A stretch of 64,000 bases of DNA, taken from assembly GCA_963793425.1 (NCBI GenBank), contig CAWCAG010000005.1, positions 2,080,001 to 2,144,000 of the forward strand, in the 5' to 3' direction. Source of the stretch: an uncultured cyanobacterium (GTDB lineage Bacteria; Cyanobacteriota; Cyanobacteriia; Cyanobacteriales; CAWCAG01). The position numbers were made by a program, and so were the translations under genes. Below the pieces are notes generated by a model. That model was not told the DNA's origin. It worked only from the letters and a program-made list of their open reading frames with translations, and did not search any database. Positions 1 to 64,000 of the stretch are shown here, in pieces (within the stretch, counting starts at the first letter, position 1; every line of letters begins with the position of its first letter).

Positions 1-134
1 AGGCTCTAGAATCTTATCAAAAAGCTATTGAACTTGACCCTAACTATCAAACAGCAATCAACAACCTTAATAAGCTTCTCGAAAAACTAGGAAGTTCTCC
101 TAATAATCAACAACAAACCACAGAGGTAAATTAG
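1..134 (+). CDS. TPR-repeat protein, 3' end (partial, begins upstream of window)
   Basis: Frame from nt 3 reads ALESYQKAIELDPNYQTAINNLNKLLEKLG...EVN*, the same C-terminal TPR cap as the neighbouring TPR genes. Confidence 0.8.
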   Translation, partial: ALESYQKAIELDPNYQTAINNLNKLLEKLGSSPNNQQQTTEVN

Positions 135-203
135 TAGCGTAAGCGAAGCCATGCGGTCGGCTTATGGCAAAACAGTTAACATCAGGATATTATTACCCTG
201 ATG

Positions 204-773
204 TTAAGCTTGTAAAATTTGTGTAACTGTTAAATCTAAGTTAGGGAAAATTGGTGAAACAATCTTTTCTGTTTCTTGATATTCATTAACTTCATAAAAC
301 CCCTCAACTAAAACTAAAACGGCAACTTTTTTCTGTTGGGGATCGACAATCCAATATTCGGGAATACCTACTACACTATATTCAGAACGCTTAAAACGAT
401 AATCTCTGGTTTTCGATTCTGAACTAACAATTTCTATAGCTAAATGAGCAGAATTAACTATTGCTGAATTTTCCAAAACCTCCTCAATTTCCTCACGACT
501 AATAACTAATAAATCAGGAAGTCGAGAACGATTAATTGCTGTACGAATACCAATATTTTGTAGTGCTAGCCAGGGCAAACTAAGCTTAGTTATTTCTGCT
601 TCTATAACCTGAGTAAGAAAGCGAATAATCAGGGCATGAAGACCTGTAGGAGGATTCATGATTAATAATTCTCCATCGACTAGTTCATAATGATTATCTG
701 TGCCATCGTCGTGGTTGAGATAGTTTTCAAAAGTAAGTTTGGTTCTATTTGTTGCCGGTTTGATTACTTCCAC
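204..773 (-). CDS. Uma2 family (DUF820) PD-(D/E)xK endonuclease
   Basis: YELVDGEL, RLPDL, LAIEIVS, DYRFKRSEY, GIPEYWIVDP motifs. Confidence 0.92.
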   Translation of the reverse strand: MEVIKPATNRTKLTFENYLNHDDGTDNHYELVDGELLIMNPPTGLHALIIRFLTQVIEAEITKLSLPWLALQNIGIRTAINRSRLPDLLVISREEIEEVLENSAIVNSAHLAIEIVSSESKTRDYRFKRSEYSVVGIPEYWIVDPQQKKVAVLVLVEGFYEVNEYQETEKIVSPIFPNLDLTVTQILQA

Positions 774-938
774 GGTTTAGTAATTTAATGCAAGTCGAAA
801 TCCTTAGAATATTAGCATCATTATTAAGATTTATGTTGCTGAGAATATTTATGTTTGATGAACAAAGAAACTTTTATTGAGCGCAACTAAAATGCAACTC
901 AACTTTATTTGTTATCTTGATTCTGCATCACTCAATTT

Positions 939-2099
939 ATGAAACTTAGCCACAAATTAACTCTTCCTATCATTTTCATCCTCTCTCTATCTGCCTGTGG
1001 TCTCACCAATGAATATAGAGCAAACGAGCTTTTCTCTGAAGCTTATCAATTGCACGGGCAGAAAAGCTATCAAGAGGCAATAGCAGCTTATGATCAAACC
1101 TTGGAAATTGAACCTGATAATCATGTAGCTTGGTATAATCGCGGCAACGCTTTAAGAAAGTTGAAACAACACCAAGAAGCATTGTTATCCTACGACAAAG
1201 CTTTAAAAATCAAACCCGACAACTCTGCTGCTTGGAATAATCGTGGTGTTGTACTAGGAGATTTAGGAAAACATGAAGAAGCGATCGCTTCCTATGATAA
1301 GGCTTTAGAAATCAAACCTGAACATAGCTCAGCTTGGTATAATCGCGGCATTGCTCTAAGAGATTTAGGAAAATATGAAGAGGCGGTAGTTTCTTATGAT
1401 AAGGCTTTAGAAATTAAACCGAGTGATAGTAGAATTTTGCATAATCGTGGCGTTGCTCTAAGTAGGTTGGAAAAACACGAAGAAGCCTTATTATCCTATG
1501 AAAAAGCTTTAGAAAATAAACCTGACGACTATAAGTCTTGGTACAATCGCGGCAATACTCTCTACGAATTAGACAACTATCAAGAAGCACTATTATCTTA
1601 CAACAAAGCTCTGGAAATCAAGCCTGACAGCTATTATTCTTGGTATAATCGCGGCAATATTCTCTATGAATTAGAGAACTATCAAGAAGCACTATTATCC
1701 TACGAAAAAGCTTTACAAATCAAACCAGATGACCACAAATCTTGGTACAATCGCGGCAATATTTTATACGAATTAAACAACTATCAAGAAGCTCTATTAT
1801 CTTACGAAAAAGCTTTACAAATTAAACCAGATGACCACAAATCTTGGTACAATCGTGGCAATATTCTCTATGAATCAGAGAACTATCAAGAAGCACTATT
1901 ATCCTACGAAAAAGCTTTACAGATTAAACCAGATGACTACAACTCTTGGTATAATCGTGGCAATATTCTCTATGAATCAGAGAACTATCAAGAAGCACTA
2001 TTATCTTACGAAAAAGCTTTGCAGATTAAACCCGACTTCCAATCAGCTATTAACAATCGCAACATTATTTTAGAAATATTAGAAAGCTCTCCTTCTTGA
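939..2099 (+). CDS. TPR-repeat lipoprotein
   Basis: Lipobox LSAC; about ten 34-aa repeats WYNRGN..Y.EAL.SY.KAL.IKPD; last repeats nearly identical 102-bp units. Confidence 0.92.
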   Translation: MKLSHKLTLPIIFILSLSACGLTNEYRANELFSEAYQLHGQKSYQEAIAAYDQTLEIEPDNHVAWYNRGNALRKLKQHQEALLSYDKALKIKPDNSAAWNNRGVVLGDLGKHEEAIASYDKALEIKPEHSSAWYNRGIALRDLGKYEEAVVSYDKALEIKPSDSRILHNRGVALSRLEKHEEALLSYEKALENKPDDYKSWYNRGNTLYELDNYQEALLSYNKALEIKPDSYYSWYNRGNILYELENYQEALLSYEKALQIKPDDHKSWYNRGNILYELNNYQEALLSYEKALQIKPDDHKSWYNRGNILYESENYQEALLSYEKALQIKPDDYNSWYNRGNILYESENYQEALLSYEKALQIKPDFQSAINNRNIILEILESSPS

Positions 2100-2199
2100 A
2101 AGATTTTAATTGCGTAAGCATAGCTGCCGGAAGGTTATCCCACTTTAGGTAGCCTCAATGAGTTAATCAGTAGTAACATTCATCCTGCGATCGCTAGTT

Positions 2200-2502
2200 A
2201 TGAAATCTCCCTACTGGTTAACTTTTCCTAGCATCGTTGTTTTATCTTTGTTTGCTGGTAATTTAATTAACCAACCTCTATTAGCAGCCTCAGAAGTAGA
2301 AGTTGCTCAAGCAACCACAGCAGAAGACTTTTACTCCGAAGGTAATCAATTTGCAAGTCAAGGGCGTTATGAAAAAGCAATAGAGTTTTACGACAAAGCC
2401 TTGGATATTAGAGTTAGAGAAGTACGAAAACTGGATCTAATATCAGATCGCGATGCCCAAAAAATTGTGTCCTTTGCGTATTTCTGCTTGGGAAACAGAT
2501 AA
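2200..2502 (+). pseudogene. Truncated secreted TPR protein (signal peptide plus first repeat)
   Basis: N-terminus nearly identical to the 2576 ORF; TPR pattern lost after YDKALDI. Confidence 0.7.
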
Positions 2503-2575
2503 ATACTTTACAGAAGGCAGTTACAAAAATGTGACTGAACCTCAATTGTAATATTTATCTTAAGCTGACCAAATT

Positions 2576-3683
2576 ATGAAACTTCGCTACTTATTAGCTT
2601 TTCCTGGCATCCTTGCTTTATCTTTATCTGCTGGTAATTTAATTAACCAACCTCTATTGGCAGCCCCAGCAATAGAGATTGCGGAGGCAACCACAGCAGA
2701 AGACTTTTTCTCCGAAGGTAATCAATTCTATGAACAAGGGCATTATGAAAAAGCAATAGAATCTTATGATAAAGCCATAGAGATTAAACCTGACTACTTT
2801 CAAGCTTGGGGGAATCGTGGTATTGCCCTAGGGAAGTTAGAAAAGTACGAAGAGGCAATTTTATCCTTTGATAAAGTCACAGAAATCAAACCTGACAACA
2901 GTTATGCTTGGTATAATCGCGGTATTGCTCTAGGAAAGTTAGAAAAGTACGAAGAGGCAATCTTATCCTATGACAAAGCTGTAGAAATTAATCCCGACGA
3001 CAGTTATGCTTGGCATAATCGCGGCAATTGTTCTAGGAAAGTTAGAAAAGTACGAAGAAGCAATGCTTATCCTACGATAAGGCTTTGGAGATTGAACCTG
3101 AAGACTAGTACAGCCTGGTACTAATCGCGGCAATGCTCTAAATAATTTAGGAAAATATGAAGAGGCAATAGCCTCCTTCGACAAAGCTTTGGAAATTAAA
3201 TCTGATGACTATAAAGCTTGGTCTAATCGCGGCAATGCTCTAAGATAAGTGTAGGAAAGTACGAGGAAGCTATAGTATCCTATGACAAAGCTTTAGAGAT
3301 TAAACCTGACCTTTACGAAGCTTGGTAGTAATCGCGGTATTACTCTAGCTGATTTAGAAAAGTACGACCGAAGCAATCTTATCCTACGACAAAGCTTTAA
3401 AAATTGAACCTGACAACTATTTAGCTTGGTATAATCGTGGTAATTGCTCTAAGAAAGTTAGGAAAATACGAGGAGGCTATAGTATCCTTTGACAAAGCTA
3501 TAGCAGATTAAACCTGACCTTTACCAAGCTTGGAATAATCGCGGTGCTGCCCTAGAGAAATCAGGAAAATATCAAGAGGCAATTTTTTCCTACGATAAAG
3601 CGTTAGAAATCCAACCTGATGATCAAATAGCTATTGAAAATCGCAGACTTCTCCTTGAAAAACTAGAAAATTCTGCTCCTTAA
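2576..3683 (+). CDS. Secreted TPR-repeat protein, frameshifted in this sequence (about ten single-base insertions; probably one intact gene)
   Basis: TPR repeats continue in changing frames from ~3027 to the cap ...AIENRRLLLEKLENSAP* ending 3683. Confidence 0.75.
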
Positions 3684-3862
3684 AGGGAAATTTAGCAGAG
3701 TAGCAATGTCTTTAGCCACAAGCCCACCGTATAAATTTTAGGCTTATGGCTAGAGATTTTTATTCTTAGACTTCATGGGTAGGAAGATAAATATCTTGCG
3801 ATCGCAAAAATTCAAACGCAAGTATACTTCAAGTTAAAATATTTATCGGCCCTAACCCAACC

Positions 3863-4042
3863 ATGAAATCTTCCTACTGGTTAACTCTTCCTGGCATCCT
3901 GGTTTTATCTTTATATGCTGGTAGTTTAACTAACCAACCTCTATTGGCAGCCTCAGAAGTAGAAATTGCTGAAGCAACCGCAGCAGAAGACTTTTTCTCC
4001 GAAGGTGATGAGTTTTTCAGTCAAGGGTATTATAGATTGTAG
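3863..4042 (+). pseudogene. Third N-terminal remnant of the secreted TPR family (59 aa)
   Basis: MKSSYWLTLPGILVLSLYAGSLTNQPLLAASEVEIAEATAAEDFFSEG..., paralogous to the starts at 2200 and 2576. Confidence 0.75.
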
Positions 4043-4217
4043 TCAGCAAGCAGAATGGCAGGGAATTGTATTGTATCTCCCTTTATGAAGGCTAAAGCCA
4101 AAGACCTATTGGCTAAGATTTGTCCTAACTCAAACTCTGGGGAGTATATGGATAGGTATTGCCTTTTACCCAGAGCTTAACTGATAATTAACGAGTTAAG
4201 TTTCTCTGGAGTTGCGA

Positions 4218-5477
4218 GTGAAGGTTTTGGTCGTTGGTAATGGAGGGCGCGAACACGCCCTGGCTTGGAAACTGTTGCAATCAGAGCAAGTTGATAAAGT
4301 ATTTTGTGTTCCGGGTAATGGTGGAACAGCTTTATTGGAAGGGTGTCAGAATTTAGCTTTAAGTGGAGATGACTTTGAGGGGTTAAGTAAATTTGCTTTA
4401 GTTAATGGTATATCCTTAATAGTTGTTGGACCAGAAGTTCCCCTCGCTTTAGGAGTTACAGATCGCCTGCTTAGAGATAACTTGAAAGTTTTTGCACCGA
4501 CTCAAGCTGGGGCGCAAATTGAATCGAGTAAGTCTTGGGCTAAAGAATTAATGGCAGAGGCTGGTATACCCACAGCCCGTAGCAAAAGCTTCACAGAATT
4601 AGCCCCAGCCCAAGCTTATGTTATTGAAAAAGGAGCGCCTATAGTAGTTAAAGCAGATGGTTTAGCAGCAGGTAAGGGAGTAACTGTTGCCTCTACTGTA
4701 GAAGAGGCTAAAAGCGCTTTGGAGGCACTCTTTGCGAAGGGATTTACTAATGTGGTGGTAGAAGAGTTTTTAGTTGGGGAAGAGGTTTCAGTTTTTGCCT
4801 TAACTGATGGCATTAGCTTACGCACCTTAATTACGGCCCAAGATCATAAAAGGATTGGTGAAGGAGATACTGGGGAAAATACCGGAGGCATGGGGGCTTA
4901 TGCCCCAGCACCTTTGGTAAATCCTCAACTGATGGAACGTATTGAGCAAGAAATTCTTCAACCTACAATAGATGCTTTACAACAAAAAGGCATTGATTAC
5001 CGGGGTGTTCTTTATGCAGGATTAATGATTTCTCCCCAAGGTGATCCTTTTATTCTTGAATTTAACTGTCGTTTTGGAGATCCTGAAACCCAAGTCCTTT
5101 TACCCTTGCTGGAGACTCCTTTAGAAGAAATTCTCCTCGCTTGTGCTGAAAAGAGATTGGAAAAGTTACCTCCCATTGAATGGAAACAAGGTAGTGCTGT
5201 TTGTGTCGTTGCTGCTTCCCAAGGTTATCCGGGCCCCTTTGAGAAAGGTTTTACCATCTCCGGTATTGAAAAGGCAGAAGAATTAGAAACTATGGTATTT
5301 CACGCTGGCACTAAGTTGATGGGAGGAAAACCTGTTACCAACGGGGGAAGAGTGTTAGGGGTTACAGCAGTAGGAGAATCTTTTGAGCAAGCAATTGAGC
5401 AAGTTTACCAAGGAATTAGCGCCATAGATTTTACCGGAATATACTTCCGCAATGATATTGGGCATCGGGTAAAGTAA
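4218..5477 (+). CDS. purD: Phosphoribosylamine--glycine ligase
   Basis: KVLVVGNGGREHALAW, PIVVKADGLAAGKGV, QDHKR, NTGGMGAY, EFNCRFGDPETQ; GTG start assumed. Confidence 0.97.
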   Translation: MKVLVVGNGGREHALAWKLLQSEQVDKVFCVPGNGGTALLEGCQNLALSGDDFEGLSKFALVNGISLIVVGPEVPLALGVTDRLLRDNLKVFAPTQAGAQIESSKSWAKELMAEAGIPTARSKSFTELAPAQAYVIEKGAPIVVKADGLAAGKGVTVASTVEEAKSALEALFAKGFTNVVVEEFLVGEEVSVFALTDGISLRTLITAQDHKRIGEGDTGENTGGMGAYAPAPLVNPQLMERIEQEILQPTIDALQQKGIDYRGVLYAGLMISPQGDPFILEFNCRFGDPETQVLLPLLETPLEEILLACAEKRLEKLPPIEWKQGSAVCVVAASQGYPGPFEKGFTISGIEKAEELETMVFHAGTKLMGGKPVTNGGRVLGVTAVGESFEQAIEQVYQGISAIDFTGIYFRNDIGHRVK

Positions 5478-5499
5478 GTCAAAAATAATTTCCAATATG

Positions 5500-5550
5500 A
5501 TCATTGTACGGCTTGCCGTTGCCGCTAGGCATCATTGATAATTGATAATT
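5500..5550. repeat. Short dispersed repeat (core CGGCTTGCCGTTGCCGyTAGGCATCATTGATA)
   Basis: Related copies at ~11215-11260 (inverted), ~20193-20226, ~24020-24080 and ~25325-25390. Confidence 0.75.
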
Positions 5551-5567
5551 TCGGGAGCATTAGAACC

Positions 5568-6803
5568 TTGCAAACAGTAACTATTATCGCCATTATTCTT
5601 GCTGCTATAGGAACTGGTTTAATAATTTCTGACCGACGTAAAGATAAGTACTCTCCTTGGCAAGCGACGGTTATCCCCTTAGCTTCCATTCTCGGTAGCG
5701 GTTTTTTGGTTTCTGCCCCTTTGTTAGCCAGACAGTTAGGTAATTATGCCCTTTTCGGTATGGTGGCATTGATTGGGATCGCCTATTTACTGGGGGAGGC
5801 GGTGCGTTTTAATATTCAATATTTAGAACCCAGGATGGAAAAAGGGGATAAGGGTTTAGCTTTTACTATTGAAAGAATCTCTTTTTATGTTTTAGCTGCT
5901 GGTTATGTCATTGCTGTTGCTTTTTATCTCAATCTACTTTCTGCCTTTATCCTCGAAGGTTTTTTTGCTCTATCTCCCCTAATTACTAAGATCATAACTT
6001 CAGTTTTTATTGTCTCAATTGCTTTGCTTGGTTGGTGGCGGGGCTTAGATATTTTAGAATCGGTGACTAAAAATGCAGCAAGTCTGAACTTGGTTTTGAT
6101 TGCCGCTTTCTTCATCGGTTTATTGTCCTATAACCTCTCAGAAATTGTCGAGGGAAAATGGCAACTTTTAACAGAAAGTCCCTCCTTTACTTGGGGAACA
6201 ATGCGATCGCTGTTGGGCTTACTTTTTATTACCCAAGGTTTTGAAATTTCCCGCTTCCTTAGCTCTAAATATGACTCTGCTTTGCGGGTAAAAACCATGA
6301 GATATGCTCAGTTGCTGGCTGGAGCTATTTATATTCTCTTTATTGCCTTAGCAACAAGTATGTTTGGTTTACCTGGGGGACAAAGTACTATTGCTGTCTT
6401 AGAATATGCTCAGCTAGGAGTTTTTGTTCTACCTTTTGTGATGGTTGTTGCGGCCTTTTGTAGTCAATTCAGTGCCGCAGTGGCCGATACAGCCGGTTCT
6501 GGTGGTTTAATGGTAGCAATCACAGAAAAACAAGTATTTGTCCAAAGACCAGGACGGACTGATTATTTTATTGTGGCTGCTTTGGCACTGATTTTAACTT
6601 GGTTAACAGATGTCGTAGAAATCATTAGCATTGCTTCACGGGTTTTTGCTATCTTTTATGCCCTTCAATGTGCAGCCGCTTTGACCTTAGCCTTTAAAAC
6701 TCCAGGGGTCAAAAATCGTTTTCTCAACATGGCTTTATTTATTACAGCAATCTTTATTTGTTTATTAGTAGCGATTTTTGCTAAGTCAGCTTTTTATAAC
6801 TAA
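5568..6803 (+). CDS. APC-superfamily-like membrane transporter
   Basis: About 11-12 hydrophobic segments, ASILGSGFL and QGFE motifs; TTG start after GGGAG assumed. Confidence 0.7.
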   Translation: MQTVTIIAIILAAIGTGLIISDRRKDKYSPWQATVIPLASILGSGFLVSAPLLARQLGNYALFGMVALIGIAYLLGEAVRFNIQYLEPRMEKGDKGLAFTIERISFYVLAAGYVIAVAFYLNLLSAFILEGFFALSPLITKIITSVFIVSIALLGWWRGLDILESVTKNAASLNLVLIAAFFIGLLSYNLSEIVEGKWQLLTESPSFTWGTMRSLLGLLFITQGFEISRFLSSKYDSALRVKTMRYAQLLAGAIYILFIALATSMFGLPGGQSTIAVLEYAQLGVFVLPFVMVVAAFCSQFSAAVADTAGSGGLMVAITEKQVFVQRPGRTDYFIVAALALILTWLTDVVEIISIASRVFAIFYALQCAAALTLAFKTPGVKNRFLNMALFITAIFICLLVAIFAKSAFYN

Positions 6804-6853
6804 CTAAATGGGGAGAAGGGAGCAGAGAGCAGAGAGCAGGTAAGTAATAAGTT

Positions 6854-7699
6854 ATGAAATCAATTAAAACATTCTTGCCAACTCTTTGGCGTTCTAAATC
6901 TGGCAAAATTGGTTTAATACTCACAATTGCTATTGTTTTAGTAGCTTTACTCGCTCCTATTTTAAATCCTTTTGATCCTGCCACAGCCAGAGATTATGCT
7001 GCTCGGTTAAAGCCTCCTTCTAGTCAGCATTTATTCGGTACAGATGCTTTAGGAAGGGATGTCTTAACTTTAGTTTGGTATGGAGTGAGAACCTCTTTAA
7101 TTGTAGGACCAATTTCTGTAGCTTTAGGTTTAATAATTGGTACACTTTTAGGTTTGATTTCAGGTTATTTTCGCGGTTTAGCAGAAACAATCATCGGTTG
7201 GTTAACAGATATTCTTTTAGCCTTTCCTTCAATTTTGCTGGCGATCGCAATTGTTACGGTTACAGGCCCAAGTCTCCCCAGTGTTATGTTAGCAGTGGGG
7301 ATGGTGCAAATTCCCATTTTTACACGTTTAACCCGTAGTATGGTACTTTCTTTACGAGAAAGGGAGTTTGTTCAAGCCGTTCAATCTTTGGGGGCAACCC
7401 CAGCCAGGATTATTTTTTTGCATATTTTACCGGGTAGCTTTAGTGCCATAATTGTTCAGGCAACTCTCTCTGTGGGTACGGCAACCTTAGAAGCGGCTGG
7501 CTTAGGTTTTCTTGGTTTGGGCGCACAACCCCCCACTCCTGAATTGGGAACAATGTTGGCTGATTCTTTTAAAGGAGGCTATTCTTTATCCGCCCCCTGG
7601 ACAACTATTTTTCCTGGCTTATTGATTACTTTGATTGTTCTAGCTTTTAACTTACTCGGAGATGGCTTGAGAGATAGTTTAGATCCGCGTTTGAATTAA
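6854..7699 (+). CDS. Peptide/nickel ABC transporter permease (DppC/OppC family)
   Basis: HLFGTDALGRD, EFVQAVQSLGA EAA loop, EAAGLGFLGLG, AFNLLGDGLRD. Confidence 0.93.
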   Translation: MKSIKTFLPTLWRSKSGKIGLILTIAIVLVALLAPILNPFDPATARDYAARLKPPSSQHLFGTDALGRDVLTLVWYGVRTSLIVGPISVALGLIIGTLLGLISGYFRGLAETIIGWLTDILLAFPSILLAIAIVTVTGPSLPSVMLAVGMVQIPIFTRLTRSMVLSLREREFVQAVQSLGATPARIIFLHILPGSFSAIIVQATLSVGTATLEAAGLGFLGLGAQPPTPELGTMLADSFKGGYSLSAPWTTIFPGLLITLIVLAFNLLGDGLRDSLDPRLN

Positions 7700-7753
7700 T
7701 TCCTGGTAGAGAGTAGGGAGTAGAAGGTTTTTGGTTTGTGTTTCTCAAGAGTT

Positions 7754-8053
7754 TTACTGCTTATCCTCAACTTTTTGCTCCCATCGAAATAACCAAATCA
7801 TCAAAGCAACAATACCTAGTTGTAGAGCCAAATTAGGTAAAGCTGTGGCAACATCTCTGCCGGCAGCAACTTGAGCAAAAAAGACAAAAGCACCAATGAA
7901 TCCTGAAGCAGCAAAGGTAACATAAATTGTTTTCCTTAATCCTCGGTAAGGAGCCTTCGCTTCTGCCCTCAACCTAGCATATTTTTCTGGGCTTAAAGGT
8001 TCTTTGCTGCGGCGTTTTTTGCCCTGGTTTGGGTTAGACTTTGAGTTAACCAT
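7754..8053 (-). CDS. DUF3493-like cyanobacterial membrane protein
   Basis: RLRAEAKAPYRGLR followed by two TM helices. Confidence 0.75.
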   Translation of the reverse strand: MVNSKSNPNQGKKRRSKEPLSPEKYARLRAEAKAPYRGLRKTIYVTFAASGFIGAFVFFAQVAAGRDVATALPNLALQLGIVALMIWLFRWEQKVEDKQ

Positions 8054-8155
8054 CGGCGATTTTGATACTTTCTTTGTGCAGATTGTCTCTATACTCTCTA
8101 TACTCTACCAAACTTGGCCATTAGGGGTTGTCACTAATGACCAGACGAAATAACT

Positions 8156-9469
8156 ATGGCAAATATGAAAACCTTAAGTTTAAGTACTGCGATCGCAGCA
8201 GCAATTGTTTGTTATGCAACTCCAGCCTTCTCTGCTAACCCCGATCATGTGCAGAGGTTACTAGAAACCAATCAATGTCCTCAATGTGACTTATCTGGGG
8301 CTGATTTAGGGGAAGCGAATTTATACGGGGCGAATTTAGTTAATGCTAACTTAACCGGGGCAAATCTGGCGGGGGCTAATTTAGGAGAAGCAGATTTTAC
8401 TGATGCTAACCTCACCGGGGCGAAACTCAACCAAGCTTACCTACGAGGGGCAATTTTAGAGAATACCAACTTAAGCAGTGCTGATTTAACTAACGCTTAT
8501 TTGCGAGATGCTGTGTTGATGGAAGCCGAAATTAACAACGCTAGTCTCCAGGGAGTTAATCTCAGCCGTACTAATTTGAGTGGCATTGATTTACAAGGAG
8601 TTAATTTAAGCAATGCTAACCTCAAAAACACGATCTTTAGCGGTTTTATTCCTGCTAATTTTAGTGGGGCAAATTCTTCTTTGGGTTTTGGTGCTTTTAT
8701 TCCTCAATTTTTTTATACTTCTTTATGTAACGAAAGTTTCGGTAGTTCTGATATTGTAGATGAGGAATTAGAAGAACTTGGCTTTACTCTTGGCAATTTA
8801 AAAGATGCCAATTTTAGTGGCGCAAATCTTAGTAACGCTATATTAATAGGAGCAGATTTAAGTAATGCCAACCTTAGCAATGCTAATTTAAGAAATACTT
8901 GTTTAGCTCAAGCTTCCCTTAAAAATGCTAATCTCGACAATGCCAATCTCCAAAATGCACAACTAAACTCAGCCATAGTAGAGAGGGCTAGTTTCCGGGG
9001 TGCAGAAGGAGTTAATTTAGAAGGAACCTACGCCACGGAAAGAGAAGCTTTTCTAGCCCCGAAACAATCCCAAGCCCTTTCTTCTGTTAGAGCTATGGGT
9101 AGAGCGCAGCAATATTACTACTCAGAAGAAGGAAGATTCACAACTAGTTTGGCAGAACTTGGTCTTGGTTTTGGTCCAGAAGACGAATTTTATCGTTATT
9201 TAGTTGTACTTCAAGGAGACAATACTCAAAAGGTAAAACTTGTTACCCAAGCAAAAGAAGCAGAATTAAAAAGTTACACCGGGGCAGTATTTGTAGTTCC
9301 CTTTCCAGAAGATCCTGATACTGAATATACTACAGTAACAATCATCTGTGAAAGCAATAGCCCTTCTAAAACTCCTCCTTCTATGCCAGAAACTCCGAAA
9401 AATATTGAGGCGGAAATTACTTGCCCTGTTGGTTCTAGTCCTATTGTAGGTTATAGTTATTATCCCTAA
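8156..9469 (+). CDS. Secreted pentapeptide-repeat protein with C-terminal pilin-G/H-like domain
   Basis: Signal peptide, LLETNQCPQCDL cap, A(N/D)LxG repeats; tail MGRAQQYYYSEEGRFTTSLAELGLG...LKSYTGAVF...IICES...C. Confidence 0.85.
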   Translation: MANMKTLSLSTAIAAAIVCYATPAFSANPDHVQRLLETNQCPQCDLSGADLGEANLYGANLVNANLTGANLAGANLGEADFTDANLTGAKLNQAYLRGAILENTNLSSADLTNAYLRDAVLMEAEINNASLQGVNLSRTNLSGIDLQGVNLSNANLKNTIFSGFIPANFSGANSSLGFGAFIPQFFYTSLCNESFGSSDIVDEELEELGFTLGNLKDANFSGANLSNAILIGADLSNANLSNANLRNTCLAQASLKNANLDNANLQNAQLNSAIVERASFRGAEGVNLEGTYATEREAFLAPKQSQALSSVRAMGRAQQYYYSEEGRFTTSLAELGLGFGPEDEFYRYLVVLQGDNTQKVKLVTQAKEAELKSYTGAVFVVPFPEDPDTEYTTVTIICESNSPSKTPPSMPETPKNIEAEITCPVGSSPIVGYSYYP

Positions 9470-9975
9470 AGGAAGCTTTGTAAAATTAATCGAAAATCTT
9501 CTTTAATTTGAGAAGCATTTTCTTCATTTAAAAGAGGAACATGAACAAAAATAGCAGAGGAGTTAAATTGACGTCTTTTTAAATGATGTAAAACATTATA
9601 ATAAAGTCCTTCACAAACAAACTTTCCTGCTTCATGGCTAATTTCTGTATGAACTAACTTAGTTATTAATCCTTCTAAATCCACAGCAGTAGATAATAAC
9701 TTCTCGCCACAACTAGCGCGAGACTCTATAGTTAATTGAGAACGAGATTCTGCCATGCCGCAACAAATTACTACCTGGGGACGTATATCTTCAATTTTAT
9801 TAATTGTTAAAATACTAGCTTGAGGAGTATTAACAGGAAGCTTTCTTAACCAAAACAAAGCAGCATTCCCTACAAATTCCTGTTGAAACATCTCTAATAA
9901 ATCATCGGAAGCATTAGACTTTTGATGAGGCAACCAAGTTTGAAAAGAAGTGAGGAGAACTTTGTTATTGAGCAT
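9466..9975 (-). CDS. Pyroglutamyl-peptidase I-like (peptidase C15)
   Basis: LLTSF, LTIESRA, AGKFVCE catalytic Cys, FVHVP catalytic His. Confidence 0.85.
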   Translation of the reverse strand: MLNNKVLLTSFQTWLPHQKSNASDDLLEMFQQEFVGNAALFWLRKLPVNTPQASILTINKIEDIRPQVVICCGMAESRSQLTIESRASCGEKLLSTAVDLEGLITKLVHTEISHEAGKFVCEGLYYNVLHHLKRRQFNSSAIFVHVPLLNEENASQIKEDFRLILQSFL

Positions 9976-10037
9976 TGATCATCTATTATTTGTTAAGGTT
10001 ATCTTTCCTAAACTTGCTAGCTAAATAGGGGATTTTC

Positions 10038-10667
10038 ATGCCAGCGATCGCAGTTATTGATTATGATATGGGAAATATGCACTCTGCTTGTAAAGGTTTA
10101 GAAAAAGCAGGGGCAACAACTAAAATAACTGACTCTGCAAAAGACATTGAACAAGCAGATGCCATCGTTTTACCTGGAGTAGGGGCTTTTGATCCGGCGG
10201 TACAACATTTAAGAAGCCGAGACTTAGTTAGTCCCCTCAAAGATGTAATCGCTTCCGGCAAGCCATTTTTAGGTATTTGTTTAGGTTTGCACATTCTCTT
10301 TGATGGTTCTGAAGAAGGTACAGAATCTGGTTTAGGTATTATCCCAGGAACTGTCCGTCGCTTTCATTCTGAACCAGGAATTACTATTCCTCACATGGGT
10401 TGGAATCAATTAGAATTTAGTCAACCGGAGCTTAATTTATGGCAAAATTTAGGGCATAATCCCTACGTTTATTTTGACCATTCCTATTATGTTGATCCTC
10501 TAGATCCTCAAGTTAAAGCCGCTACTGTTACCCACGGTTCTCAACAAATAACGGCTGCGATCGCCAAAGATAATTTATTAGCAGTACAATTTCACCCAGA
10601 AAAGTCTTCCACTGCGGGACTAAAGCTTTTATCTAATTTTGTCAAGACGGTAATTAATAATAACTAA
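10038..10667 (+). CDS. hisH: Imidazole glycerol phosphate synthase glutaminase subunit
   Basis: IDYDMGN, LPGVGAF, LGICLG, PHMGWN, QFHPEKS. Confidence 0.96.
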   Translation: MPAIAVIDYDMGNMHSACKGLEKAGATTKITDSAKDIEQADAIVLPGVGAFDPAVQHLRSRDLVSPLKDVIASGKPFLGICLGLHILFDGSEEGTESGLGIIPGTVRRFHSEPGITIPHMGWNQLEFSQPELNLWQNLGHNPYVYFDHSYYVDPLDPQVKAATVTHGSQQITAAIAKDNLLAVQFHPEKSSTAGLKLLSNFVKTVINNN

Positions 10668-11206
10668 TGGCGGTAAGAATAGCTGGAAATAGACAACTAA
10701 AAACTTTACCAGGGCTAGAAACTCGTCCTACTTCTGCTAGGGTGAGATCAGCTTTGTTTAATATTTGGCAAGGTAGAATAGTGGGTTGCCGTTGGTTAGA
10801 TTTGTGTAGCGGTAGTGGGGCAATGGGGGCAGAAGCTTTGTGTAGAGAAGCAACTTATGTAATCGGAATTGAAAAATCCGGACGGGCTTGCAGCATTGTT
10901 AAGCAAAACTGGCAACAGGTGGCTCAACCACAGCAGGAATTTCGGGTTTTGCGGGGAGATGTGGTGTTAAAATTAAAAACCTTAGCAAAACAGCAGTTTG
11001 ACTGCATTTACTTCGACCCTCCCTACGCCAGCGATTTATATCAACCAGTCTTAGAAGCGATCGCTAACCATAACTTATTAACTCCCGGTGGAGAAATTGC
11101 TGTAGAACACAACCCAAAATTCTGGGCAGCTACACCCATAAACAACCTCACCATCTCCCGCCAAAAAACCTACGGCAAAACCAATCTAACTTTCTACAAT
11201 CAATGA
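10667..11206 (+). CDS. rsmD: 16S rRNA (guanine(966)-N2)-methyltransferase
   Basis: TRPT..RVR.ALFNI, LDLCSGSG, YFDPPY, KTYG. Confidence 0.93.
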   Translation: MAVRIAGNRQLKTLPGLETRPTSARVRSALFNIWQGRIVGCRWLDLCSGSGAMGAEALCREATYVIGIEKSGRACSIVKQNWQQVAQPQQEFRVLRGDVVLKLKTLAKQQFDCIYFDPPYASDLYQPVLEAIANHNLLTPGGEIAVEHNPKFWAATPINNLTISRQKTYGKTNLTFYNQ

Positions 11207-11264
11207 TCAATGATCATTGATCATTGATGTCTACGATAACGGCAAGCCAAACAATGATTGTTGA

Positions 11265-11381
11265 TCAATCGATTCCTAAATCGTTGCCACGCTTGTACTG
11301 CATATAAGCAGCAAAAAACAGACCAGCTAGGGTAACGGGTACTAAACCAAGAACCATGCCGAGTAACATCGGTTCAATCAT
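11265..11381 (-). CDS. petG: Cytochrome b6-f complex subunit V (38 aa; not in ORF track)
   Basis: Manual translation [38 protein letters not shown]. Confidence 0.95.
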
Positions 11382-11626
11382 TTTATTGCTCCTTTGTCAT
11401 ACTTGTTCACCTAATTTCTTATCGTACTCGACAAGGGAGATTTCGCCTACAAATTAATAAGCATAAAAAGATTTCCCTTGCTTCCTTCCTCCATAAATTT
11501 TAAGCTATGTTTAGGAATCGAAATATTTAGAGAAGTTCTGTCATCCAGATTGCTTTTTTAATATATTGATTATTTCTGTTATTTTAAGATCCTCCATTTT
11601 TAAACTTGCCCCCTTGTTATGTGTCA

Positions 11627-11998
11627 GTGAACAATGAATTAACCCCAGAAACAATACCGGTACAGCGAATCATCTGGTTCGCCGTAGCAATTGCCTTGTT
11701 TATATTAGTCAGTATCTTTGCTGTCCAAGTTCGTACAGCAGATCCTTATATCCAAGAAGTCTTATCCATTCAAGGCGATACAGCCAAGGGTCATGCTATT
11801 TTCCAAATCAACTGTGCCGCTTGTCATGGAAGCCATGGTAATGGTCATGTTGGCCCCAGCCTGCACGACGTACCTAAGCGTAAGTCCAAAGCTGGTTTAA
11901 TACATCAAGTCGTTAGCGGCGACACCCCACCCATGCCCAAATTTCAACCTAATCCACAACAAATGGCAGATTTGTTGAGTTATTTGGAAAAGTTTTAG
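11627..11998 (+). CDS. cytM: Cytochrome cM-like c-type cytochrome
   Basis: N-terminal TM, CAACHG haem motif, GPSL, TPPMPKFQP; divergent from petG; start uncertain (11606-11627). Confidence 0.8.
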   Translation: MNNELTPETIPVQRIIWFAVAIALFILVSIFAVQVRTADPYIQEVLSIQGDTAKGHAIFQINCAACHGSHGNGHVGPSLHDVPKRKSKAGLIHQVVSGDTPPMPKFQPNPQQMADLLSYLEKF

Positions 11999-12042
11999 GG
12001 CTTTGGTTCAAAGCTTTCAAGTTTGATATTTATGGTGAGTAA

Positions 12043-12232
12043 TTAATCTAAGAGCATTTCTGGCAAACTTTTGATTACTCTATTGAAAGGCTCGGTATCG
12101 TCTAGAATTCTCACCAAAATTAATGCTCCTTGGATTTTGGTCATGGCATCTAGCGATCGCACTTTGGCAATTTCTGGTTCAATCCCCACATCTATCAAGA
12201 CTTGAGCTAATGTTTCGATTATCTGTTGCAAT
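12043..12232 (-). pseudogene. C-terminal remnant of a TetR/AcrR-family regulator
   Basis: IETLAQVL..GI...A...DAMTKIQGALILVRILDDTEPF.RVI..LP resembles a TetR C-terminal helix bundle; no HTH and no proper start. Confidence 0.6.
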
Positions 12233-12236
12233 CTTG

Positions 12237-12262
12237 TTTTGTACCGAACGCACGGTACAAAA
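12237..12262. promoter_or_regulatory. Palindromic operator (likely TetR-type)
   Basis: TTTTGTACCG-AACGCA-CGGTACAAAA, perfect 10-bp arms, 30 bp upstream of the VOC-GST start. Confidence 0.65.
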
Positions 12263-12292
12263 AACTGGATTTTCTCACGCAGGCTGAAAACC

Positions 12293-13315
12293 ATGAAAAT
12301 TATTGATTATGAACATATAGGTATTCGTGTTAGTGATCGCTTTGAAGCTCTAAAATTCTATGAAAAAATAGGATTTACCGAAGAAAGGTATTTTCCAAAA
12401 GACCAAGCAAGTGAGTTAGTTACAGCCGATGGTGTTTATCTTAATTTGATATTCAATGGAGCAAAACGTCATCGTAATATTCTCATGGATGAGCCTATCA
12501 AGTACCCAGGAGTTACTCACCCTGCCTTTATTGTTGACGATTTAGATCAACTGCTAAAAAAATTAGAACAAGAAAATATTCCAGTCACAGAAGGACCAAT
12601 TTATTTGGGAAAACGTCGTCGAGTTTGTTTCATCCGTGATCCTGATGGCAACGTATTAGAGTTCGATCAAATCTATCCATCTATTGCCAAACAAGATACT
12701 CAAAAGGTTTCGATCATGAAATTACACGACTTAGAGCTTTCGGGAAATTGTTACAAAATACGCTTATTTTTATCATTGCTGGATATTAAGTATGAGCTTG
12801 TGAGTGTTGATTTTATGGCTGGACAACACAAATCATCAGAATTTTTGCAATTAAATCCTTTGGGACAAATTCCTGTGTTAGAAGATGACGATCTAATTTT
12901 GAGAGACTCTCAAGCAATTCTAGTTTACCTAGCTAAAAAATATGGCGGAGAAGCTTGGTTTCCTAGCGATTCAGCAGGAATGGCGCAAGTAACTCAATGG
13001 TTATCAATAGCAACAAACGAAATTGCCCGTAGCTGTAATGATGCAAGGCTTAATCAGAAGTTTGGTTTTGCCGTTGACTTAGAAGCAGCCCAACAGAAAG
13101 CAGAGTCGATTCTCAATATAATTGAACAACATTTAAAGCAACGTCAATGGTTAGCTTTAGATCGTCCTACTATTGCGGATATCGCTTGTTTCCCCTATAT
13201 TGCTTTGTCACCGGAAGGCGGTATTTTTTTAGATAAATATTTAGCCATCAATCAATGGTGTGATCGCATTAAAAAACTACCATTGTTTATGGGAATGCCG
13301 GGAATAACTATGTAA
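12293..13315 (+). CDS. VOC/glyoxalase-glutathione S-transferase fusion
   Basis: HIGIRV, HPAFIV, FIRDPDGNVLEF (VOC); then MKLHDLELSGNCYKIRL, NPLGQIPVL, DSQAIL, TIADIA (GST). Confidence 0.88.
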   Translation: MKIIDYEHIGIRVSDRFEALKFYEKIGFTEERYFPKDQASELVTADGVYLNLIFNGAKRHRNILMDEPIKYPGVTHPAFIVDDLDQLLKKLEQENIPVTEGPIYLGKRRRVCFIRDPDGNVLEFDQIYPSIAKQDTQKVSIMKLHDLELSGNCYKIRLFLSLLDIKYELVSVDFMAGQHKSSEFLQLNPLGQIPVLEDDDLILRDSQAILVYLAKKYGGEAWFPSDSAGMAQVTQWLSIATNEIARSCNDARLNQKFGFAVDLEAAQQKAESILNIIEQHLKQRQWLALDRPTIADIACFPYIALSPEGGIFLDKYLAINQWCDRIKKLPLFMGMPGITM

Positions 13316-13342
13316 TTAAAAACTACTATAAACATTTGACGA

Positions 13343-15067
13343 TTATTGAAACTGTCTAGCATGGAAAGTTGCATAACGCCCTTCTTTAGTTAATAACTCT
13401 TCATGAGTGCCAGATTCAACAATTTGCCCCTTTTCTAACACTAAAATGCGGGTTGCACTGCGGACAGTTGCTAGGCGGTGGGCGATGACAAAGACGGTGC
13501 GATCTTCCATAATGCGTTGCAAAGCCTCTTGTACCAAAGCTTCTGATTCTGAATCTAATGCAGAGGTAGCTTCATCTAAAATTAAGATGCGGGGATTTAG
13601 TAAAACTGCACGGGCGATCGCAATTCTTTGTTTTTGTCCCCCGGAAAGGTTAACTCCCCTTTCTCCTACATAGGTATGGTAGCCTTGAGAAAATTGGCTG
13701 ATGAATTGGTGGGCGTTGGCTATTTTAGCGGCAGATTCGATGTCTTTGAGGTTATACTCTGTTTGTCCGAAGGCAATATTTTGGGCAATGGTTCCGGAAA
13801 AGAGGATCGTTTCTTGGGGAACAATACCAATTTGGCGACGGAGGCTTTTTAAAGTTACTTTTTGAATATCAATACCATCAAGGAGAATTTGACCTCCTTG
13901 GGGATCATAGAAGCGGGGTAGGAGGTTGATAATGGTGGTTTTTCCTGCCCCGGAAGATCCGACTAAAGCGATGGTGTCTCCTGGATGGGCGAGGAAGCTG
14001 AGGTTTTGTAAGACTGGTTGATTGCTGTGGTAAGCGAAGTTAATGTTTTGGTACTGCACCTTCCCGGTTACATTAGGGAGGTTGTTTGCTTCAGGGTGTT
14101 CTTTTACTGTTGGTTCAATAGCGACAAGTTCAAATACCCGATCTACTGAAGCTTCCCCTTCTTTAAACTCATTGTAGTTACTGGTGGTAATGGCAATAGG
14201 ATCAATTAATAAAGCAACGGCAGCGATGTAAGCAACGAAATCGCTACCGGTTAAGTTACCTTGAGAAATTTGCCATCCCCCCAAGAAAAAGAGCAAAATT
14301 ACACTCATGGCTTCGAGGAAACCAACAGCAACGAATTGAAAGGCTTTCACTTTTTCGGCTAAATACTTGGCACGGCGATTTTGTTCTGCTTCTTGGGCAA
14401 AGCGTTGAATTTCATAATCTTCTGCTGCAAAAGCTTTGACTAAACGAATACCGCTAAATACTTCTGTGAGGAGGGAAGAGAGGTTGGAAATGCGATTTTG
14501 ACTACGGCGGGAAAATTTAAGTAATCTTTCTCCGAATGCCCCAATTAAAATTGCCATTGCTGGGGCAATAATCAGGGCAGCAAGGGTTAATTGCCAGTTG
14601 AGGTAAAACATATAACCCAAAACTACGATCAGTTGCAAGACACAAGGTACAAACTGATGGAATATTTTGTTAATCACTTCCCCCACCCGATCTGTATCTT
14701 CAGTGAGGCGATAGGCTAAGTCGCCTGTTTTGGCAGTTTCAAAATAATCAAGGCTTAGTTGTTGCAAATGAGAGTAAACCTGCTTGCGTAAGTTAAGGGA
14801 GATTTTCAAGGCCGCTTTGGCCATTAAAGCATCTTGCCCATATTGCACAGCACCCCGAATTAAGAAAATAACCGCAGCCACTCCTGCTAATTGTGCGATC
14901 GCCTGAATATTTCCTTCCCCAATGTAGCCAGCCATCCTCCCGGCTAACCAAGCTAAAATGGGCCAAAATACTGTGAAGGCTAAGGTACAACTTAAGGCTT
15001 TAACAATCGTACTTGTTTGAGAACGTATTTGCGGTAAAAGTAACCAATAACTAGAGCGTTTTTGCAT
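13343..15067 (-). CDS. ABC exporter, fused permease/ATPase (MsbA-like)
   Basis: TM domain plus GSSGAGKT, LSGGQKQR, ILDEATSALD. Confidence 0.95.
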   Translation of the reverse strand: MQKRSSYWLLLPQIRSQTSTIVKALSCTLAFTVFWPILAWLAGRMAGYIGEGNIQAIAQLAGVAAVIFLIRGAVQYGQDALMAKAALKISLNLRKQVYSHLQQLSLDYFETAKTGDLAYRLTEDTDRVGEVINKIFHQFVPCVLQLIVVLGYMFYLNWQLTLAALIIAPAMAILIGAFGERLLKFSRRSQNRISNLSSLLTEVFSGIRLVKAFAAEDYEIQRFAQEAEQNRRAKYLAEKVKAFQFVAVGFLEAMSVILLFFLGGWQISQGNLTGSDFVAYIAAVALLIDPIAITTSNYNEFKEGEASVDRVFELVAIEPTVKEHPEANNLPNVTGKVQYQNINFAYHSNQPVLQNLSFLAHPGDTIALVGSSGAGKTTIINLLPRFYDPQGGQILLDGIDIQKVTLKSLRRQIGIVPQETILFSGTIAQNIAFGQTEYNLKDIESAAKIANAHQFISQFSQGYHTYVGERGVNLSGGQKQRIAIARAVLLNPRILILDEATSALDSESEALVQEALQRIMEDRTVFVIAHRLATVRSATRILVLEKGQIVESGTHEELLTKEGRYATFHARQFQ

Positions 15068-15083
15068 AACCTTCTTTACTTAT

Positions 15084-15212
15084 TTCCATGTCGTTTATTT
15101 TGAATCCACTGAAGATTTAGATATTGCTGATATTGATATTAGCGATATTTTGCTGGCGATCGCTCGCCGGGTAAGTGAAAGTTTGGAAGCAGCCAAAGTT
15201 CATTTAAAGTAG
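15084..15212 (+). pseudogene. Internal fragment of a cyanobacterial P-loop ATPase gene
   Basis: Startless frame FHVVYFESTEDLDIADIDISDILLAIARRVSESLEAAKVHLK*, resembling the segment after Walker A in a common cyanobacterial ATPase family. Confidence 0.55.
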
Positions 15213-15385
15213 AGTCTGTCGAAAGTTTAGTAGAAGGCTTGGACAAACTGTTAAATAGAGGTTGCCTATGATTAAGGCATATTTGACTAACTACCCGGAG
15301 AAGAATGTTTGGGAAGGGGGCAAGTTGTGTCCAGGAATTATTGAAAAGTACTGAATGGGGAGCGATCGCAGATACCGCCAAGGAT

Positions 15386-15583
15386 TAAAATTCTTGGCTC
15401 ATAGCTTAAGTCATCTCCAAGATGACTCGGAAAATAACCATTGGGGTAAAATAATACTATTCCTTCTCAAGTACGTAGGCAAATCTTAACCCCCTTCAGT
15501 AAATCCCCCACCTAGCCACAACCATAAAACCCTTAGTCATGTTCAGATGACTTTAGCTGTGAGCCACAGAATTTATTCTGGGG
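15386..15583. repeat. REP-like inverted-repeat element
   Basis: Left TGGCTCATAGCTTAAGTCATCTCCAAGATGACT and right AGTCATGTTCAGATGACTTTAGCTGTGAGCCA are imperfect reverse complements, each holding its own AGTCAT..ATGACT hairpin; right end continues CAGAATTTATTCTG. Confidence 0.65.
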
Positions 15584-15629
15584 GAGATTGTTCTAATGCC
15601 CAAGAATTTTGTTTATATACAATTGCTAT

Positions 15630-16304
15630 ATGCTAAAAAGAATTGCTTTAATTTGCTTATTCCTTACCTTCGGAATCTGCGGCGCATTTTACTATTATTG
15701 GAGTCAGTTTACTAAAATTCCTCAATGGTATAGCGAAGCAGAAGAAAGTGCGCTCCCAACTGATGCTCCTACTACTCAAGCAAATAAACAACAAGTACAA
15801 AGTAAAATTGCTAGTCAAATTCAACCTCAAATTGGTAATGGAGAAGTTGAGGTTAAATTAAATCCAGAAGATGTTAATGAGCTTTTGGTTGCTAATATCG
15901 CTAGGAATAAAAAAGGTAGTGCTTTGTTGCAAACGACCAAAGGGGTAAGAACAACTATTAGAGATGATTCTGTAGAAATTGGGGCGGTGGTTAATACGGC
16001 GGAACTTAGTCAGCAAGAAGCAAAGATTGAACAAGCAATTGCTAAGTTTCCTCTTCTCAAAAATCGTGATATTTATGTCGCAGTTGAAGGCCAGCCGACA
16101 GCAATTAATGGGCAGTTACAATTTGATGAGAATACTTTGATTAAAGTAGGTAATCTTAGTATGACAGTTACCGAAACTGCCCAAAGGTTAGGAGTTTCTC
16201 CAGATAAACTTTTACGCAATTTAACTGTTAAATCAGAATTAATTCAAGTTCAGGATATTGAATTTGGTAATGAAGAAATTATTTTTAAAGGTAATAGAAA
16301 TTGA
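15630..16304 (+). CDS. Hypothetical membrane-anchored protein
   Basis: 224-aa ORF with N-terminal TM; ATG 15630 preferred. Confidence 0.75.
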   Translation: MLKRIALICLFLTFGICGAFYYYWSQFTKIPQWYSEAEESALPTDAPTTQANKQQVQSKIASQIQPQIGNGEVEVKLNPEDVNELLVANIARNKKGSALLQTTKGVRTTIRDDSVEIGAVVNTAELSQQEAKIEQAIAKFPLLKNRDIYVAVEGQPTAINGQLQFDENTLIKVGNLSMTVTETAQRLGVSPDKLLRNLTVKSELIQVQDIEFGNEEIIFKGNRN

Positions 16305-16331
16305 GTTTTCCTAGAAGCAATAGGTGAAATA

Positions 16332-16480
16332 TTGGTAGATTTTTTAATTAGACCAGGAATCAAGCAAGATTTTGCTACAGTTGCCTCTATTTATAATGAG
16401 TCTATCGCTGCGGAAAATAGTACTATGGATGAGGATTTCTATACGGCTGAAAATGTAGGATCGCTAGTAGATAAATTTAA
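16332..16480 (+). pseudogene. 5' fragment of a GNAT (phosphinothricin-acetyltransferase-like) gene
   Basis: LIRPG...D...VASIYNESI....STMD typical N-terminus, similarity lost after ~50 aa. Confidence 0.6.
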
Positions 16481-17290
16481 TGTTTTACAAACAGCTTTAC
16501 TGATGAATTATTATCTAAGTACACCAAATCAAATATTACAAATATATCCAATAGTAGTAACATAAAAGTAGTAAACAATGTTGGTTTTGACTATACTCAG
16601 ACACGCGAGCTATTCCTAGATTTATTTGAGTCAAACTTTCCTAAATTACGAAAAGTTGCTGTAGAAGAAGCTGGAATTAGAGTACAAGCATTCCTCCAAA
16701 AATTCTTTGGTGAAGCTTCGCGTTATCTCAAATCTGAAGATATAGATTACTTTAAAGAACCTGATTTTCAGTTTATTTTATATAGTGCAATTGAATCGGC
16801 AGCCAGAAGAGATTCTGCAACTTTAAGAAGTGTTCTTGCTTCCCTGTTGATTAAAACAATTAAGACCGGAAACGCAGAAGCAAAACAACAAATTTATAAA
16901 GAAGCAATAGCTGCAGCAGGTCGATTATCAATAAAGCAATTAAAGTTTATTACTTTAAATTTTCTTCTGTATCATCAAATTTTTAAGATAAAAGCAGAAT
17001 CTTGGCTTGATTTAGAGAGTTATTTTGAGAACAAAGTTAAGGCATTTATAGATGTTTCCAATGCTTATGCTACATATGCTGATGTTTGTCACATCGCTCA
17101 ATGTTGCCAGTGCAGCTTCTCTTTTTCTAATATTGCCTCATCTCATAGTCTTGAAAAAGCAGGACATAATTACGCTAATATGTTTCTCTATAAAGATAAA
17201 GAGCTTGCACTTATACTTACTCAAAAAGATGACTTTATGGTGGGTGACGAAGAAAATGTCAATGATTTTATGAACAGATCAAACAGCTAG
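16481..17290 (+). pseudogene. Startless fragment resembling LPO_1073/Vpar_1526-family proteins
   Basis: Frame open from 16481: ...ELFLDLFESNFPKLRKVA...FKEPDFQFILYSAIESAARRD....LASLL...EAIAAAGRLSIKQL; no ATG. Confidence 0.55.
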
Positions 17291-17382
17291 GAAAAGAAAG
17301 TCCTTCAAAGTAGGAAAAAATAAACCTGACCTCCGCTAGATATGTCAGTATGTAATTTTAACCTCTTAAGCAAATCCTCGAA

Positions 17383-19209
17383 ATGATAGGTAAGTTACTC
17401 GACGGGCGATACCAAGTTGTTAAAGTATTAGGTGCAGGTGGTTTTGGCAAAACCTATGTTGCTCAAGACACCCGGCGGCCAGGTAATCCTGTTTGTGTTG
17501 TCAAACAACTTGAACCCGCTACCAGAGATGCTAACTTCTTACTCGCAGCGAGACGCTTGTTTAATACCGAAGCTGAAAGCCTGGAAAAGGTGGGCAACCA
17601 TCCTCAAATTCCCAGATTATTAGCTTATTTTGAAGAAAATCAGGAATTTTATTTAGTCCAAGATTTCATTGACGGCCACAATCTCTCCGATGAATTAATC
17701 CCCGGAAAACCTTGGGCAGAAACAAAAGTTAAGGGACTTCTGCAAAACGTCTTACCAATTTTAGATTTTGTCCATAAACAAGGAGTCATTCACCGAGATG
17801 TTAAGCCCGATAACTTACTACGCAGGAAAGCAGATAACCAGATAGTTTTAGTGGATTTTGGTGCGGTTAAGCAAATCAGCAATCAAACCTTACTCATCGA
17901 CAAATCCGTAACTAAAACTGTTGCTGTGGGAACTCCTGGTTATATGCCTAGTGAACAAGCTAGGGGACAACCCCGTCCCAATAGTGACATTTATGCCTTG
18001 GGGGTGATTGCTGTCCAAGCCCTCATTGGCATCCAACCTATGGCATTTCAATATGACCCCCACACAGGAGAAATTCTCTGGCAACATTTAGCTCAGGTTA
18101 GCCCCGAATTAGGGACAATCTTAAAAGGTATGGTTATGTACCATTTCCGCGATCGCTATCAATCAGCAGCGGAAGTTTTGCAACGACTTGAACAACTTAA
18201 TTCTGGCATCACCTCCCCTACTTCTCCTCGTGTTTATCAGCCAGAAGTTCCCAATAACTCTCTCCCTAAGCTTCCTACCTATAATCCTCCTACCCAACCA
18301 CCTTTATCGCAAAAGCAAACCTTAGCTGCCACACCAGCCAGACAACCAACTTCCCCCCCAACATCCATACCTTCATCCATCGGCCCAAACCGCCCCGACA
18401 GCGCCCCCCTAGTCTTAGGAAGCTTACTGGCTATCTTTGTGGCAGCGGGGGTTGGTATCGCTTTCGCAGCTAGGGAGCAAATAGTTTCTTTATTCCCAGA
18501 AGATGGTAGCTTAATTGGAAACACTACCGAAAAGTGTACAGTAACTGCCCAACCAGCCTTAAACATTCGTAACAATCCCAACGTTAACGGAGAACAAGTG
18601 GGGGAAGTTAAAAATGGCACTAAGGTTTCTCTTTCTGGTAACAAAGAAGGAAAATGGGTAGAAATCAAAAAGCCCCGTGGCGGCTGGGTGTATAGCGACT
18701 ACTTAAATTGTGGGGCTGAAGTAGAACCTGTAACTACAGTAAATCCTACACCAAAACCATCTCCCTCCCCTACTCCTAAGCCAACACCCAAACCTAAACC
18801 AGTTGATAATGGCAATGCCATACTTGCAGCAGCTAGAGAAAAGTATCAACAAGGAGATTTACCAGGGGCAATTAGAGAATTAAGTTCTATACCTGTCAAT
18901 AGTTCCGCTTATCAAGAAGCCCAAAGAAGTATTGAAACTTGGCGTAACGATTGGGACAATGCAAAAGCACAATTTGAACAGGCACAAGCTGCTTTTGATC
19001 GGGGAGATTGGGATGAAGCGATCGCTGCTAAAAATAGCGCCTCAGATAATCCCTATTGGAACAAAAAGTTGGAAAATTTAGCCAACAAAGCCAGTCAGCG
19101 TAAAGCCAAAGAAGAAGAAGCGAAAAATCAAGAACCAGAAATTCCAGAAGCCCCCCCTCTGGAGAAGGAACCTAAGCCGGAATCAGAAGAGAAAAGGGAT
19201 TCTGAATAA
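17383..19209 (+). CDS. Hanks-type Ser/Thr protein kinase with TM, bacterial SH3 domain and Pro-rich linkers
   Basis: LGAGGFG, VVK, HRDVKPDN, DFG, GTPGYMPSE; LNIRNNP...WVEI...GWVYSDYL (SH3b). Confidence 0.95.
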   Translation: MIGKLLDGRYQVVKVLGAGGFGKTYVAQDTRRPGNPVCVVKQLEPATRDANFLLAARRLFNTEAESLEKVGNHPQIPRLLAYFEENQEFYLVQDFIDGHNLSDELIPGKPWAETKVKGLLQNVLPILDFVHKQGVIHRDVKPDNLLRRKADNQIVLVDFGAVKQISNQTLLIDKSVTKTVAVGTPGYMPSEQARGQPRPNSDIYALGVIAVQALIGIQPMAFQYDPHTGEILWQHLAQVSPELGTILKGMVMYHFRDRYQSAAEVLQRLEQLNSGITSPTSPRVYQPEVPNNSLPKLPTYNPPTQPPLSQKQTLAATPARQPTSPPTSIPSSIGPNRPDSAPLVLGSLLAIFVAAGVGIAFAAREQIVSLFPEDGSLIGNTTEKCTVTAQPALNIRNNPNVNGEQVGEVKNGTKVSLSGNKEGKWVEIKKPRGGWVYSDYLNCGAEVEPVTTVNPTPKPSPSPTPKPTPKPKPVDNGNAILAAAREKYQQGDLPGAIRELSSIPVNSSAYQEAQRSIETWRNDWDNAKAQFEQAQAAFDRGDWDEAIAAKNSASDNPYWNKKLENLANKASQRKAKEEEAKNQEPEIPEAPPLEKEPKPESEEKRDSE

Positions 19210-19303
19210 TTGAACTTAAGTTAAGAAAATAGGTTGCTCTTGGTTCTATTCTTCATCCCTAACGATATGATGATCTATAAAATCAGAATTATTAAAAATT
19301 ACT

Positions 19304-19825
19304 ATGCCGAGAACTCAACGTAACGATAACTTCATTGATAAAAGCTTTACGGTTATGGCAGATATCATCCTCAAAGTCATGCCCACCAACAAACAGTCTA
19401 AAGAAGCTTTTGCTTACTATCGAGATGGCATGGCAGCCCAAGCTGATGGAGAATATGCAGAAGCTTTGGATAATTATTATGAAGCCCTTAAACTTGAAGA
19501 AGATGCCAACGATCGCAGTTATATTCTCTACAACATTGGTTTAATCAAAGCTAGTAACGGTGAACATGAGGAGGCTTTAGGATACTATAACGAAGCTATC
19601 GATCTCAATCCTCGTATGCCCCAAGCACTAAATAATATTGCGGTTATTTATCATCATCTTGGGGAACAAGCTAGGGCTAATGGGCAGAGTGATGAAGCAG
19701 AAGCCTTTTATGTTCGGGCGGCTGAATATTGGAAACAAGCCATTCGTTTAGCACCTAATAACTATATTGAAGCTCAAAACTGGCTGAAAATTACCGGACG
19801 CTCAGAAATGGATGTCTTTTTCTAA
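19304..19825 (+). CDS. ycf3: Photosystem I assembly protein Ycf3
   Basis: [47 protein letters not shown]. Confidence 0.98.
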
Positions 19826-19853
19826 ATCCAAACAAGTAAGAGAATTGCTATAA

Positions 19854-20150
19854 ATGATTGACCGCGAAGAAGTGAAAAAAGTGGCTAATTTAGCTCGTTT
19901 AGCTATTACCACAGAAGAAGAAGGAGAATTTGCTACTCAGTTGAGCGATATTCTAGAATACTTTGAACAACTTAGTGAATTAGATACTAAGGAGGTTACT
20001 CCTACTACTAGGGCAATTGATACTAGCAATATTACTCGCCCTGATGAATTAGAACCCTTTGACCAAAAAGAATCACTCTTAGAAGAAGCCCCGGATCGCA
20101 ATGACGAATTTTTCCGAGTGCCAAGGATTTTGAATACAGAAGAAGGTTAG
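19854..20150 (+). CDS. gatC: Asp/Glu-tRNA amidotransferase subunit C
   Basis: EVKKVANLARL, ILEYFEQLSELDT, FFRVPRI. Confidence 0.96.
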   Translation: MIDREEVKKVANLARLAITTEEEGEFATQLSDILEYFEQLSELDTKEVTPTTRAIDTSNITRPDELEPFDQKESLLEEAPDRNDEFFRVPRILNTEEG

Positions 20151-20278
20151 TACTCAGTCTGCTTATCTTCAGGAAAAACAACATCTTAGATATACGGCTT
20201 GCTGTTGCCGCACTCCATCATTGATAATTAGTCATTGGTCATTGAAGAGCGCGATCGCGTAAAATTAGGTATAACTTG

Positions 20279-21133
20279 ATGAGCGAGCAAGAAAATTCAC
20301 ATCAGCAGGAGGAGAAAATCCCACCTTCGATGGCTGCATCTAAACCCAAATTCCGCCTTTCTTGGCAGGCTCTATTTTCCCTGCTAATGTTCTTCTATAT
20401 GTACCTACCTATTTTGGTACTAACTTTTTATAGTTTCAATAAATCAGCTTACAGTTCTGGTTGGGAAGGTTTTTCTCTAAAATGGTATCAACAACTCTTC
20501 CAAGATGGACGCATACTCAGAGCCTTACAAAATAGCTTAGTTGTCGCCTTCGTAGCAGTAGGAATTTCTGCTGTTTTAGGAACATTAATGGCCGTAGGTT
20601 TAGCCCGTTATCGTTTCCCTGGCAAAACCTTATATAGAGGTATTGCTTACTTACCCTTAATTGTCCCTGATATTGCGATCGCTGTAGCAACTTTAGTCTT
20701 TCTGGCAGTGGTAAGTATTCCCCTCAGTTTATGGACGATTGTCGCGGCCCATGTGGTATTTTGCTTAGCATATGTTGCTATTGTCGTTTCTTCCCGTCTT
20801 GCCACTCTAGATCCTCATTTAGAAGAAGCAGCTTTAGACTTGGGGGCAACTCCTATTGAAGCTTTTCTTAAAGTTCTCTTACCGGAATTAATGCCAGCAA
20901 TTATTGCTGGTTGCCTACTTTCCTTTGTCCTGAGTATGGACGATTTTCTCATCTCCAGCTTCACCGCTGGAACCGGGGCAACCACCCTCCCCATGGAAAT
21001 TTTCAGCCGTATTCGCACAGGGGTCAAACCGGATATCAATGCCCTCAGCGTATTATTAATCCTCGGTTCAGGAATGGTTGCTTTTGCAGCAGAGTATATG
21101 CGCTATCGTATGGAGAAAAAGCGGTTTAATTAG
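20279..21133 (+). CDS. potC: Spermidine/putrescine ABC transporter permease (PotC-like)
   Basis: YLPILVL.FYSFN, LEEAALDLGA, SMDDF, TTLP.EI...R.GV.P.INA. Confidence 0.85.
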   Translation: MSEQENSHQQEEKIPPSMAASKPKFRLSWQALFSLLMFFYMYLPILVLTFYSFNKSAYSSGWEGFSLKWYQQLFQDGRILRALQNSLVVAFVAVGISAVLGTLMAVGLARYRFPGKTLYRGIAYLPLIVPDIAIAVATLVFLAVVSIPLSLWTIVAAHVVFCLAYVAIVVSSRLATLDPHLEEAALDLGATPIEAFLKVLLPELMPAIIAGCLLSFVLSMDDFLISSFTAGTGATTLPMEIFSRIRTGVKPDINALSVLLILGSGMVAFAAEYMRYRMEKKRFN

Positions 21134-21264
21134 CTGAGGGAAAGCCGAACATAACCAAGGTAGCGAATATCAAAACCACCAATATCAAGAAAAGTCTTTT
21201 TCTTGATAGCAAAAGATAAAGACCAAAATCATTCATTAGGTACGGCGAGAATATCAATTAGAAG

Positions 21265-22608
21265 TTAACTCGCCGTTAAAGCCATCGCCCGTGCAGAAAA
21301 ATGTGCAGCATTGAGTGCCTCAACTGCTGCTTGATAATTTTCCACCCAATATTCTTGCCCCAAGCGAACGAATTGCCCTTCGGCGCGGGAACCAATAATG
21401 GCTACCACAGGAACTTTCCCTTGCTTTTTGTCATTTCTGGGGTTTAAAATGCCTTTTAACCTAACCTGCTCTGAAGGATCATTAGCTTGTTGAGGAGTTA
21501 GTTCTACCATAACCATATGTACTGTTTCTACTGGTTCCACTTCTTCGATAATTAGTTGCACCTTATCCTCTTGTTGATCAGCCCTTCCCCACATAATTAA
21601 GGGTTTATCTACTTCCAAGAAAGGAGAAACTTGTTCATAGGAACTAGGAAAAACCACCCCTTCAGCTTGACTAGAAATATCTTCTATTTGCACAAAGGCC
21701 ATAGGGTCGCCTTTTTTAGTAATAATATTTCTAATATCTGTCACTATAACGATGGTGCTAATTTTCTTTCTCTTTCCTTGTTCTGCTAATTGATTGAGGT
21801 TAATAGGAGAAAGGATTTTAGTAGCTTTTTGGGCAGACTTAAGGGGATGATCAGAAACATAGAAACCTAAAAGTTCTTTTTCTTGTTTAAGTTTCTCAGC
21901 AGGGGAAAAATCTTCTTTTCTGGGGGTTTGGGGAACAGAGTTTAAGCTAATCTCATTATCCTTTGTTGAATTGCTTTTAGGAGTCAAGGTATCAAAAAGA
22001 TTAAACTGCCCCATCTCCTTCTCTTTAGCACGACTCTGGGCCCAGCTTATCAAAGGATCGAGGTCATGGATAAGTTGGTTACGGTTCGGTTCAAGGCTAT
22101 CAAATGCCCCGCAATAAATTAAGGCTTCTAAGGCACGGCGGTTAACTACTCGTAAGTCTACCCTGGCACATAAATCAGCCAAACTGCGGAATGTTCCCTT
22201 CGCTTCTTTCCTCGCTTGTAATATTGCTTCAATAGCCCCTTGCCCTAAGTTTCTTACCGCCGACAAGCCAAAGAGAATCTTTTCAGCCACAGGGGTAAAA
22301 TCCACCTGAGAACGGTTAATATGGGGCGGTTCTACTTCAATCCCCATATTTTGGCAGGTAGCAATATATTTAACCACTTTATCCTGATTACCGCTACTTG
22401 AGGTTAAAAGAGCGGTCATATACTCAACAGGATAATTTGCTTTTAAATATGCCGTTTGGTAGGTGACATAAGCATAAGCGGTGGAGTGACTTTTGTTAAA
22501 ACAATTAGAAGCGACAGTACCATTAGCCAAAAGAAAATTATGATCCCTTTCTAAGCCAAGATCATAAACTGGTTCTTTCCCCAAAGGTTTACAACTAACA
22601 ATTTTCAT
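21265..22608 (-). CDS. dnaE: DNA polymerase III alpha C-terminal half with split-intein C fragment (DnaE-c)
   Basis: MKIVSCKPLGKEPVYDLGLERDHNFLLANGTVASN|CFNKSHSTAYAYVTYQTAYLKANYP; OB-fold region KKGDPMAF. Confidence 0.97.
   Translation of the reverse strand: MKIVSCKPLGKEPVYDLGLERDHNFLLANGTVASNCFNKSHSTAYAYVTYQTAYLKANYPVEYMTALLTSSSGNQDKVVKYIATCQNMGIEVEPPHINRSQVDFTPVAEKILFGLSAVRNLGQGAIEAILQARKEAKGTFRSLADLCARVDLRVVNRRALEALIYCGAFDSLEPNRNQLIHDLDPLISWAQSRAKEKEMGQFNLFDTLTPKSNSTKDNEISLNSVPQTPRKEDFSPAEKLKQEKELLGFYVSDHPLKSAQKATKILSPINLNQLAEQGKRKKISTIVIVTDIRNIITKKGDPMAFVQIEDISSQAEGVVFPSSYEQVSPFLEVDKPLIMWGRADQQEDKVQLIIEEVEPVETVHMVMVELTPQQANDPSEQVRLKGILNPRNDKKQGKVPVVAIIGSRAEGQFVRLGQEYWVENYQAAVEALNAAHFSARAMALTAS
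22504..22608 (-). other. DnaE split intein, IntC (35 aa)
   Basis: VYDL..ERDHNF.LANG..ASN followed by extein CFN. Confidence 0.95.
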
Positions 22609-22623
22609 CGTTCTCAACCCATC

Positions 22624-22712
22624 ACTTATTACTTATTACTTATTACTTATTACTTATTACTTATTACTTATTACTTATCCCCATCTCCCCATCTCCCCAT
22701 CTCCCCATCTCC
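22624..22712. repeat. Tandem repeats (ACTTATT)x~8 followed by (CCCCATCT)x4
   Basis: Read directly from the sequence. Confidence 0.95.
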
Positions 22713-22740
22713 AAAAATACCTAACAGTTTACTTAAATTA

Positions 22741-22813
22741 TGGAGCTAAGCGGATTCGAACCGCTGACCCCCTCAATGCCATTGAGGTGCTCTACCAACT
22801 GAGCTATAACCCC
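22741..22813 (-). tRNA. tRNA-Ala(GGC)
   Basis: GGGGTTATAGCTCAGTTGGTAGAGCACCTCAATGGCATTGAGGGGGTCAGCGGTTCGAATCCGCTTAGCTCCA; G3:U70; anticodon GGC. Confidence 0.97.
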
Positions 22814-22894
22814 GCGTATTTGTACTATATGATGCCCTGAAAACTTGCTTTTAGTCAAGTTCCTGATAGAAAGTTTTTGTTCTTCTTTATGTCT

Positions 22895-23098
22895 TTAGTA
22901 GGAAATATAGGAGGCATGAGTTAAGTAACCCATGCAATTATTCATCAGAAAATAAACAACCATCATCGCCGCCGCCGCTAGGGCGACTAAGGTTCCTGCC
23001 AACATAAGGGAAAATTCTTGCTGATCAAAGGCCTCTTGCATAAGATGGAGTGACCAAGCTACTAAAGCAACATCTAAAATTAGAATAGGAACTAACAT
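22895..23098 (-). CDS. Small two-TM hypothetical protein
   Basis: 67-aa ORF with two hydrophobic helices. Confidence 0.65.
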   Translation of the reverse strand: MLVPILILDVALVAWSLHLMQEAFDQQEFSLMLAGTLVALAAAAMMVVYFLMNNCMGYLTHASYISY

Positions 23099-23217
23099 TT
23101 TTTAAGAATCGTAACTTTTTGTCTATTCTAATACACATTCTTAAGCTAAATACTGATAGAAGTATTAATTTAAGCTTTTTATTAGATATAAGTGAAGTTA
23201 ATCCATGCTAGGTGAAA

Positions 23218-23988
23218 TCAAATAGGACGGATTGGTATTTTCTGCTGCTTTAAATAAGCTTTAATTTCCGCCACTGTTAACTGTCCGTAGTGCAATAGAG
23301 AAGCGAGGAGTGCAGCCTCTGCTTTACCTTCACTGAAAGCTTCATAAATATGCTGGGTAGTTCCTGCCCCCCCGGAAGCAATCACAGGAATTTCTACTTG
23401 TTCAGCAATCGTGCGAGTTAGTTCTAAATCATACCCTGCCTGGGTTCCATCCGCATCCATACTGGTTACTAAAAGTTCTCCTGCCCCCCTTTGAGCAACT
23501 TCCTTTGCCCATTGCACCGCATCCTTACCAGTATTTTCTCTTCCTCCTCGTACATAAACATCCCAACCAGAATCAACAGAATCCGCTCGTCGCTTAGCAT
23601 CTAGGGCAACTACGATACATTGATTGCCAAAGCGATCGCTAGCCCGATTAATGAAATCCGGTTCCCGTACCGCCGATGAATTAATACTGATTTTATCAGC
23701 ACCAGCTCTTAACAAATCTTTAATTTGTTCTAAGGTGTTGATTCCTCCTCCTACAGTTAGAGGAATAAAAACTTGTTCAGCCGTTCGGTAGACGACATCA
23801 AGAATGATATTTCTATCTTCGTGGGTAGCTGTAATATCCAAAAACACCAATTCATCAGCCCCAGCCTCGTTATAAACCCTGGCTAATTCCACAGGATCAC
23901 CAGCATCTTTTAGATCAACAAAGTTAACCCCTTTGACAACTCGTCCAGCTTTAACATCCAGGCAAGGTAAGATTCTTTTCGCTAACAT
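23218..23988 (-). CDS. hisF: Imidazole glycerol phosphate synthase cyclase subunit
   Basis: [43 protein letters not shown]. Confidence 0.98.
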
Positions 23989-23991
23989 GAC

Positions 23992-24080
23992 TTATCAGTT
24001 ATCAGTTATCAGTTATCAATGTACAGCTTGCTGTTGCCGTTAGGCATCATTGATATCTACGACAACGGCAAGGCGAATAG
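23992..24080. repeat. (TTATCAG)x4 heptamer tract plus two opposed short dispersed repeats
   Basis: GTACAGCTTGCTGTTGCCGTTAGGCATCATTGAT followed by inverted CTACGACAACGGCAAGGCGAA. Confidence 0.75.
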
Positions 24081-24187
24081 TTGTCAGTCATAAATATTTA
24101 GCGTTTGTCTAAGCCTCATCATCTCTTCATCTCCTCATCTATAGTAGATTTAGAGAGAAATGGTATTGAAATTCCTATTTGTGGCCG

Positions 24188-25276
24188 ATGGCAATTAAAA
24201 AATCGTTTAACCAAGGGAATCTCCCCGAAACAAAGAATCAGGGTAAAGGCAAGAAGCGACGCAATTCTCGTCAAGAAGCATCTTCAGAAGAGGAAGATTT
24301 GCTTATTGCGACAGCACATTTAGGAGAAACTGAGAGTACTGAAGAGAAGATTCGTCCTCAAAGTTTGACTGATTATGTTGGTCAAAAGGATTTAAAGGGA
24401 GTGTTGCAAATTGCCATTGAAGCAGCAAAAGGGAGGAAAGATCCTTTAGACCACTTATTATTATATGGGCCGCCGGGATTGGGAAAAACTACTATGTCCT
24501 TAATTTTGGCAGCAGAAATGGGGGTTAATTGCAAAATAACTGCCGCACCAGCTTTAGAACGTCCTAGAGATATTACCGGGATTTTGGTTAGCCTGAAACC
24601 GGGAGACATTCTTTTTGTTGATGAAATCCATCGCCTCAACCGCATGACAGAAGAATTGCTTTACCCAGCAATGGAGGATAGACGCTTAGATATCACTATT
24701 GGTAAAGGACATACAGCTAAAACCCGTAGCATTCCCTTACCTCCTTTTACCTTAGTTGGAGCAACTACTCAAGTTGGTTCTTTAACCTCTCCTTTGCGCG
24801 ATCGCTTTGGTTTAATTCAAAGATTAAAATATTACGAAATCGATGAGTTATGTTTTATTGTGCAACGCACCGCTAAGTTACTCAATGTTTCTGTCACCGT
24901 TGATGGTGCAGAAGAAATCGCCCGACGTTCTCGCGGAACTCCTCGTATCGCTAATCGTTTGTTAAGGAGGGTGAGGGATTATGCCCAAGTTAAATCTCAC
25001 GATTCTATTGATGCAAAAGTCGCTGGGGATGCGATGGAGATGTTTGGAGTTGATCCTCGCGGCTTAGATTGGACTGATCGCAAAGTTTTACAAACCATGA
25101 TTGAACAGTTCAACGGTGGGCCGGTTGGCTTAGAGGCAGTGGCAGCCGCGACAGGAGAGGATGCGAAGACAATCGGAGAAGTTTATGAACCTTATTTACT
25201 ACAAATTGGCTTCCTAAATCGTACTCCTCGCGGTCGCACAGTAACAGAAGCTGCTTACAAACATTTGGGGATTTGA
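24188..25276 (+). CDS. ruvB: Holliday junction branch migration helicase RuvB
   Basis: [58 protein letters not shown]. Confidence 0.98.
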
Positions 25277-25313
25277 GCGAAGAAGGAAGTAAGGAGCAGA
25301 AAACTACAAATAA

Positions 25314-25754
25314 TCATTGATAACTGTAGGGCTTGCCCTTGTCGAAGACATCATTGTTCGGCTTGCCGTTGCCGTTAGGCATCATTGATAACTGATTATT
25401 GATTATTGATGCTGGAAATCCGCGTTCTATTTCTCTGAGTTCAACTTCTTTAGCTTCTAAAGCTGTTTGTAAAAGTTTCATGGCTTTTTGGGGTTTACCT
25501 AAACCGCAGAAAAATAAATCCGCAGCAAAATAACCATATTCAGGCCAAGTATGGATGGCGATATGGGATTCTGCTAAAGTTGCTGTTGCTGTAACTCCGT
25601 GGGGACTAAACTGGTGTACGCATAGGTCAATTAAAGTAGCATCTCCGGCGGCGATCGCTTCAATCAAAGCTTGACGAATACGTTCTGGATCGTTGAGAAT
25701 GGCTGCTGGAGCGCTCCAGGCATCTGCGATCAGGTGAGTTCCCACTTTTTTCAT
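25314..25754 (-). CDS. speD: S-adenosylmethionine decarboxylase proenzyme
   Basis: GTHLIAD, HQFSPHGVT, LAESH cleavage site, HTWPEYG, DLFFCG. Confidence 0.92.
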   Translation of the reverse strand: MKKVGTHLIADAWSAPAAILNDPERIRQALIEAIAAGDATLIDLCVHQFSPHGVTATATLAESHIAIHTWPEYGYFAADLFFCGLGKPQKAMKLLQTALEAKEVELREIERGFPASIINNQLSMMPNGNGKPNNDVFDKGKPYSYQ

Positions 25755-25961
25755 TCTTATCAATTTATACTCCATAATTGTGAATATTCAAGGCTTCTCT
25801 TTACTAGCATAGGTTTAACAACTAAAGAATTGCTACCCATAAAGTGCGATTTTGGTTAGTTGTAGGGGAGAGTGGAGGGGGGGAGACACTATGTTGTGCG
25901 GCGAAGGGGAATTACTTTCGTTACAATTTTTAAAGTAATTGGTGAAGTGGGAAAATAATCA

Positions 25962-26816
25962 ATGACGAATAAAAATACAATTTGGGATCGCTTTTTGTCA
26001 CCGATTGTACGCTCTTTAATTGATGAAGAGAAGCTAAGACAGTTTTATGAATCGATAGACTGGGAAAATGAAGGTGATCGCTTCCGACAAGCAGATTTAG
26101 TTTATCCTCAATATTATGTTTCCCAAAACTTCCACGGTATTGACAAAGGCTACTTAAATCCAGGAGCAGCAGTTTCTTATGATCCAATCACTCGTTACGT
26201 CTTACCTCCCCAAGAAAATTGGGTACGCACTGAGGTGATCGCAGCGATAAAAGGACAACCGCAACGGATTCTGGATTTAGGTTGCGGTACAGGATCTACT
26301 ACTTTGATGCTGAAGCAGGCTTTTCCTCAAGCAGAGGTGAGGGGATTGGATTTATCACCTTATATGCTATTCATGGCTGATTATAAGGCTCAACAAGCTG
26401 GTTTAGAGATTAACTGGCATCATGGTAAAGCAGAAACAACAGGTTTTGCTGCTGATTCTTTTGATGTAGTCACCGCTTCTCTGCTTTTTCATGAAACTCC
26501 TCCCCAGGTTTCTCAACTTATTCTCAAAGAATGTTTCCATCTTTTGAAGGCAGGGGGGCAATTAGTTATTTTAGATGGCAACCAAGCTATGTTACGTAGT
26601 GCAACATGGCTAACAGAAATTTTTGAAGAACCCTACATTAAAGCCTACGCCGAAGGGAGTGTAGATGCTTGGAGTGGTGCAGCGGGTTTTGGGGCTGTAC
26701 AAACAGAAAATTTTTGGCTTATTCATCAAATAACTTCTGCGGTTAAGCCTTTAGCCATTCAGGAACAGGAGCAAGTGAGAGAAAACTTCAACGAACAGCA
26801 AGAAGCTGTTCGTTGA
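25962..26816 (+). CDS. Class I SAM-dependent methyltransferase
   Basis: ILDLGCGTG, GLDLSPYML, FDVV..SLLFHE. Confidence 0.9.
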   Translation: MTNKNTIWDRFLSPIVRSLIDEEKLRQFYESIDWENEGDRFRQADLVYPQYYVSQNFHGIDKGYLNPGAAVSYDPITRYVLPPQENWVRTEVIAAIKGQPQRILDLGCGTGSTTLMLKQAFPQAEVRGLDLSPYMLFMADYKAQQAGLEINWHHGKAETTGFAADSFDVVTASLLFHETPPQVSQLILKECFHLLKAGGQLVILDGNQAMLRSATWLTEIFEEPYIKAYAEGSVDAWSGAAGFGAVQTENFWLIHQITSAVKPLAIQEQEQVRENFNEQQEAVR

Positions 26817-26861
26817 AGTTTTCATTACATCTAATTTTGTAGTTCAAACCGCTCTCCAGCT

Positions 26862-26901
26862 CCCCATCTCCCCATCTCCCCATCTCCCCATCTCCCCATC
26901 T
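26862..26901. repeat. (CCCCATCT)x5 tandem repeat
   Basis: Read directly; same unit as 22679-22712. Confidence 0.95.
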
Positions 26902-26911
26902 CCCTATTTCT

Positions 26912-27634
26912 ATGACTTTAAAGGCAGTTTTATTTAATTTTAATGGCGTTATCATTAACGATGAGTCCATTCAGGAGGAAGTAATTGGAGAAATTCTCTT
27001 GCAAGAAAACTTACGTCCGGATATTAAAGACTATCGAGAAGTCTGTTTAGGCAGGAGTAATACTAATTGCTTAAGGGAGATTCTGCAACTGCGGGGCCGC
27101 ACTGTTACAGAAGCTGAACTTGATAAACTGATTGTTAATAAGTCTGCCCTCTATCAGCAAAAGCTAGAAACTCTTGAAACAATCCCTACTTATGATGGTT
27201 TGCAGGAATTTTTACAACAGTTGCAAGAAGCTGAACTGAAAATTGCTTTAGTAACAGAAGCTTTGCAAAAGGAAGTAGAGACGGTACTTAAGCTTGGCAA
27301 CCTGGGAAGCTACTTTGCTGTCTTTGTCAGCGCTGATGAAGTTTACAACAGCAAACCAGCACCCCATGGTTATTTATTAGCGATGGATAAACTCAACCAG
27401 AAATTTCCTGACTTGCAACTACAAAAAGAAAACTGCTTGGTTATTGAAGATACCCTAGTTGGTATTGAAGCAGGTAAAAATGCTGGTATGCAAGTAGTTG
27501 GTGTTGCGAATACTTACCCATTTCATATGCTCCAACGCCAAGCTAATTGGACAGTAGATTACTTTAAAGAGCTAGAATTGGAGAGGATTCAAGAAGTATT
27601 TGCTAATCTCGGCCAAGCTACGCTCACAAGCTAG
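26912..27634 (+). CDS. HAD-family hydrolase (motif I reads FNFNG)
   Basis: KAVLFNFNGVI, SKPAP, CLVIEDT..GIEAGKNAGM. Confidence 0.88.
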   Translation: MTLKAVLFNFNGVIINDESIQEEVIGEILLQENLRPDIKDYREVCLGRSNTNCLREILQLRGRTVTEAELDKLIVNKSALYQQKLETLETIPTYDGLQEFLQQLQEAELKIALVTEALQKEVETVLKLGNLGSYFAVFVSADEVYNSKPAPHGYLLAMDKLNQKFPDLQLQKENCLVIEDTLVGIEAGKNAGMQVVGVANTYPFHMLQRQANWTVDYFKELELERIQEVFANLGQATLTS

Positions 27635-27679
27635 CAGATCCGCAAGAAAGCAATTGACGACAAAACTTTAACTCAAAAG

Positions 27680-28156
27680 CTACTCTAACTTAGTGATCTC
27701 AACTGTAGAATCATCCTCTCTTTTGAAATTAAACACCTCAACTTCTGCATAGGTTTCTATCCATAACCTCGCTCCACCATACTTGGCTTTATCGTAGCTA
27801 TAGGTTAAACGACAGGGGCCATAGATATCTACTTCATGTCCATAATGATTAGCTTGGTTGTGCTTAACACTAATCACTGCCTCTAACTCTTCGAGCTTGG
27901 TCTTCTTCTTATTACGAGAGATTGCTCCTCCGTTAACATGAATAATCTTCACCGGACCAACACGAGGTTGACACCAACGAGGAGCGGGTCCTCTTGTACC
28001 ACGAGAAATCTTTGGTTTCCCTTTAAACAAAGGAATAGCCCAAACCTTACCAATCTTATAAGCCCCTTTAAAGCGGCGTTGTTGTAACAAATAGACAACT
28101 CGGCGAGGAGTTATCTTCAACATTGCGGCAGCTTTCCTGGTATCGATATATTGCAT
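27680..28156 (-). CDS. Helix-turn-helix (excisionase-like) DNA-binding protein
   Basis: TRKAAAMLKITPRRVVYLL.....GAYKIGKVWAIP; C-terminal IHVN...YGHEVDIYGPCRL...GARLWIET. Confidence 0.75.
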   Translation of the reverse strand: MQYIDTRKAAAMLKITPRRVVYLLQQRRFKGAYKIGKVWAIPLFKGKPKISRGTRGPAPRWCQPRVGPVKIIHVNGGAISRNKKKTKLEELEAVISVKHNQANHYGHEVDIYGPCRLTYSYDKAKYGGARLWIETYAEVEVFNFKREDDSTVEITKLE

Positions 28157-28286
28157 GAGAGGAAGAGTTGAAAAAACTATTCTGAGTTATGAATATATAA
28201 AGATGATAGCAAGCTTTGATTTGGTTTAATACCAAATCCAGCCCCTATACCCTTGCCTCTTACTGTTAAAATAAAAGAGATTATGG

Positions 28287-28359
28287 GGGGAATTAGCTCA
28301 GTTGGTAGAGTGCTGCGATCGCACCGCAGAGGTCAGGGGTTCGATTCCCCTATTCTCCA
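28287..28359 (+). tRNA. tRNA-Ala(CGC)
   Basis: GGGGAATTAGCTCAGTTGGTAGAGTGCTGCGATCGCACCGCAGAGGTCAGGGGTTCGATTCCCCTATTCTCCA; anticodon arm CTGCG-ATCGCAC-CGCAG. Confidence 0.96.
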
Positions 28360-28377
28360 TCTCGTTTATTGGTGGCT

Positions 28378-28773
28378 TCAAACAGGAAACCATTCTCGTA
28401 CCAGGGGTTCTCCGTCTGAGCTAGAAGCATCATCAATCCAGCTTAAACCCAGTTCCTTTTTCCCAGGAAGATGATATATGTCTGGTAAAGTAGCTTGAAA
28501 ATTTTTCTCATAGCGGCTTACCATAGTTTGCCAATACATAATAACTGCGGCTAATTCCCTCGCTTCTGGCTCTCTGCCAATTTTGTCTCCCATAAACGAC
28601 AAAGCTAACTTCTCAAACTTATTCTGATTGAAAGCTTCGTTTTCAATTTCTACTTGCTTAGGAATCTGAGGGGAAGAGGATTTTGCTGAGTCGTTGGGAA
28701 ACTGAGATAAATAGGAATCTTTTTGCTGGCTTGCTCTATTTGAAGATGATGGTCTATGAATTCTTTTTGGCAT
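28378..28773 (-). CDS. Hypothetical protein resembling the N-terminal leader of cyanobacterial eCIS-associated (DUF4157-type) proteins
   Basis: 131 aa; Ser/Gln-rich start then EIENEAFNQNKFE motif; family link is recollection only. Confidence 0.5.
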   Translation of the reverse strand: MPKRIHRPSSSNRASQQKDSYLSQFPNDSAKSSSPQIPKQVEIENEAFNQNKFEKLALSFMGDKIGREPEARELAAVIMYWQTMVSRYEKNFQATLPDIYHLPGKKELGLSWIDDASSSDGEPLVREWFPV

Positions 28774-29212
28774 CTTGCTACCTTACCACTTGTCTTAGTT
28801 ATGAGCATATACTCTCATTTTTCTTCTTGCTCCTCTCTATAAGTAGTAAGTCTACTACAGTTCTCTATTAGTGGTGAAGGAGAGACTTTCTCTGTGATTT
28901 AGAAGTTTTAAGAGCAGACAAAAAGATAATTGACTTGTCTTATTAAGCTCTTTCTCTAGTATTGGCCCGCTTATAAAGTGCGATCGCAGTTGATCCTGTT
29001 TTAATCCCATCAAAGAACTTCAAACAATAGCTGACTTTTTATCAGAACGTTTGTTCTAATTTTTTTCTGAAATTAAGCTTTTTCTTGATTTAGTCACCTT
29101 CTTTGCGGACATTTTCTAGCCAAATTTTAACTTCAGAAGGACTTTTGTCTAGCAAACTATTTGCAGAGCAATTCACGATTTATATTGCTTCACCTTCCGC
29201 TTTTCAAGAAAC

Positions 29213-29539
29213 TTATATTACTTCTAACTCAAAAGAAACGCTTTCAATGTCCCAGCTTATCCATGCCCAAGGTTGCTTTAGTACTCCTTCAATGACAAAT
29301 GCTTCTACATCTTCATTAGGTTCTATGAATGGCCCATCTATTACTTTGCGACCAGGTTTTCCCTTCTGTTTCCCTCCACTATCTATGTAATATTCATAAA
29401 TAAAACGCTCTGATTTTCTGACTCCTTGGAAAATTAACTTTCCTTTTGGCATAATCAAGGGCTTATCTTGATTGTTTAAAGGATGCTCTTCATATGTAAA
29501 GCTTACTTTTCTACAAGTAGATAGTTCATATATCTCCAT
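29213..29539 (-). CDS. Putative immunity-like protein, copy B (5'-truncated relative to copy A)
   Basis: YEEHPLNN...LIMPKGKLIF...VIEGVL.QPWAWISWDIESVSFELE, paralog of 32102-32497. Confidence 0.6.
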   Translation of the reverse strand: MEIYELSTCRKVSFTYEEHPLNNQDKPLIMPKGKLIFQGVRKSERFIYEYYIDSGGKQKGKPGRKVIDGPFIEPNEDVEAFVIEGVLKQPWAWISWDIESVSFELEVI

Positions 29540-29701
29540 AATTTAGGTTGCTTATTTATACACATCTGACTTAGAGCGATACCAGGGAGTGGGCTTCTCC
29601 TTCCACCAGACGCTACGCGTTTGCGCCAGCATTGTCGTAAGACTACGCCTACGCACTTCATGTAGTTCTCGTAAAATGCGATCGCACTAAAGCTAAGGGA
29701 G

Positions 29702-30337
29702 TTAAGTTAATCCAAGATTTTTGCTCAGGTTAGGCTCACTCACACGATAAACTGATTCTACTGGTGTGAGTAAATGTGACCGATTCCGAACTAAGCGATT
29801 TGGATATTGCTGATGCACAAACTCGGAGATATTTTGGATATCAACAATCCAATCTCGTGCATAATGAGATAAAAAACGACCCTGTAATCCCAACTGAATA
29901 GCACGTCGTTCTACCTTCATTTGACAGGGATCGTAATCAGGGTCCCATTGCAACCGAACCTGAGATCGCTTGACGGCTTGTTGCCATTCATCTTTACTAG
30001 AATAAAGTTTTGGTACATATTGGGAAGGGACAGCAGCAGCTAAAATCTTCTCAAAAGCTTTTCGTTTAAGCCAGATAGCTAGCACTACTTCTTGTCCTGG
30101 TTTTGTTCCCCATCCTGAGCGATACATCATCCAGAGGAAATTAGTTTTAATCCAACTCATGCGGTTAAAACTGAAGTCTCCGCCGAAATAACCATGTTCA
30201 GCAGCAAAGCCTCCGATAGCTGCATTGAAAGCTTGGTAGACTACAACAGTATTTTCGTCAAACTGAGCCATAATATGACGACCTGATGTAGGCCAACAAC
30301 TAATTTGCTTCAGATATAGTTCTGTCAATAGTTTCAT
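29702..30337 (-). CDS. DUF4291 family protein
   Basis: VVVYQAF, RMSWIKTNFLWMMYRSGWGTK.GQE.VLAI, VRLQWDPD, RRAIQLGL. Confidence 0.9.
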   Translation of the reverse strand: MKLLTELYLKQISCWPTSGRHIMAQFDENTVVVYQAFNAAIGGFAAEHGYFGGDFSFNRMSWIKTNFLWMMYRSGWGTKPGQEVVLAIWLKRKAFEKILAAAVPSQYVPKLYSSKDEWQQAVKRSQVRLQWDPDYDPCQMKVERRAIQLGLQGRFLSHYARDWIVDIQNISEFVHQQYPNRLVRNRSHLLTPVESVYRVSEPNLSKNLGLT

Positions 30338-30373
30338 CTCAAAGAAATACGACCTATTTTAAAATTATGCGGG

Positions 30374-31447
30374 CTATTCAACAAGACTAAATCCCACCAG
30401 AGCTTTAGATGTAGCTACTACTCCATTTCCATTAGAGCTGAAAACTGGAACTCCTACTCCTGTAGGAGGATCTGGTGTCCACTTGGCATAAGGTACAGTA
30501 GGATTTTTATACAAGAGGAGTTCGCCACTTTCACTATCATCATCGTCATTGTAAGTATAAGTCCCTACCCAGAGAGTTCCATCTGAATCTAAGGTAGCTT
30601 CAATCGCTCTTTGACCTTCAACTTTTGTGACAATCTCTGGACTTTCATTCTCTGTGAGACAAGCTATAAAGGTCTGATCTGAATCTAAAGGTGGCTCCCA
30701 AGGTGAAACGGTCGAACCAACAAGCCATATTCCACCTCTTGAAGCAGAAAGCAATTTTGCCCGCAACAGAGGTGGTAGCGGGTATTGTGCAACAACTGTA
30801 CCATCAATTGCTACTCTCGTGACAAAACAAGAATGCTCTGGTGTAACAGTGACAACGAGAAGTTCATTAGAGCAAAGTAAAGCTCCTGAAATGCAGCGAA
30901 AGCCATCTTTTTCAGCGTTTTTCCAGAGTACAATCTTGCCGGATCGGGCATTGAGACATACTAGACCCTGATCAGTAGCAGCCCAAAGATTTCCTTTTCC
31001 TGCCATTGTCAAAGGATGCCGCAACCCTTGGTCTCTAGCTACATACTGTGTGTAAGCAATATCACCATTAGGGTCAATTCGAGTAACAGCACATTCTGCT
31101 GCCCCCATGCCAAACCACAAATCGCCTGAACTGCTAACGAGTATTTCGGTACTAACGGATGTAGGTAAATTAGTTGTACGGATAATCTTACCTGCTTGAT
31201 CTATCAAATGGACTTTGTTATCGCTACTGGCACAAACAAGCCAATTATCTTTTAGGTGTACGGGTGAACCCCAAAAGCCATAGTCATGAGGACAACACCA
31301 GAGCAAATTTCCCTCAAAATCAAGCTTGACTAGATCAGTTCCGTTTAGCACGACAATTCCGTCGCAAAGCTTTAGAGGTAGAGATATGTGTTCGTGAATG
31401 AGATTATAGACTGGTGTTAATGGTAACGACCATCGTATAACAATCAC
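30374..31447 (-). CDS. Beta-propeller (PQQ-repeat-like) protein, candidate immunity
   Basis: Repeated beta-strand units (LVKLDFEGNLLW, VHLIDQAGKII, GDLWFG, GNLWAAT, GTLWVGT); overlaps the orphan toxin tip. Confidence 0.6.
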   Translation of the reverse strand: MIVIRWSLPLTPVYNLIHEHISLPLKLCDGIVVLNGTDLVKLDFEGNLLWCCPHDYGFWGSPVHLKDNWLVCASSDNKVHLIDQAGKIIRTTNLPTSVSTEILVSSSGDLWFGMGAAECAVTRIDPNGDIAYTQYVARDQGLRHPLTMAGKGNLWAATDQGLVCLNARSGKIVLWKNAEKDGFRCISGALLCSNELLVVTVTPEHSCFVTRVAIDGTVVAQYPLPPLLRAKLLSASRGGIWLVGSTVSPWEPPLDSDQTFIACLTENESPEIVTKVEGQRAIEATLDSDGTLWVGTYTYNDDDDSESGELLLYKNPTVPYAKWTPDPPTGVGVPVFSSNGNGVVATSKALVGFSLVE

Positions 31448-32062
31448 TGAACTGATAGACTCTATCTATTGAAAACACTCTAGTTTGCTCAGTACCAGAT
31501 ATAAAAACATCTCTAATAGTACCTCTACCCTCTGCAAAAATTGCTTCATATTCAGACTCAGACATACGGCGCACTAGCTCTCTACCACTAGCGATCCTCT
31601 CTTGAGCTTCCAAGTATTTTAGACGAACTCTCTCTGGCCAATTCTGCCACTGCTCACGAACAGCTTGGTTATTGACGTAGTTAGGAGGTGTATCTATATC
31701 CAGTTCTGTACGGGGTCTTTGATTGCTAGGATCTCTTCCTTGTCTTCCCCCCTCAATTCGCCTGGGCCCTTGGTTAATATCATCTACCTCCCCCGGTCGT
31801 ATACGACCTCCACCAGGGATAGCTAATTCACCATCTGGTCTTAATCGCTGTCCCAAAGCCTCCAACACTTGGTCTATCTGCCGCCTAATTTCGTTAAACG
31901 CTTCCTCCAGCATGGAACTGTTGTTCCTAACCTGCTCCAGTGCTTCCTGCAACTGCCGTTTCTGTGCCGCTATGGGGCCGATGCCTGGAATACTTTCTAC
32001 TAGATTTGGAAATACGATTTAATAAGTCATTCCACCCTTATGTGTCAATCTCTACCCAACTT
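31404..32062 (-). pseudogene. Orphan toxin C-terminal cassette with homology arm to the 33566-35713 protein
   Basis: No own start; 31855-31993 duplicates 33732-33870, then a different tip (GELAIPGG...ELVRRMSESEYEAIF...RVFSIDR). Confidence 0.75.
31855..31993. repeat. 139-bp direct repeat, copy 2 (copy 1 at 33732-33870)
   Basis: Hand alignment shows one mismatch (TTAAACG vs TTGAACG); degenerate similarity continues to ~32062/33938. Confidence 0.92.
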
Positions 32063-32101
32063 AGCAACTTCTCTCATCTTTATCTGTGATCGCACTCTGC
32101 T

Positions 32102-32497
32102 TTAGGTTATTTCTAGCTCAAAAGAAACGCATTCTATATCCCATCAAATCCAAGCGTAAGGATTTTCTAATACCCCTTCTAATACATACATTTCTACAGA
32201 GTTATTTTGCTCTAGAAAAGGACTGTCAACAATCTCATATCTTGGTTTACATTTTTCTTCTCCGTTTGAAGCTAAATAATACTTATATATTTTGCGTTTT
32301 GAGCTTACTACGCTTCTAAAAATTATCTTTCCAGAAGGAAGAATTAGAGGCGATTCAGAATTATTGAGGGGATGGTCTTCATAAACTTTAAAATTTTTGA
32401 CATCTATGGTGATTGTTTGCTCTCTAATCTGAGGGTTAGAGAAAAAAGCTGTATCCCAAAACTCTAGCTCGTCAAAGTAATTTTCAACGATTGTCAT
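32102..32497 (-). pseudogene. Putative immunity-like protein, copy A, with one in-frame TGA
   Basis: ...ENPYAWI*WDIECVSFELEIT*; the paralog reads WAWISWDIESVSFELEVI. Confidence 0.7.
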
Positions 32498-32591
32498 ATT
32501 CTTTAATGATCTTGAACATCTCCTACTGCGGAAAAGAAGTTAGGGTTCTACCGAAGTTAGCTTGTGCAAATATTTCGATGTAGATGCTTAA

Positions 32592-33005
32592 CTAAGTCCA
32601 ATTGTAGTCAACTCCAAGCTCCTCGATTTTCTGTCTAAGATACTTGAACTTTTGGTTAGAGCGAACCATTTTAGATACAGGATAATAAATAGCTTGAGGA
32701 AGAATTGTCAATATAGATTTAGCTCCTTTAGGATTGAGTGAGTGAACAATCATACGGCTATTTCTGTTACGAGAATCTTTAAGAGCTAAGGCTACATCTG
32801 CACCATTGAGTTCACCACCAATATTGTAATCAATTGAAATAATATCAAAATCATAAGCATTAATAAGTTTGATAGCACGATGTCCAGTCTTAACTAGAAT
32901 CCAGGCATGATTTCGATATAAAGAGGTTAGTATTTTCTGACGCTCTTGAGTGTCTTCGATTAGTAAAACTCTCAACAAAGATGGTTTTTCATCTTGACTA
33001 AACAT
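32592..33005 (-). CDS. Cyclic-phosphate-processing receiver-like domain protein
   Basis: VLLIEDTQER, IISIDYNIG, NGADV, IVHSLNPKG pattern typical of this stand-alone REC variant. Confidence 0.7.
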   Translation of the reverse strand: MFSQDEKPSLLRVLLIEDTQERQKILTSLYRNHAWILVKTGHRAIKLINAYDFDIISIDYNIGGELNGADVALALKDSRNRNSRMIVHSLNPKGAKSILTILPQAIYYPVSKMVRSNQKFKYLRQKIEELGVDYNWT

Positions 33006-33564
33006 AATCGCCGATTGCCACAGAAAAACAACTATTTACCTTTTTTCTCGGAACGTCTTTTTCTAAAAGTAAGTAGTCGCTATCTAAATCCTCGTGTAAA
33101 TAAATACAATAAAATAGTTCGTGATTATTAGATAGTAAATAAGAAATCGCTACTTCTTTAGCTTCTTCTGATTCAAATTCTTCTTTGAGAGTCCAAATGC
33201 GAATATCTCGACAAATAGTATTAAGACAGCTTTTGATCTCTTTTGAGACAAATTGCTCTTCTGAAAGAGGATGACATTTAGTAAAACCATCACTTGACAA
33301 TTCTTCGGGCAAAAGAATTATGGAAAGTTGTTCACTATAAACAGCTAGAGAGTGATTTAAGCCATCTTCAAAACACACTTGGACTGCCCCTGAATTATAA
33401 GAGAAAAATTGTTCTGCTGTCAGAGGATGATAATTCTTTAAAAAGGAAGAAATATCCATACCGAAGAAACGTTTTATTTCTAACAAACGCTTACCAATAG
33501 ACTTTTCCAAGTGTTTTTTATTGTTAGAAAGTATAAAATTCAATAATTCGGCATCAGTATACAT
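32998..33564 (-). CDS. Hypothetical acidic protein, candidate cognate immunity (188 aa)
   Basis: ATG at 33564 lies 1 nt after the toxin-like gene's stop (TAA-G-ATG); 3' end overlaps the next gene's start. Confidence 0.65.
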   Translation of the reverse strand: MYTDAELLNFILSNNKKHLEKSIGKRLLEIKRFFGMDISSFLKNYHPLTAEQFFSYNSGAVQVCFEDGLNHSLAVYSEQLSIILLPEELSSDGFTKCHPLSEEQFVSKEIKSCLNTICRDIRIWTLKEEFESEEAKEVAISYLLSNNHELFYCIYLHEDLDSDYLLLEKDVPRKKVNSCFSVAIGDYV

Positions 33565-33565
33565 C

Positions 33566-35713
33566 TTAGTTGCTACCTTGATTTTTCTCCCTAAGTATTT
33601 TCTTGAAGCGGTCAATAATATTTCTAACATCTCCTCTAGGCCCTCTTCCACGAGTAAAGCTGACTGGATCATTTACAAAAACGGCTCCATCAGGTGTCAC
33701 CAACTCCCCATCTGCCCCTAAGCGCCGCCCTAAAGCCTCCAACACTTGGTCTATCTGCCGCCTAATTTCGTTGAACGCTTCCTCCAGCATGGAACTGTTG
33801 TTCCTAACCTGCTCCAGTGCTTCCTGCAACTGCCGTTTCTGTGCCGCTATGGGGCCGATGCCTGGAATACGTTCGACTAGATCAGAAATACGCCCTAATA
33901 GTTTGTTCCACTCCTGTGTACCAAATTCTACCCAACTTCCCCAGTTTTGCTGCACAAAGCGGCGAAATTCAGCAACACCTCCTTCGGGTAATACTCTGCG
34001 AATCAGTCCCAGCAAATCATCAACTACTGCTAAGGCTTCATCTGTTCCCTTAAGCAAAACTTTGCTGATTCCTTTGACTGCACTACCAAAAGTAGGAATT
34101 AAACCAATAAGAGAAAAAGCTAGTCCAATCCATCGAAAAGTATTATTGTACTCTCCTTTAAACAGCATAAAGTAAAGGTGAGCAATTAAATCCCGACCAT
34201 CTGCTACCTGATCAAATCCTGGAATCAGTCCTATGGTCGTGTCGATAGCAATTGCTCCCAAACTTGGGTCACTGTTAAATTCTCCAAGCAAGCCACCGCC
34301 AATTGTATTAAGGATACTCCACAGTCTTTGTTGCCAAGTTTGCTCTTCCTCTTCCTCAGCTTGAGAGCGAGGTGTATTAATACCCATCAAACGCAAAGTT
34401 TCTTGAGTTACTTTGCCATCTACTGGTGTCCATCCCTTATGAGATTGCCAATAAGCTATACCTTGGACAGTCCTCGAATTAAAAATACCATCTTCATGTC
34501 TTAGCCGAACTACGCGCTGAATTTCTTGGATAATTGCTTTTTCGTATTTTTGGGATTCATTGTAGGCAATAGCTTCTGCCACTTGTATCTCTGTTAGTGG
34601 GCCTATATTATCTAGAGCAGTATTTATTCGTTCCTTTAACTCTTCAAAGCTCTTTAAAGTTAATTCATCCAACTGCTCCCAATGATTTCTTAGGGTTATT
34701 TCAATAGTTTCACGAGCCTCAATATACTTACCACGACGGAATAAATCCAAAGCTGTGCTATACAAAGCTATTGCATCGGAGCCATAGGTTTGTACAGACA
34801 GGTCGTAGTATCTCGAAGATTCTGCAATATTCCCCAGATGAAAATAAATCGTTGATATTTGAGATAAAAGATAAGCATACGCAGGACTACTTTCAGCCAT
34901 ATTCAAGGCTGCCTTATAGTGATTCATTGCTTCAGGAAGCCTGTTGTTTTCAAAGGCTTCATTACCCATACGGATACATGATTTAAGGTTATTACACTGA
35001 AGCGGTTGTTCTCTCTGCCCTTGAGATTGAAGCTGTTTTTCTCCCTGATTGTCTTGAGTTAAGTTGTTTGATTTCTGCTCAGAGGTAGTTGCGAGTGTTT
35101 TTGGCTCAGCTTGCTGTTTTCCGACTTCTTCTACTACTGATTTAGCTTGTACTTCTTGAGGTGCTGTTTGAGGATCATAAAGGTTATTGTCTACAGCTTG
35201 AAACCTATTATATGCCTCCCAGCCCTGTGCAGAAAAAGCTTGCTGGTTTTCCTGGTCTACTGCTACTGCGTTGTAATGCTTTTGTACCCAGTTGGGAGTT
35301 GCTGAAGAGATTATACTGAGGTCATTTTCTCCTGTGTTTGAAGAGTTACTATTACCGTCAGGAGTTTCCGGTATTGAGGGGGCGTTACTTTTCTGGGTTG
35401 CTTCTGTTTCTACACTATCGCTTTGTTGTTCATTCTCAACTCCTTCCTCTGCTGTTGATTGGCTGTCAAAAAGGTTGTTACCTACAGCTTGAAACCTCTG
35501 ATACGTTTCCCACTGTTGGGCTAACAAGGCTTGCTGGCGTTGCCGATGTGCTGCATTTCTTTTGCCTATATCCGTTTCCTCGAAGTTTTGCTCTTCTCCC
35601 TGTTGTTGCGGTGGAGGGAAGTCACCATTCGGTTTTAAGTCTGATTCGGGTGGGGGCTTAGAAGGTTGGAAAGTAGACTTTTTTTGGGGAGGTTCATAGC
35701 TAGCCATGAGCAA
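33566..35713 (-). CDS. Polymorphic-toxin-like protein: Q/S/E-rich leader, TPR, peptidoglycan-binding-like, FIX/pre-toxin-like region, short tip
   Basis: aa ~245-345 TPR-like; aa ~395-443 EIQR....DGIF...T..GI..WQ..KG....DGKV...TL; aa ~472-550 GEFNSDPS..DTTIGLIPGFDQVADGRD...IGLIPTFGSAVKG; ELVTPDG boundary. Confidence 0.7.
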   Translation of the reverse strand: MLMASYEPPQKKSTFQPSKPPPESDLKPNGDFPPPQQQGEEQNFEETDIGKRNAAHRQRQQALLAQQWETYQRFQAVGNNLFDSQSTAEEGVENEQQSDSVETEATQKSNAPSIPETPDGNSNSSNTGENDLSIISSATPNWVQKHYNAVAVDQENQQAFSAQGWEAYNRFQAVDNNLYDPQTAPQEVQAKSVVEEVGKQQAEPKTLATTSEQKSNNLTQDNQGEKQLQSQGQREQPLQCNNLKSCIRMGNEAFENNRLPEAMNHYKAALNMAESSPAYAYLLSQISTIYFHLGNIAESSRYYDLSVQTYGSDAIALYSTALDLFRRGKYIEARETIEITLRNHWEQLDELTLKSFEELKERINTALDNIGPLTEIQVAEAIAYNESQKYEKAIIQEIQRVVRLRHEDGIFNSRTVQGIAYWQSHKGWTPVDGKVTQETLRLMGINTPRSQAEEEEEQTWQQRLWSILNTIGGGLLGEFNSDPSLGAIAIDTTIGLIPGFDQVADGRDLIAHLYFMLFKGEYNNTFRWIGLAFSLIGLIPTFGSAVKGISKVLLKGTDEALAVVDDLLGLIRRVLPEGGVAEFRRFVQQNWGSWVEFGTQEWNKLLGRISDLVERIPGIGPIAAQKRQLQEALEQVRNNSSMLEEAFNEIRRQIDQVLEALGRRLGADGELVTPDGAVFVNDPVSFTRGRGPRGDVRNIIDRFKKILREKNQGSN

Positions 35714-35925
35714 TCCTGGGGAAATTTTGGGTAAGTTGAATCACTTAGTTTTTCGGACTTTGGGCTTAGGCAATTTCCCAATACTTTACAACTAAAATCT
35801 CAAGGCTATAAAAAAAGTAATGCTACTTTTAGCTATTACTTTTTCCTAATCAGAGTATTCTAAAATCTTAATGGTAGAGATAACCGTTAAAATCTTGCCC
35901 TGGTTCAGCAACGCCCTTAAAAGCT

Positions 35926-37959
35926 ATGGCTATTAACTCTTTTAATCATCAAAACACTTGGTACGAAGCTAACCATCAATATTTGATGCGTAGTATTGCT
36001 CAGATGCGGAAAATTGTAGAACAGCGTGTCAAGCAATTACAAAACCAAGTAGATTCAGCACCAGTAAAATTAGTTACTAAGCCGCCAGAATTCAACCTAT
36101 CACCTCCACCAGCCCTGGAACAACTCTGCCAATTATTTCACTTGTCCCCTTTTGAGCGGGATGTAATCTTGTTGTGTGTGGGGATGGAACTCGATGCTAC
36201 TTGGAGTTGGTTATGTTCTGCTGCTCAAGGAGAACCCCAGTATAACTATCCTACTTTTAATCTTGCTTTAGCTGTCTCTGCCCATGTTTCCTGGCGAGGT
36301 TTAACTCCTTCTACTCCTTTGCGTAGTTGGCATTTAGTCGAGATAGCTTCGGGCAAAAGTCTGACTTCTAGTTTAATTAAGATTGACGAGCGCATTTTAC
36401 ACTACCTTACGGGAGTACAATATCTTGACCAACGTTTAAAGGACATAAGCTTACCCCTCTCCCCCACAGATAGCCTCGTACCTTCCCATCAGAGGCTAGT
36501 AGAACAAATAACCAAAACTTGGTCACAAGGTTCAACTAGAAGTAATTGTCTCCCAGTTTTACAACTTTGCGGTGAAGACATATTTACTAAACAAGCGATC
36601 GCGGCTACTGCTTGCGCTCAAATGGGCATGACTTTACACAGCATTTCTGTAGAAGCCTTACCCACAGATCATCATCAACTAAGCTTAATTAAACGTCTCT
36701 GTGAGCGGGAATCAATTCTTACTGGTTGTGCTTGGGAATTAGAATTTGATGAATTGGTAAGTTTAGAGCCAGCTAAACAAGCTTCTTTAGAGCGTTTCAT
36801 TGATAATCTCCATGCTCCTTTAATGATGACAGCCCGCGATCGCCGTCGTCAAAGGAAGCGTCCGCTAATTACTTTCGATGTTTTCTCCCCCACGACAGAT
36901 GAACAACGTTTATTATGGGCAAATGCTTTGGGGACAAAAGTTTCCGAACTTAATGGACAAGTAGATATTCTCGTTTCTAACTTTAATCTTTCTGCCCCAG
37001 CCATTGAAGCTGCTTGCTTAAAAGCGAAAGGATTACAAACCCCCTTAACAAATGGCAATTCCCACTCCTTATACACTAGCCATTTATGGAATATCTGTCG
37101 CACCCAAGCCCGCCCTCGCCTTGATGAATTAGCCGAGAGAATTGAACTAGGTGCTAGTTGGGAAGATTTAATTTTGCCAGAAAAAGAGCGGGATGTGCTG
37201 CGGGATATTGAAGCCCATGTGAGGCAAAGGGCAAAAGTTTATGAACAGTGGGGTTTCGGTCGCAAAAGTAAGCGGGGACTTGGTATTAGTGCTATGTTCG
37301 CCGGGGAAAGCGGTACGGGTAAAACCCTTGCAGCAGAGGTGTTAGGCAATACCTTAAAGTTAGATGTTTATCGCATTGATTTAAGCTCGGTGGTGAGCAA
37401 ATATATTGGTGAAACCGAGAAAAATCTCCGCCGCTTGTTTGATGCAGCCGAAGGGGGCGGTGTTATTCTCCTCTTTGATGAAGCAGATGCCCTTTTTGGT
37501 AAGCGTTCTGAAGTTAAAGATAGCCATGATCGTCATGCCAACATTGAGGTTAGTTACCTTTTGCAACGTATGGAAGCCTACAGAGGTTTAGCAATTTTAA
37601 CTACTAACTTAAAAAGTTCCCTTGACCAAGCTTTTATGCGTCGCTTACGTTTTGTGGTGGATTTTCCTTTCCCCAATGCTAGCCAAAGAGCAGCAATTTG
37701 GCAGCGTATTTTTCCTCAAGATACTCCTACCAAAAATCTCAACTATCAAAAGTTAGCCAAACTTAGCGTACCAGGAGGTAATATTCGCAGTATGGCTTTG
37801 AATGCTGCTTTTTTAGCGGCTGATGCTGGGGAAGCGGTACAGATGAAACATATTTTACAAGCAGCCAAAAATGAGTACGTGAAAATGGAAAGACCTTTTA
37901 GTGATAGTGAGGTGAAAGATTGGTTAAATGAAGAAACCAACTACGATAATTTATTTTAA
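35926..37959 (+). CDS. AAA+ ATPase of the eCIS Afp15/Pvc15 type
   Basis: LEQLCQLFHLSPFERDVILLC N-domain, degenerate first AAA, GESGTGKT, IDLSSVVSKYIGETEKNL, LLFDEADALFGKRSEVKDSHDRHANIEVSYLLQRME. Confidence 0.88.
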   Translation: MAINSFNHQNTWYEANHQYLMRSIAQMRKIVEQRVKQLQNQVDSAPVKLVTKPPEFNLSPPPALEQLCQLFHLSPFERDVILLCVGMELDATWSWLCSAAQGEPQYNYPTFNLALAVSAHVSWRGLTPSTPLRSWHLVEIASGKSLTSSLIKIDERILHYLTGVQYLDQRLKDISLPLSPTDSLVPSHQRLVEQITKTWSQGSTRSNCLPVLQLCGEDIFTKQAIAATACAQMGMTLHSISVEALPTDHHQLSLIKRLCERESILTGCAWELEFDELVSLEPAKQASLERFIDNLHAPLMMTARDRRRQRKRPLITFDVFSPTTDEQRLLWANALGTKVSELNGQVDILVSNFNLSAPAIEAACLKAKGLQTPLTNGNSHSLYTSHLWNICRTQARPRLDELAERIELGASWEDLILPEKERDVLRDIEAHVRQRAKVYEQWGFGRKSKRGLGISAMFAGESGTGKTLAAEVLGNTLKLDVYRIDLSSVVSKYIGETEKNLRRLFDAAEGGGVILLFDEADALFGKRSEVKDSHDRHANIEVSYLLQRMEAYRGLAILTTNLKSSLDQAFMRRLRFVVDFPFPNASQRAAIWQRIFPQDTPTKNLNYQKLAKLSVPGGNIRSMALNAAFLAADAGEAVQMKHILQAAKNEYVKMERPFSDSEVKDWLNEETNYDNLF

Positions 37960-37995
37960 TTTTGTCTCTCAACTTTCTCCCCACCTCTCCCATTT

Positions 37996-38409
37996 ATGTT
38001 AAATCAAACTCTAGCTTTAGTTGCGATCGCCATAGTTATTCTCAGCAGCAGTTGTGCCAACTTAGATAGTACAGTTGCCACTTCACCTAGTTCCCCTGCC
38101 CCTCCTTCTCTAACTCAAGAAACCCCTTCTGTTAATGCTCCAACCGCAAACTTCCCAGAAGAGTTAGCCAATCGGGTTATCAAAGATTTATCTCAACGTA
38201 CTAACATTCCAGCAGATCAATTAAGTGTATATCGCAAAAGCCAAGAAACATGGACTGATGGTTGTTTGGGTTTAGGGAAGCCTGAAGAACTTTGTTCGGC
38301 GGCATTGGTTGAAGGATGGCAAGTAGTTGTGAAGAGTAAGTCTCAAAGCTGGGTTTATCATACCGATGGTGAGAGAGTGAAACTAAATGAAGCAGCTAGT
38401 AAAATCTAA
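37996..38409 (+). CDS. Hypothetical lipoprotein
   Basis: LSSSC lipobox; TWTDGCLGL..PEELC.AALVEGW motif. Confidence 0.75.
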   Translation: MLNQTLALVAIAIVILSSSCANLDSTVATSPSSPAPPSLTQETPSVNAPTANFPEELANRVIKDLSQRTNIPADQLSVYRKSQETWTDGCLGLGKPEELCSAALVEGWQVVVKSKSQSWVYHTDGERVKLNEAASKI

Positions 38410-40091
38410 GTTCTTATCTTTGTAACCAATGGATCTCCTTTCACTAATTTAATAGCTTTTCGTAAGGCTTGAAGACGATCGGTTTCTCGGTTGTTTTCTG
38501 GTAAACGTTCCCAAATTTTTAAGCGATTTAATCTTGCCCGAACACTACCAACAGCCCCTACCAAAAAAACCTCACGGCGCTTTTCACAAGCTTCTTTAAC
38601 TATGTTTTCAATAGCCAGAGAAGCCGTTACACCAACGTAGGGTGCATCACTCAAATCAAGAATGAGTACATGGTAATCTTCAACAATCGACATTTGTTGA
38701 GAAATTGCTTTAGCAGCCCCAAAACTCATCGGCCCTCCGAAACGAAAGAGCAGAATATTACCGTCAGCTTGCCTTAAAATGTTATCTTCTTCTTCACTTA
38801 GGCGTAATTCTGCATGGGGAATTGTCGCTGCTTTGAGGTTGTCAATTTGTAAATCGCTGAGGCGTTTAATTGCCAGAGTGTTAGAAACAAAGATACCGAT
38901 GGCAACAGCAGTGATTAAATCCACAAATACTGTGATTAAAAGGACTGCATACATTAATGCAGTTGCCTTGAATGATACTTTGTGAGCGCGTTTGATGAAA
39001 CTCCAATCAATAATATCAATACCAACCTTAATTAAAATTCCTGCTAAAACCGCATGGGGAATATTAGCCGTTAACTCCCCTGCTTGCAAAACAATAACCA
39101 GCAGAATCAAAGCATGAATAATTCCTGAAAGTGCCGTTTTACCGCCAGCCTGAACATTGATAACAGTACGCATCGTCGCCCCAGCACCGGGCAACCCTCC
39201 AAACAAACCGGCAATTAAGTTGCCGATACCTTGGCCAATTAATTCTCTGTCAGAGTCGTGTTGAGTTTGGGTAATATTATCCGCTACCAAAGAGGTAAGT
39301 AACGAATCAATAGCGCCAAGGGCAGCTAACATCAAACCATAGCCCACAATGGTTCTCAGTTGAGCTATTTCCAATACAGGTTTTTGGATTTTAGGTAAAC
39401 CTTTGGGAATGTCGCCAATCCGGGCAACATCAAGATCCGGCAACAGATTAGGGAACAAATAAACTGAGATTAAAGTACAGACTATCAAAGCTAATAAGGG
39501 GGCAGGAAACACTCTATTTAGCTTTGGTGGTGCAATAAAAACAATACCCAAAGTCAGGAGTCCTAATGCTGTTGCTGCCGGATTAGCATTGATGATGAAG
39601 TTTGGTAAATTACTTAAAGATTCGATGACATTAGCAGAAACTTCATGCCCTAAAAAAGGGGCTATTTCCACAAGAATAATAATTACACCAATACCAGACA
39701 TGAAGCCAGAGATGACGGTATAGGGGATTAACGTAATATATTTACCTAACCTTAGCAAACCAAAAATGATTTGAAAGACCCCTCCTAGCATGATGGTAGT
39801 AAAGGCCATCGCTAAACCAACTTTGGGATCATCGGGGGTTTTTAAAGCCAGAAAAACCGTAGCTATAACCACTGTCATGGGACCAGTGGGACCAGAAATT
39901 TGTGATGGAGTTCCTCCAAATAGGGCCGCGAAAAAGCCCACAAAAACAGCGCCGTAAAGCCCAGCTATGGCCCCCGCACCAGAGGAAACACCAAAAGCGA
40001 GGGCTAAGGGCAAGGCAACAATGGCAGCAGTTAGACCACCAAATAGATCGCCGCGCAGATTCCGAAAATGTAAAGAGTTAACAAGGCGCAT
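38406..40091 (-). CDS. SulP/SLC26 anion transporter (BicA-like) with STAS domain
   Basis: GDLFGGLTAAIVALP, GGTPSQISGPTGPM, DSLLTSLVAD, GAGATMRT, GPMSFGAA; has SGPTG where canonical BicA has SEPTG. Confidence 0.9.
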   Translation of the reverse strand: MRLVNSLHFRNLRGDLFGGLTAAIVALPLALAFGVSSGAGAIAGLYGAVFVGFFAALFGGTPSQISGPTGPMTVVIATVFLALKTPDDPKVGLAMAFTTIMLGGVFQIIFGLLRLGKYITLIPYTVISGFMSGIGVIIILVEIAPFLGHEVSANVIESLSNLPNFIINANPAATALGLLTLGIVFIAPPKLNRVFPAPLLALIVCTLISVYLFPNLLPDLDVARIGDIPKGLPKIQKPVLEIAQLRTIVGYGLMLAALGAIDSLLTSLVADNITQTQHDSDRELIGQGIGNLIAGLFGGLPGAGATMRTVINVQAGGKTALSGIIHALILLVIVLQAGELTANIPHAVLAGILIKVGIDIIDWSFIKRAHKVSFKATALMYAVLLITVFVDLITAVAIGIFVSNTLAIKRLSDLQIDNLKAATIPHAELRLSEEEDNILRQADGNILLFRFGGPMSFGAAKAISQQMSIVEDYHVLILDLSDAPYVGVTASLAIENIVKEACEKRREVFLVGAVGSVRARLNRLKIWERLPENNRETDRLQALRKAIKLVKGDPLVTKIRT

Positions 40092-40231
40092 AAGCGTTTA
40101 TTTGGGAAAGTAACTATCTTTTTTGATTAAGAGTTCCCAGGAGATCATTTACCTAGTACCTCTCAATTTATAGACACAAACAAGGCAACTTATTATGGCA
40201 CGACTATTAAGGTTTCTTTCGTGAGGAAAGA

Positions 40232-40384
40232 TGTAGGGTGGGCAAAAAGTAATAGAATTGTTGATTAAATTTGTTTGGTGATCTTTGCCCACCATTACCC
40301 AGGAATTCCTCAATGAATTATGGTGGGCAAACAAGATAGATAAGCTTTTGATGCTAATTTTAAACTCAACTTGCCCACCCTACA
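40232..40384. repeat. GTAG-type REP doublet (REPIN-like)
   Basis: Outer perfect 14-bp IR TGTAGGGTGGGCAA/TTGCCCACCCTACA; inner IR TTTGCCCACCAT (40284-40295)/ATGGTGGGCAAA (40320-40331). Confidence 0.8.
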
Positions 40385-40425
40385 AATTTGGCTTTTCAAA
40401 ACATCGCCAGACACATCTAGAGAAG

Positions 40426-41280
40426 CTAAAGTTGATTTGGGTCTACACCTAGCTCTCGCAATTTTGCTGCTAATAGTTCGGCCCAATCTTTTTCTTTCTC
40501 AGCCAAAGCTTCTTGTTGTTCAGCCCTGGCTTTTTCTTGTTCGGCTCTAGCTTTTTCCTGCTCAGCCCTAGCGTTTTCTTGTTCAGCTCTAGCTTTTTCT
40601 TGTTGAGCTTGTTCGCTACTCCATAACAACATATTTCCTTGCCTATCCCACCATCTAAGCCAGTTGATGTTTTGCCCTAGTCTTTCTCCTCGCCATATCC
40701 CCAGGAATAGCTCTAACTCGGGTATCCACTGCCTTCGGTTTTCGTCTACTTCCTGGAGAGTGTATCGACCTTCAGACCAAGTTCGTACTTCTAAACTCCC
40801 GTCATGGGGGTCATAGGTTACATAGGTTGGAACCTGGAGAATATGCTCATAGAAGTACAGTTTCCCATAGGGGGGAGTCGAACGTATTGATAATTCTGCA
40901 CAATCAGTTTCTGAGAGAAACTCCATGACCACTGCTACTGACAAACCTTCTAAGTTAGGAGTATAACTACGACGAATGACTTCTGGTGCTACTGGGTTGA
41001 CTTGAGGAATATAAAACCAGTCTGGTGCTTTGACTACGGTTTTACCTCTAACTGTGGCTACTAAGCCGAAGTTTGAGCCAATGAGCATTTGAGGTTGAAT
41101 GCGCCCTGCTGCTCCTAAAGCGTCGGTTAGTGCCGCAGCTAAAGGGGGTTGTTGAATGTTTTCCACTGGTTCATCTGGTAATACGAAGTCTTCCGGGAGA
41201 GCTTCCCAGGTGACACTCAGTTGTTTTTTGCTTGGTTGAGCTGGTTGAGTTTTTTGGACTGGTTGAAGTTGTTGAACCAC
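40426..41280 (-). CDS. Uma2 family endonuclease with C-terminal AEQEKAR coiled-coil repeats
   Basis: LPDEPVENI.QP, KAPDWFY, VMEFLS, WLRWWD, LAAKLRELGVDP. Confidence 0.9.
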   Translation of the reverse strand: MVQQLQPVQKTQPAQPSKKQLSVTWEALPEDFVLPDEPVENIQQPPLAAALTDALGAAGRIQPQMLIGSNFGLVATVRGKTVVKAPDWFYIPQVNPVAPEVIRRSYTPNLEGLSVAVVMEFLSETDCAELSIRSTPPYGKLYFYEHILQVPTYVTYDPHDGSLEVRTWSEGRYTLQEVDENRRQWIPELELFLGIWRGERLGQNINWLRWWDRQGNMLLWSSEQAQQEKARAEQENARAEQEKARAEQEKARAEQQEALAEKEKDWAELLAAKLRELGVDPNQL

Positions 41281-41527
41281 GGAACTACACCAAGATTGAT
41301 ACAGTTAGAATCTAATTTATTTATGATACTTTCCTAAAGTTATCAGAAAAATTATCAACTGGTGCGAACGCGCACCGCAATTATCAATTAGGAGAGATAC
41401 CATTGCACTTCATTATTGGCAGTTGCTGGTAGAATCAAGGCAATATCATGGTCAAACCCTGACAAAATAATCATAAATTATTCCCCTCAAGGCAATACTA
41501 GGGAAATAACTGGCTAAACTATCGGCA

Positions 41528-43167
41528 ATGACTAAATTAACACCAGATCAGCGCAACTACTATTATCTCATTGAAGCAGAACGAACTGGCATTTATAAGG
41601 CTATTTTAGCAGGACTTTATGAGGCCCATTCTGACCCGATTCTCTCCGATGGAGAAACGGGTTTAGGTATGAAACCGGCCCAGAATATTGACCAAAGACA
41701 ACTGGATACTTTGCCAGAACAAATCCAGTATGGGGCTAATGCAATTCGGGCTTTAACTGATAATTTAATTGCTCAAGATTGGCAAGCCGGGGATTTGTGG
41801 GATTCTGAAGAAGGTCACTATAGCAAGAGATTTATTGAGGTGGTGGCTGATGGTTATATTCCCAAAGAAAATGAACCTTTATCTGCTCGTTTGACTACCT
41901 GTGATGCCCAAAAACTCTGGCAAGCTCATCTTGAAGATAGTCAAAGGGAGTATCAACTACAAAATTTACCCCAAAATTTGGCTTATTTAGATCGAGCTTT
42001 GCTTTCTTTACTTGACCGCATTCCTAATTACTATACAGGTTTGGCTCATCAAAGAGAAGCTTTGATCGAAGTGATTAGGATGTGGCGCAAACTTGATAGT
42101 CGCCAGGAAGTAATTGCTTCGTTAATTCCCTCAGATCGCGATGCTAGTAGCTTAAGCGATTTCGAGTTAGATATTTTTCTGCGGCAATTTCTCCAGCGTA
42201 TTTCTAGTTACTATGGCGGCTATCCCCATCAAAGGGAGGCTTTGCTACGTTTAACTCAACTCTGGCGACAGCAAAGATCAAGGGAAGAGGCGATCGCCTC
42301 TTTAAAGGAAGACACTTCTCCTGATCCTGGGTTGAAGATTATTGATCCGGCTTTAATTGATTTTGTGGAACGCATTCCCAAATACTACGAAGGTAAAGGA
42401 GTGCAACGTAATGCTGTGACGGAAGGTTTTCGCCTCTGGCAGAAACTTGATTCCCGGACAACAGCAGTAGCTGCTTTAGGTATTGATCCCGCCCTTTTGA
42501 GTAGTAGTAGTGCCGATAAAACGCAAATGATGCTTTTTGCGGCCCAGTTAGACCGGGAATTGCTGAATTTTATCCGGCGCTTACCTAAATATTACCAAGA
42601 GAAAGAATATCAAAGGGAATCCCTGATTCGGATGGTACAACTGTGGCGAGGCATTAGAACCCGGCAACAAACTATTGCTAGCCTCACAGAGGATCTGAAA
42701 CGTTTAGAAAGGGAACAGGAGGCTACAAAACCGACAATTATTATCCCCCGTCGCCCTGAGCGTTGGACAACTAAAAATATTCAGTTAGCTGCTTCTATTG
42801 TTCCTGATGGTAATTTTAGTTGGGCAGAAGCGACGAAAGGAGGGACGAGAATGCCTCCTAACCAGTCTACGGTGGATGGGATGGTACGTATCGCTAAGTT
42901 GCCCAAAAAGCGAGGGAACGCATTGGTAGACCTTTTATTGTTACTAGTTGGTATCGTCCGCCCCATATTAATCGTGCTGTAGGTGGGGTTAGTAACAGCC
43001 GCCATATTGTTGGTGATGCTATTGATTTTGTTTGTGAAGACTTGAGCGGAAATCAACTATATTGGCTATTAGACCCTTGGTGGACTGGAGGCTTAGGACG
43101 CTACCGCCAGTTCTCCGAATTATGTCATATTGATGGTCGTTATTACCGCGCTAGATGGCATTATTAA
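41528..43167 (+). CDS. Peptidase M15A-domain protein; -1 frameshift near 42900
   Basis: Repeated QREAL..L.(Q/R)LWR units, then NFSWAEATKGG; shifted frame continues AQKARERIGRPFIVTSWYRP..INRAVGG..NSRHIVGDAID...GGLGRY...CHIDGR...RW.Y*. Confidence 0.85.
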
Positions 43168-43319
43168 AACAATGACCGGAACTTAAGTAAAGTGGCTTGT
43201 ATATAAATATAAATTCTCTGCTGCCACTTAAATAGCAATTAGTTCGTCTTTTCACTCGAATAGTTCCCGATTGGGAATTATAAAGAAACGTAACTCCAAA
43301 TTTATAGCCTTCGGTAACG

Positions 43320-44108
43320 ATGTCTTCCCAACTATTACTAGTCCAGTCAGTATTAGCCCAAACTCCTAGTGATCCTCAAGCCAGTCCTGCTACAGAAGGG
43401 GTTGCTTCGGGGGGCAAGCTTTGGATGTACTTAGCTTTGATTTTAGCGATCGCTATTGCAGGTTTAGCTGTTTATGGTTGGCAAGAAAAGAAGAAACTAG
43501 AGAAGGCACTTAAAGTTGAAAGATATAAAACGAAGGAATTACAAAGAAGGTTGAAGCTTTCTTTGAATACTATTCGCAAAATGGAAACTAACCCCGATTT
43601 GGTACACTCGCGGGAGTTTAATTTAGATTATTTAAGAATGCGGATGGATGAAGAGGTTTTCCACTACGCTATTGTTAATCAAATTAAAATTCGTGTTAAG
43701 CAAATAATTAGTGTTGCTTTGCGCCCCAATACTGCGGCTAATACTACTGTGGGGATTGCTAATAGTAGTGGGCGACAAATTGATGAAACTTTTGATATTG
43801 TTTACAACACTCAAACCAGGGCCGGTAAGCGAATTAAGGCAGTTCTTTTTCGTATTGAAGTTAAGTTGATTAAGCTTCCTACTCAATCTACTTCTAGTAC
43901 GATTAATCAAATTATTGAGTGTATTGAAACTTTTTTGAATCCTGATGAAGATGAGGATAATTGGCAAGCAAAAATTCAAGGTCGTATTGTGACAATGAGC
44001 TGGGATCAAAAAGCTAAGCCAACTCCTTTGTTAGTTTTAGAACAATCTCCTGAAGGAGAAAATGTGACTTTCCGCAGTAAGCGGATGGTGAATAAGAAAA
44101 AAAGATAA
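43320..44108 (+). CDS. Conserved-looking hypothetical membrane protein
   Basis: Single TM, coiled coil, NPDLVHSREFNLDYLRMRM. Confidence 0.75.
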   Translation: MSSQLLLVQSVLAQTPSDPQASPATEGVASGGKLWMYLALILAIAIAGLAVYGWQEKKKLEKALKVERYKTKELQRRLKLSLNTIRKMETNPDLVHSREFNLDYLRMRMDEEVFHYAIVNQIKIRVKQIISVALRPNTAANTTVGIANSSGRQIDETFDIVYNTQTRAGKRIKAVLFRIEVKLIKLPTQSTSSTINQIIECIETFLNPDEDEDNWQAKIQGRIVTMSWDQKAKPTPLLVLEQSPEGENVTFRSKRMVNKKKR

Positions 44109-44126
44109 CAGAGGTTGTCAATTCCT

Positions 44127-44760
44127 TCAATCTTTTTTGCCTCGCAGCCATTGGCGAAATTCCCTGATTAAAGCATTTTCTCCTATTTCTCCTCGTTTTT
44201 TCAGAAACCTTAAGATATCTAAATTCTGACAAAAGTGGTAAGACCTGAGAACGTTTCTGTTGCTGATAACTTCCCTGCTGTAAAACATAAATTAACAACT
44301 GAGAGCCATTAAATCGCCACACTTCCCTTACTCCAAGGATGGCATAAATGCTGAGACGGTCTAAGGAACTGCTGGTGACATCAATTTCAATGGCTAAATC
44401 CGGCGCTGGATCAATATTCAGGTCAAAATCTAACTTTCCCCGTATCGCCGCTTCATTGGTAATATAATAGCATTCATGCGGTTCAATACCACGTTGCAAA
44501 TCTTCCCGACTCCAGGTGGTTGAACCCAAACTATAAATCTCTAATCCTAATATTTCCGTTGTTGTTTCCACGATGCGCCCCAGAAATCGCTTGTTTACCT
44601 CGTGTTCAGGTAAAGGGGTCATAATTTCTAACAATCCTTGATTGTAGGTTAGTTTTTTACTAGGATTTTCTCCTAAATCTAAAGCTAAAGCTTGATAGGT
44701 TTCCCAACGTACTCCGGTTAATAAAGTGTAAGTTTCCTTTTGGGGTAAAGTTTGAATCAT
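44127..44760 (-). CDS. Uma2 family endonuclease; +1 frameshift near 44222
   Basis: VRWETY, LEIMTP.PEHE, PDLAIEIDVTS, GVREVWRF; true tail LDILRFLKKRGEIGENALIREFRQWL ends at 44127. Confidence 0.85.
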
Positions 44761-44762
44761 GA

Positions 44763-45392
44763 TCAGGCAATATTGGTTTTGATGAAGTTAACTATTTGTT
44801 GGTTAATTTGCTTTTGCTCTTTGGTTCCATCTATTTGTAAAATAGCTTTTGAATATTGGTTAAAGATGCGTTGATAGTTGGCTTTTACTTTAGTTAGTTT
44901 TTCTTTGTTTTCATAAATATCTTTTAGAGAACGTTCTTTTAATCTTTCTAAAGAAACTTCAATAGGTATATCTAGATAAATAACTAAATCAGGGTCGGGA
45001 AACTTGTTATTTAATTGTTTAATAAAGGCAAAATCTTCCGTTGTATCGCCATTATAAGCTAAGGAAGAGAAATAATATCTTGTGGTTATAACCTGGAAAC
45101 CTTGGTTAATTAGTTTAAATACGCCGTCGAATTGATTATATAAATGGTCGTGGCGATCAGCAGCACATAAATAAGCTATTTGCTCATTAAATTTTTGGCT
45201 ATCGTCTGTGAATAAAATTCTTTTCTTTAAGGTTTCTCTGATTATTTTACCAATAATCCCTTCAGAAGGTTCAGGACTGAGAACAGCTTTTTGTTCTTGA
45301 CTGAGAAAATAATTTTTTAGTAATTCCGCTTGGGTAGAAGAACCAGAACCATCTATACCTTCAAAAACTATGAATAAGCCTTTTTGTCTCAT
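44763..45392 (-). CDS. tmk: Thymidylate kinase
   Basis: FIVFEGIDGSGSSTQ, EPS, AADRHDH, TRYYFSSLAY, PDLVIYLD. Confidence 0.9.
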   Translation of the reverse strand: MRQKGLFIVFEGIDGSGSSTQAELLKNYFLSQEQKAVLSPEPSEGIIGKIIRETLKKRILFTDDSQKFNEQIAYLCAADRHDHLYNQFDGVFKLINQGFQVITTRYYFSSLAYNGDTTEDFAFIKQLNNKFPDPDLVIYLDIPIEVSLERLKERSLKDIYENKEKLTKVKANYQRIFNQYSKAILQIDGTKEQKQINQQIVNFIKTNIA

Positions 45393-45431
45393 TGATTAAG
45401 TTATTTTTATTGCTAATTAGATCAGTACTTT

Positions 45432-46292
45432 TCATTTAAGAGAGCGTCTGATAAACTCTGTTGCAATACCTTGGCTGGGGCTAAAGAAGAAGGCTAGTAG
45501 AAAGCCTGTAAAGATGACCATGACAATAGCTGGGCCAGAGGGTAAATCTTGTACATAATAACTCAGATACATTCCTGTAGTGCTTGCTATTATGCCAATC
45601 ACAGAACCTAGAATCATCATTTGATGTAGTTCTTTAACTAATAAGTAAGCAGTAATAGCAGGGCCAACTAATAAAGACATTACCAACAAAGCACCAACGA
45701 TTTGCATACTAGCGACAATAGTTAAGGTAATAGCGCAAATTAAGCCAAAATAAAGTATGTTTACCGGTAAACCACCAGCTTGCGCTCCCAAAGGATCAAA
45801 GGTGTAAAATTGCAATTCTTTATAAAAAAGTTTGGTAACAATTAAGATTGCTAAAGTGATACTAACGGTTCGCCAAACATCTAAACTAGTTACTCCTAAG
45901 ATATCACCAAAAAGCAAATCATCTAAGTCAACTTGATTGGTTTTTAAGACACTAATTAAAATAATCCCTAACCCTAAAAAGCTGGTTAAGGTTAAAGCTA
46001 AAGCCGCATCAACTTTAACCCGCGATCGCGTCTTTATTCCGGCTACGAGCAAAGCACTAAGTACTCCAGCAATAAATGCGCCGATACCAAGATTAATTCG
46101 CAGAAAAAAAGCAATAGAAATACCAGGAACTACTGCGTGGGAAATTGCGCCTCCTATCATACACATTTGTTGGACTATTAAGTAGCTCCCCACCACAGCA
46201 CACATAACACTAAGGAAGATGCCAATAATAATGGCATGACGCATAAATTCAAACTCCAGAAGAGGAGCAATTAACCAATTTTCATTTAACAT
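45432..46292 (-). CDS. Zn/Mn ABC transporter permease (ZnuB/MntB family)
   Basis: AISHAVVPG, LLFGDILGV, TFDP..A...G, VGALLV, PSGPAIV. Confidence 0.92.
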   Translation of the reverse strand: MLNENWLIAPLLEFEFMRHAIIIGIFLSVMCAVVGSYLIVQQMCMIGGAISHAVVPGISIAFFLRINLGIGAFIAGVLSALLVAGIKTRSRVKVDAALALTLTSFLGLGIILISVLKTNQVDLDDLLFGDILGVTSLDVWRTVSITLAILIVTKLFYKELQFYTFDPLGAQAGGLPVNILYFGLICAITLTIVASMQIVGALLVMSLLVGPAITAYLLVKELHQMMILGSVIGIIASTTGMYLSYYVQDLPSGPAIVMVIFTGFLLAFFFSPSQGIATEFIRRSLK

Positions 46293-46313
46293 TTATCAAA
46301 TATTATCTAACCA

Positions 46314-47033
46314 TTAGCTATTAGCGAGTAACAAAGTTTTACCGTAAGCTTTTCTAAGATTCTCTGGGGCAATAACCTCTGTTTTTGAACCTGTGGCGAT
46401 AAGATGTTTATTTAATAAAATCAAGTTGTCATAATGGTCTAAACTATTACCTAAATCGTGATTAATCACTAACAAAGTTTTGTTTTGCGCTTTGAGTTCA
46501 GCAAAAACAGCAAAAATAACTTCTTCCGTCTTTTTATCAATACCCGCAAACGGCTCATCAAAAAACAGCAAATCTGCTTGTTGTGCGATCGCCCTAGCTA
46601 AAAATACCCGTTGTTGTTGCCCACCAGATAATTCACGAATTTGATGTTGGTGATACTGCCACATTCCTACTCGTTTTAAGGCATCTTTAACAATTTCCCT
46701 GGATTCATAGTTCGGGGATCTTAACCAACCAGCAGCGCGAATGCGGCCCATCATCGCAACATTTTCTACTTTAATCGGATAATCCCAATCAATTTGATTG
46801 CGTTGGGGTACATAAGCCACCCGGCGCAACTGCTGCTTTAAAGGGCGAGAACAAAATCTGACTTGCCCACGGGTTATAGGAATTAATCCTAATATAGCTT
46901 TGACGATGGTACTTTTCCCTGCACCATTAGGCCCTAGCAGCCCGGTTACTTGTCCCTGTTTCAAACAAAAACTAATTCCTTCAACGGCTAAAGTATCCCG
47001 ATAATTAACTACTAAGTTAAGGACTTCCAGCAT
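46314..47033 (-). CDS. Zn/Mn ABC transporter ATP-binding protein
   Basis: GPNGAGKST, AYVPQR..IDWDYP, LSGGQQQRVFLARA, DEPF. Confidence 0.93.
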   Translation of the reverse strand: MLEVLNLVVNYRDTLAVEGISFCLKQGQVTGLLGPNGAGKSTIVKAILGLIPITRGQVRFCSRPLKQQLRRVAYVPQRNQIDWDYPIKVENVAMMGRIRAAGWLRSPNYESREIVKDALKRVGMWQYHQHQIRELSGGQQQRVFLARAIAQQADLLFFDEPFAGIDKKTEEVIFAVFAELKAQNKTLLVINHDLGNSLDHYDNLILLNKHLIATGSKTEVIAPENLRKAYGKTLLLANS

Positions 47034-47046
47034 AAATTAAGGGTAT

Positions 47047-47069
47047 ATGAGAATGAGTATGATTCTCAT
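47047..47069. promoter_or_regulatory. Zur/Fur-family box
   Basis: ATGAGAAT-N7-ATTCTCAT palindrome containing the 7-1-7 TGAGTAT-G-ATTCTCA, 14 bp upstream of the metal ABC operon; resembles cyanobacterial Zur consensus TGATAATNATTATCA. Confidence 0.65.
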
Positions 47070-47193
47070 GATAGTATTTTATTTAGGGAGATAGGAAGTA
47101 AGGAAGTTGAATGAAGATACTATTATCTACTTTGTAGCTAAACCTTTAAAATAAGAAGAAATACCTTACTGATATCCAGGTACAAAAATTCCT

Positions 47194-48213
47194 ATGACTC
47201 CTGCTGTTCTAATTGAAAATTTACAAAAGAGTTACGGCTCCGTCAAAGCAGTTGAGGATGTATCCTTTAAAATAGAACCAGGTGAAATTTTTGGCTTGCT
47301 TGGACCGAATGGAGCAGGTAAAACCACCACTATTCGCTGCTTATGTACTCTGTCAAAGCCCGATGGAGGAAAGCTAGAAGTCTGTGGCATTTCTGCTGTA
47401 GATCAGCCTAAAATTGCGAGAAGAAGGTTGGGTTATGTTGCTCAAGAAGTGGCTTTAGATAAAGTTCTCACAGGTAGAGAGTTGCTGCAACTACAAGCAG
47501 CTTTATACCATTTGCCAAAAGCCGCAGCAAAAGAAAGAGTCAACCAGTTAATCGAAATTTTAGGCTTGCAAGATTATGCAAATCAAAAGACGGGAACTTA
47601 TTCTGGAGGGTTACGTAAGCGTTTAGATTTAGCGGCGGGGTTACTACATCAACCGGATGTCTTAGTATTGGATGAACCAACGGTTGGTTTAGATATTGAA
47701 AGTCGTTTTGTAGTTTGGGAATTTTTGCGCCAGTTAAAGGCAGCGGGGACAACGGTACTAATTACCAGTCATTATTTAGAAGAAGTAGATGCCCTTGCTG
47801 ATCGTTTAGCTATTATTGATCAAGGTTCAGTTATTGCTGAAGGAACACCTTCTCAACTTAAAGATAGAGTAGGGGGCGATCGCGTTACTTTACGCATCCG
47901 AGAATTCGCTTCTAGTCAAGAAGCAGACAAAGCGAAAGATGTTTTAGGGGTTTTACCTTTTGTCGAAGAAGTAATTATTAATCAGGCACAAGGTAACTCA
48001 TTAAATTTAGTTGTCAAACCTCAAAGCAATCCTTTAAGTAAAATTGAACAAACCCTCAAAGATATAAGTTTACCTACTTTCAGCCTCGCCCAATCTCGCC
48101 CTAGTTTAGATGATGTTTATTTAGCAGCAACAGGAAAAACTCTCATGGATGCCGAATTAGCTGCTGCGGGCAGTCGTGATCTCAAAAAAGAGAAAAAACA
48201 ACAAATGAAGTAA
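47194..48213 (+). CDS. ABC-2 exporter ATP-binding protein (DrrA-like)
   Basis: GPNGAGKTT, YSGGLRKRLDLA, LDEPTVGLD, PSLDDVYL. Confidence 0.93.
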   Translation: MTPAVLIENLQKSYGSVKAVEDVSFKIEPGEIFGLLGPNGAGKTTTIRCLCTLSKPDGGKLEVCGISAVDQPKIARRRLGYVAQEVALDKVLTGRELLQLQAALYHLPKAAAKERVNQLIEILGLQDYANQKTGTYSGGLRKRLDLAAGLLHQPDVLVLDEPTVGLDIESRFVVWEFLRQLKAAGTTVLITSHYLEEVDALADRLAIIDQGSVIAEGTPSQLKDRVGGDRVTLRIREFASSQEADKAKDVLGVLPFVEEVIINQAQGNSLNLVVKPQSNPLSKIEQTLKDISLPTFSLAQSRPSLDDVYLAATGKTLMDAELAAAGSRDLKKEKKQQMK

Positions 48214-48232
48214 TCATTAGATAATTAAAAAA

Positions 48233-49126
48233 ATGAGTCAAACTATCACCCCTTCAAAAATCAACAACTCAAACCCAATTTCTGTACTACAACCAAAAAC
48301 CGATGATAGTGGTAGTGCCTTGGGAGAATTTGTTCAAGAAACCTTAGCTTTAACCAAACGCCTATTCATTCAACTGCAACGCCGCCCTTCAACTTTAATG
48401 GCGGGAGTGATTCAACCTTTAATGTGGTTACTTTTATTCGGGGCATTATTCCAAGGAGCGCCTCAAGGACTGTTTGGTGATAATCTCAATTATGGTACTT
48501 TCCTCGCCCCTGGAGTAATTGTTTTTACTGCCTTTTCCGGGGCATTAAATGCAGGGTTGCCCGTAATGTTTGATCGGGAATTTGGCTTTCTTAATCGCTT
48601 ACTTGTCGCCCCGTTATCTTCCCGCTACTCCATTGTGGCAGCTTCAACAATTTATATAATTGTCCTCAGTTTAATTCAAACCACGGCTATTTTAGTTGCT
48701 AGCGCCTTAATCGGAGCAGGTTTACCTAACTTTGCTGGTTTAGTTGCGATCGCCTTTATTGTTTTCCTTCTCACCTTGGGGGTAACCGCTTTAAGTTTAG
48801 GTCTAGCTTTTGCGTTACCGGGGCATATTGAACTCATTGCCGTTATTTTTGTCACTAACTTGCCCTTACTTTTCGCGAGTACGGCTTTAGCACCTTTATC
48901 CTTTATGGCAGGTTGGTTAAAGATTATTGCTTCTCTCAACCCTCTTACCTACGCCATTGAACCAATCCGCTATCTTTATTTACATAGCAATTGGAACTTA
49001 GGTAGCGTAGTGATGGAAACTCCTTGGTTAGCCGTTACTTTTGGGGGGGCAATTCTGGTTTTGCTAGCTTTTGATACTTTGATTTTGGCAGCAATTCAAC
49101 CTTTACTAAAGCGTCGGTTTGCTTGA
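48233..49126 (+). CDS. ABC-2 exporter permease (Ycf38-like)
   Basis: QLQRRP, MFDREFGFLNRLLVAP, NPLTYAIEPIR. Confidence 0.9.
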   Translation: MSQTITPSKINNSNPISVLQPKTDDSGSALGEFVQETLALTKRLFIQLQRRPSTLMAGVIQPLMWLLLFGALFQGAPQGLFGDNLNYGTFLAPGVIVFTAFSGALNAGLPVMFDREFGFLNRLLVAPLSSRYSIVAASTIYIIVLSLIQTTAILVASALIGAGLPNFAGLVAIAFIVFLLTLGVTALSLGLAFALPGHIELIAVIFVTNLPLLFASTALAPLSFMAGWLKIIASLNPLTYAIEPIRYLYLHSNWNLGSVVMETPWLAVTFGGAILVLLAFDTLILAAIQPLLKRRFA

Positions 49127-49163
49127 TTGATTTTTCACTAATCTGTGGAAGCAAGAACTTTAC

Positions 49164-49478
49164 GTGGAGGAAAATTTGATGCCTAATCAAGCAACTAAAG
49201 TAGTGAAACTTGAACTACAGCGTGGAGGAGAAGCTGGGTTTAAGATGAAAACTGAAGTAATGGATTATTTTGGCATTCCCGAAGATACATCTTGTGCAAA
49301 GGTGATGCAATATGGACGGGGAAAAGCATATCAGATTCCCACTAAACTCAAAGACAAAAATGATAATATTAGGTGGAGAACTGTTCGATTTCCCCATGAT
49401 ATAGTCATTTTAAATAAGGATGAAACACTTTTTCGTTCAAACGCTCCTTCAAGGAGAGGAAATCTTGTCTCAATCTAA
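49164..49478 (+). CDS. Hypothetical protein
   Basis: 104-aa ORF, no recognised motif. Confidence 0.4.
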   Translation: MEENLMPNQATKVVKLELQRGGEAGFKMKTEVMDYFGIPEDTSCAKVMQYGRGKAYQIPTKLKDKNDNIRWRTVRFPHDIVILNKDETLFRSNAPSRRGNLVSI

Positions 49479-49861
49479 ATTGAAATGACTATACTACTGT
49501 CTACGATGCAATAATGTTCTTCAAGGAAAAGGCAACTCAAAATAAACCAGATTGTCTGAAAACTCCAGATGGAGTAACTCACCCTGTATAGAGCAAAAGT
49601 CTAACCCACGCATTTGCTTAATTAGTTGCTGATTAGTTGGAACGGGTTTTTGTTAAGATTTTGGCTAACTCTTGATTCAAAAGAACTCGTTTTTACTAGT
49701 TGAAAATTGCCGATCAATTAAGTCAGTTTTAAGATCAAGCCCATTTTATTACGGCAACCCTAAAGCCTAATCTTCCGTCTTAAACATTAACTGTCTATAG
49801 AAAGTCGTATTTAGTACAAGCATTTTTTTTGCTGTAGGCTAAACTGATAACTAAAATTACT

Positions 49862-50212
49862 ATGGAAACAAGGATGAAAAAAACTACTAATAACTTAGGG
49901 AAACTATTATTTAGCCTTAGTGCAGCATTCATTTTAGGAGCGATCGCCCAACAAGCCTCTTTTGCCCAAACCACAAATCCTGGTGAAGAAGATCCCTTCC
50001 CTTCCAATGAACAAGATTCCATTTTTGGGGGAGAAAATTTTAATCCTTTTGATTTAATCCATAACTCCAATCTACGCAGTGGCACTACCGGAGAAGAGTT
50101 TCGCAAAAATGCCAATGAAGAAATTGATGATGCGGCTGAAGAATTCAGACGCTTACAAAAAGAGAGACTTCAACAAAGCCTAGAACAATCTTCTCCGGCA
50201 GTAAGTGAGTAA
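49862..50212 (+). CDS. Exported hypothetical protein
   Basis: Signal peptide ASFA|Q; NPFDLIH motif. Confidence 0.75.
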   Translation: METRMKKTTNNLGKLLFSLSAAFILGAIAQQASFAQTTNPGEEDPFPSNEQDSIFGGENFNPFDLIHNSNLRSGTTGEEFRKNANEEIDDAAEEFRRLQKERLQQSLEQSSPAVSE

Positions 50213-50239
50213 AAGAAAAGGCAACGGGATAACAATGCA

Positions 50240-50320
50240 AAGTAATAAGTAATAAGTAATAAGTAATAAGTAATAAGTTGGACATAAACACTATTACCCA
50301 TTACCCATTACCCATTACCT
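50240..50320. repeat. (AAGTAAT)x5.5 and (ATTACCC)x4 heptamer tracts between convergent genes
   Basis: Read directly; GTAAT and ATTAC cores are complementary, so the tracts can form a hairpin. Confidence 0.9.
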
Positions 50321-50330
50321 TCGGTGATAG

Positions 50331-50765
50331 TTAACTATTCAGAGCTAAAATATCCTCAGCGTGGCTACTGGTATTCACCTTAGTATCAACATGGCTAATT
50401 TTGCCTTGAGGATCAATAACATAGGTAACTCGCTTAGCATAACCACCGCCTTCAACATCATAGGCTTTAGTAATTGCCCCATCGGTATCTACTAAAAGTT
50501 GAAAAGGCAAGCCATACTTTTCCTTAAACTTTTTATGGGAAGCTTCATCATCCATACTTACCCCTAAGACGACCATATCCTTCCCTTCATAGTCGCTATA
50601 CTTATCTCGGAAACCTTGAGCTTCTTTAGTGCAACCAGGAGTATCATCTTTAGGATAAAAATACATGACGACAACTTTTCCCTGGAAATCAGTTAAAGAA
50701 ACAGTTTTACCTTGATCATCTGTAGTCGTGAAATTTGGTGCATCATTGCCGACTGCTAAAGCCAT
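50331..50765 (-). CDS. Peroxiredoxin Q / BCP (single Cys)
   Basis: YFYPKDDTPGCTKEA, KRVTYVID. Confidence 0.93.
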   Translation of the reverse strand: MALAVGNDAPNFTTTDDQGKTVSLTDFQGKVVVMYFYPKDDTPGCTKEAQGFRDKYSDYEGKDMVVLGVSMDDEASHKKFKEKYGLPFQLLVDTDGAITKAYDVEGGGYAKRVTYVIDPQGKISHVDTKVNTSSHAEDILALNS

Positions 50766-50880
50766 GAACTTTTCCCCAATGTAATACTAGTATTTTTGTT
50801 AATAAATTTTACAGTAGTTCGTCGCTATTCCTAAACTAGATAGTTGAGTCTTCCATCAAACCAAAGACAAAAAAAACTTA

Positions 50881-51291
50881 ATGACTTCAACTCCCACCCA
50901 GGTCAAAACAGCAATTCAATATTCCCCTAGTACTATCAAAAGGGCAGAAAAGGCTCTCTGCTGTTCTCCATTCCATCTCGCTTTATTCGCTACTATGGCT
51001 AAAACCAGTGTACCCATAAGCGCGATCGCCTCTCACCAGGGCTACCAAGCAAGCTATACAAAAAAAATCCTCTCAGAAAGCACTGCCCAAAGCAATTTAG
51101 CTTGGTTAATCCAAGTGGGTTTGCTACGGCGAGAAGTTGATGGGCAGGGAATTACTGATAGCTTTCGCTTAACACCTCTAGGCAGACAACTAGTAGCAAA
51201 ATGGGAAAATCTCGGCGGTTCTTGGCCGGAGCCTTCTTGGTTAGATCGTATCATTAATGCTATTAGTCGTTGGGTGCGTCTACCAATTTAA
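50881..51291 (+). CDS. Conserved cyanobacterial winged-helix-like protein (Npun_F0494 family-like)
   Basis: WLIQVGLLRREVDGQGITDSFRLTPLG. Confidence 0.8.
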   Translation: MTSTPTQVKTAIQYSPSTIKRAEKALCCSPFHLALFATMAKTSVPISAIASHQGYQASYTKKILSESTAQSNLAWLIQVGLLRREVDGQGITDSFRLTPLGRQLVAKWENLGGSWPEPSWLDRIINAISRWVRLPI

Positions 51292-51432
51292 GAGCTTAAT
51301 TACTTGTTAAGGGTAACCTTAAAAAACAAATATCCCTAAATTTGAAATTAACAAAACGGGTTGTTCCTGACACAGTATCTAAACTTAAGCATGATTCTTT
51401 GTGGAAATCTCTAACTACTGAATACCTGATTT

Positions 51433-52914
51433 ATGAAAGCAATTATGGTGGTGGGAACAACCTCCCATGCAGGAAAATCTTTGCTTACTGCTGCTTTGTG
51501 CCGCATTCTCTCTCGACGCGGTTGGCGTGTTACCCCTTTTAAGGGGCAAAACATGGCCCTCAACGCCTACGTAACCGCCAATGGAGGTGAAATTGGTTTT
51601 GCCCAAGCGGTACAAGCGTGGGCGGCTGGAGTGATGCCCTGGGTGGAAATGAACCCGATTCTACTTAAGCCCCAAGGAGATAGCACTTCTCAAGTAATTA
51701 TGCAAGGTAAAGCCATCGGTACAACCAACGCCTCTGAATATTATGAAAAGTACTTTGATTTGGGCTGGAAAGCCATTGAAGAGTCTTTAGGCAGGTTGAG
51801 TCGGGAATTTGATCTGGTAGTGTGTGAAGGGGCAGGCAGCCCAGTAGAGGTGAATCTTAAGCACCGCGATCTTACCAATATGCGAGTTGCTCAATATTTG
51901 GATGCTCCGACTCTATTGGTGGTAGATATAGATAGAGGGGGGGCTTTTGCCCAAGTTGTCGGAACCTTAGAGTTGCTGGAACCAGAAGAAAGAAAATTAA
52001 TCAAAGGAGTTGTGATTAATAAATTTCGTGGTCAACGCTCTATCCTAGAACCAGGGCTTAAATGGTTAGAAGAACGTACTGGAATACCTGTGGTAGGAGT
52101 TATTCCTTGGATCGAAGGGATTTTTCCTGCGGAAGATTCCCTAGATTTGTTAGAAAGAAATATTAAGAAACAAGACGGGGATATTAAAATCTCAATTTTG
52201 CGCTTACCCCGCATTTCTAACTTCACAGACTTTGATCCCCTAGAAGCAGAATCAAGCGTAGCAGTTAAGTACGTTTATCCTCAAGAATCCCTCGGCCATC
52301 CCGATGCAGTAATTATCCCCGGAACCAAAACCACTATCTCCGATCTTAGATATCTCCAAGCTAGTGGTATGGCTTTACAATTGAAGCAGTATGCAGCGGC
52401 AGGGGGGACAATTTTGGGCATTTGCGGCGGCTTCCAAATGTTAGGTAAAACTTTGAGTGATACTGAAGGAGTTGAAGGAGAAGCAGGAAGTTGCCCCGGT
52501 TTAGGGCTATTGCCCCTCCAAACCATGATGCAAGCTAACAAGATTGCCCGTCAGCGTTTAGTAACTTCCAACTATCCTGAAGCTGGCTTACCTGTAGAAG
52601 GGTACGAGATTCATCAAGGGCGTAGTAAGTCTTTGAATTCCCCTAGACAAGAAGCTGATTTTTATCCTCTCTTTGATGATCCTAGTTTGGGCATTGTGGA
52701 TAAAACCCAATCAATTTGGGGTTGTTATCTCCATGGCTTATTTGATAATGGCCCCTGGCGGCGAACTTGGTTAAATCAACTGCGGCATCAACGAGGGTTA
52801 GTTTCTTTAGCAACGGGTATTCCTAATTACCGCGAAGAAAGAGAAGCTGTTTTAGATTCTTTAGCTGATTTAGTAGAACAGCATTTAGATTTAACTCCCT
52901 TGTTACCAAGTTAG
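51433..52914 (+). CDS. cobQ: Cobyric acid synthase
   Basis: IMVVGTTSHAGKS, PFKGQNM, MNPILLKP, EGAGSP, DIDRGG, ISNFTDFDPL, GICGG, GYEIH, YLHG. Confidence 0.97.
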   Translation: MKAIMVVGTTSHAGKSLLTAALCRILSRRGWRVTPFKGQNMALNAYVTANGGEIGFAQAVQAWAAGVMPWVEMNPILLKPQGDSTSQVIMQGKAIGTTNASEYYEKYFDLGWKAIEESLGRLSREFDLVVCEGAGSPVEVNLKHRDLTNMRVAQYLDAPTLLVVDIDRGGAFAQVVGTLELLEPEERKLIKGVVINKFRGQRSILEPGLKWLEERTGIPVVGVIPWIEGIFPAEDSLDLLERNIKKQDGDIKISILRLPRISNFTDFDPLEAESSVAVKYVYPQESLGHPDAVIIPGTKTTISDLRYLQASGMALQLKQYAAAGGTILGICGGFQMLGKTLSDTEGVEGEAGSCPGLGLLPLQTMMQANKIARQRLVTSNYPEAGLPVEGYEIHQGRSKSLNSPRQEADFYPLFDDPSLGIVDKTQSIWGCYLHGLFDNGPWRRTWLNQLRHQRGLVSLATGIPNYREEREAVLDSLADLVEQHLDLTPLLPS

Positions 52915-53001
52915 TGTTATTGCTAACTGCTAATTGCTAATTGCTAGTTGTTTTCTCCTCAGTCTTTCTATCCCACTACTCATCCTTTTCCTTATAAAAA
53001 A

Positions 53002-53241
53002 ATGAGTGTTCAAGTTAAGTTTTTACCAGATAATATTGTAGTTGTAGCAGAACCCGGAGAACCTATGCTGGAGGTTGCAGAAAGGGCTGGGGTATTTATT
53101 GCCACAGGTTGCTTGATGGGTTCTTGTCATGCTTGCGAAGTTGAATTAGAAGATGGTACACCTATTTGTACTTGTATTACCGCTGTTCCGGAGGGGAAAG
53201 AAGAGTTGATTATTAATCTTGAATTTGACCCTAATTGGTAG
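53002..53241 (+). CDS. Small 2Fe-2S cluster protein
   Basis: TGCLMGSCHAC...C; ATG 53002. Confidence 0.85.
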   Translation: MSVQVKFLPDNIVVVAEPGEPMLEVAERAGVFIATGCLMGSCHACEVELEDGTPICTCITAVPEGKEELIINLEFDPNW

Positions 53242-53260
53242 AATCATTTAATTAAGCTGT

Positions 53261-53875
53261 ATGCCTACCGCAATTACAGAAGCAATTATAACTTTGGCAG
53301 AAGCAGAGAGGCTGTTTAATCTTCAACGTACCGAAGACGAACAATTTTTCTCAGAGTGGCATGAAGATTTGCCCAAGCTTACAGATACAGAAAAGATAAC
53401 ATTAAATGAGTTGAGGCGACGTTATCTTTATCAACGTACTGAAAACCATTTGCTGGAAGGAACAGTCCTACTTTTGTTGGTTTCCCCTTTATTGGCAATT
53501 GCCGGTTTCTATGATCCGCCATATAAAGTGAAAGCAGAAGAATCAGTGCAAATAACCCTTAATGATAGTGAAGAAGTGCTAAAAGGGCGGATTGATGTGT
53601 TAGTACTAGAGAATCAGCTTTGGGTAGTGATTCTCGAATCGAAAAAGACTGCACTTTCAGTTTTGTCTGCATTGCCACAAACCCTCGCCTATTTAATGGC
53701 GAATCCACAGCCAGAACAACCCAGCTTTGCCATGATGACCAATGGCGATAATATTTTGTTTCTCAAACTGGTACAAGCAGATCATCGGCAATATAGCCTT
53801 TCCAGGGTATTTGCACCATTTGTCTCAAATCAAGAACTTTACAGTGTTTGGCAAATTCTCAAATCAATAACTTGA
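53261..53875 (+). CDS. Restriction-endonuclease-like (HsdR N-terminal-like) protein
   Basis: LKGRIDVLV, ILESK, LPQTLAY, MTNG. Confidence 0.8.
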   Translation: MPTAITEAIITLAEAERLFNLQRTEDEQFFSEWHEDLPKLTDTEKITLNELRRRYLYQRTENHLLEGTVLLLLVSPLLAIAGFYDPPYKVKAEESVQITLNDSEEVLKGRIDVLVLENQLWVVILESKKTALSVLSALPQTLAYLMANPQPEQPSFAMMTNGDNILFLKLVQADHRQYSLSRVFAPFVSNQELYSVWQILKSIT

Positions 53876-53936
53876 AAGCAAATGATAAATGATGAATGAT
53901 AAATGTAATACGCCTCTTGAGTTTTGACTTGAAATT

Positions 53937-56900
53937 ATGGCCAAACTAGTAATCCTCGATTTTGAAGGTGACTTGCCTCAAGGTGTAGCAGTCACCATGG
54001 AAATTCGTGAGGATAATATTGGTGCTTTTAGTCAAATCCGGGCTAAGGGAAAGTTGCCCCCTGCCCCTTATTTAGCAGAGGAATATCAACATTGGCAGAG
54101 CCTGTATCGTAATTTGGCTTTCCTGTTTCGTTTAGAAGATCGTTCTTTGGGGGCAAACAATGGTTCCGATGGGGGAAGTGTTGAGGAATGTCGCCAAGCT
54201 GGAGAAATTTTAGCTAAAAGTCTCAATAATTGGTTGAAAAGCGACTCCTTTCGTCCGATTTGGGAAAAGTTATTAGAAAAGCTTCAAAGTCGGGAAATTA
54301 TTAGATTAATTTTACAGGTAGAATCTTTACCTTTGCGCCGCTTGCCTTGGCATCTGTGGGAGTTTTTCAACCGTTATCCTAAAGCAGAATTAGCCCTTAG
54401 CGCCCCAGCTTATGAACGGGCAGTAACCAGAAAACATCAGCGAGAACATAAACGTATTTTAGCAGTTTTCGGTAATTCTCAAGGCATTGATGTTGCAGCA
54501 GACCGCAAATTGTTAGCTAGTTTACCTGCGATCGCCGAGACAGTTTTTTTGCTGGAACCTCAACCCCAAGAGTTACATCATTGGTTATGGGATGAACAGG
54601 GTTGGGATCTACTTTTTTTTGCCGGACATAGTGGTAGTGATGGGGCAGGAAAAAAGGGGACAATTAAGCTTAATAGCCGGGATTATTTGAGTTTAGATCG
54701 CTTAAGTAATGGCTTGAAAACAGCTATTTCCAGGGGTTTACAGCTAGCCATTTTCAATTCCTGTGATGGCTTGGGTTTAGCAAAAGAGTTAGAGACTTTG
54801 CATATTCCTCAAATCATTGTCATGCGGGAACCTGTACCTGATGTGGTGGCACAGGAATTTTTGAAATACTTCCTGGCTGCTTTTGCGAAGGGCAATTCTT
54901 TATATTTAGCAGTCAGGGAAGGGAGAGAGAAGTTACAAAGTCTGGAAGAACAATGTCCTTGTGCCACTTGGTTACCAGTTATTTGCCAAAATCCGACGGT
55001 GGAACCTTTAGCTTGGCAGCCTCTTTCTGATGAGACAAGCATTCCCTGTCCCTATCTTGGTTTAGCCGCTTTTCGTGAACATGATGCAGACTATTTTTTT
55101 GGGCGAGATACTTTTACCAATAGATTATGGCAAGGTGTACACCAGAAACCTTTGGTAGCAGTAATTGGCCCTTCTGGTAGCGGTAAATCCTCGGTGGTTT
55201 TTGCCGGGTTGATTCCTCGCTTACGAAGTGAGGGAAATTGGTTAATTGTCGCTTTTCGCCCCGGCGATCGCCCTTTTATTAAATTAGCAGAACAACTCAT
55301 CCCTTTCCTAGAAACACAATTAAGAGAAACAGAACAGTTGATTGAAGTTGGTAAGCTGGCTACTGCTTTACAACAGGGAAACATAGAACTTACTACGGTA
55401 GTAGAACGTATTCTCTCTAAATATCCTCAAGCAGAAAAACTACTTTTAGTTGCAGATCAGTTTGAAGAAATTTACACCCTCGCCTCTCAAGGTGAACATC
55501 TGCAACCGGAGGTTGCTTCCTTAGATACTTTAGTTACTAGCTGCAAACCCCAAGGAAAGTTGACTTTGATCTTCACTCTCTGGGCTAATTTTTTTGAATA
55601 TGTCCTTTCTTATCGCCCCTTAGCAGAAGCTTTGTATAAATATAACCCTGAACTTCTCGGTCTCATGAACTGAGAGGAGTTGCAGGAAGCAGTGGAAAAG
55701 CCGGCTACGGAATTGGGGGTAACTATTGCCCCCGGTTTAACTAAGAGGATTTTAGATGGAGTGGGAGAAGAGCCAGGCAATCTACCCTTATTAGAATTTG
55801 CTCTCACTCTGCTTTGGGAGCGTCAAGAAGACCGTTGTTTAACCCATCAGGCTTATGGGGCTATTGGTGGGGTGGAACAGGCTTTAGCAAGCTATGCAGA
55901 GCAAATTTATAGCAACCTGAAACCTGAACACCAGCAACAAGCAGGAGAACTTTTTACTCAATTAGTGCGACCAGGGGAAGGAACTGCTGACACCCGCAGG
56001 GTGGCAACAGAAGCAGAAGTTGGTGAGGATTTATGGGTTTTGGTTAACCATTTGGCCCAGACTCGTTTGGTGGTGACAGGGCAAGATGAAGCCACAAAGA
56101 GCAAAACAGTGGAAATCGTCCACGAAGCTTTAATTCAAGAATGGCAAAGATTGCGGCAGTGGTTAGAAGAAAATCGTCACTTCCGTATTTGGCAAGAAAG
56201 ATTAAGAATGGCTTTGCAGCGTTGGGAAAGTAGCGATCACGAAGTTGGTTTTTTGTTGCAGGGTACACCATTATTAGAGGCGAAAAGTTGGTTGCAACAA
56301 AGGTCATCTAGCCTGAGTTACCAGGAACAAGAGTTGATTGTAGCTAGTTTAAATCAGCAGGAACAAGCCCAAAATCACTTAGAAAGCCGCCGTCGCCGTA
56401 CCACAGCCTTCCTCACTAGTGGTTTGGTGGGCGGTTTTTTATTAGCGGGGTTTGCTACTTTGCAGTGGCAACGGGCAGAAATGAATGAGGTAGTGGCGCA
56501 ACTTAATGCTGCTACGGCTTCAGTGGAAGCCCAATTTGCTTCTAACAAAGAGATTGAAGCCTTACTTGCTAGCTTGAAAGCAGCTAAGCAGTTGCAGCAA
56601 TCTAGGGGTACTCAACCTGATACAAAGATGCGTATTGTAGCCACCTTACAACAAGTTATTTATGGTATTCGGGAGTATAACATTTTAGAAGGTCATGAAC
56701 GCAGTGCTATTAGTGTTAGTTTTAGTCCTGACGGTAAGCTAATTGCTTCTGGTGGTGATGATGCAACCGTGAGAATTTGGCAGCGAGATGGTCGAGGAAT
56801 TGCTACTTTAAGAGGCCACGAAGATAGTATTAGGAGTGTAGCTTGGAGTCCTGATGGTAAGTGGCTGGCTTCTGGTAGCTATGACAAAATCATTCAACTT

Positions 56901-58024
56901 TGGCGCTTAGATGGTACATTGCTAGCAACTTTGCCAGGGCATACAGGTTCAGTAAATAGCCTAAGTTTTAGTGACGATAGCAAATTACTTGCTTCCGGGG
57001 GAACTGATGCCCAAGTTAAGTTGTGGCAGGTGAATACAACTACAGGAAAAGCTACCCTTTGGCAAACCCTATCTGCCCATGAAGGGAAAGTTTGGGATCT
57101 TAATTTTAGTCCTGATAGTAATCTCCTGGCTTCTGCTGGGGCTGACAAAACCATCCAACTTTGGGAAATAGATACAGCAAAGCTAGAAATCAAACCCCTA
57201 GAAGCCTTGAAGGATCATAACTCTTCTATTTACAGTGTAGCTTGGAGTCCTGATGGCAACAGCATCGCCTCTGCTAGTGCAGACACAACTATTAAACTCT
57301 GGCATCCTCGTCTGCAACCCTTAAATAAGTTCACTGAACACGAAGCAAAAATCAGGGATGTTGCTTTAAATCCAGAAGGAACAATGATTGCCTCCGCTGA
57401 TGAAGCCGGAATTATTAAACTGCGATCGCTAAACAATCCAGTTTCCGTACAAACTATTCAAGGACATAATGATGTAATTACTCAAATTACTTGGCTACCC
57501 AATGGGAAAAATTTCGCTTCTGCAAGCTTAGATGGAACCATCAAACTTTGGCAAAGTAATGGCCAGTTAAAGGTGAACTGTTACGAACTTTGAAAGGTCA
57601 TACCAATCAAGTTAGAAGTATCGTCTTTAGCTCTGACAATCGCCTTATTGCTTCTAGTAGTGATGATCATACTATTAAGTTATGGAGTCTTCAAGGAAGC
57701 TTATTAAAAACTTTGAGAGGACATGAAGGGGGAGTTAATAGCCTTAGTTTTAGCGCTGATGGTAAAAGTCTTATCTCCGCTAGTGACGACGGTATAGCGA
57801 TTCTTAGGCTAGTGAGGTACAGCCTGGTTTTTGCGCTTTGGCTAGTGGCTAGTGGAAATGTACCTCATCAGTCCGAGAAAGGCTATATAATAATTACTTG
57901 GAACCTAGATTTAACTGACTTATTTAACCAAGGTTGTACCTGGTTAAAAGATTATCTCCACAACAATCCTAATCTTAGTCAGAGCGATCGCCGGGTGTGT
58001 GATTCTGTTGTTAAGTATCCCTAA
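53937..58024 (+). pseudogene. CHAT protease - STAND NTPase - TM - WD40 gene with nonsense codon (55671-55673), frameshift (~57575) and MITE insertion
   Basis: FAGHS / IFNSCDG dyad; CPYLGL..F, FFGR, GPSGSGKSS, DQFEE; LMN*EELQ in frame; LPLLEFAL, VHEALI; GH...W WD40 repeats. Confidence 0.85.
57795..57885. mobile_element. 91-bp MITE with TA target duplication
   Basis: Imperfect TIRs TAGCGATTCTTAGGCTAGTGAGGTACA / TGTACCTCATCAGTCCGAGAAAGGCTA flanked by TA at 57793-94 and 57886-87; removal restores DDGIIITWNLDL. Confidence 0.85.
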
Positions 58025-58036
58025 ACTGTAACTACC

Positions 58037-58261
58037 CTAGCGATTTCTACTATTAATTACCGCAGCAAAAAGCAGATAACCTAAACCAGCAGCAAGGGCA
58101 ACCTCTTCTAACCATTTACTACCAGAATATCTATACCAACGAGAAAAACCTTCCAAAGCACGTAGAATTGATTCAATACCCCAACCTAAAGCTTGGAGAC
58201 TCAAATAAACCAACGCGGCTATACCTAGAGCTTGGATAAAAGTGTTTTTGAATAGATTCAT
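58037..58261 (-). CDS. Small two-TM hypothetical protein
   Basis: 74-aa ORF from ATG 58261 with two hydrophobic segments. Confidence 0.55.
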   Translation of the reverse strand: MNLFKNTFIQALGIAALVYLSLQALGWGIESILRALEGFSRWYRYSGSKWLEEVALAAGLGYLLFAAVINSRNR

Positions 58262-58542
58262 TATCTTGATTTCTCTAACTACACTAATAGTAATTCCCAA
58301 AAGCTAGAGTGAAAATTAAATATAAAGAATTTTTTTCAACTTGTCTGCTATATAAGAGCATAGTTGAAAGTCTTTTTTTAACATCTGTTCTAGAGCTTTT
58401 ATACACTATGCGATCGCATAGTTTGTGAATCTGTTATCAACAATCCCTTGATCATAACCATAGATTTCTGATCAAGGTCAGCGATTCTTGATATCCTTGT
58501 AGAAGTTATCTACGGAGTTTTCTCTAGCCAACTCCTCACTTC

Positions 58543-58568
58543 CCCAATCCCAATCCCAATCCCAATCC
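58543..58568. repeat. (CCCAAT)x4 tandem repeat
   Basis: Read directly. Confidence 0.85.
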
Positions 58569-58595
58569 TTGTCGCAAAGCGACACTCGATAAAGC

Positions 58596-58964
58596 ATGAG
58601 AGTTTTTCACACCATCCGCATCTACAATCGCCAAACTGGAGCCGTACATACATTAGAAGTACCAGAGGATCAATATATCCTTACTAGCGCTGAAGAACAA
58701 GGCGTATCCTTACCTTTCTCCTGTCGTAATGGCGCTTGTACAACCTGTGCTGTGAGGGTGATTGGCGGGGAAATATATCAACCAGAAGCCATGGGATTAT
58801 CTCCCCAACTCCAAGAAAAAGGTTACGCTCTTTTGTGTGTAGGTTATCCTCGTTCTGATCTTGAAGTAGAAACTCAGAATGAAGATGAGGTTTACGAACT
58901 TCAATTTGGACAATATTTTGCGAAGGGAAAGGTGTGGTTTGGTTTGCCTTTGGATGAGGATTAA
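58596..58964 (+). CDS. 2Fe-2S ferredoxin with C-terminal extension (Fed2/FdC2-like)
   Basis: LPFSCRNGACTTCA, ALLCV, EDEVYELQFG...DED. Confidence 0.9.
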   Translation: MRVFHTIRIYNRQTGAVHTLEVPEDQYILTSAEEQGVSLPFSCRNGACTTCAVRVIGGEIYQPEAMGLSPQLQEKGYALLCVGYPRSDLEVETQNEDEVYELQFGQYFAKGKVWFGLPLDED

Positions 58965-59490
58965 AGCTATTATTTTGCTGAGTTGCACCTTAATGCTTTG
59001 GGGTTGTGGTTCCCCTCAACCTCCTGTGGGAGTAACAGCAAAGGTACAGAGGGTAGTTACCGGACAAAGTATTGAGGTTGTAGAACAATCTCAACAGCAA
59101 GCCTTAATTGAAAAAGTTAGACTTATTGGTATTGAATCTCCAGACTTGCAACAAACACCTTGGGGGCTTGAAGCGAGGGATAATTTAGCAGAGTTATTGG
59201 GAGAACTTCAAGGAGAACAATGGGTATTAGGGGAAGTGCTTTTAGAATTTGATTCTCAACAGAAAGACGATTTTGGCCGTCGTTTGGCATATGTTTGGCA
59301 TCGTAACCTTTTGGTTAATGAACAATTACTCAAAGCTGGATCTGTTCTAGTTAAAGCGCGATCGCCTAACAATAAATATCAAGAACGTCTCCAACGGGGG
59401 CAAGAATATGCTCGAATTATGGGGTATGGTATCTGGAATCCTCAACAGCCTCTACGTGAGACTCCAGAAGAGTTTCGTCAAAGGGAGTAA
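58954..59490 (+). CDS. Thermonuclease (SNase) family lipoprotein
   Basis: LWGC lipobox, KVRLIGIESP, DDFGRRLAYVW, VNEQLL, GIW; ATG 58954. Confidence 0.88.
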   Translation: MRIKAIILLSCTLMLWGCGSPQPPVGVTAKVQRVVTGQSIEVVEQSQQQALIEKVRLIGIESPDLQQTPWGLEARDNLAELLGELQGEQWVLGEVLLEFDSQQKDDFGRRLAYVWHRNLLVNEQLLKAGSVLVKARSPNNKYQERLQRGQEYARIMGYGIWNPQQPLRETPEEFRQRE

Positions 59491-59503
59491 TGAGAATTAG
59501 AGA

Positions 59504-60611
59504 TCAGTAATTAGCTTCAAAAACACAAACAGATTTATCAACTGGGCAAATTGGCTGTGCAATAGGATTTTCGGAAAGGGAAAGCCAACTTAGATTAGTT
59601 AATCCTGATAGAGAACTGACAGTTATGATTTGATTGCGATCAAGGATAAGTTGCTTTAGGTTTATGAGTTTTGCTAGAGGGGTAACATCTGTAATTTGAT
59701 TGCGATTAAGGTCAAGCTTCTCTAGATTAGTGAGTTCAGTCAGAGGTTGAATATCTGTGATTTGGTTGCCTGGGAGGTAAAGTTCTTTCAGATTTGAGAA
59801 TTCTGCTAGAACACTGATGTCCCTAATTTGATTAAAGCTGAGGTTAAGGTACTCTACATCTGCAAGTCCCGTTAGAGGAGTGACATCAGTAATTTGATTG
59901 CCCCAAATGGCAACCGTCTTGAGATTAATAAGTCCTGTTAGAGGGGTGACATCTGTGATCTGATTGTGATTGAGATTGAGGAATTCTAAATTTATTAGTT
60001 TGGCTATAAGGTGTTAGATTAGTAATTTCGTTGAGTCCCAGACCAAGTTCTTCTAAATTTGTAAGTCCTGCTAGAAAAGTAATATTCGTAATTTGGTTAT
60101 TAGTAAGGCCAAGTTTTTCTAAATTTGTGAGTTTTGCCAGAGGACTAAAATCTATAATTTGATTACCGAAGAGATAAAGTTCCTCTAGATTTGTAAGTTT
60201 TGTCAGAGAATTAATATCTGTAATTTGGTTATCACCGATATTAAGGAACTCTAGATTTATAAGTTGTACCAGAGAACTTGCATCTTTGATTGTGTTAGTG
60301 CTGAGATCAAGCAACCTTAGATTTGTGAGTGTTGCTAAAGGTGTAACATCTCTAATTTCCTTATTACTGAGATCAAGTTCTGTAAGGCTTACTAACTCGT
60401 TATTAGCTAATTCACAATCAGTTGTTCCTGCTTTCTCTAACAATACATCTACAGTTTTTCTTGCTGCGGGTGACAAATTCGCTTTTTGCAGACACCATTG
60501 TTGAAAAGAACTTCCTAAACGGGGATCAGCCGCTTGAGTTGCTTGTGTTCCCCAGGCAGTAAGCATTAATGTACTCAGTATCAAAACAGCCTTGCTAGTT
60601 AATTTCGCCAT
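59504..60611 (-). CDS. Secreted internalin-like LRR protein; frameshift near 60010
   Basis: Signal peptide, SFQQWC...TVDVLL...TTDC cap, 22-aa L..LTNL..L.L..NQI.DI repeats continuing in another frame to NP.AQPICPVDKSVCVFEANY* at 59504. Confidence 0.82.
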
Positions 60612-60670
60612 TGGTATATTTGTATGATTTCTACTTTGTGGTGCAAGTGTTTCTACAACTTTAACTAAGC

Positions 60671-60800
60671 TTATTCGGTTGAGAATGGGTCAAAAACACA
60701 AACCGATTCATCTAATGGGCAAACAGTGTTTGTAAGAGGATTTTTTCTCAGGAAAAGCCAAGTTAGATTGGTTAATTCTGACAGAGAACTAACATTTTAT
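60671..60800 (-). pseudogene. 3' fragment of an LRR paralog
   Basis: VSSLSELTNLTWLFLRKNPLTNTVCPLDESVCVFDPFSTE*, nearly identical to the tail of the 63388 gene. Confidence 0.75.
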
Positions 60801-61110
60801 GATTCTTTACTCAAAGACTATTGACTTTTATGTTCCCTAACTTTTAAACATTTTACTTTACCTTTTTATTGCTGTTTTTCTACTTATTTATAATTGCTTT
60901 AACTCCTCATTGCACATTTCCATTTCCTTCCATTTTCTCCCTGATTCTCCGCCATCATGTCAACTTTTTTCGACTACAGTTAGAGGTTTTACTTCTTTGT
61001 CTGTCTAAATCTCAGTATTAACTTATCATTAAAAAGTAGAGCTATATAGGTTATTAAATGGGGTTGTTCAAATTCTCACCAAGTTTCTTGTAGTATCTCT
61101 AGGAATTTTC

Positions 61111-61446
61111 TTGCTCACCGCCCAGATAGTACCACGTTTGCTTATTAGAAGTGACATTGAACGCCTTACTGCTGAAAATGAAGAAGCTGCCGATTATGCC
61201 AAAGAAGTACAGGAGCTTATTGGAAGTATAAGATGTTCTCAACTATCAGCTTTAACTTGTACTGGAGTAAAAATTGTCGAATTAGAGCCAATGGAAACTA
61301 TTTCTAACAATAACGAACCGCCTCAATCTTGCCCTTATCCTTACAAAGGTAACGCAGTAATATACGGCTTATTTGGAATTCCGTCGTATACAATCGAATT
61401 TGGTTGCGATCTTATAGAAGTGCAGTTCATACCTATACATGATTAG
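61111..61446 (+). CDS. Hypothetical Cys-containing exported protein
   Basis: ORF with hydrophobic upstream segment; start uncertain. Confidence 0.45.
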   Translation: MLTAQIVPRLLIRSDIERLTAENEEAADYAKEVQELIGSIRCSQLSALTCTGVKIVELEPMETISNNNEPPQSCPYPYKGNAVIYGLFGIPSYTIEFGCDLIEVQFIPIHD

Positions 61447-61760
61447 GGAAATTTAATTAAATAAGTATTCAAGCCTACATTTCGCAGGTTAACTTGGATA
61501 TGTAATGATTTTTGCGACACTATTGAAACTAAGTGATCGCAAGTTCAGCCATTCTCAAAAATACCAACCAATTGAGAATCAAGCTGAGCTTAATGCTCTT
61601 GAGGCTAAAATCAATAAAAACTTTATTAAGATAAAGCTTCGCCTCGTAAGTAAGGCGAAAATCGTTCAAATTGAGGACTAACCTACGAAATGTCCATTCA
61701 AACTTACCTAATTGGACAGTGTTACTATACATTTCACTAGATACAAAAAAGAATAATTTT

Positions 61761-61792
61761 AAAAACTCCTAAGTATTAGTTTTACTTAGGAG
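61761..61792 (-). terminator. Putative intrinsic terminator
   Basis: CTCCTAAGTA-N7-TACTTAGGAG stem followed on the minus strand by a T run, 28 bp after the 61820 stop. Confidence 0.6.
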
Positions 61793-61819
61793 ATAATATG
61801 CCAAAACTGGTTATTTCAA

Positions 61820-62440
61820 TTAGGGTCTTAGACTTATGTAATCATCCTCAGCTGATGCAGTTCGGTAAGGATAGGTACAATTCGTGCCTGTAGGCAAGCA
61901 CCACTGATAGTAATCCAATTTTCCTCTTGTCAAAGTAAGTGGAGAACCGCTTGAGTTTTTAGACATCAAAACACCACCATCAACTCCAGCCATGCACCAT
62001 ATATTCATAAAGGGGCAAATGCTTTCTTCTACCTCTTGCCACGATATAGCTACAGAAGTGGAACTAGCTGGGTAGAACGTTGGGTTATTGTAGGGAGTAA
62101 AAAACCATATTCCTTTGTAGGTCAGGCTATTTACAATAGCTTGAGCATTCCACGTACCAAAGCCAAAGCTGCTTTTGGAACCAGGATCGGATACTCCAGC
62201 AGTTGGGCAATCATCATAGTGAGGTTGTGGAAGATTATTGTAGGTGGTGCAACTACCGAAGTAGTTCCACTCAACTGTCATATCCATCTCAAAAGCAGGA
62301 TTACTTTTCTCCCAATCGCCTACATTAAACCATTTGAAGTATGAGTCTGCATACACATCTCCATCGTAATAAATATCTCCATTATTAGGATAACGTTTGA
62401 TAGGAGGATATGCTGAGGAAGGAAAAGTTGAAATAATCAG
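61820..62440 (-). pseudogene. Secreted Cys/Trp-rich protein lacking its 5' end
   Basis: Frame open upstream of the ORF-track start as LIISTFPSSA|YPPIKRYPNNGDIYYDGDVYADSYF..., no start codon. Confidence 0.5.
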
Positions 62441-62720
62441 TTACTGACATGAAGATAGCTTTAGGCTGAACATCGTAGCGTCGCATGATCTGAAGGAGGC
62501 GTGCATCAGGAATACGCTGGGCAAAAAAGATGCCAGCAGGAATAGGCTCTGTTGGACTAATCCTAAGCCATTCCTCAAGCCGTTCTGTTGGTGTTCGAAG
62601 TACTTGTGTTTGGGAGTCCAATGGGGTTTGCGCTTTAACTAGATTTGAACTAAGGATAATGAAGCCGGCAAAAAGCGCTGTAACGACTGCTGTGAAGAGA
62701 CGTTTTTTATTTCGAGTCAC
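62385..62720 (-). pseudogene. 5' part of a secreted hypothetical protein
   Basis: Signal peptide VKA|Q; runs into the frame of the previous fragment. Confidence 0.5.
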
Positions 62721-63148
62721 TGATTAAGTTGTCTTGAAAGATTATTCTGAGCATACCATACCTTTTCTTGTTGGTAGTCGGGTCGGGTTTAAACTCAGCC
62801 GAAGGAAGGTTCTATAATCTCATCGAGGATGTGATTTTCCAACTGGATATTGCCTAATCTCTCTTGTATCAGACTTCGAGATAAATAAGTAAGAGAAAAA
62901 GTGATTATCCTGAGTTGTAGTAGGGTGAAAATTGATTCATCAATGCGATTAAATCATGGAATCCCGACAACAAACGACATGCAGGAATGAAAAATTTGTT
63001 AGAAATCAGCTTCACTGGTGATTTGAGGAGCAGAGTTTAAGGTCGAAAGTACTACCAAGTCATAGGTAAACTTTGTACCTTCTGGGTTGAAGAAGGTTAG
63101 GGTTTTAGTTTCAGTTATTTCGTTAAGGTCTAAAGGAACCGTTGTTGA

Positions 63149-63340
63149 CTAGATGAGTAAGGTCAAAGTAGGGTAGACCTTAGTTTTTCTTACCTCGGTT
63201 GACAAGTTCGCTTTTTGGAAACACCACTCTGTAAAAGAACTCCCTAAGCTTAGTTCAGCCGCTTGAGTAGCTTCTGTTCCCCAACTGCTGAGTGTTAATA
63301 AGCCCAGGATTAAAGCAGCCTTGCTAGTCACTTTCACCAT
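63149..63340 (-). pseudogene. 5' fragment of an LRR paralog
   Basis: MVKVTSKAALIL...TQAAELSLGSSFTEWCFQKANLS..VRKT matches the start of the 60611 gene, then diverges. Confidence 0.78.
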
Positions 63341-63387
63341 CAATAAATGCCCATCGCCTTAAACTTTACAGGATAGTTGCCATAATT

Positions 63388-64000
63388 TTAGTTGAGTGGT
63401 GATTCAAAAATGCAAACAGATCCATCTAATGGGCAAACTGTGTTTGTAAGAGGATTTTTTCTCAGGGAAAGCAACTGAAGATTGGTTAATCCTGACAGAG
63501 AACTAACAGTTGTGATTTGATTGTTATCAAGAGAAAGCAACTGAAGATTGGTCAATCTCGCCAAAGGAGTAACATCGGTAACTTGGTTTTCTCTGATAAT
63601 AAGTGCTTCTAGATTAGTAAGTCCTGCTAGCGGAGTAAGATCCGTAATTTGATTTTCTTCAAGGTAGAGTGTCTCTAGGTTAGTAAGTTTCCCTAGAGGA
63701 GTAAGATCCGTAACTTGATTTTCTTCAAGGGAAAGTATCTTTAGATTAGTGAGTTTCTCCAGCATACTCATATCCCCAATTGGGTTGTTATCAAGGTTAA
63801 GATGCTCTATATTTAAATCCACTAAAGGAGTAACATCTGTGACTTTGTTGCTCTCAAGGAAAACTTTTTTCAGGTTAGTGAGTCCAGCTAAGGGAGTAAC
63901 ATTAGTAACTTGATTATCGCTGAGATCAAGTTTCTCTAAATTTGTAAGTCCGGCTAAAGGGGCAATATTAGTAATTTGGTTATAAAACAGATAAAGAGAC
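63388..64000 (-). CDS. Internalin-like LRR protein (partial, 5' end beyond window)
   Basis: LTNL..L.L.ENQ(V/I)TD(L/V)TPL repeats; C-terminal NPLTNTVCPLDGSVCIF. Confidence 0.88.
   Translation of the reverse strand, partial: SLYLFYNQITNIAPLAGLTNLEKLDLSDNQVTNVTPLAGLTNLKKVFLESNKVTDVTPLVDLNIEHLNLDNNPIGDMSMLEKLTNLKILSLEENQVTDLTPLGKLTNLETLYLEENQITDLTPLAGLTNLEALIIRENQVTDVTPLARLTNLQLLSLDNNQITTVSSLSGLTNLQLLSLRKNPLTNTVCPLDGSVCIFESPLN

Follow-up and report, generated by a model that had tools for sequence, protein, structure and literature searches.

A probable satellite island of loader and cargo genes for a contractile injection system, with decayed polymorphic toxin parts, in an uncultured cyanobacterium

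Orphan CT-immunity cassettes are an established element of Rhs, CDI and MAF polymorphic toxin loci. Contractile injection systems (CISs) such as PVC, Afp and AlgoCIS rely on AAA+ ATPase loaders (Pvc15, Afp15 and Alg15), and the N-terminal domains of their cargo proteins are described as alike within one system, as for Cgo1/2, Pdp1/Pnf and Mif1/Pne1 (bioRxiv 10.64898/2026.05.27.728243; cf. PMC11495950). Toxins associated with extracellular CISs (eCISs) are described as having a DUF4157 (eCIS_core) N-terminus, a long linker and a C-terminal toxin (Geller et al. 2021, PMC8213781). DUF4157 proteins have likewise been proposed as tube cargo of the thylakoid-anchored CIS of Anabaena, where their genes lie in the CIS cluster (PMC8894136), and Tse15 is described as a T6SS Rhs effector with an N-terminal helical 'clade domain' (PDB 8uxt; PMC11461821).

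We analyzed a stretch of 64 kb (the window, C5:2080001-2144000 of the genome) from an uncultured cyanobacterium, for which a sequence-only reading had proposed a detached module that loads a tip-swappable toxin into a contractile particle encoded elsewhere. All of the elements on which this proposal was built (ATPase, 715-aa ORF, train of small ORFs, orphan cassette, paralogs, DUF4291 and tRNA) were found in place (Table 1). The 212-bp gap claimed between the two divergent genes holds when the 715-aa ORF is read from its TTG start, and would be 218 bp from an ATG at 35707, the start codon position of the relative P0001 and of a paralogous N-terminus. Scans for promoters (this intergenic region included) and terminators gave nothing above shuffled sequence. 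Two segments, 32.0-33.5 kb and 28.5-29.5 kb, have a GC content of 0.34-0.36, compared to about 0.42 around them.

Table 1. Features of the locus, by position in the window
Feature	Position	Strand	Remarks
tRNA-Ala(CGC)	28287-28359	+	DNA on both flanks differs from sister genome
131-aa ORF, remnant of ancestral cargo gene	28378-28773	-	last ORF of train
Small paralog B, 108 aa	29213-29539	-	
DUF4291 protein, 211 aa	29702-30337	-	Pfam E 9e-63
Beta-propeller-like protein, 357 aa	30374-31447	-	weak propeller Pfam matches
Orphan C-terminal cassette	31404-32062	-	homology arm 31808-32062, conserved linker and ~100-aa unique tip
Small paralog A, 117 aa	32144-32497	-	
cREC_REC receiver-like protein, 137 aa	32592-33005	-	Pfam PF20274, E 2e-12
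224-aa ORF	32998-33672	-	no family match; probably 188 aa from ATG at 33564
715-aa cargo-type polymorphic toxin backbone	33566-35713	-	Pfam; N-terminal, module and tail homology
Helical pre-toxin module, aa 455-680 of 715-aa protein	33674-34351	-	
Homology arm within full-length 715-aa gene, coiled-coil end of module	33685-33938	-	DNA repeat search
Divergent intergenic region, ATPase / 715-aa gene	35714-35925		
AAA+ ATPase, CIS type (Afp15/Pvc15/Cis15 family), 677 aa	35926-37959	+	Pfam, family, tree

The ATPase comprises an N-terminal winged-helix variant (WHD; PF22977, E 4e-19), a middle region and a C-terminal AAA domain (PF00004, E 5e-24) with intact Walker A (GESGTGKT) and Walker B (ILLFDE) motifs. 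It is a stable, selected part of the locus, with 92% amino acid identity to its syntenic ortholog in a sister species (G027) and a dN/dS of 0.085. On its claimed assignment to the Afp15/Pvc15 type, for which one of three refutation tests had been set in advance, the ATPase proved to be a member of the CIS ATPase family. Of its 80 closest relatives on genome contigs (44-59% identity, near full length), at least 60 adjoin CIS structural genes: sheath, tube, gp25, baseplate-J, VgrG or cap genes were detected within 10 kb of 57 by tblastn, and Pvc16_N was detected by Pfam beside three more (L053, L055 and L061). An eCIS_core gene is present at 58 of these 80 loci and, at 40 of the 80, starts no more than 700 nt downstream on the same strand. 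Plasmid relatives in annotated clusters were found in Pseudanabaena, Oscillatoria and Deinococcus (56%, 49% and 36% identity, respectively). The relative in a Serratia Afp-like cluster lies at position 15, between tape measure and Pvc16, and is 49.6% identical over the AAA half (aa 392-664); the N-terminal half of the window ATPase is divergent from known position-15 loaders. A divergent arrangement of the ATPase and a toxin or eCIS_core gene recurs for other ATPase paralogs of this genome and for relatives in Coleofasciculus and Roseofilum, and the Halogeometricum relative is divergent from a DUF4157 gene. The window ATPase groups with cyanobacterial ones (21 rows, support 98) in a phylogeny for which FastTree alone was used; this clade lies among ATPases encoded in CIS clusters and is separate from five other AAA proteins of the genome.

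The ATPase is not encoded within a CIS operon; the claimed absence of structural genes from the window was upheld by Pfam analysis of 15 + 48 window ORFs and by tblastn with 25 structural proteins. The same tblastn search matched only C5:326-333 kb, C7:40-44 kb and C9:199-201 kb. The structural genes expected elsewhere in the genome lie at these three loci: Pvc16_N, sheath and three tubes at C7:39-44 kb; tube, CIS_tube and VgrG at C5:326-333 kb, 1.75 Mb from the window; and gp25, Baseplate_J and Tail_P2_I at C9:197-202 kb. No ATPase copy was found beside any of the three loci by genome search. Besides the window copy, the genome encodes three long ATPase paralogs, two broken copies and a fragment, and most of the long or broken copies adjoin eCIS_core or toxin-family genes. 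This pairing is not one-to-one, since six of the nine eCIS_core genes of the genome are without an adjoining ATPase. The ATPase is homologous to the loaders of PVC, Afp and AlgoCIS but differs from them in lying outside the structural operon, in having at least four long paralogs in the genome at cargo-like loci, and in the divergence of the N-terminal halves. Similarly to Anabaena, this is a cyanobacterial CIS with DUF4157 proteins; by contrast, its structural genes are spread over three loci with loader and cargo as satellites.

The 715-aa protein has a reading frame that is open over its full length and is composed of a disordered N-terminal domain (aa 1-240, with 72% disorder-promoting residues as a measure of composition, not of a disorder predictor), TPR (~aa 245-336), PG_binding_1 (aa 406-443), the helical module and a 41-aa remnant (aa 675-715). 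Over 210 aa, its N-terminal domain shares 37% identity (E 6e-20) with that of an eCIS_core protein encoded at C5:228814-230031, which fits the within-system similarity of cargo N-termini reported in the preprint cited above; in having a long disordered N-terminus that is similar between cargo-type proteins of one genome, it matches PVC, Afp and AlgoCIS cargo. A short N-terminal motif, searched for by regular expression, occurs only in the two copies of this family. Judged by its sequence, the protein looks like a CIS cargo, although eCIS_core (PF13699) itself was not detected in it at E<=0.01 by Pfam. The N-terminal domain and module together are 84% identical to the relative P0002.

No model in the Pfam copy used matched the helical module, for which we found a family of 652 cluster representatives at E<=1e-3. 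When 88 of these relatives were scanned, eCIS_core was found fused upstream of the module in 55 and was absent from 33, and the tips included Ntox5 (two), Endonuclea_NS_2 (two), Tox-HNH-HHH, RNAse_A_bac and DUF2380; Tox-REase-9 is a further tip among relatives of the 715-aa protein. The C-termini of these relatives are therefore variable, where constant ones would have refuted the proposal; they span varied toxin families, and the family may be toxic. The 55 eCIS_core fusions have exactly the architecture of DUF4157-type eCIS toxins, with the module forming part of the 'linker', whereas the window protein has TPR and PG_binding_1 in place of eCIS_core and has lost its toxin; the portion of PMC8213781 available to us makes no mention of the helical module, the recombination arm or the orphan cassette. 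An AF2 model of the module (pLDDT 82.8) has ten helices and no match in the PDB by Foldseek at E<=0.001, and a profile search of PDB sequences returned coiled-coil or designed-helix noise only. The top structural match of the model (VIA wide) was the Tse15 clade domain (192 residues aligned, rmsd 4.8), at a Z of 9.7 that lies below the noise bar of about 13 for helical models. Both are helical domains ahead of a toxin in contractile-system effectors; they differ in having no sequence relation and no Foldseek match, and the likeness is a lead only.

The resident tip of the 715-aa protein consists of the last 41 aa of a P0009/P0003-type domain of ~235 aa, the remainder of which is gone through an in-frame deletion, such that no intact C-terminal toxin domain is present. 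When P0003 was compared to PDB sequences, only TPR matches were returned, none of which names its ~235-aa tip. A kinase-like nature of this tip was considered from motifs seen by eye and, finding no support in any search, was set aside. The precomputed label PF26324 has no counterpart in the Pfam copy used.

Downstream, the orphan cassette repeats the end of the module. DNA at 31808-32005 matches 33685-33882 at 91% (198 nt) and DNA at 32009-32062 matches 33885-33938 at 74% (54 nt), giving an arm of ~255 nt in which 41 of 49 residues are identical between the orphan and the 715-aa protein. The orphan is without a 5' part, with in-frame stops upstream and an ORF only from a TTG at 31952. Its arm and linker are common to P0002 up to ~aa 80 and divergent thereafter; its tip has no relatives at E<=1e-3 among 281 candidates and gave an unusable single-sequence AF2 model (pLDDT 49.1). 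By this comparison, four different tips follow the same arm, i.e., those of the main gene of the window, the orphan, P0002 (shared with a copy on C9) and P0003, and recombination in the arm may be the mechanism by which tips are swapped. The C9 copy, the third of the family in this genome, is broken; with none of the three copies intact-looking, the toxin arsenal appears inactivated in this genome. As at Rhs, CDI and MAF loci, the body is conserved and gives way abruptly to variable tips past a conserved junction, there is a displaced, arm-bearing tip truncated at its 5' end, and small ORFs follow downstream. Unlike the proteins of those loci, the window protein is without YD/Rhs repeats, TPS/FHA or MafB domains, delivery would be by a contractile particle, and the immunity genes are candidates. 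In the literature searches and the passages covered, neither detached modules of ATPase and cargo nor arrays of orphan tips were described for CISs.

The small ORFs of the train are closely spaced. The ATG of the 188-aa form of the 224-aa ORF lies 1 nt after the stop of the 715-aa gene, a position that makes this ORF a candidate immunity gene of the deleted tip; just two weak or fragmentary matches to the 188-aa form were found in 400 other cyanobacterial genomes. The cREC_REC ORF overlaps the ORF preceding it by 8 nt and carries a domain for which processing of cyclic phosphate or cADPr is predicted (PMC7824862). Paralogs A and B share 54% identity over 80 aa (E 3e-34), the DNA repeat of paralog A extends beyond its stop codon, and the Atlas scores of paralog B (at most 0.88; YxiG and DUF6258 at 0.84-0.85) are all below 0.9 and serve as leads only. 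The beta-propeller-like ORF overlaps the orphan end by 44 nt and is likewise, by its position, a candidate immunity gene. For the DUF4291 family, the predicted fold is ADP-ribosyltransferase-like and atypical (PMC12522546). Family searches of the tips and small ORFs detected none of the known toxin or immunity families.

Comparison to the sister species (G027) revealed turnover beside the ATPase. There, the ATPase is kept, the 7.2-kb train is missing and the slot is occupied by one intact 448-aa cargo-like gene, with homology resuming at 35888. The 131-aa ORF corresponds to this gene minus the internal residues 55-367, which are missing in frame and between two 11-nt direct repeats. By parsimony and these repeats, in a comparison made without an outgroup, a deletion here would be the event rather than an insertion in relatives. 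Contigs of four public runs, all from one study and one run possibly the source, span both deletion junctions without differences. The N-terminus of the 131-aa/G027 protein aligns to the N-terminal domains of eCIS_core proteins at 14-15%, a weak likeness that is not claimed. None of the three refutation tests overturned the proposal of a detached loader with a tip-swappable toxin. The cargo link proved stronger than had been claimed, through homology of N-terminus and module to eCIS_core proteins. Decay of the toxin parts had been overlooked: of the tip, 41 aa remain, the orphan has lost its 5' part, and the train, which ends in an internally deleted ORF, is missing from the sister species.

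Taken together, we consider it fairly probable that the locus is a satellite loader-and-cargo island of a CIS, the structural genes of which lie dispersed at three loci elsewhere. By homology, the ATPase would be an unfoldase-like loader, the PVC and AlgoCIS counterparts of which recognize a disordered N-terminal signal and feed cargo into the tube, and by analogy it may load cargo in the same way. The slot beside it, adjoining tRNA-Ala, would turn over its cargo genes and in this genome holds the deleted remnant of a 448-aa-type gene and a 7.2-kb, partly low-GC insertion. This insertion would have brought a polymorphic-toxin cargo in five parts (system-specific disordered N-terminus, TPR, peptidoglycan-binding domain, module and tip), with the variable tip attached after the conserved coiled-coil arm and linker. 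Recombination in the arm would exchange tips and leave displaced orphan tips and accessory genes downstream, and the loader would persist while the toxin arsenal is inactivated.

Unlikely, yet the strongest of the rivals, is a gene graveyard, in which the ATPase serves cargo encoded elsewhere (e.g., eCIS_core proteins) and a tRNA-linked hot spot has collected dead remnants, namely the 715-aa gene, the orphan and the 131-aa ORF, functionally unconnected to the ATPase. The losses just described and the broken C9 copy agree with it, as does, weakly, a contig (X4) that joins 28675 to 35888. The toxin module was found at none of the 80 related ATPase loci and, of five further genomes that bear the module, just one carries it on a contig that also holds the ATPase, at a distance of 15 kb; the placement of the train next to the ATPase may therefore be an insertion accident, and the absence of the train from the sister species similarly allows that this placement results from insertion at a hot spot. 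By contrast, both internal deletions are in frame, the 715-aa frame is fully open, its N-terminal domain and module are well conserved, and the same divergent design recurs in other paralogs, Coleofasciculus and Roseofilum, all of which argue against a graveyard.

It is improbable that the 715-aa protein is instead a periplasmic or cell-wall protein exported otherwise, its family being a stand-alone polymorphic toxin class unrelated to CISs. PG_binding_1 and TPR, the 33 of 88 module relatives without eCIS_core and a single, strongly hydrophobic 19-mer segment (aa 528-546) would suit such a protein, but its long, polar N-terminus has no evident likeness to a signal peptide and is homologous to that of an eCIS_core protein, 55 of the 88 relatives are fused to eCIS_core, and no Rhs/YD repeat, TPS/FHA-1, MafB, LXG or PT-TG family was detected by Pfam. 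Improbable as well is an intracellular NTP-dependent defence or conflict system without an injection particle (IetA/IteA-like or TRIP13-like AAA), as the PADLOC IetA (E 4e-29) and NCBIfam IteA (NF042959, 89.7 bits vs a cut-off of 510) matches span the generic AAA domain only, the full-length ATPase relatives sit in CIS clusters and no IetS-like protease partner is among the neighbours, even though cREC and DUF4291 are discussed in NAD/ADP-ribose conflict contexts.

Extending the loader-and-cargo island to the whole genome, we offer tentatively, as a reading with the odds against it, that filamentous cyanobacteria may have a dispersed CIS with satellite modules, each with a loader paralog and its own cargo slot, in which loaders would set cargo specificity and one cargo class would have arm-swapped tips. 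The undescribed helical module would then be a delivery or docking adaptor, possibly like the Tse15 clade domain (spike binding), and the toxic cores would have been lost in frame through selection for detoxification, with the delivery scaffold retained.

Cargo choice and loading in contractile particles have only recently begun to be understood, for Pvc15 and, in a 2026 preprint, for Alg15. The at least four long loader paralogs of this genome, most of them by different cargo-type loci, provide matched loader-cargo pairs for specificity tests, and the window loader has another cargo opposite it in the sister species. The decay at this locus is a warning that similar loci need not be active weapons. 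The module family, with its 652 representative clusters and varied nuclease and other toxin domains, ties CIS cargo to polymorphic toxins and their logic of recombination, and it points to a catalogue of tips that are candidate antibacterials.

Every element of the gene inventory listed in the sequence-only reading was found in the window (Table). The 715-aa gene leads a minus-strand series of ORFs, here called the train, which ends 18 nt away from tRNA-Ala(CGC). The homology arm of the orphan, a displaced C-terminal cassette, proved genuine (198 nt at 91% and 54 nt at 74%; 41 of 49 protein residues identical) and is preceded by in-frame stops, and the 117-aa and 108-aa ORFs are indeed paralogs (54% identity, E 3e-34). 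No structural family of contractile injection systems (CIS) was detected by Pfam or tblastn within the 64 kb, as had been stated. The reading built on this inventory, a detached module that loads a tip-swappable toxin into a particle encoded elsewhere, was supported in part. For two of the accessory ORFs there are published predictions: processing of cyclic phosphate or cADPr by cREC (PMC7824862) and, for DUF4291, an ART-like fold of atypical form with links to Macro, NUDIX and Tpt1 neighbourhoods (PMC12522546). Each of these two proteins might serve in immunity or repair as an enzyme, or be an effector in its own right. No family was assigned by Pfam, NCBIfam and PADLOC to the 188-aa ORF, the propeller or the two paralogs; for the 188-aa ORF, a homologue search of 400 other cyanobacterial genomes gave two hits, both weak or fragmentary.

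Features of the window and related loci of the same genome (window positions unless a contig is named)
Feature	Location	Strand	Remarks
ATPase, 677 aa	35926-37959	+	AAA PF00004 at C-terminal part, E 5e-24; winged-helix variant PF22977 at N-terminal part, E 4e-19
715-aa protein	33566-35713	minus	Divergent from ATPase, 212 bp gap
224-aa ORF		minus	Next after 715-aa gene; 188 aa counted from ATG 1 nt past 715-aa stop
cREC_REC, 117-aa ORF, orphan cassette, beta-propeller-like ORF, DUF4291, 108-aa ORF, 131-aa ORF		minus	Follow the 224-aa ORF in this order
158-aa ORF	27680-28156	minus	Weak HTH_17 (E 0.0018), other side of tRNA-Ala(CGC); 27638-28259 lacks a sister-species counterpart (~92 nt there)
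HHH_6 + OB-fold ORF	21265-22617		Like C-terminal part of DNA polymerase III alpha subunit, perhaps a split DnaE; adjoins tRNA-Ala(GGC)
tRNA-Ala(GGC)	22741-22813		
Uma2-family ORFs (three)	204-773, 40426-41280, 44014-44760		Putative restriction endonuclease-like
Three consecutive ORFs	53937-58024	+	CHAT + nSTAND1 first half; nSTAND1 second half + WD40; WD40; resemble a single STAND NTPase conflict gene cut by frame breaks
Structural locus	C7:39-44 kb		Pvc16_N, sheath, three tubes
Structural locus	C5:326-333 kb		Tube, CIS_tube, VgrG; IS1 transposase fragment directly past VgrG (~334 kb; L020:17212-17706)
Structural locus	C9:197-202 kb		gp25, Baseplate_J, Tail_P2_I
ATPase-copy neighbour			eCIS_core protein, 673 aa, directly downstream
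ATPase-copy neighbour			eCIS_core protein, 1623 aa, divergent
ATPase-copy neighbour			Ntox16 protein + two DUF6714 ORFs
ATPase-copy neighbour			TGL-like protein
ATPase-copy neighbour			eCIS_core protein, 440 aa, near IS605 OrfB
ATPase copy split into two frames	C7:524-527 kb (L019)		Beside IS605 OrfB

Matches of the window ATPase in PDB and NCBIfam covered only the generic AAA domain (p97/CDC48 in PDB, E 1e-25); the NCBIfam model IteA scored 89.7 bits, where its cut-off is 510. Placement of the protein comes from context and phylogeny. By tblastn of plasmids, full-length relatives were found within annotated plasmid CIS clusters of Pseudanabaena (56%), Oscillatoria PCC 7112 (49%) and Deinococcus (36%), a relative in a Serratia Afp-like cluster (49.6% over aa 392-664) was located between the tape-measure and Pvc16 genes, and the CIS ATPase relative of Halogeometricum was divergent from a DUF4157 gene. 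Neighbourhoods were counted in genome contigs for the closest 80 loci out of at least 580 relatives. By tblastn, structural genes lay within 10 kb of the ATPase in 57 of these 80, a lower bound since Pfam added Pvc16_N immediately upstream of the ATPase at 3 of 8 scanned loci that tblastn had scored as without structure. These three loci (L053, L055 and L061, of Nostocales/Leptolyngbyaceae) carry no other structural gene within 10 kb and were missed by tblastn with four cap proteins; the cap (Pvc16_N) and ATPase seem to travel together as a pair. A gene with the DUF4157 domain (eCIS_core) was present at 58/80 loci, starting no more than 700 nt downstream and in the same orientation in 40, and divergent in two, both Coleofasciculus. 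A FastTree phylogeny (96 rows) put the window ATPase, together with its ortholog from the sister species (G027), into a cyanobacterial clade of 21 rows (support 98) that lies among in-cluster ATPases; five other AAA proteins of the genome were split from these two with support 98. Tree and neighbourhoods place the window ATPase in the CIS ATPase family, as the sequence-only reading had proposed. The gene is under purifying selection (92% aa identity to the G027 ortholog, dN/dS 0.085), with Walker motifs intact.

CIS structural genes, which had been expected elsewhere in the genome, were found dispersed over three loci on contigs C7, C5 and C9. An ATPase search of the genome revealed no copy adjoining any of the three. 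Its other copies are three long paralogs, 48-53% identical, plus two broken ones and a small fragment; the long and broken copies adjoin cargo-like genes, and the paralogs occupy three separate positions inside the cyanobacterial clade. The genome holds nine eCIS_core genes in total, so the pairing of ATPase and eCIS_core is not one-to-one. Other filamentous cyanobacteria also have 3-5 ATPase relatives, and satellite designs occur again in other cyanobacteria: in Coleofasciculus (L060:7818-9755) the divergent partner of the ATPase is an eCIS_core protein carrying an ATLF-like metalloprotease domain, and in Roseofilum (L097:7657-9741) it is an Ntox11 protein that is followed by an eCIS_core protein.

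By Pfam, the 715-aa protein contains only TPR and PG_binding_1 domains. Its residues 1-210 are polar, with 72% disorder-promoting residues by composition, and match the N-terminus of an eCIS_core protein of the same genome (C5:228814-230031) at 37% identity (E 6e-20). A 2026 preprint on AlgoCIS describes N-terminal domains of cargo as disordered, needed for loading, and alike within but not between systems (bioRxiv 10.64898/2026.05.27.728243). The helical pre-toxin region (residues 455-680, the module) matched 652 representative clusters at E≤1e-3 and 316 at 1e-10. When 88 of the best 146 new matches were scanned for domains, all being proteins of up to 1300 aa and together at most 50,000 residues, the region upstream of the module held eCIS_core in 55, TPR in 2 and neither in 31, and C-termini included Ntox5 (2), Endonuclea_NS_2 (2), Tox-HNH-HHH, RNAse_A_bac and DUF2380; the C-terminus of a further relative, P0005, is Tox-REase-9. 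This is the architecture of DUF4157, long linker and toxin that Geller et al. describe for eCIS toxins (PMC8213781), the module being one conserved part of that linker. The module was modelled confidently as ten helices (pLDDT 82.8, pTM 0.76), with one strongly hydrophobic segment (aa 528-546); Foldseek and sequence-profile searches of PDB and structure comparison gave no convincing solved relative. Taken together, the N-terminal likeness, the fusion of the module to eCIS_core and the CIS ATPase alongside tie the 715-aa protein to CIS cargo.

Tip variation across relatives was also as anticipated, since the family diverges past a conserved arm, '...EALG(R/Q)RL.PDGEL'. After the arm, P0002 (a cyanobacterial MAG protein, 84% identical) has a linker and then a methyltransferase-like tip, the orphan has the same linker to about residue 80, followed by a different tip of about 100 aa, and P0003 has a tip of about 235 aa. 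In the 715-aa gene, the arm is joined directly to the last 41 residues of a P0003/P0009-type tip (83% identical to P0009). The simplest reading is that an internal deletion removed the linker and the greater part of the domain without shifting the frame. A third family copy (G000:C9:171500-172900; L042:9565-10832) is essentially P0002 (intact at 514 aa) split into frames of 156 and 230 aa, its tip truncated; downstream, this broken copy has no small ORFs. The 131-aa ORF corresponds to a 448-aa gene of G027 without residues 55-367, with its junction at an 11-nt direct repeat that G027 has at both sites. Contigs of sequencing runs X2-X4, all from one study, cross both deletion junctions with no differences; thus, the deletions are not errors of this assembly alone.

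The flanks and ATPase are syntenic with G027, a genome of this genus, at 85-89% nt identity. There, the 448-aa gene is the sole gene between ATPase and tRNA, and window 28691-35887 has no counterpart. A genome search did not find the module in G027 or in a same-family genome (G059); among 201 genomes from the order, 8 had it, the window genome included. The train is partly of low GC (0.34-0.36 versus about 0.42). Window 28260-28624, which spans tRNA-Ala(CGC) and the final 81 codons of the 131-aa ORF, is 99% identical to G027 at the nt level and 100% at the aa level, compared to the more diverged flanks and to only 51% for the first 54 residues of the ORF; this suggests a recent exchange or chimeric gene at a tRNA-Ala hot spot. 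In one X4 contig, position 28675 is followed directly by 35888, and variant letters occur at 35919-35937; this agrees with a co-occurring relative without the train, though as weak evidence. Another goes back 742, from 32479 to 31738 (side 35). Both X4 contigs may reflect structural variants, or else a related strain within that study.

The locus combines known kinds of component, namely a loader ATPase of CIS, cargo of the DUF4157 type and the logic of polymorphic toxins. In the proposed mechanism, a hexamer of the ATPase would pick out the cargo by its disordered N-terminus and feed it into the tube of a particle that may be built from the products of the three structural loci. The PG-binding domain and hydrophobic helical module may provide for action in, or passage through, the envelope of a target cell, with the tip acting afterwards. 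Recombination in the arm would renew the tips and displace older ones. In this strain the toxic parts appear to have been lost, with the loader still under selection. New here are the module family, the satellite organisation of loader and cargo, and the systematic decay of the toxins.
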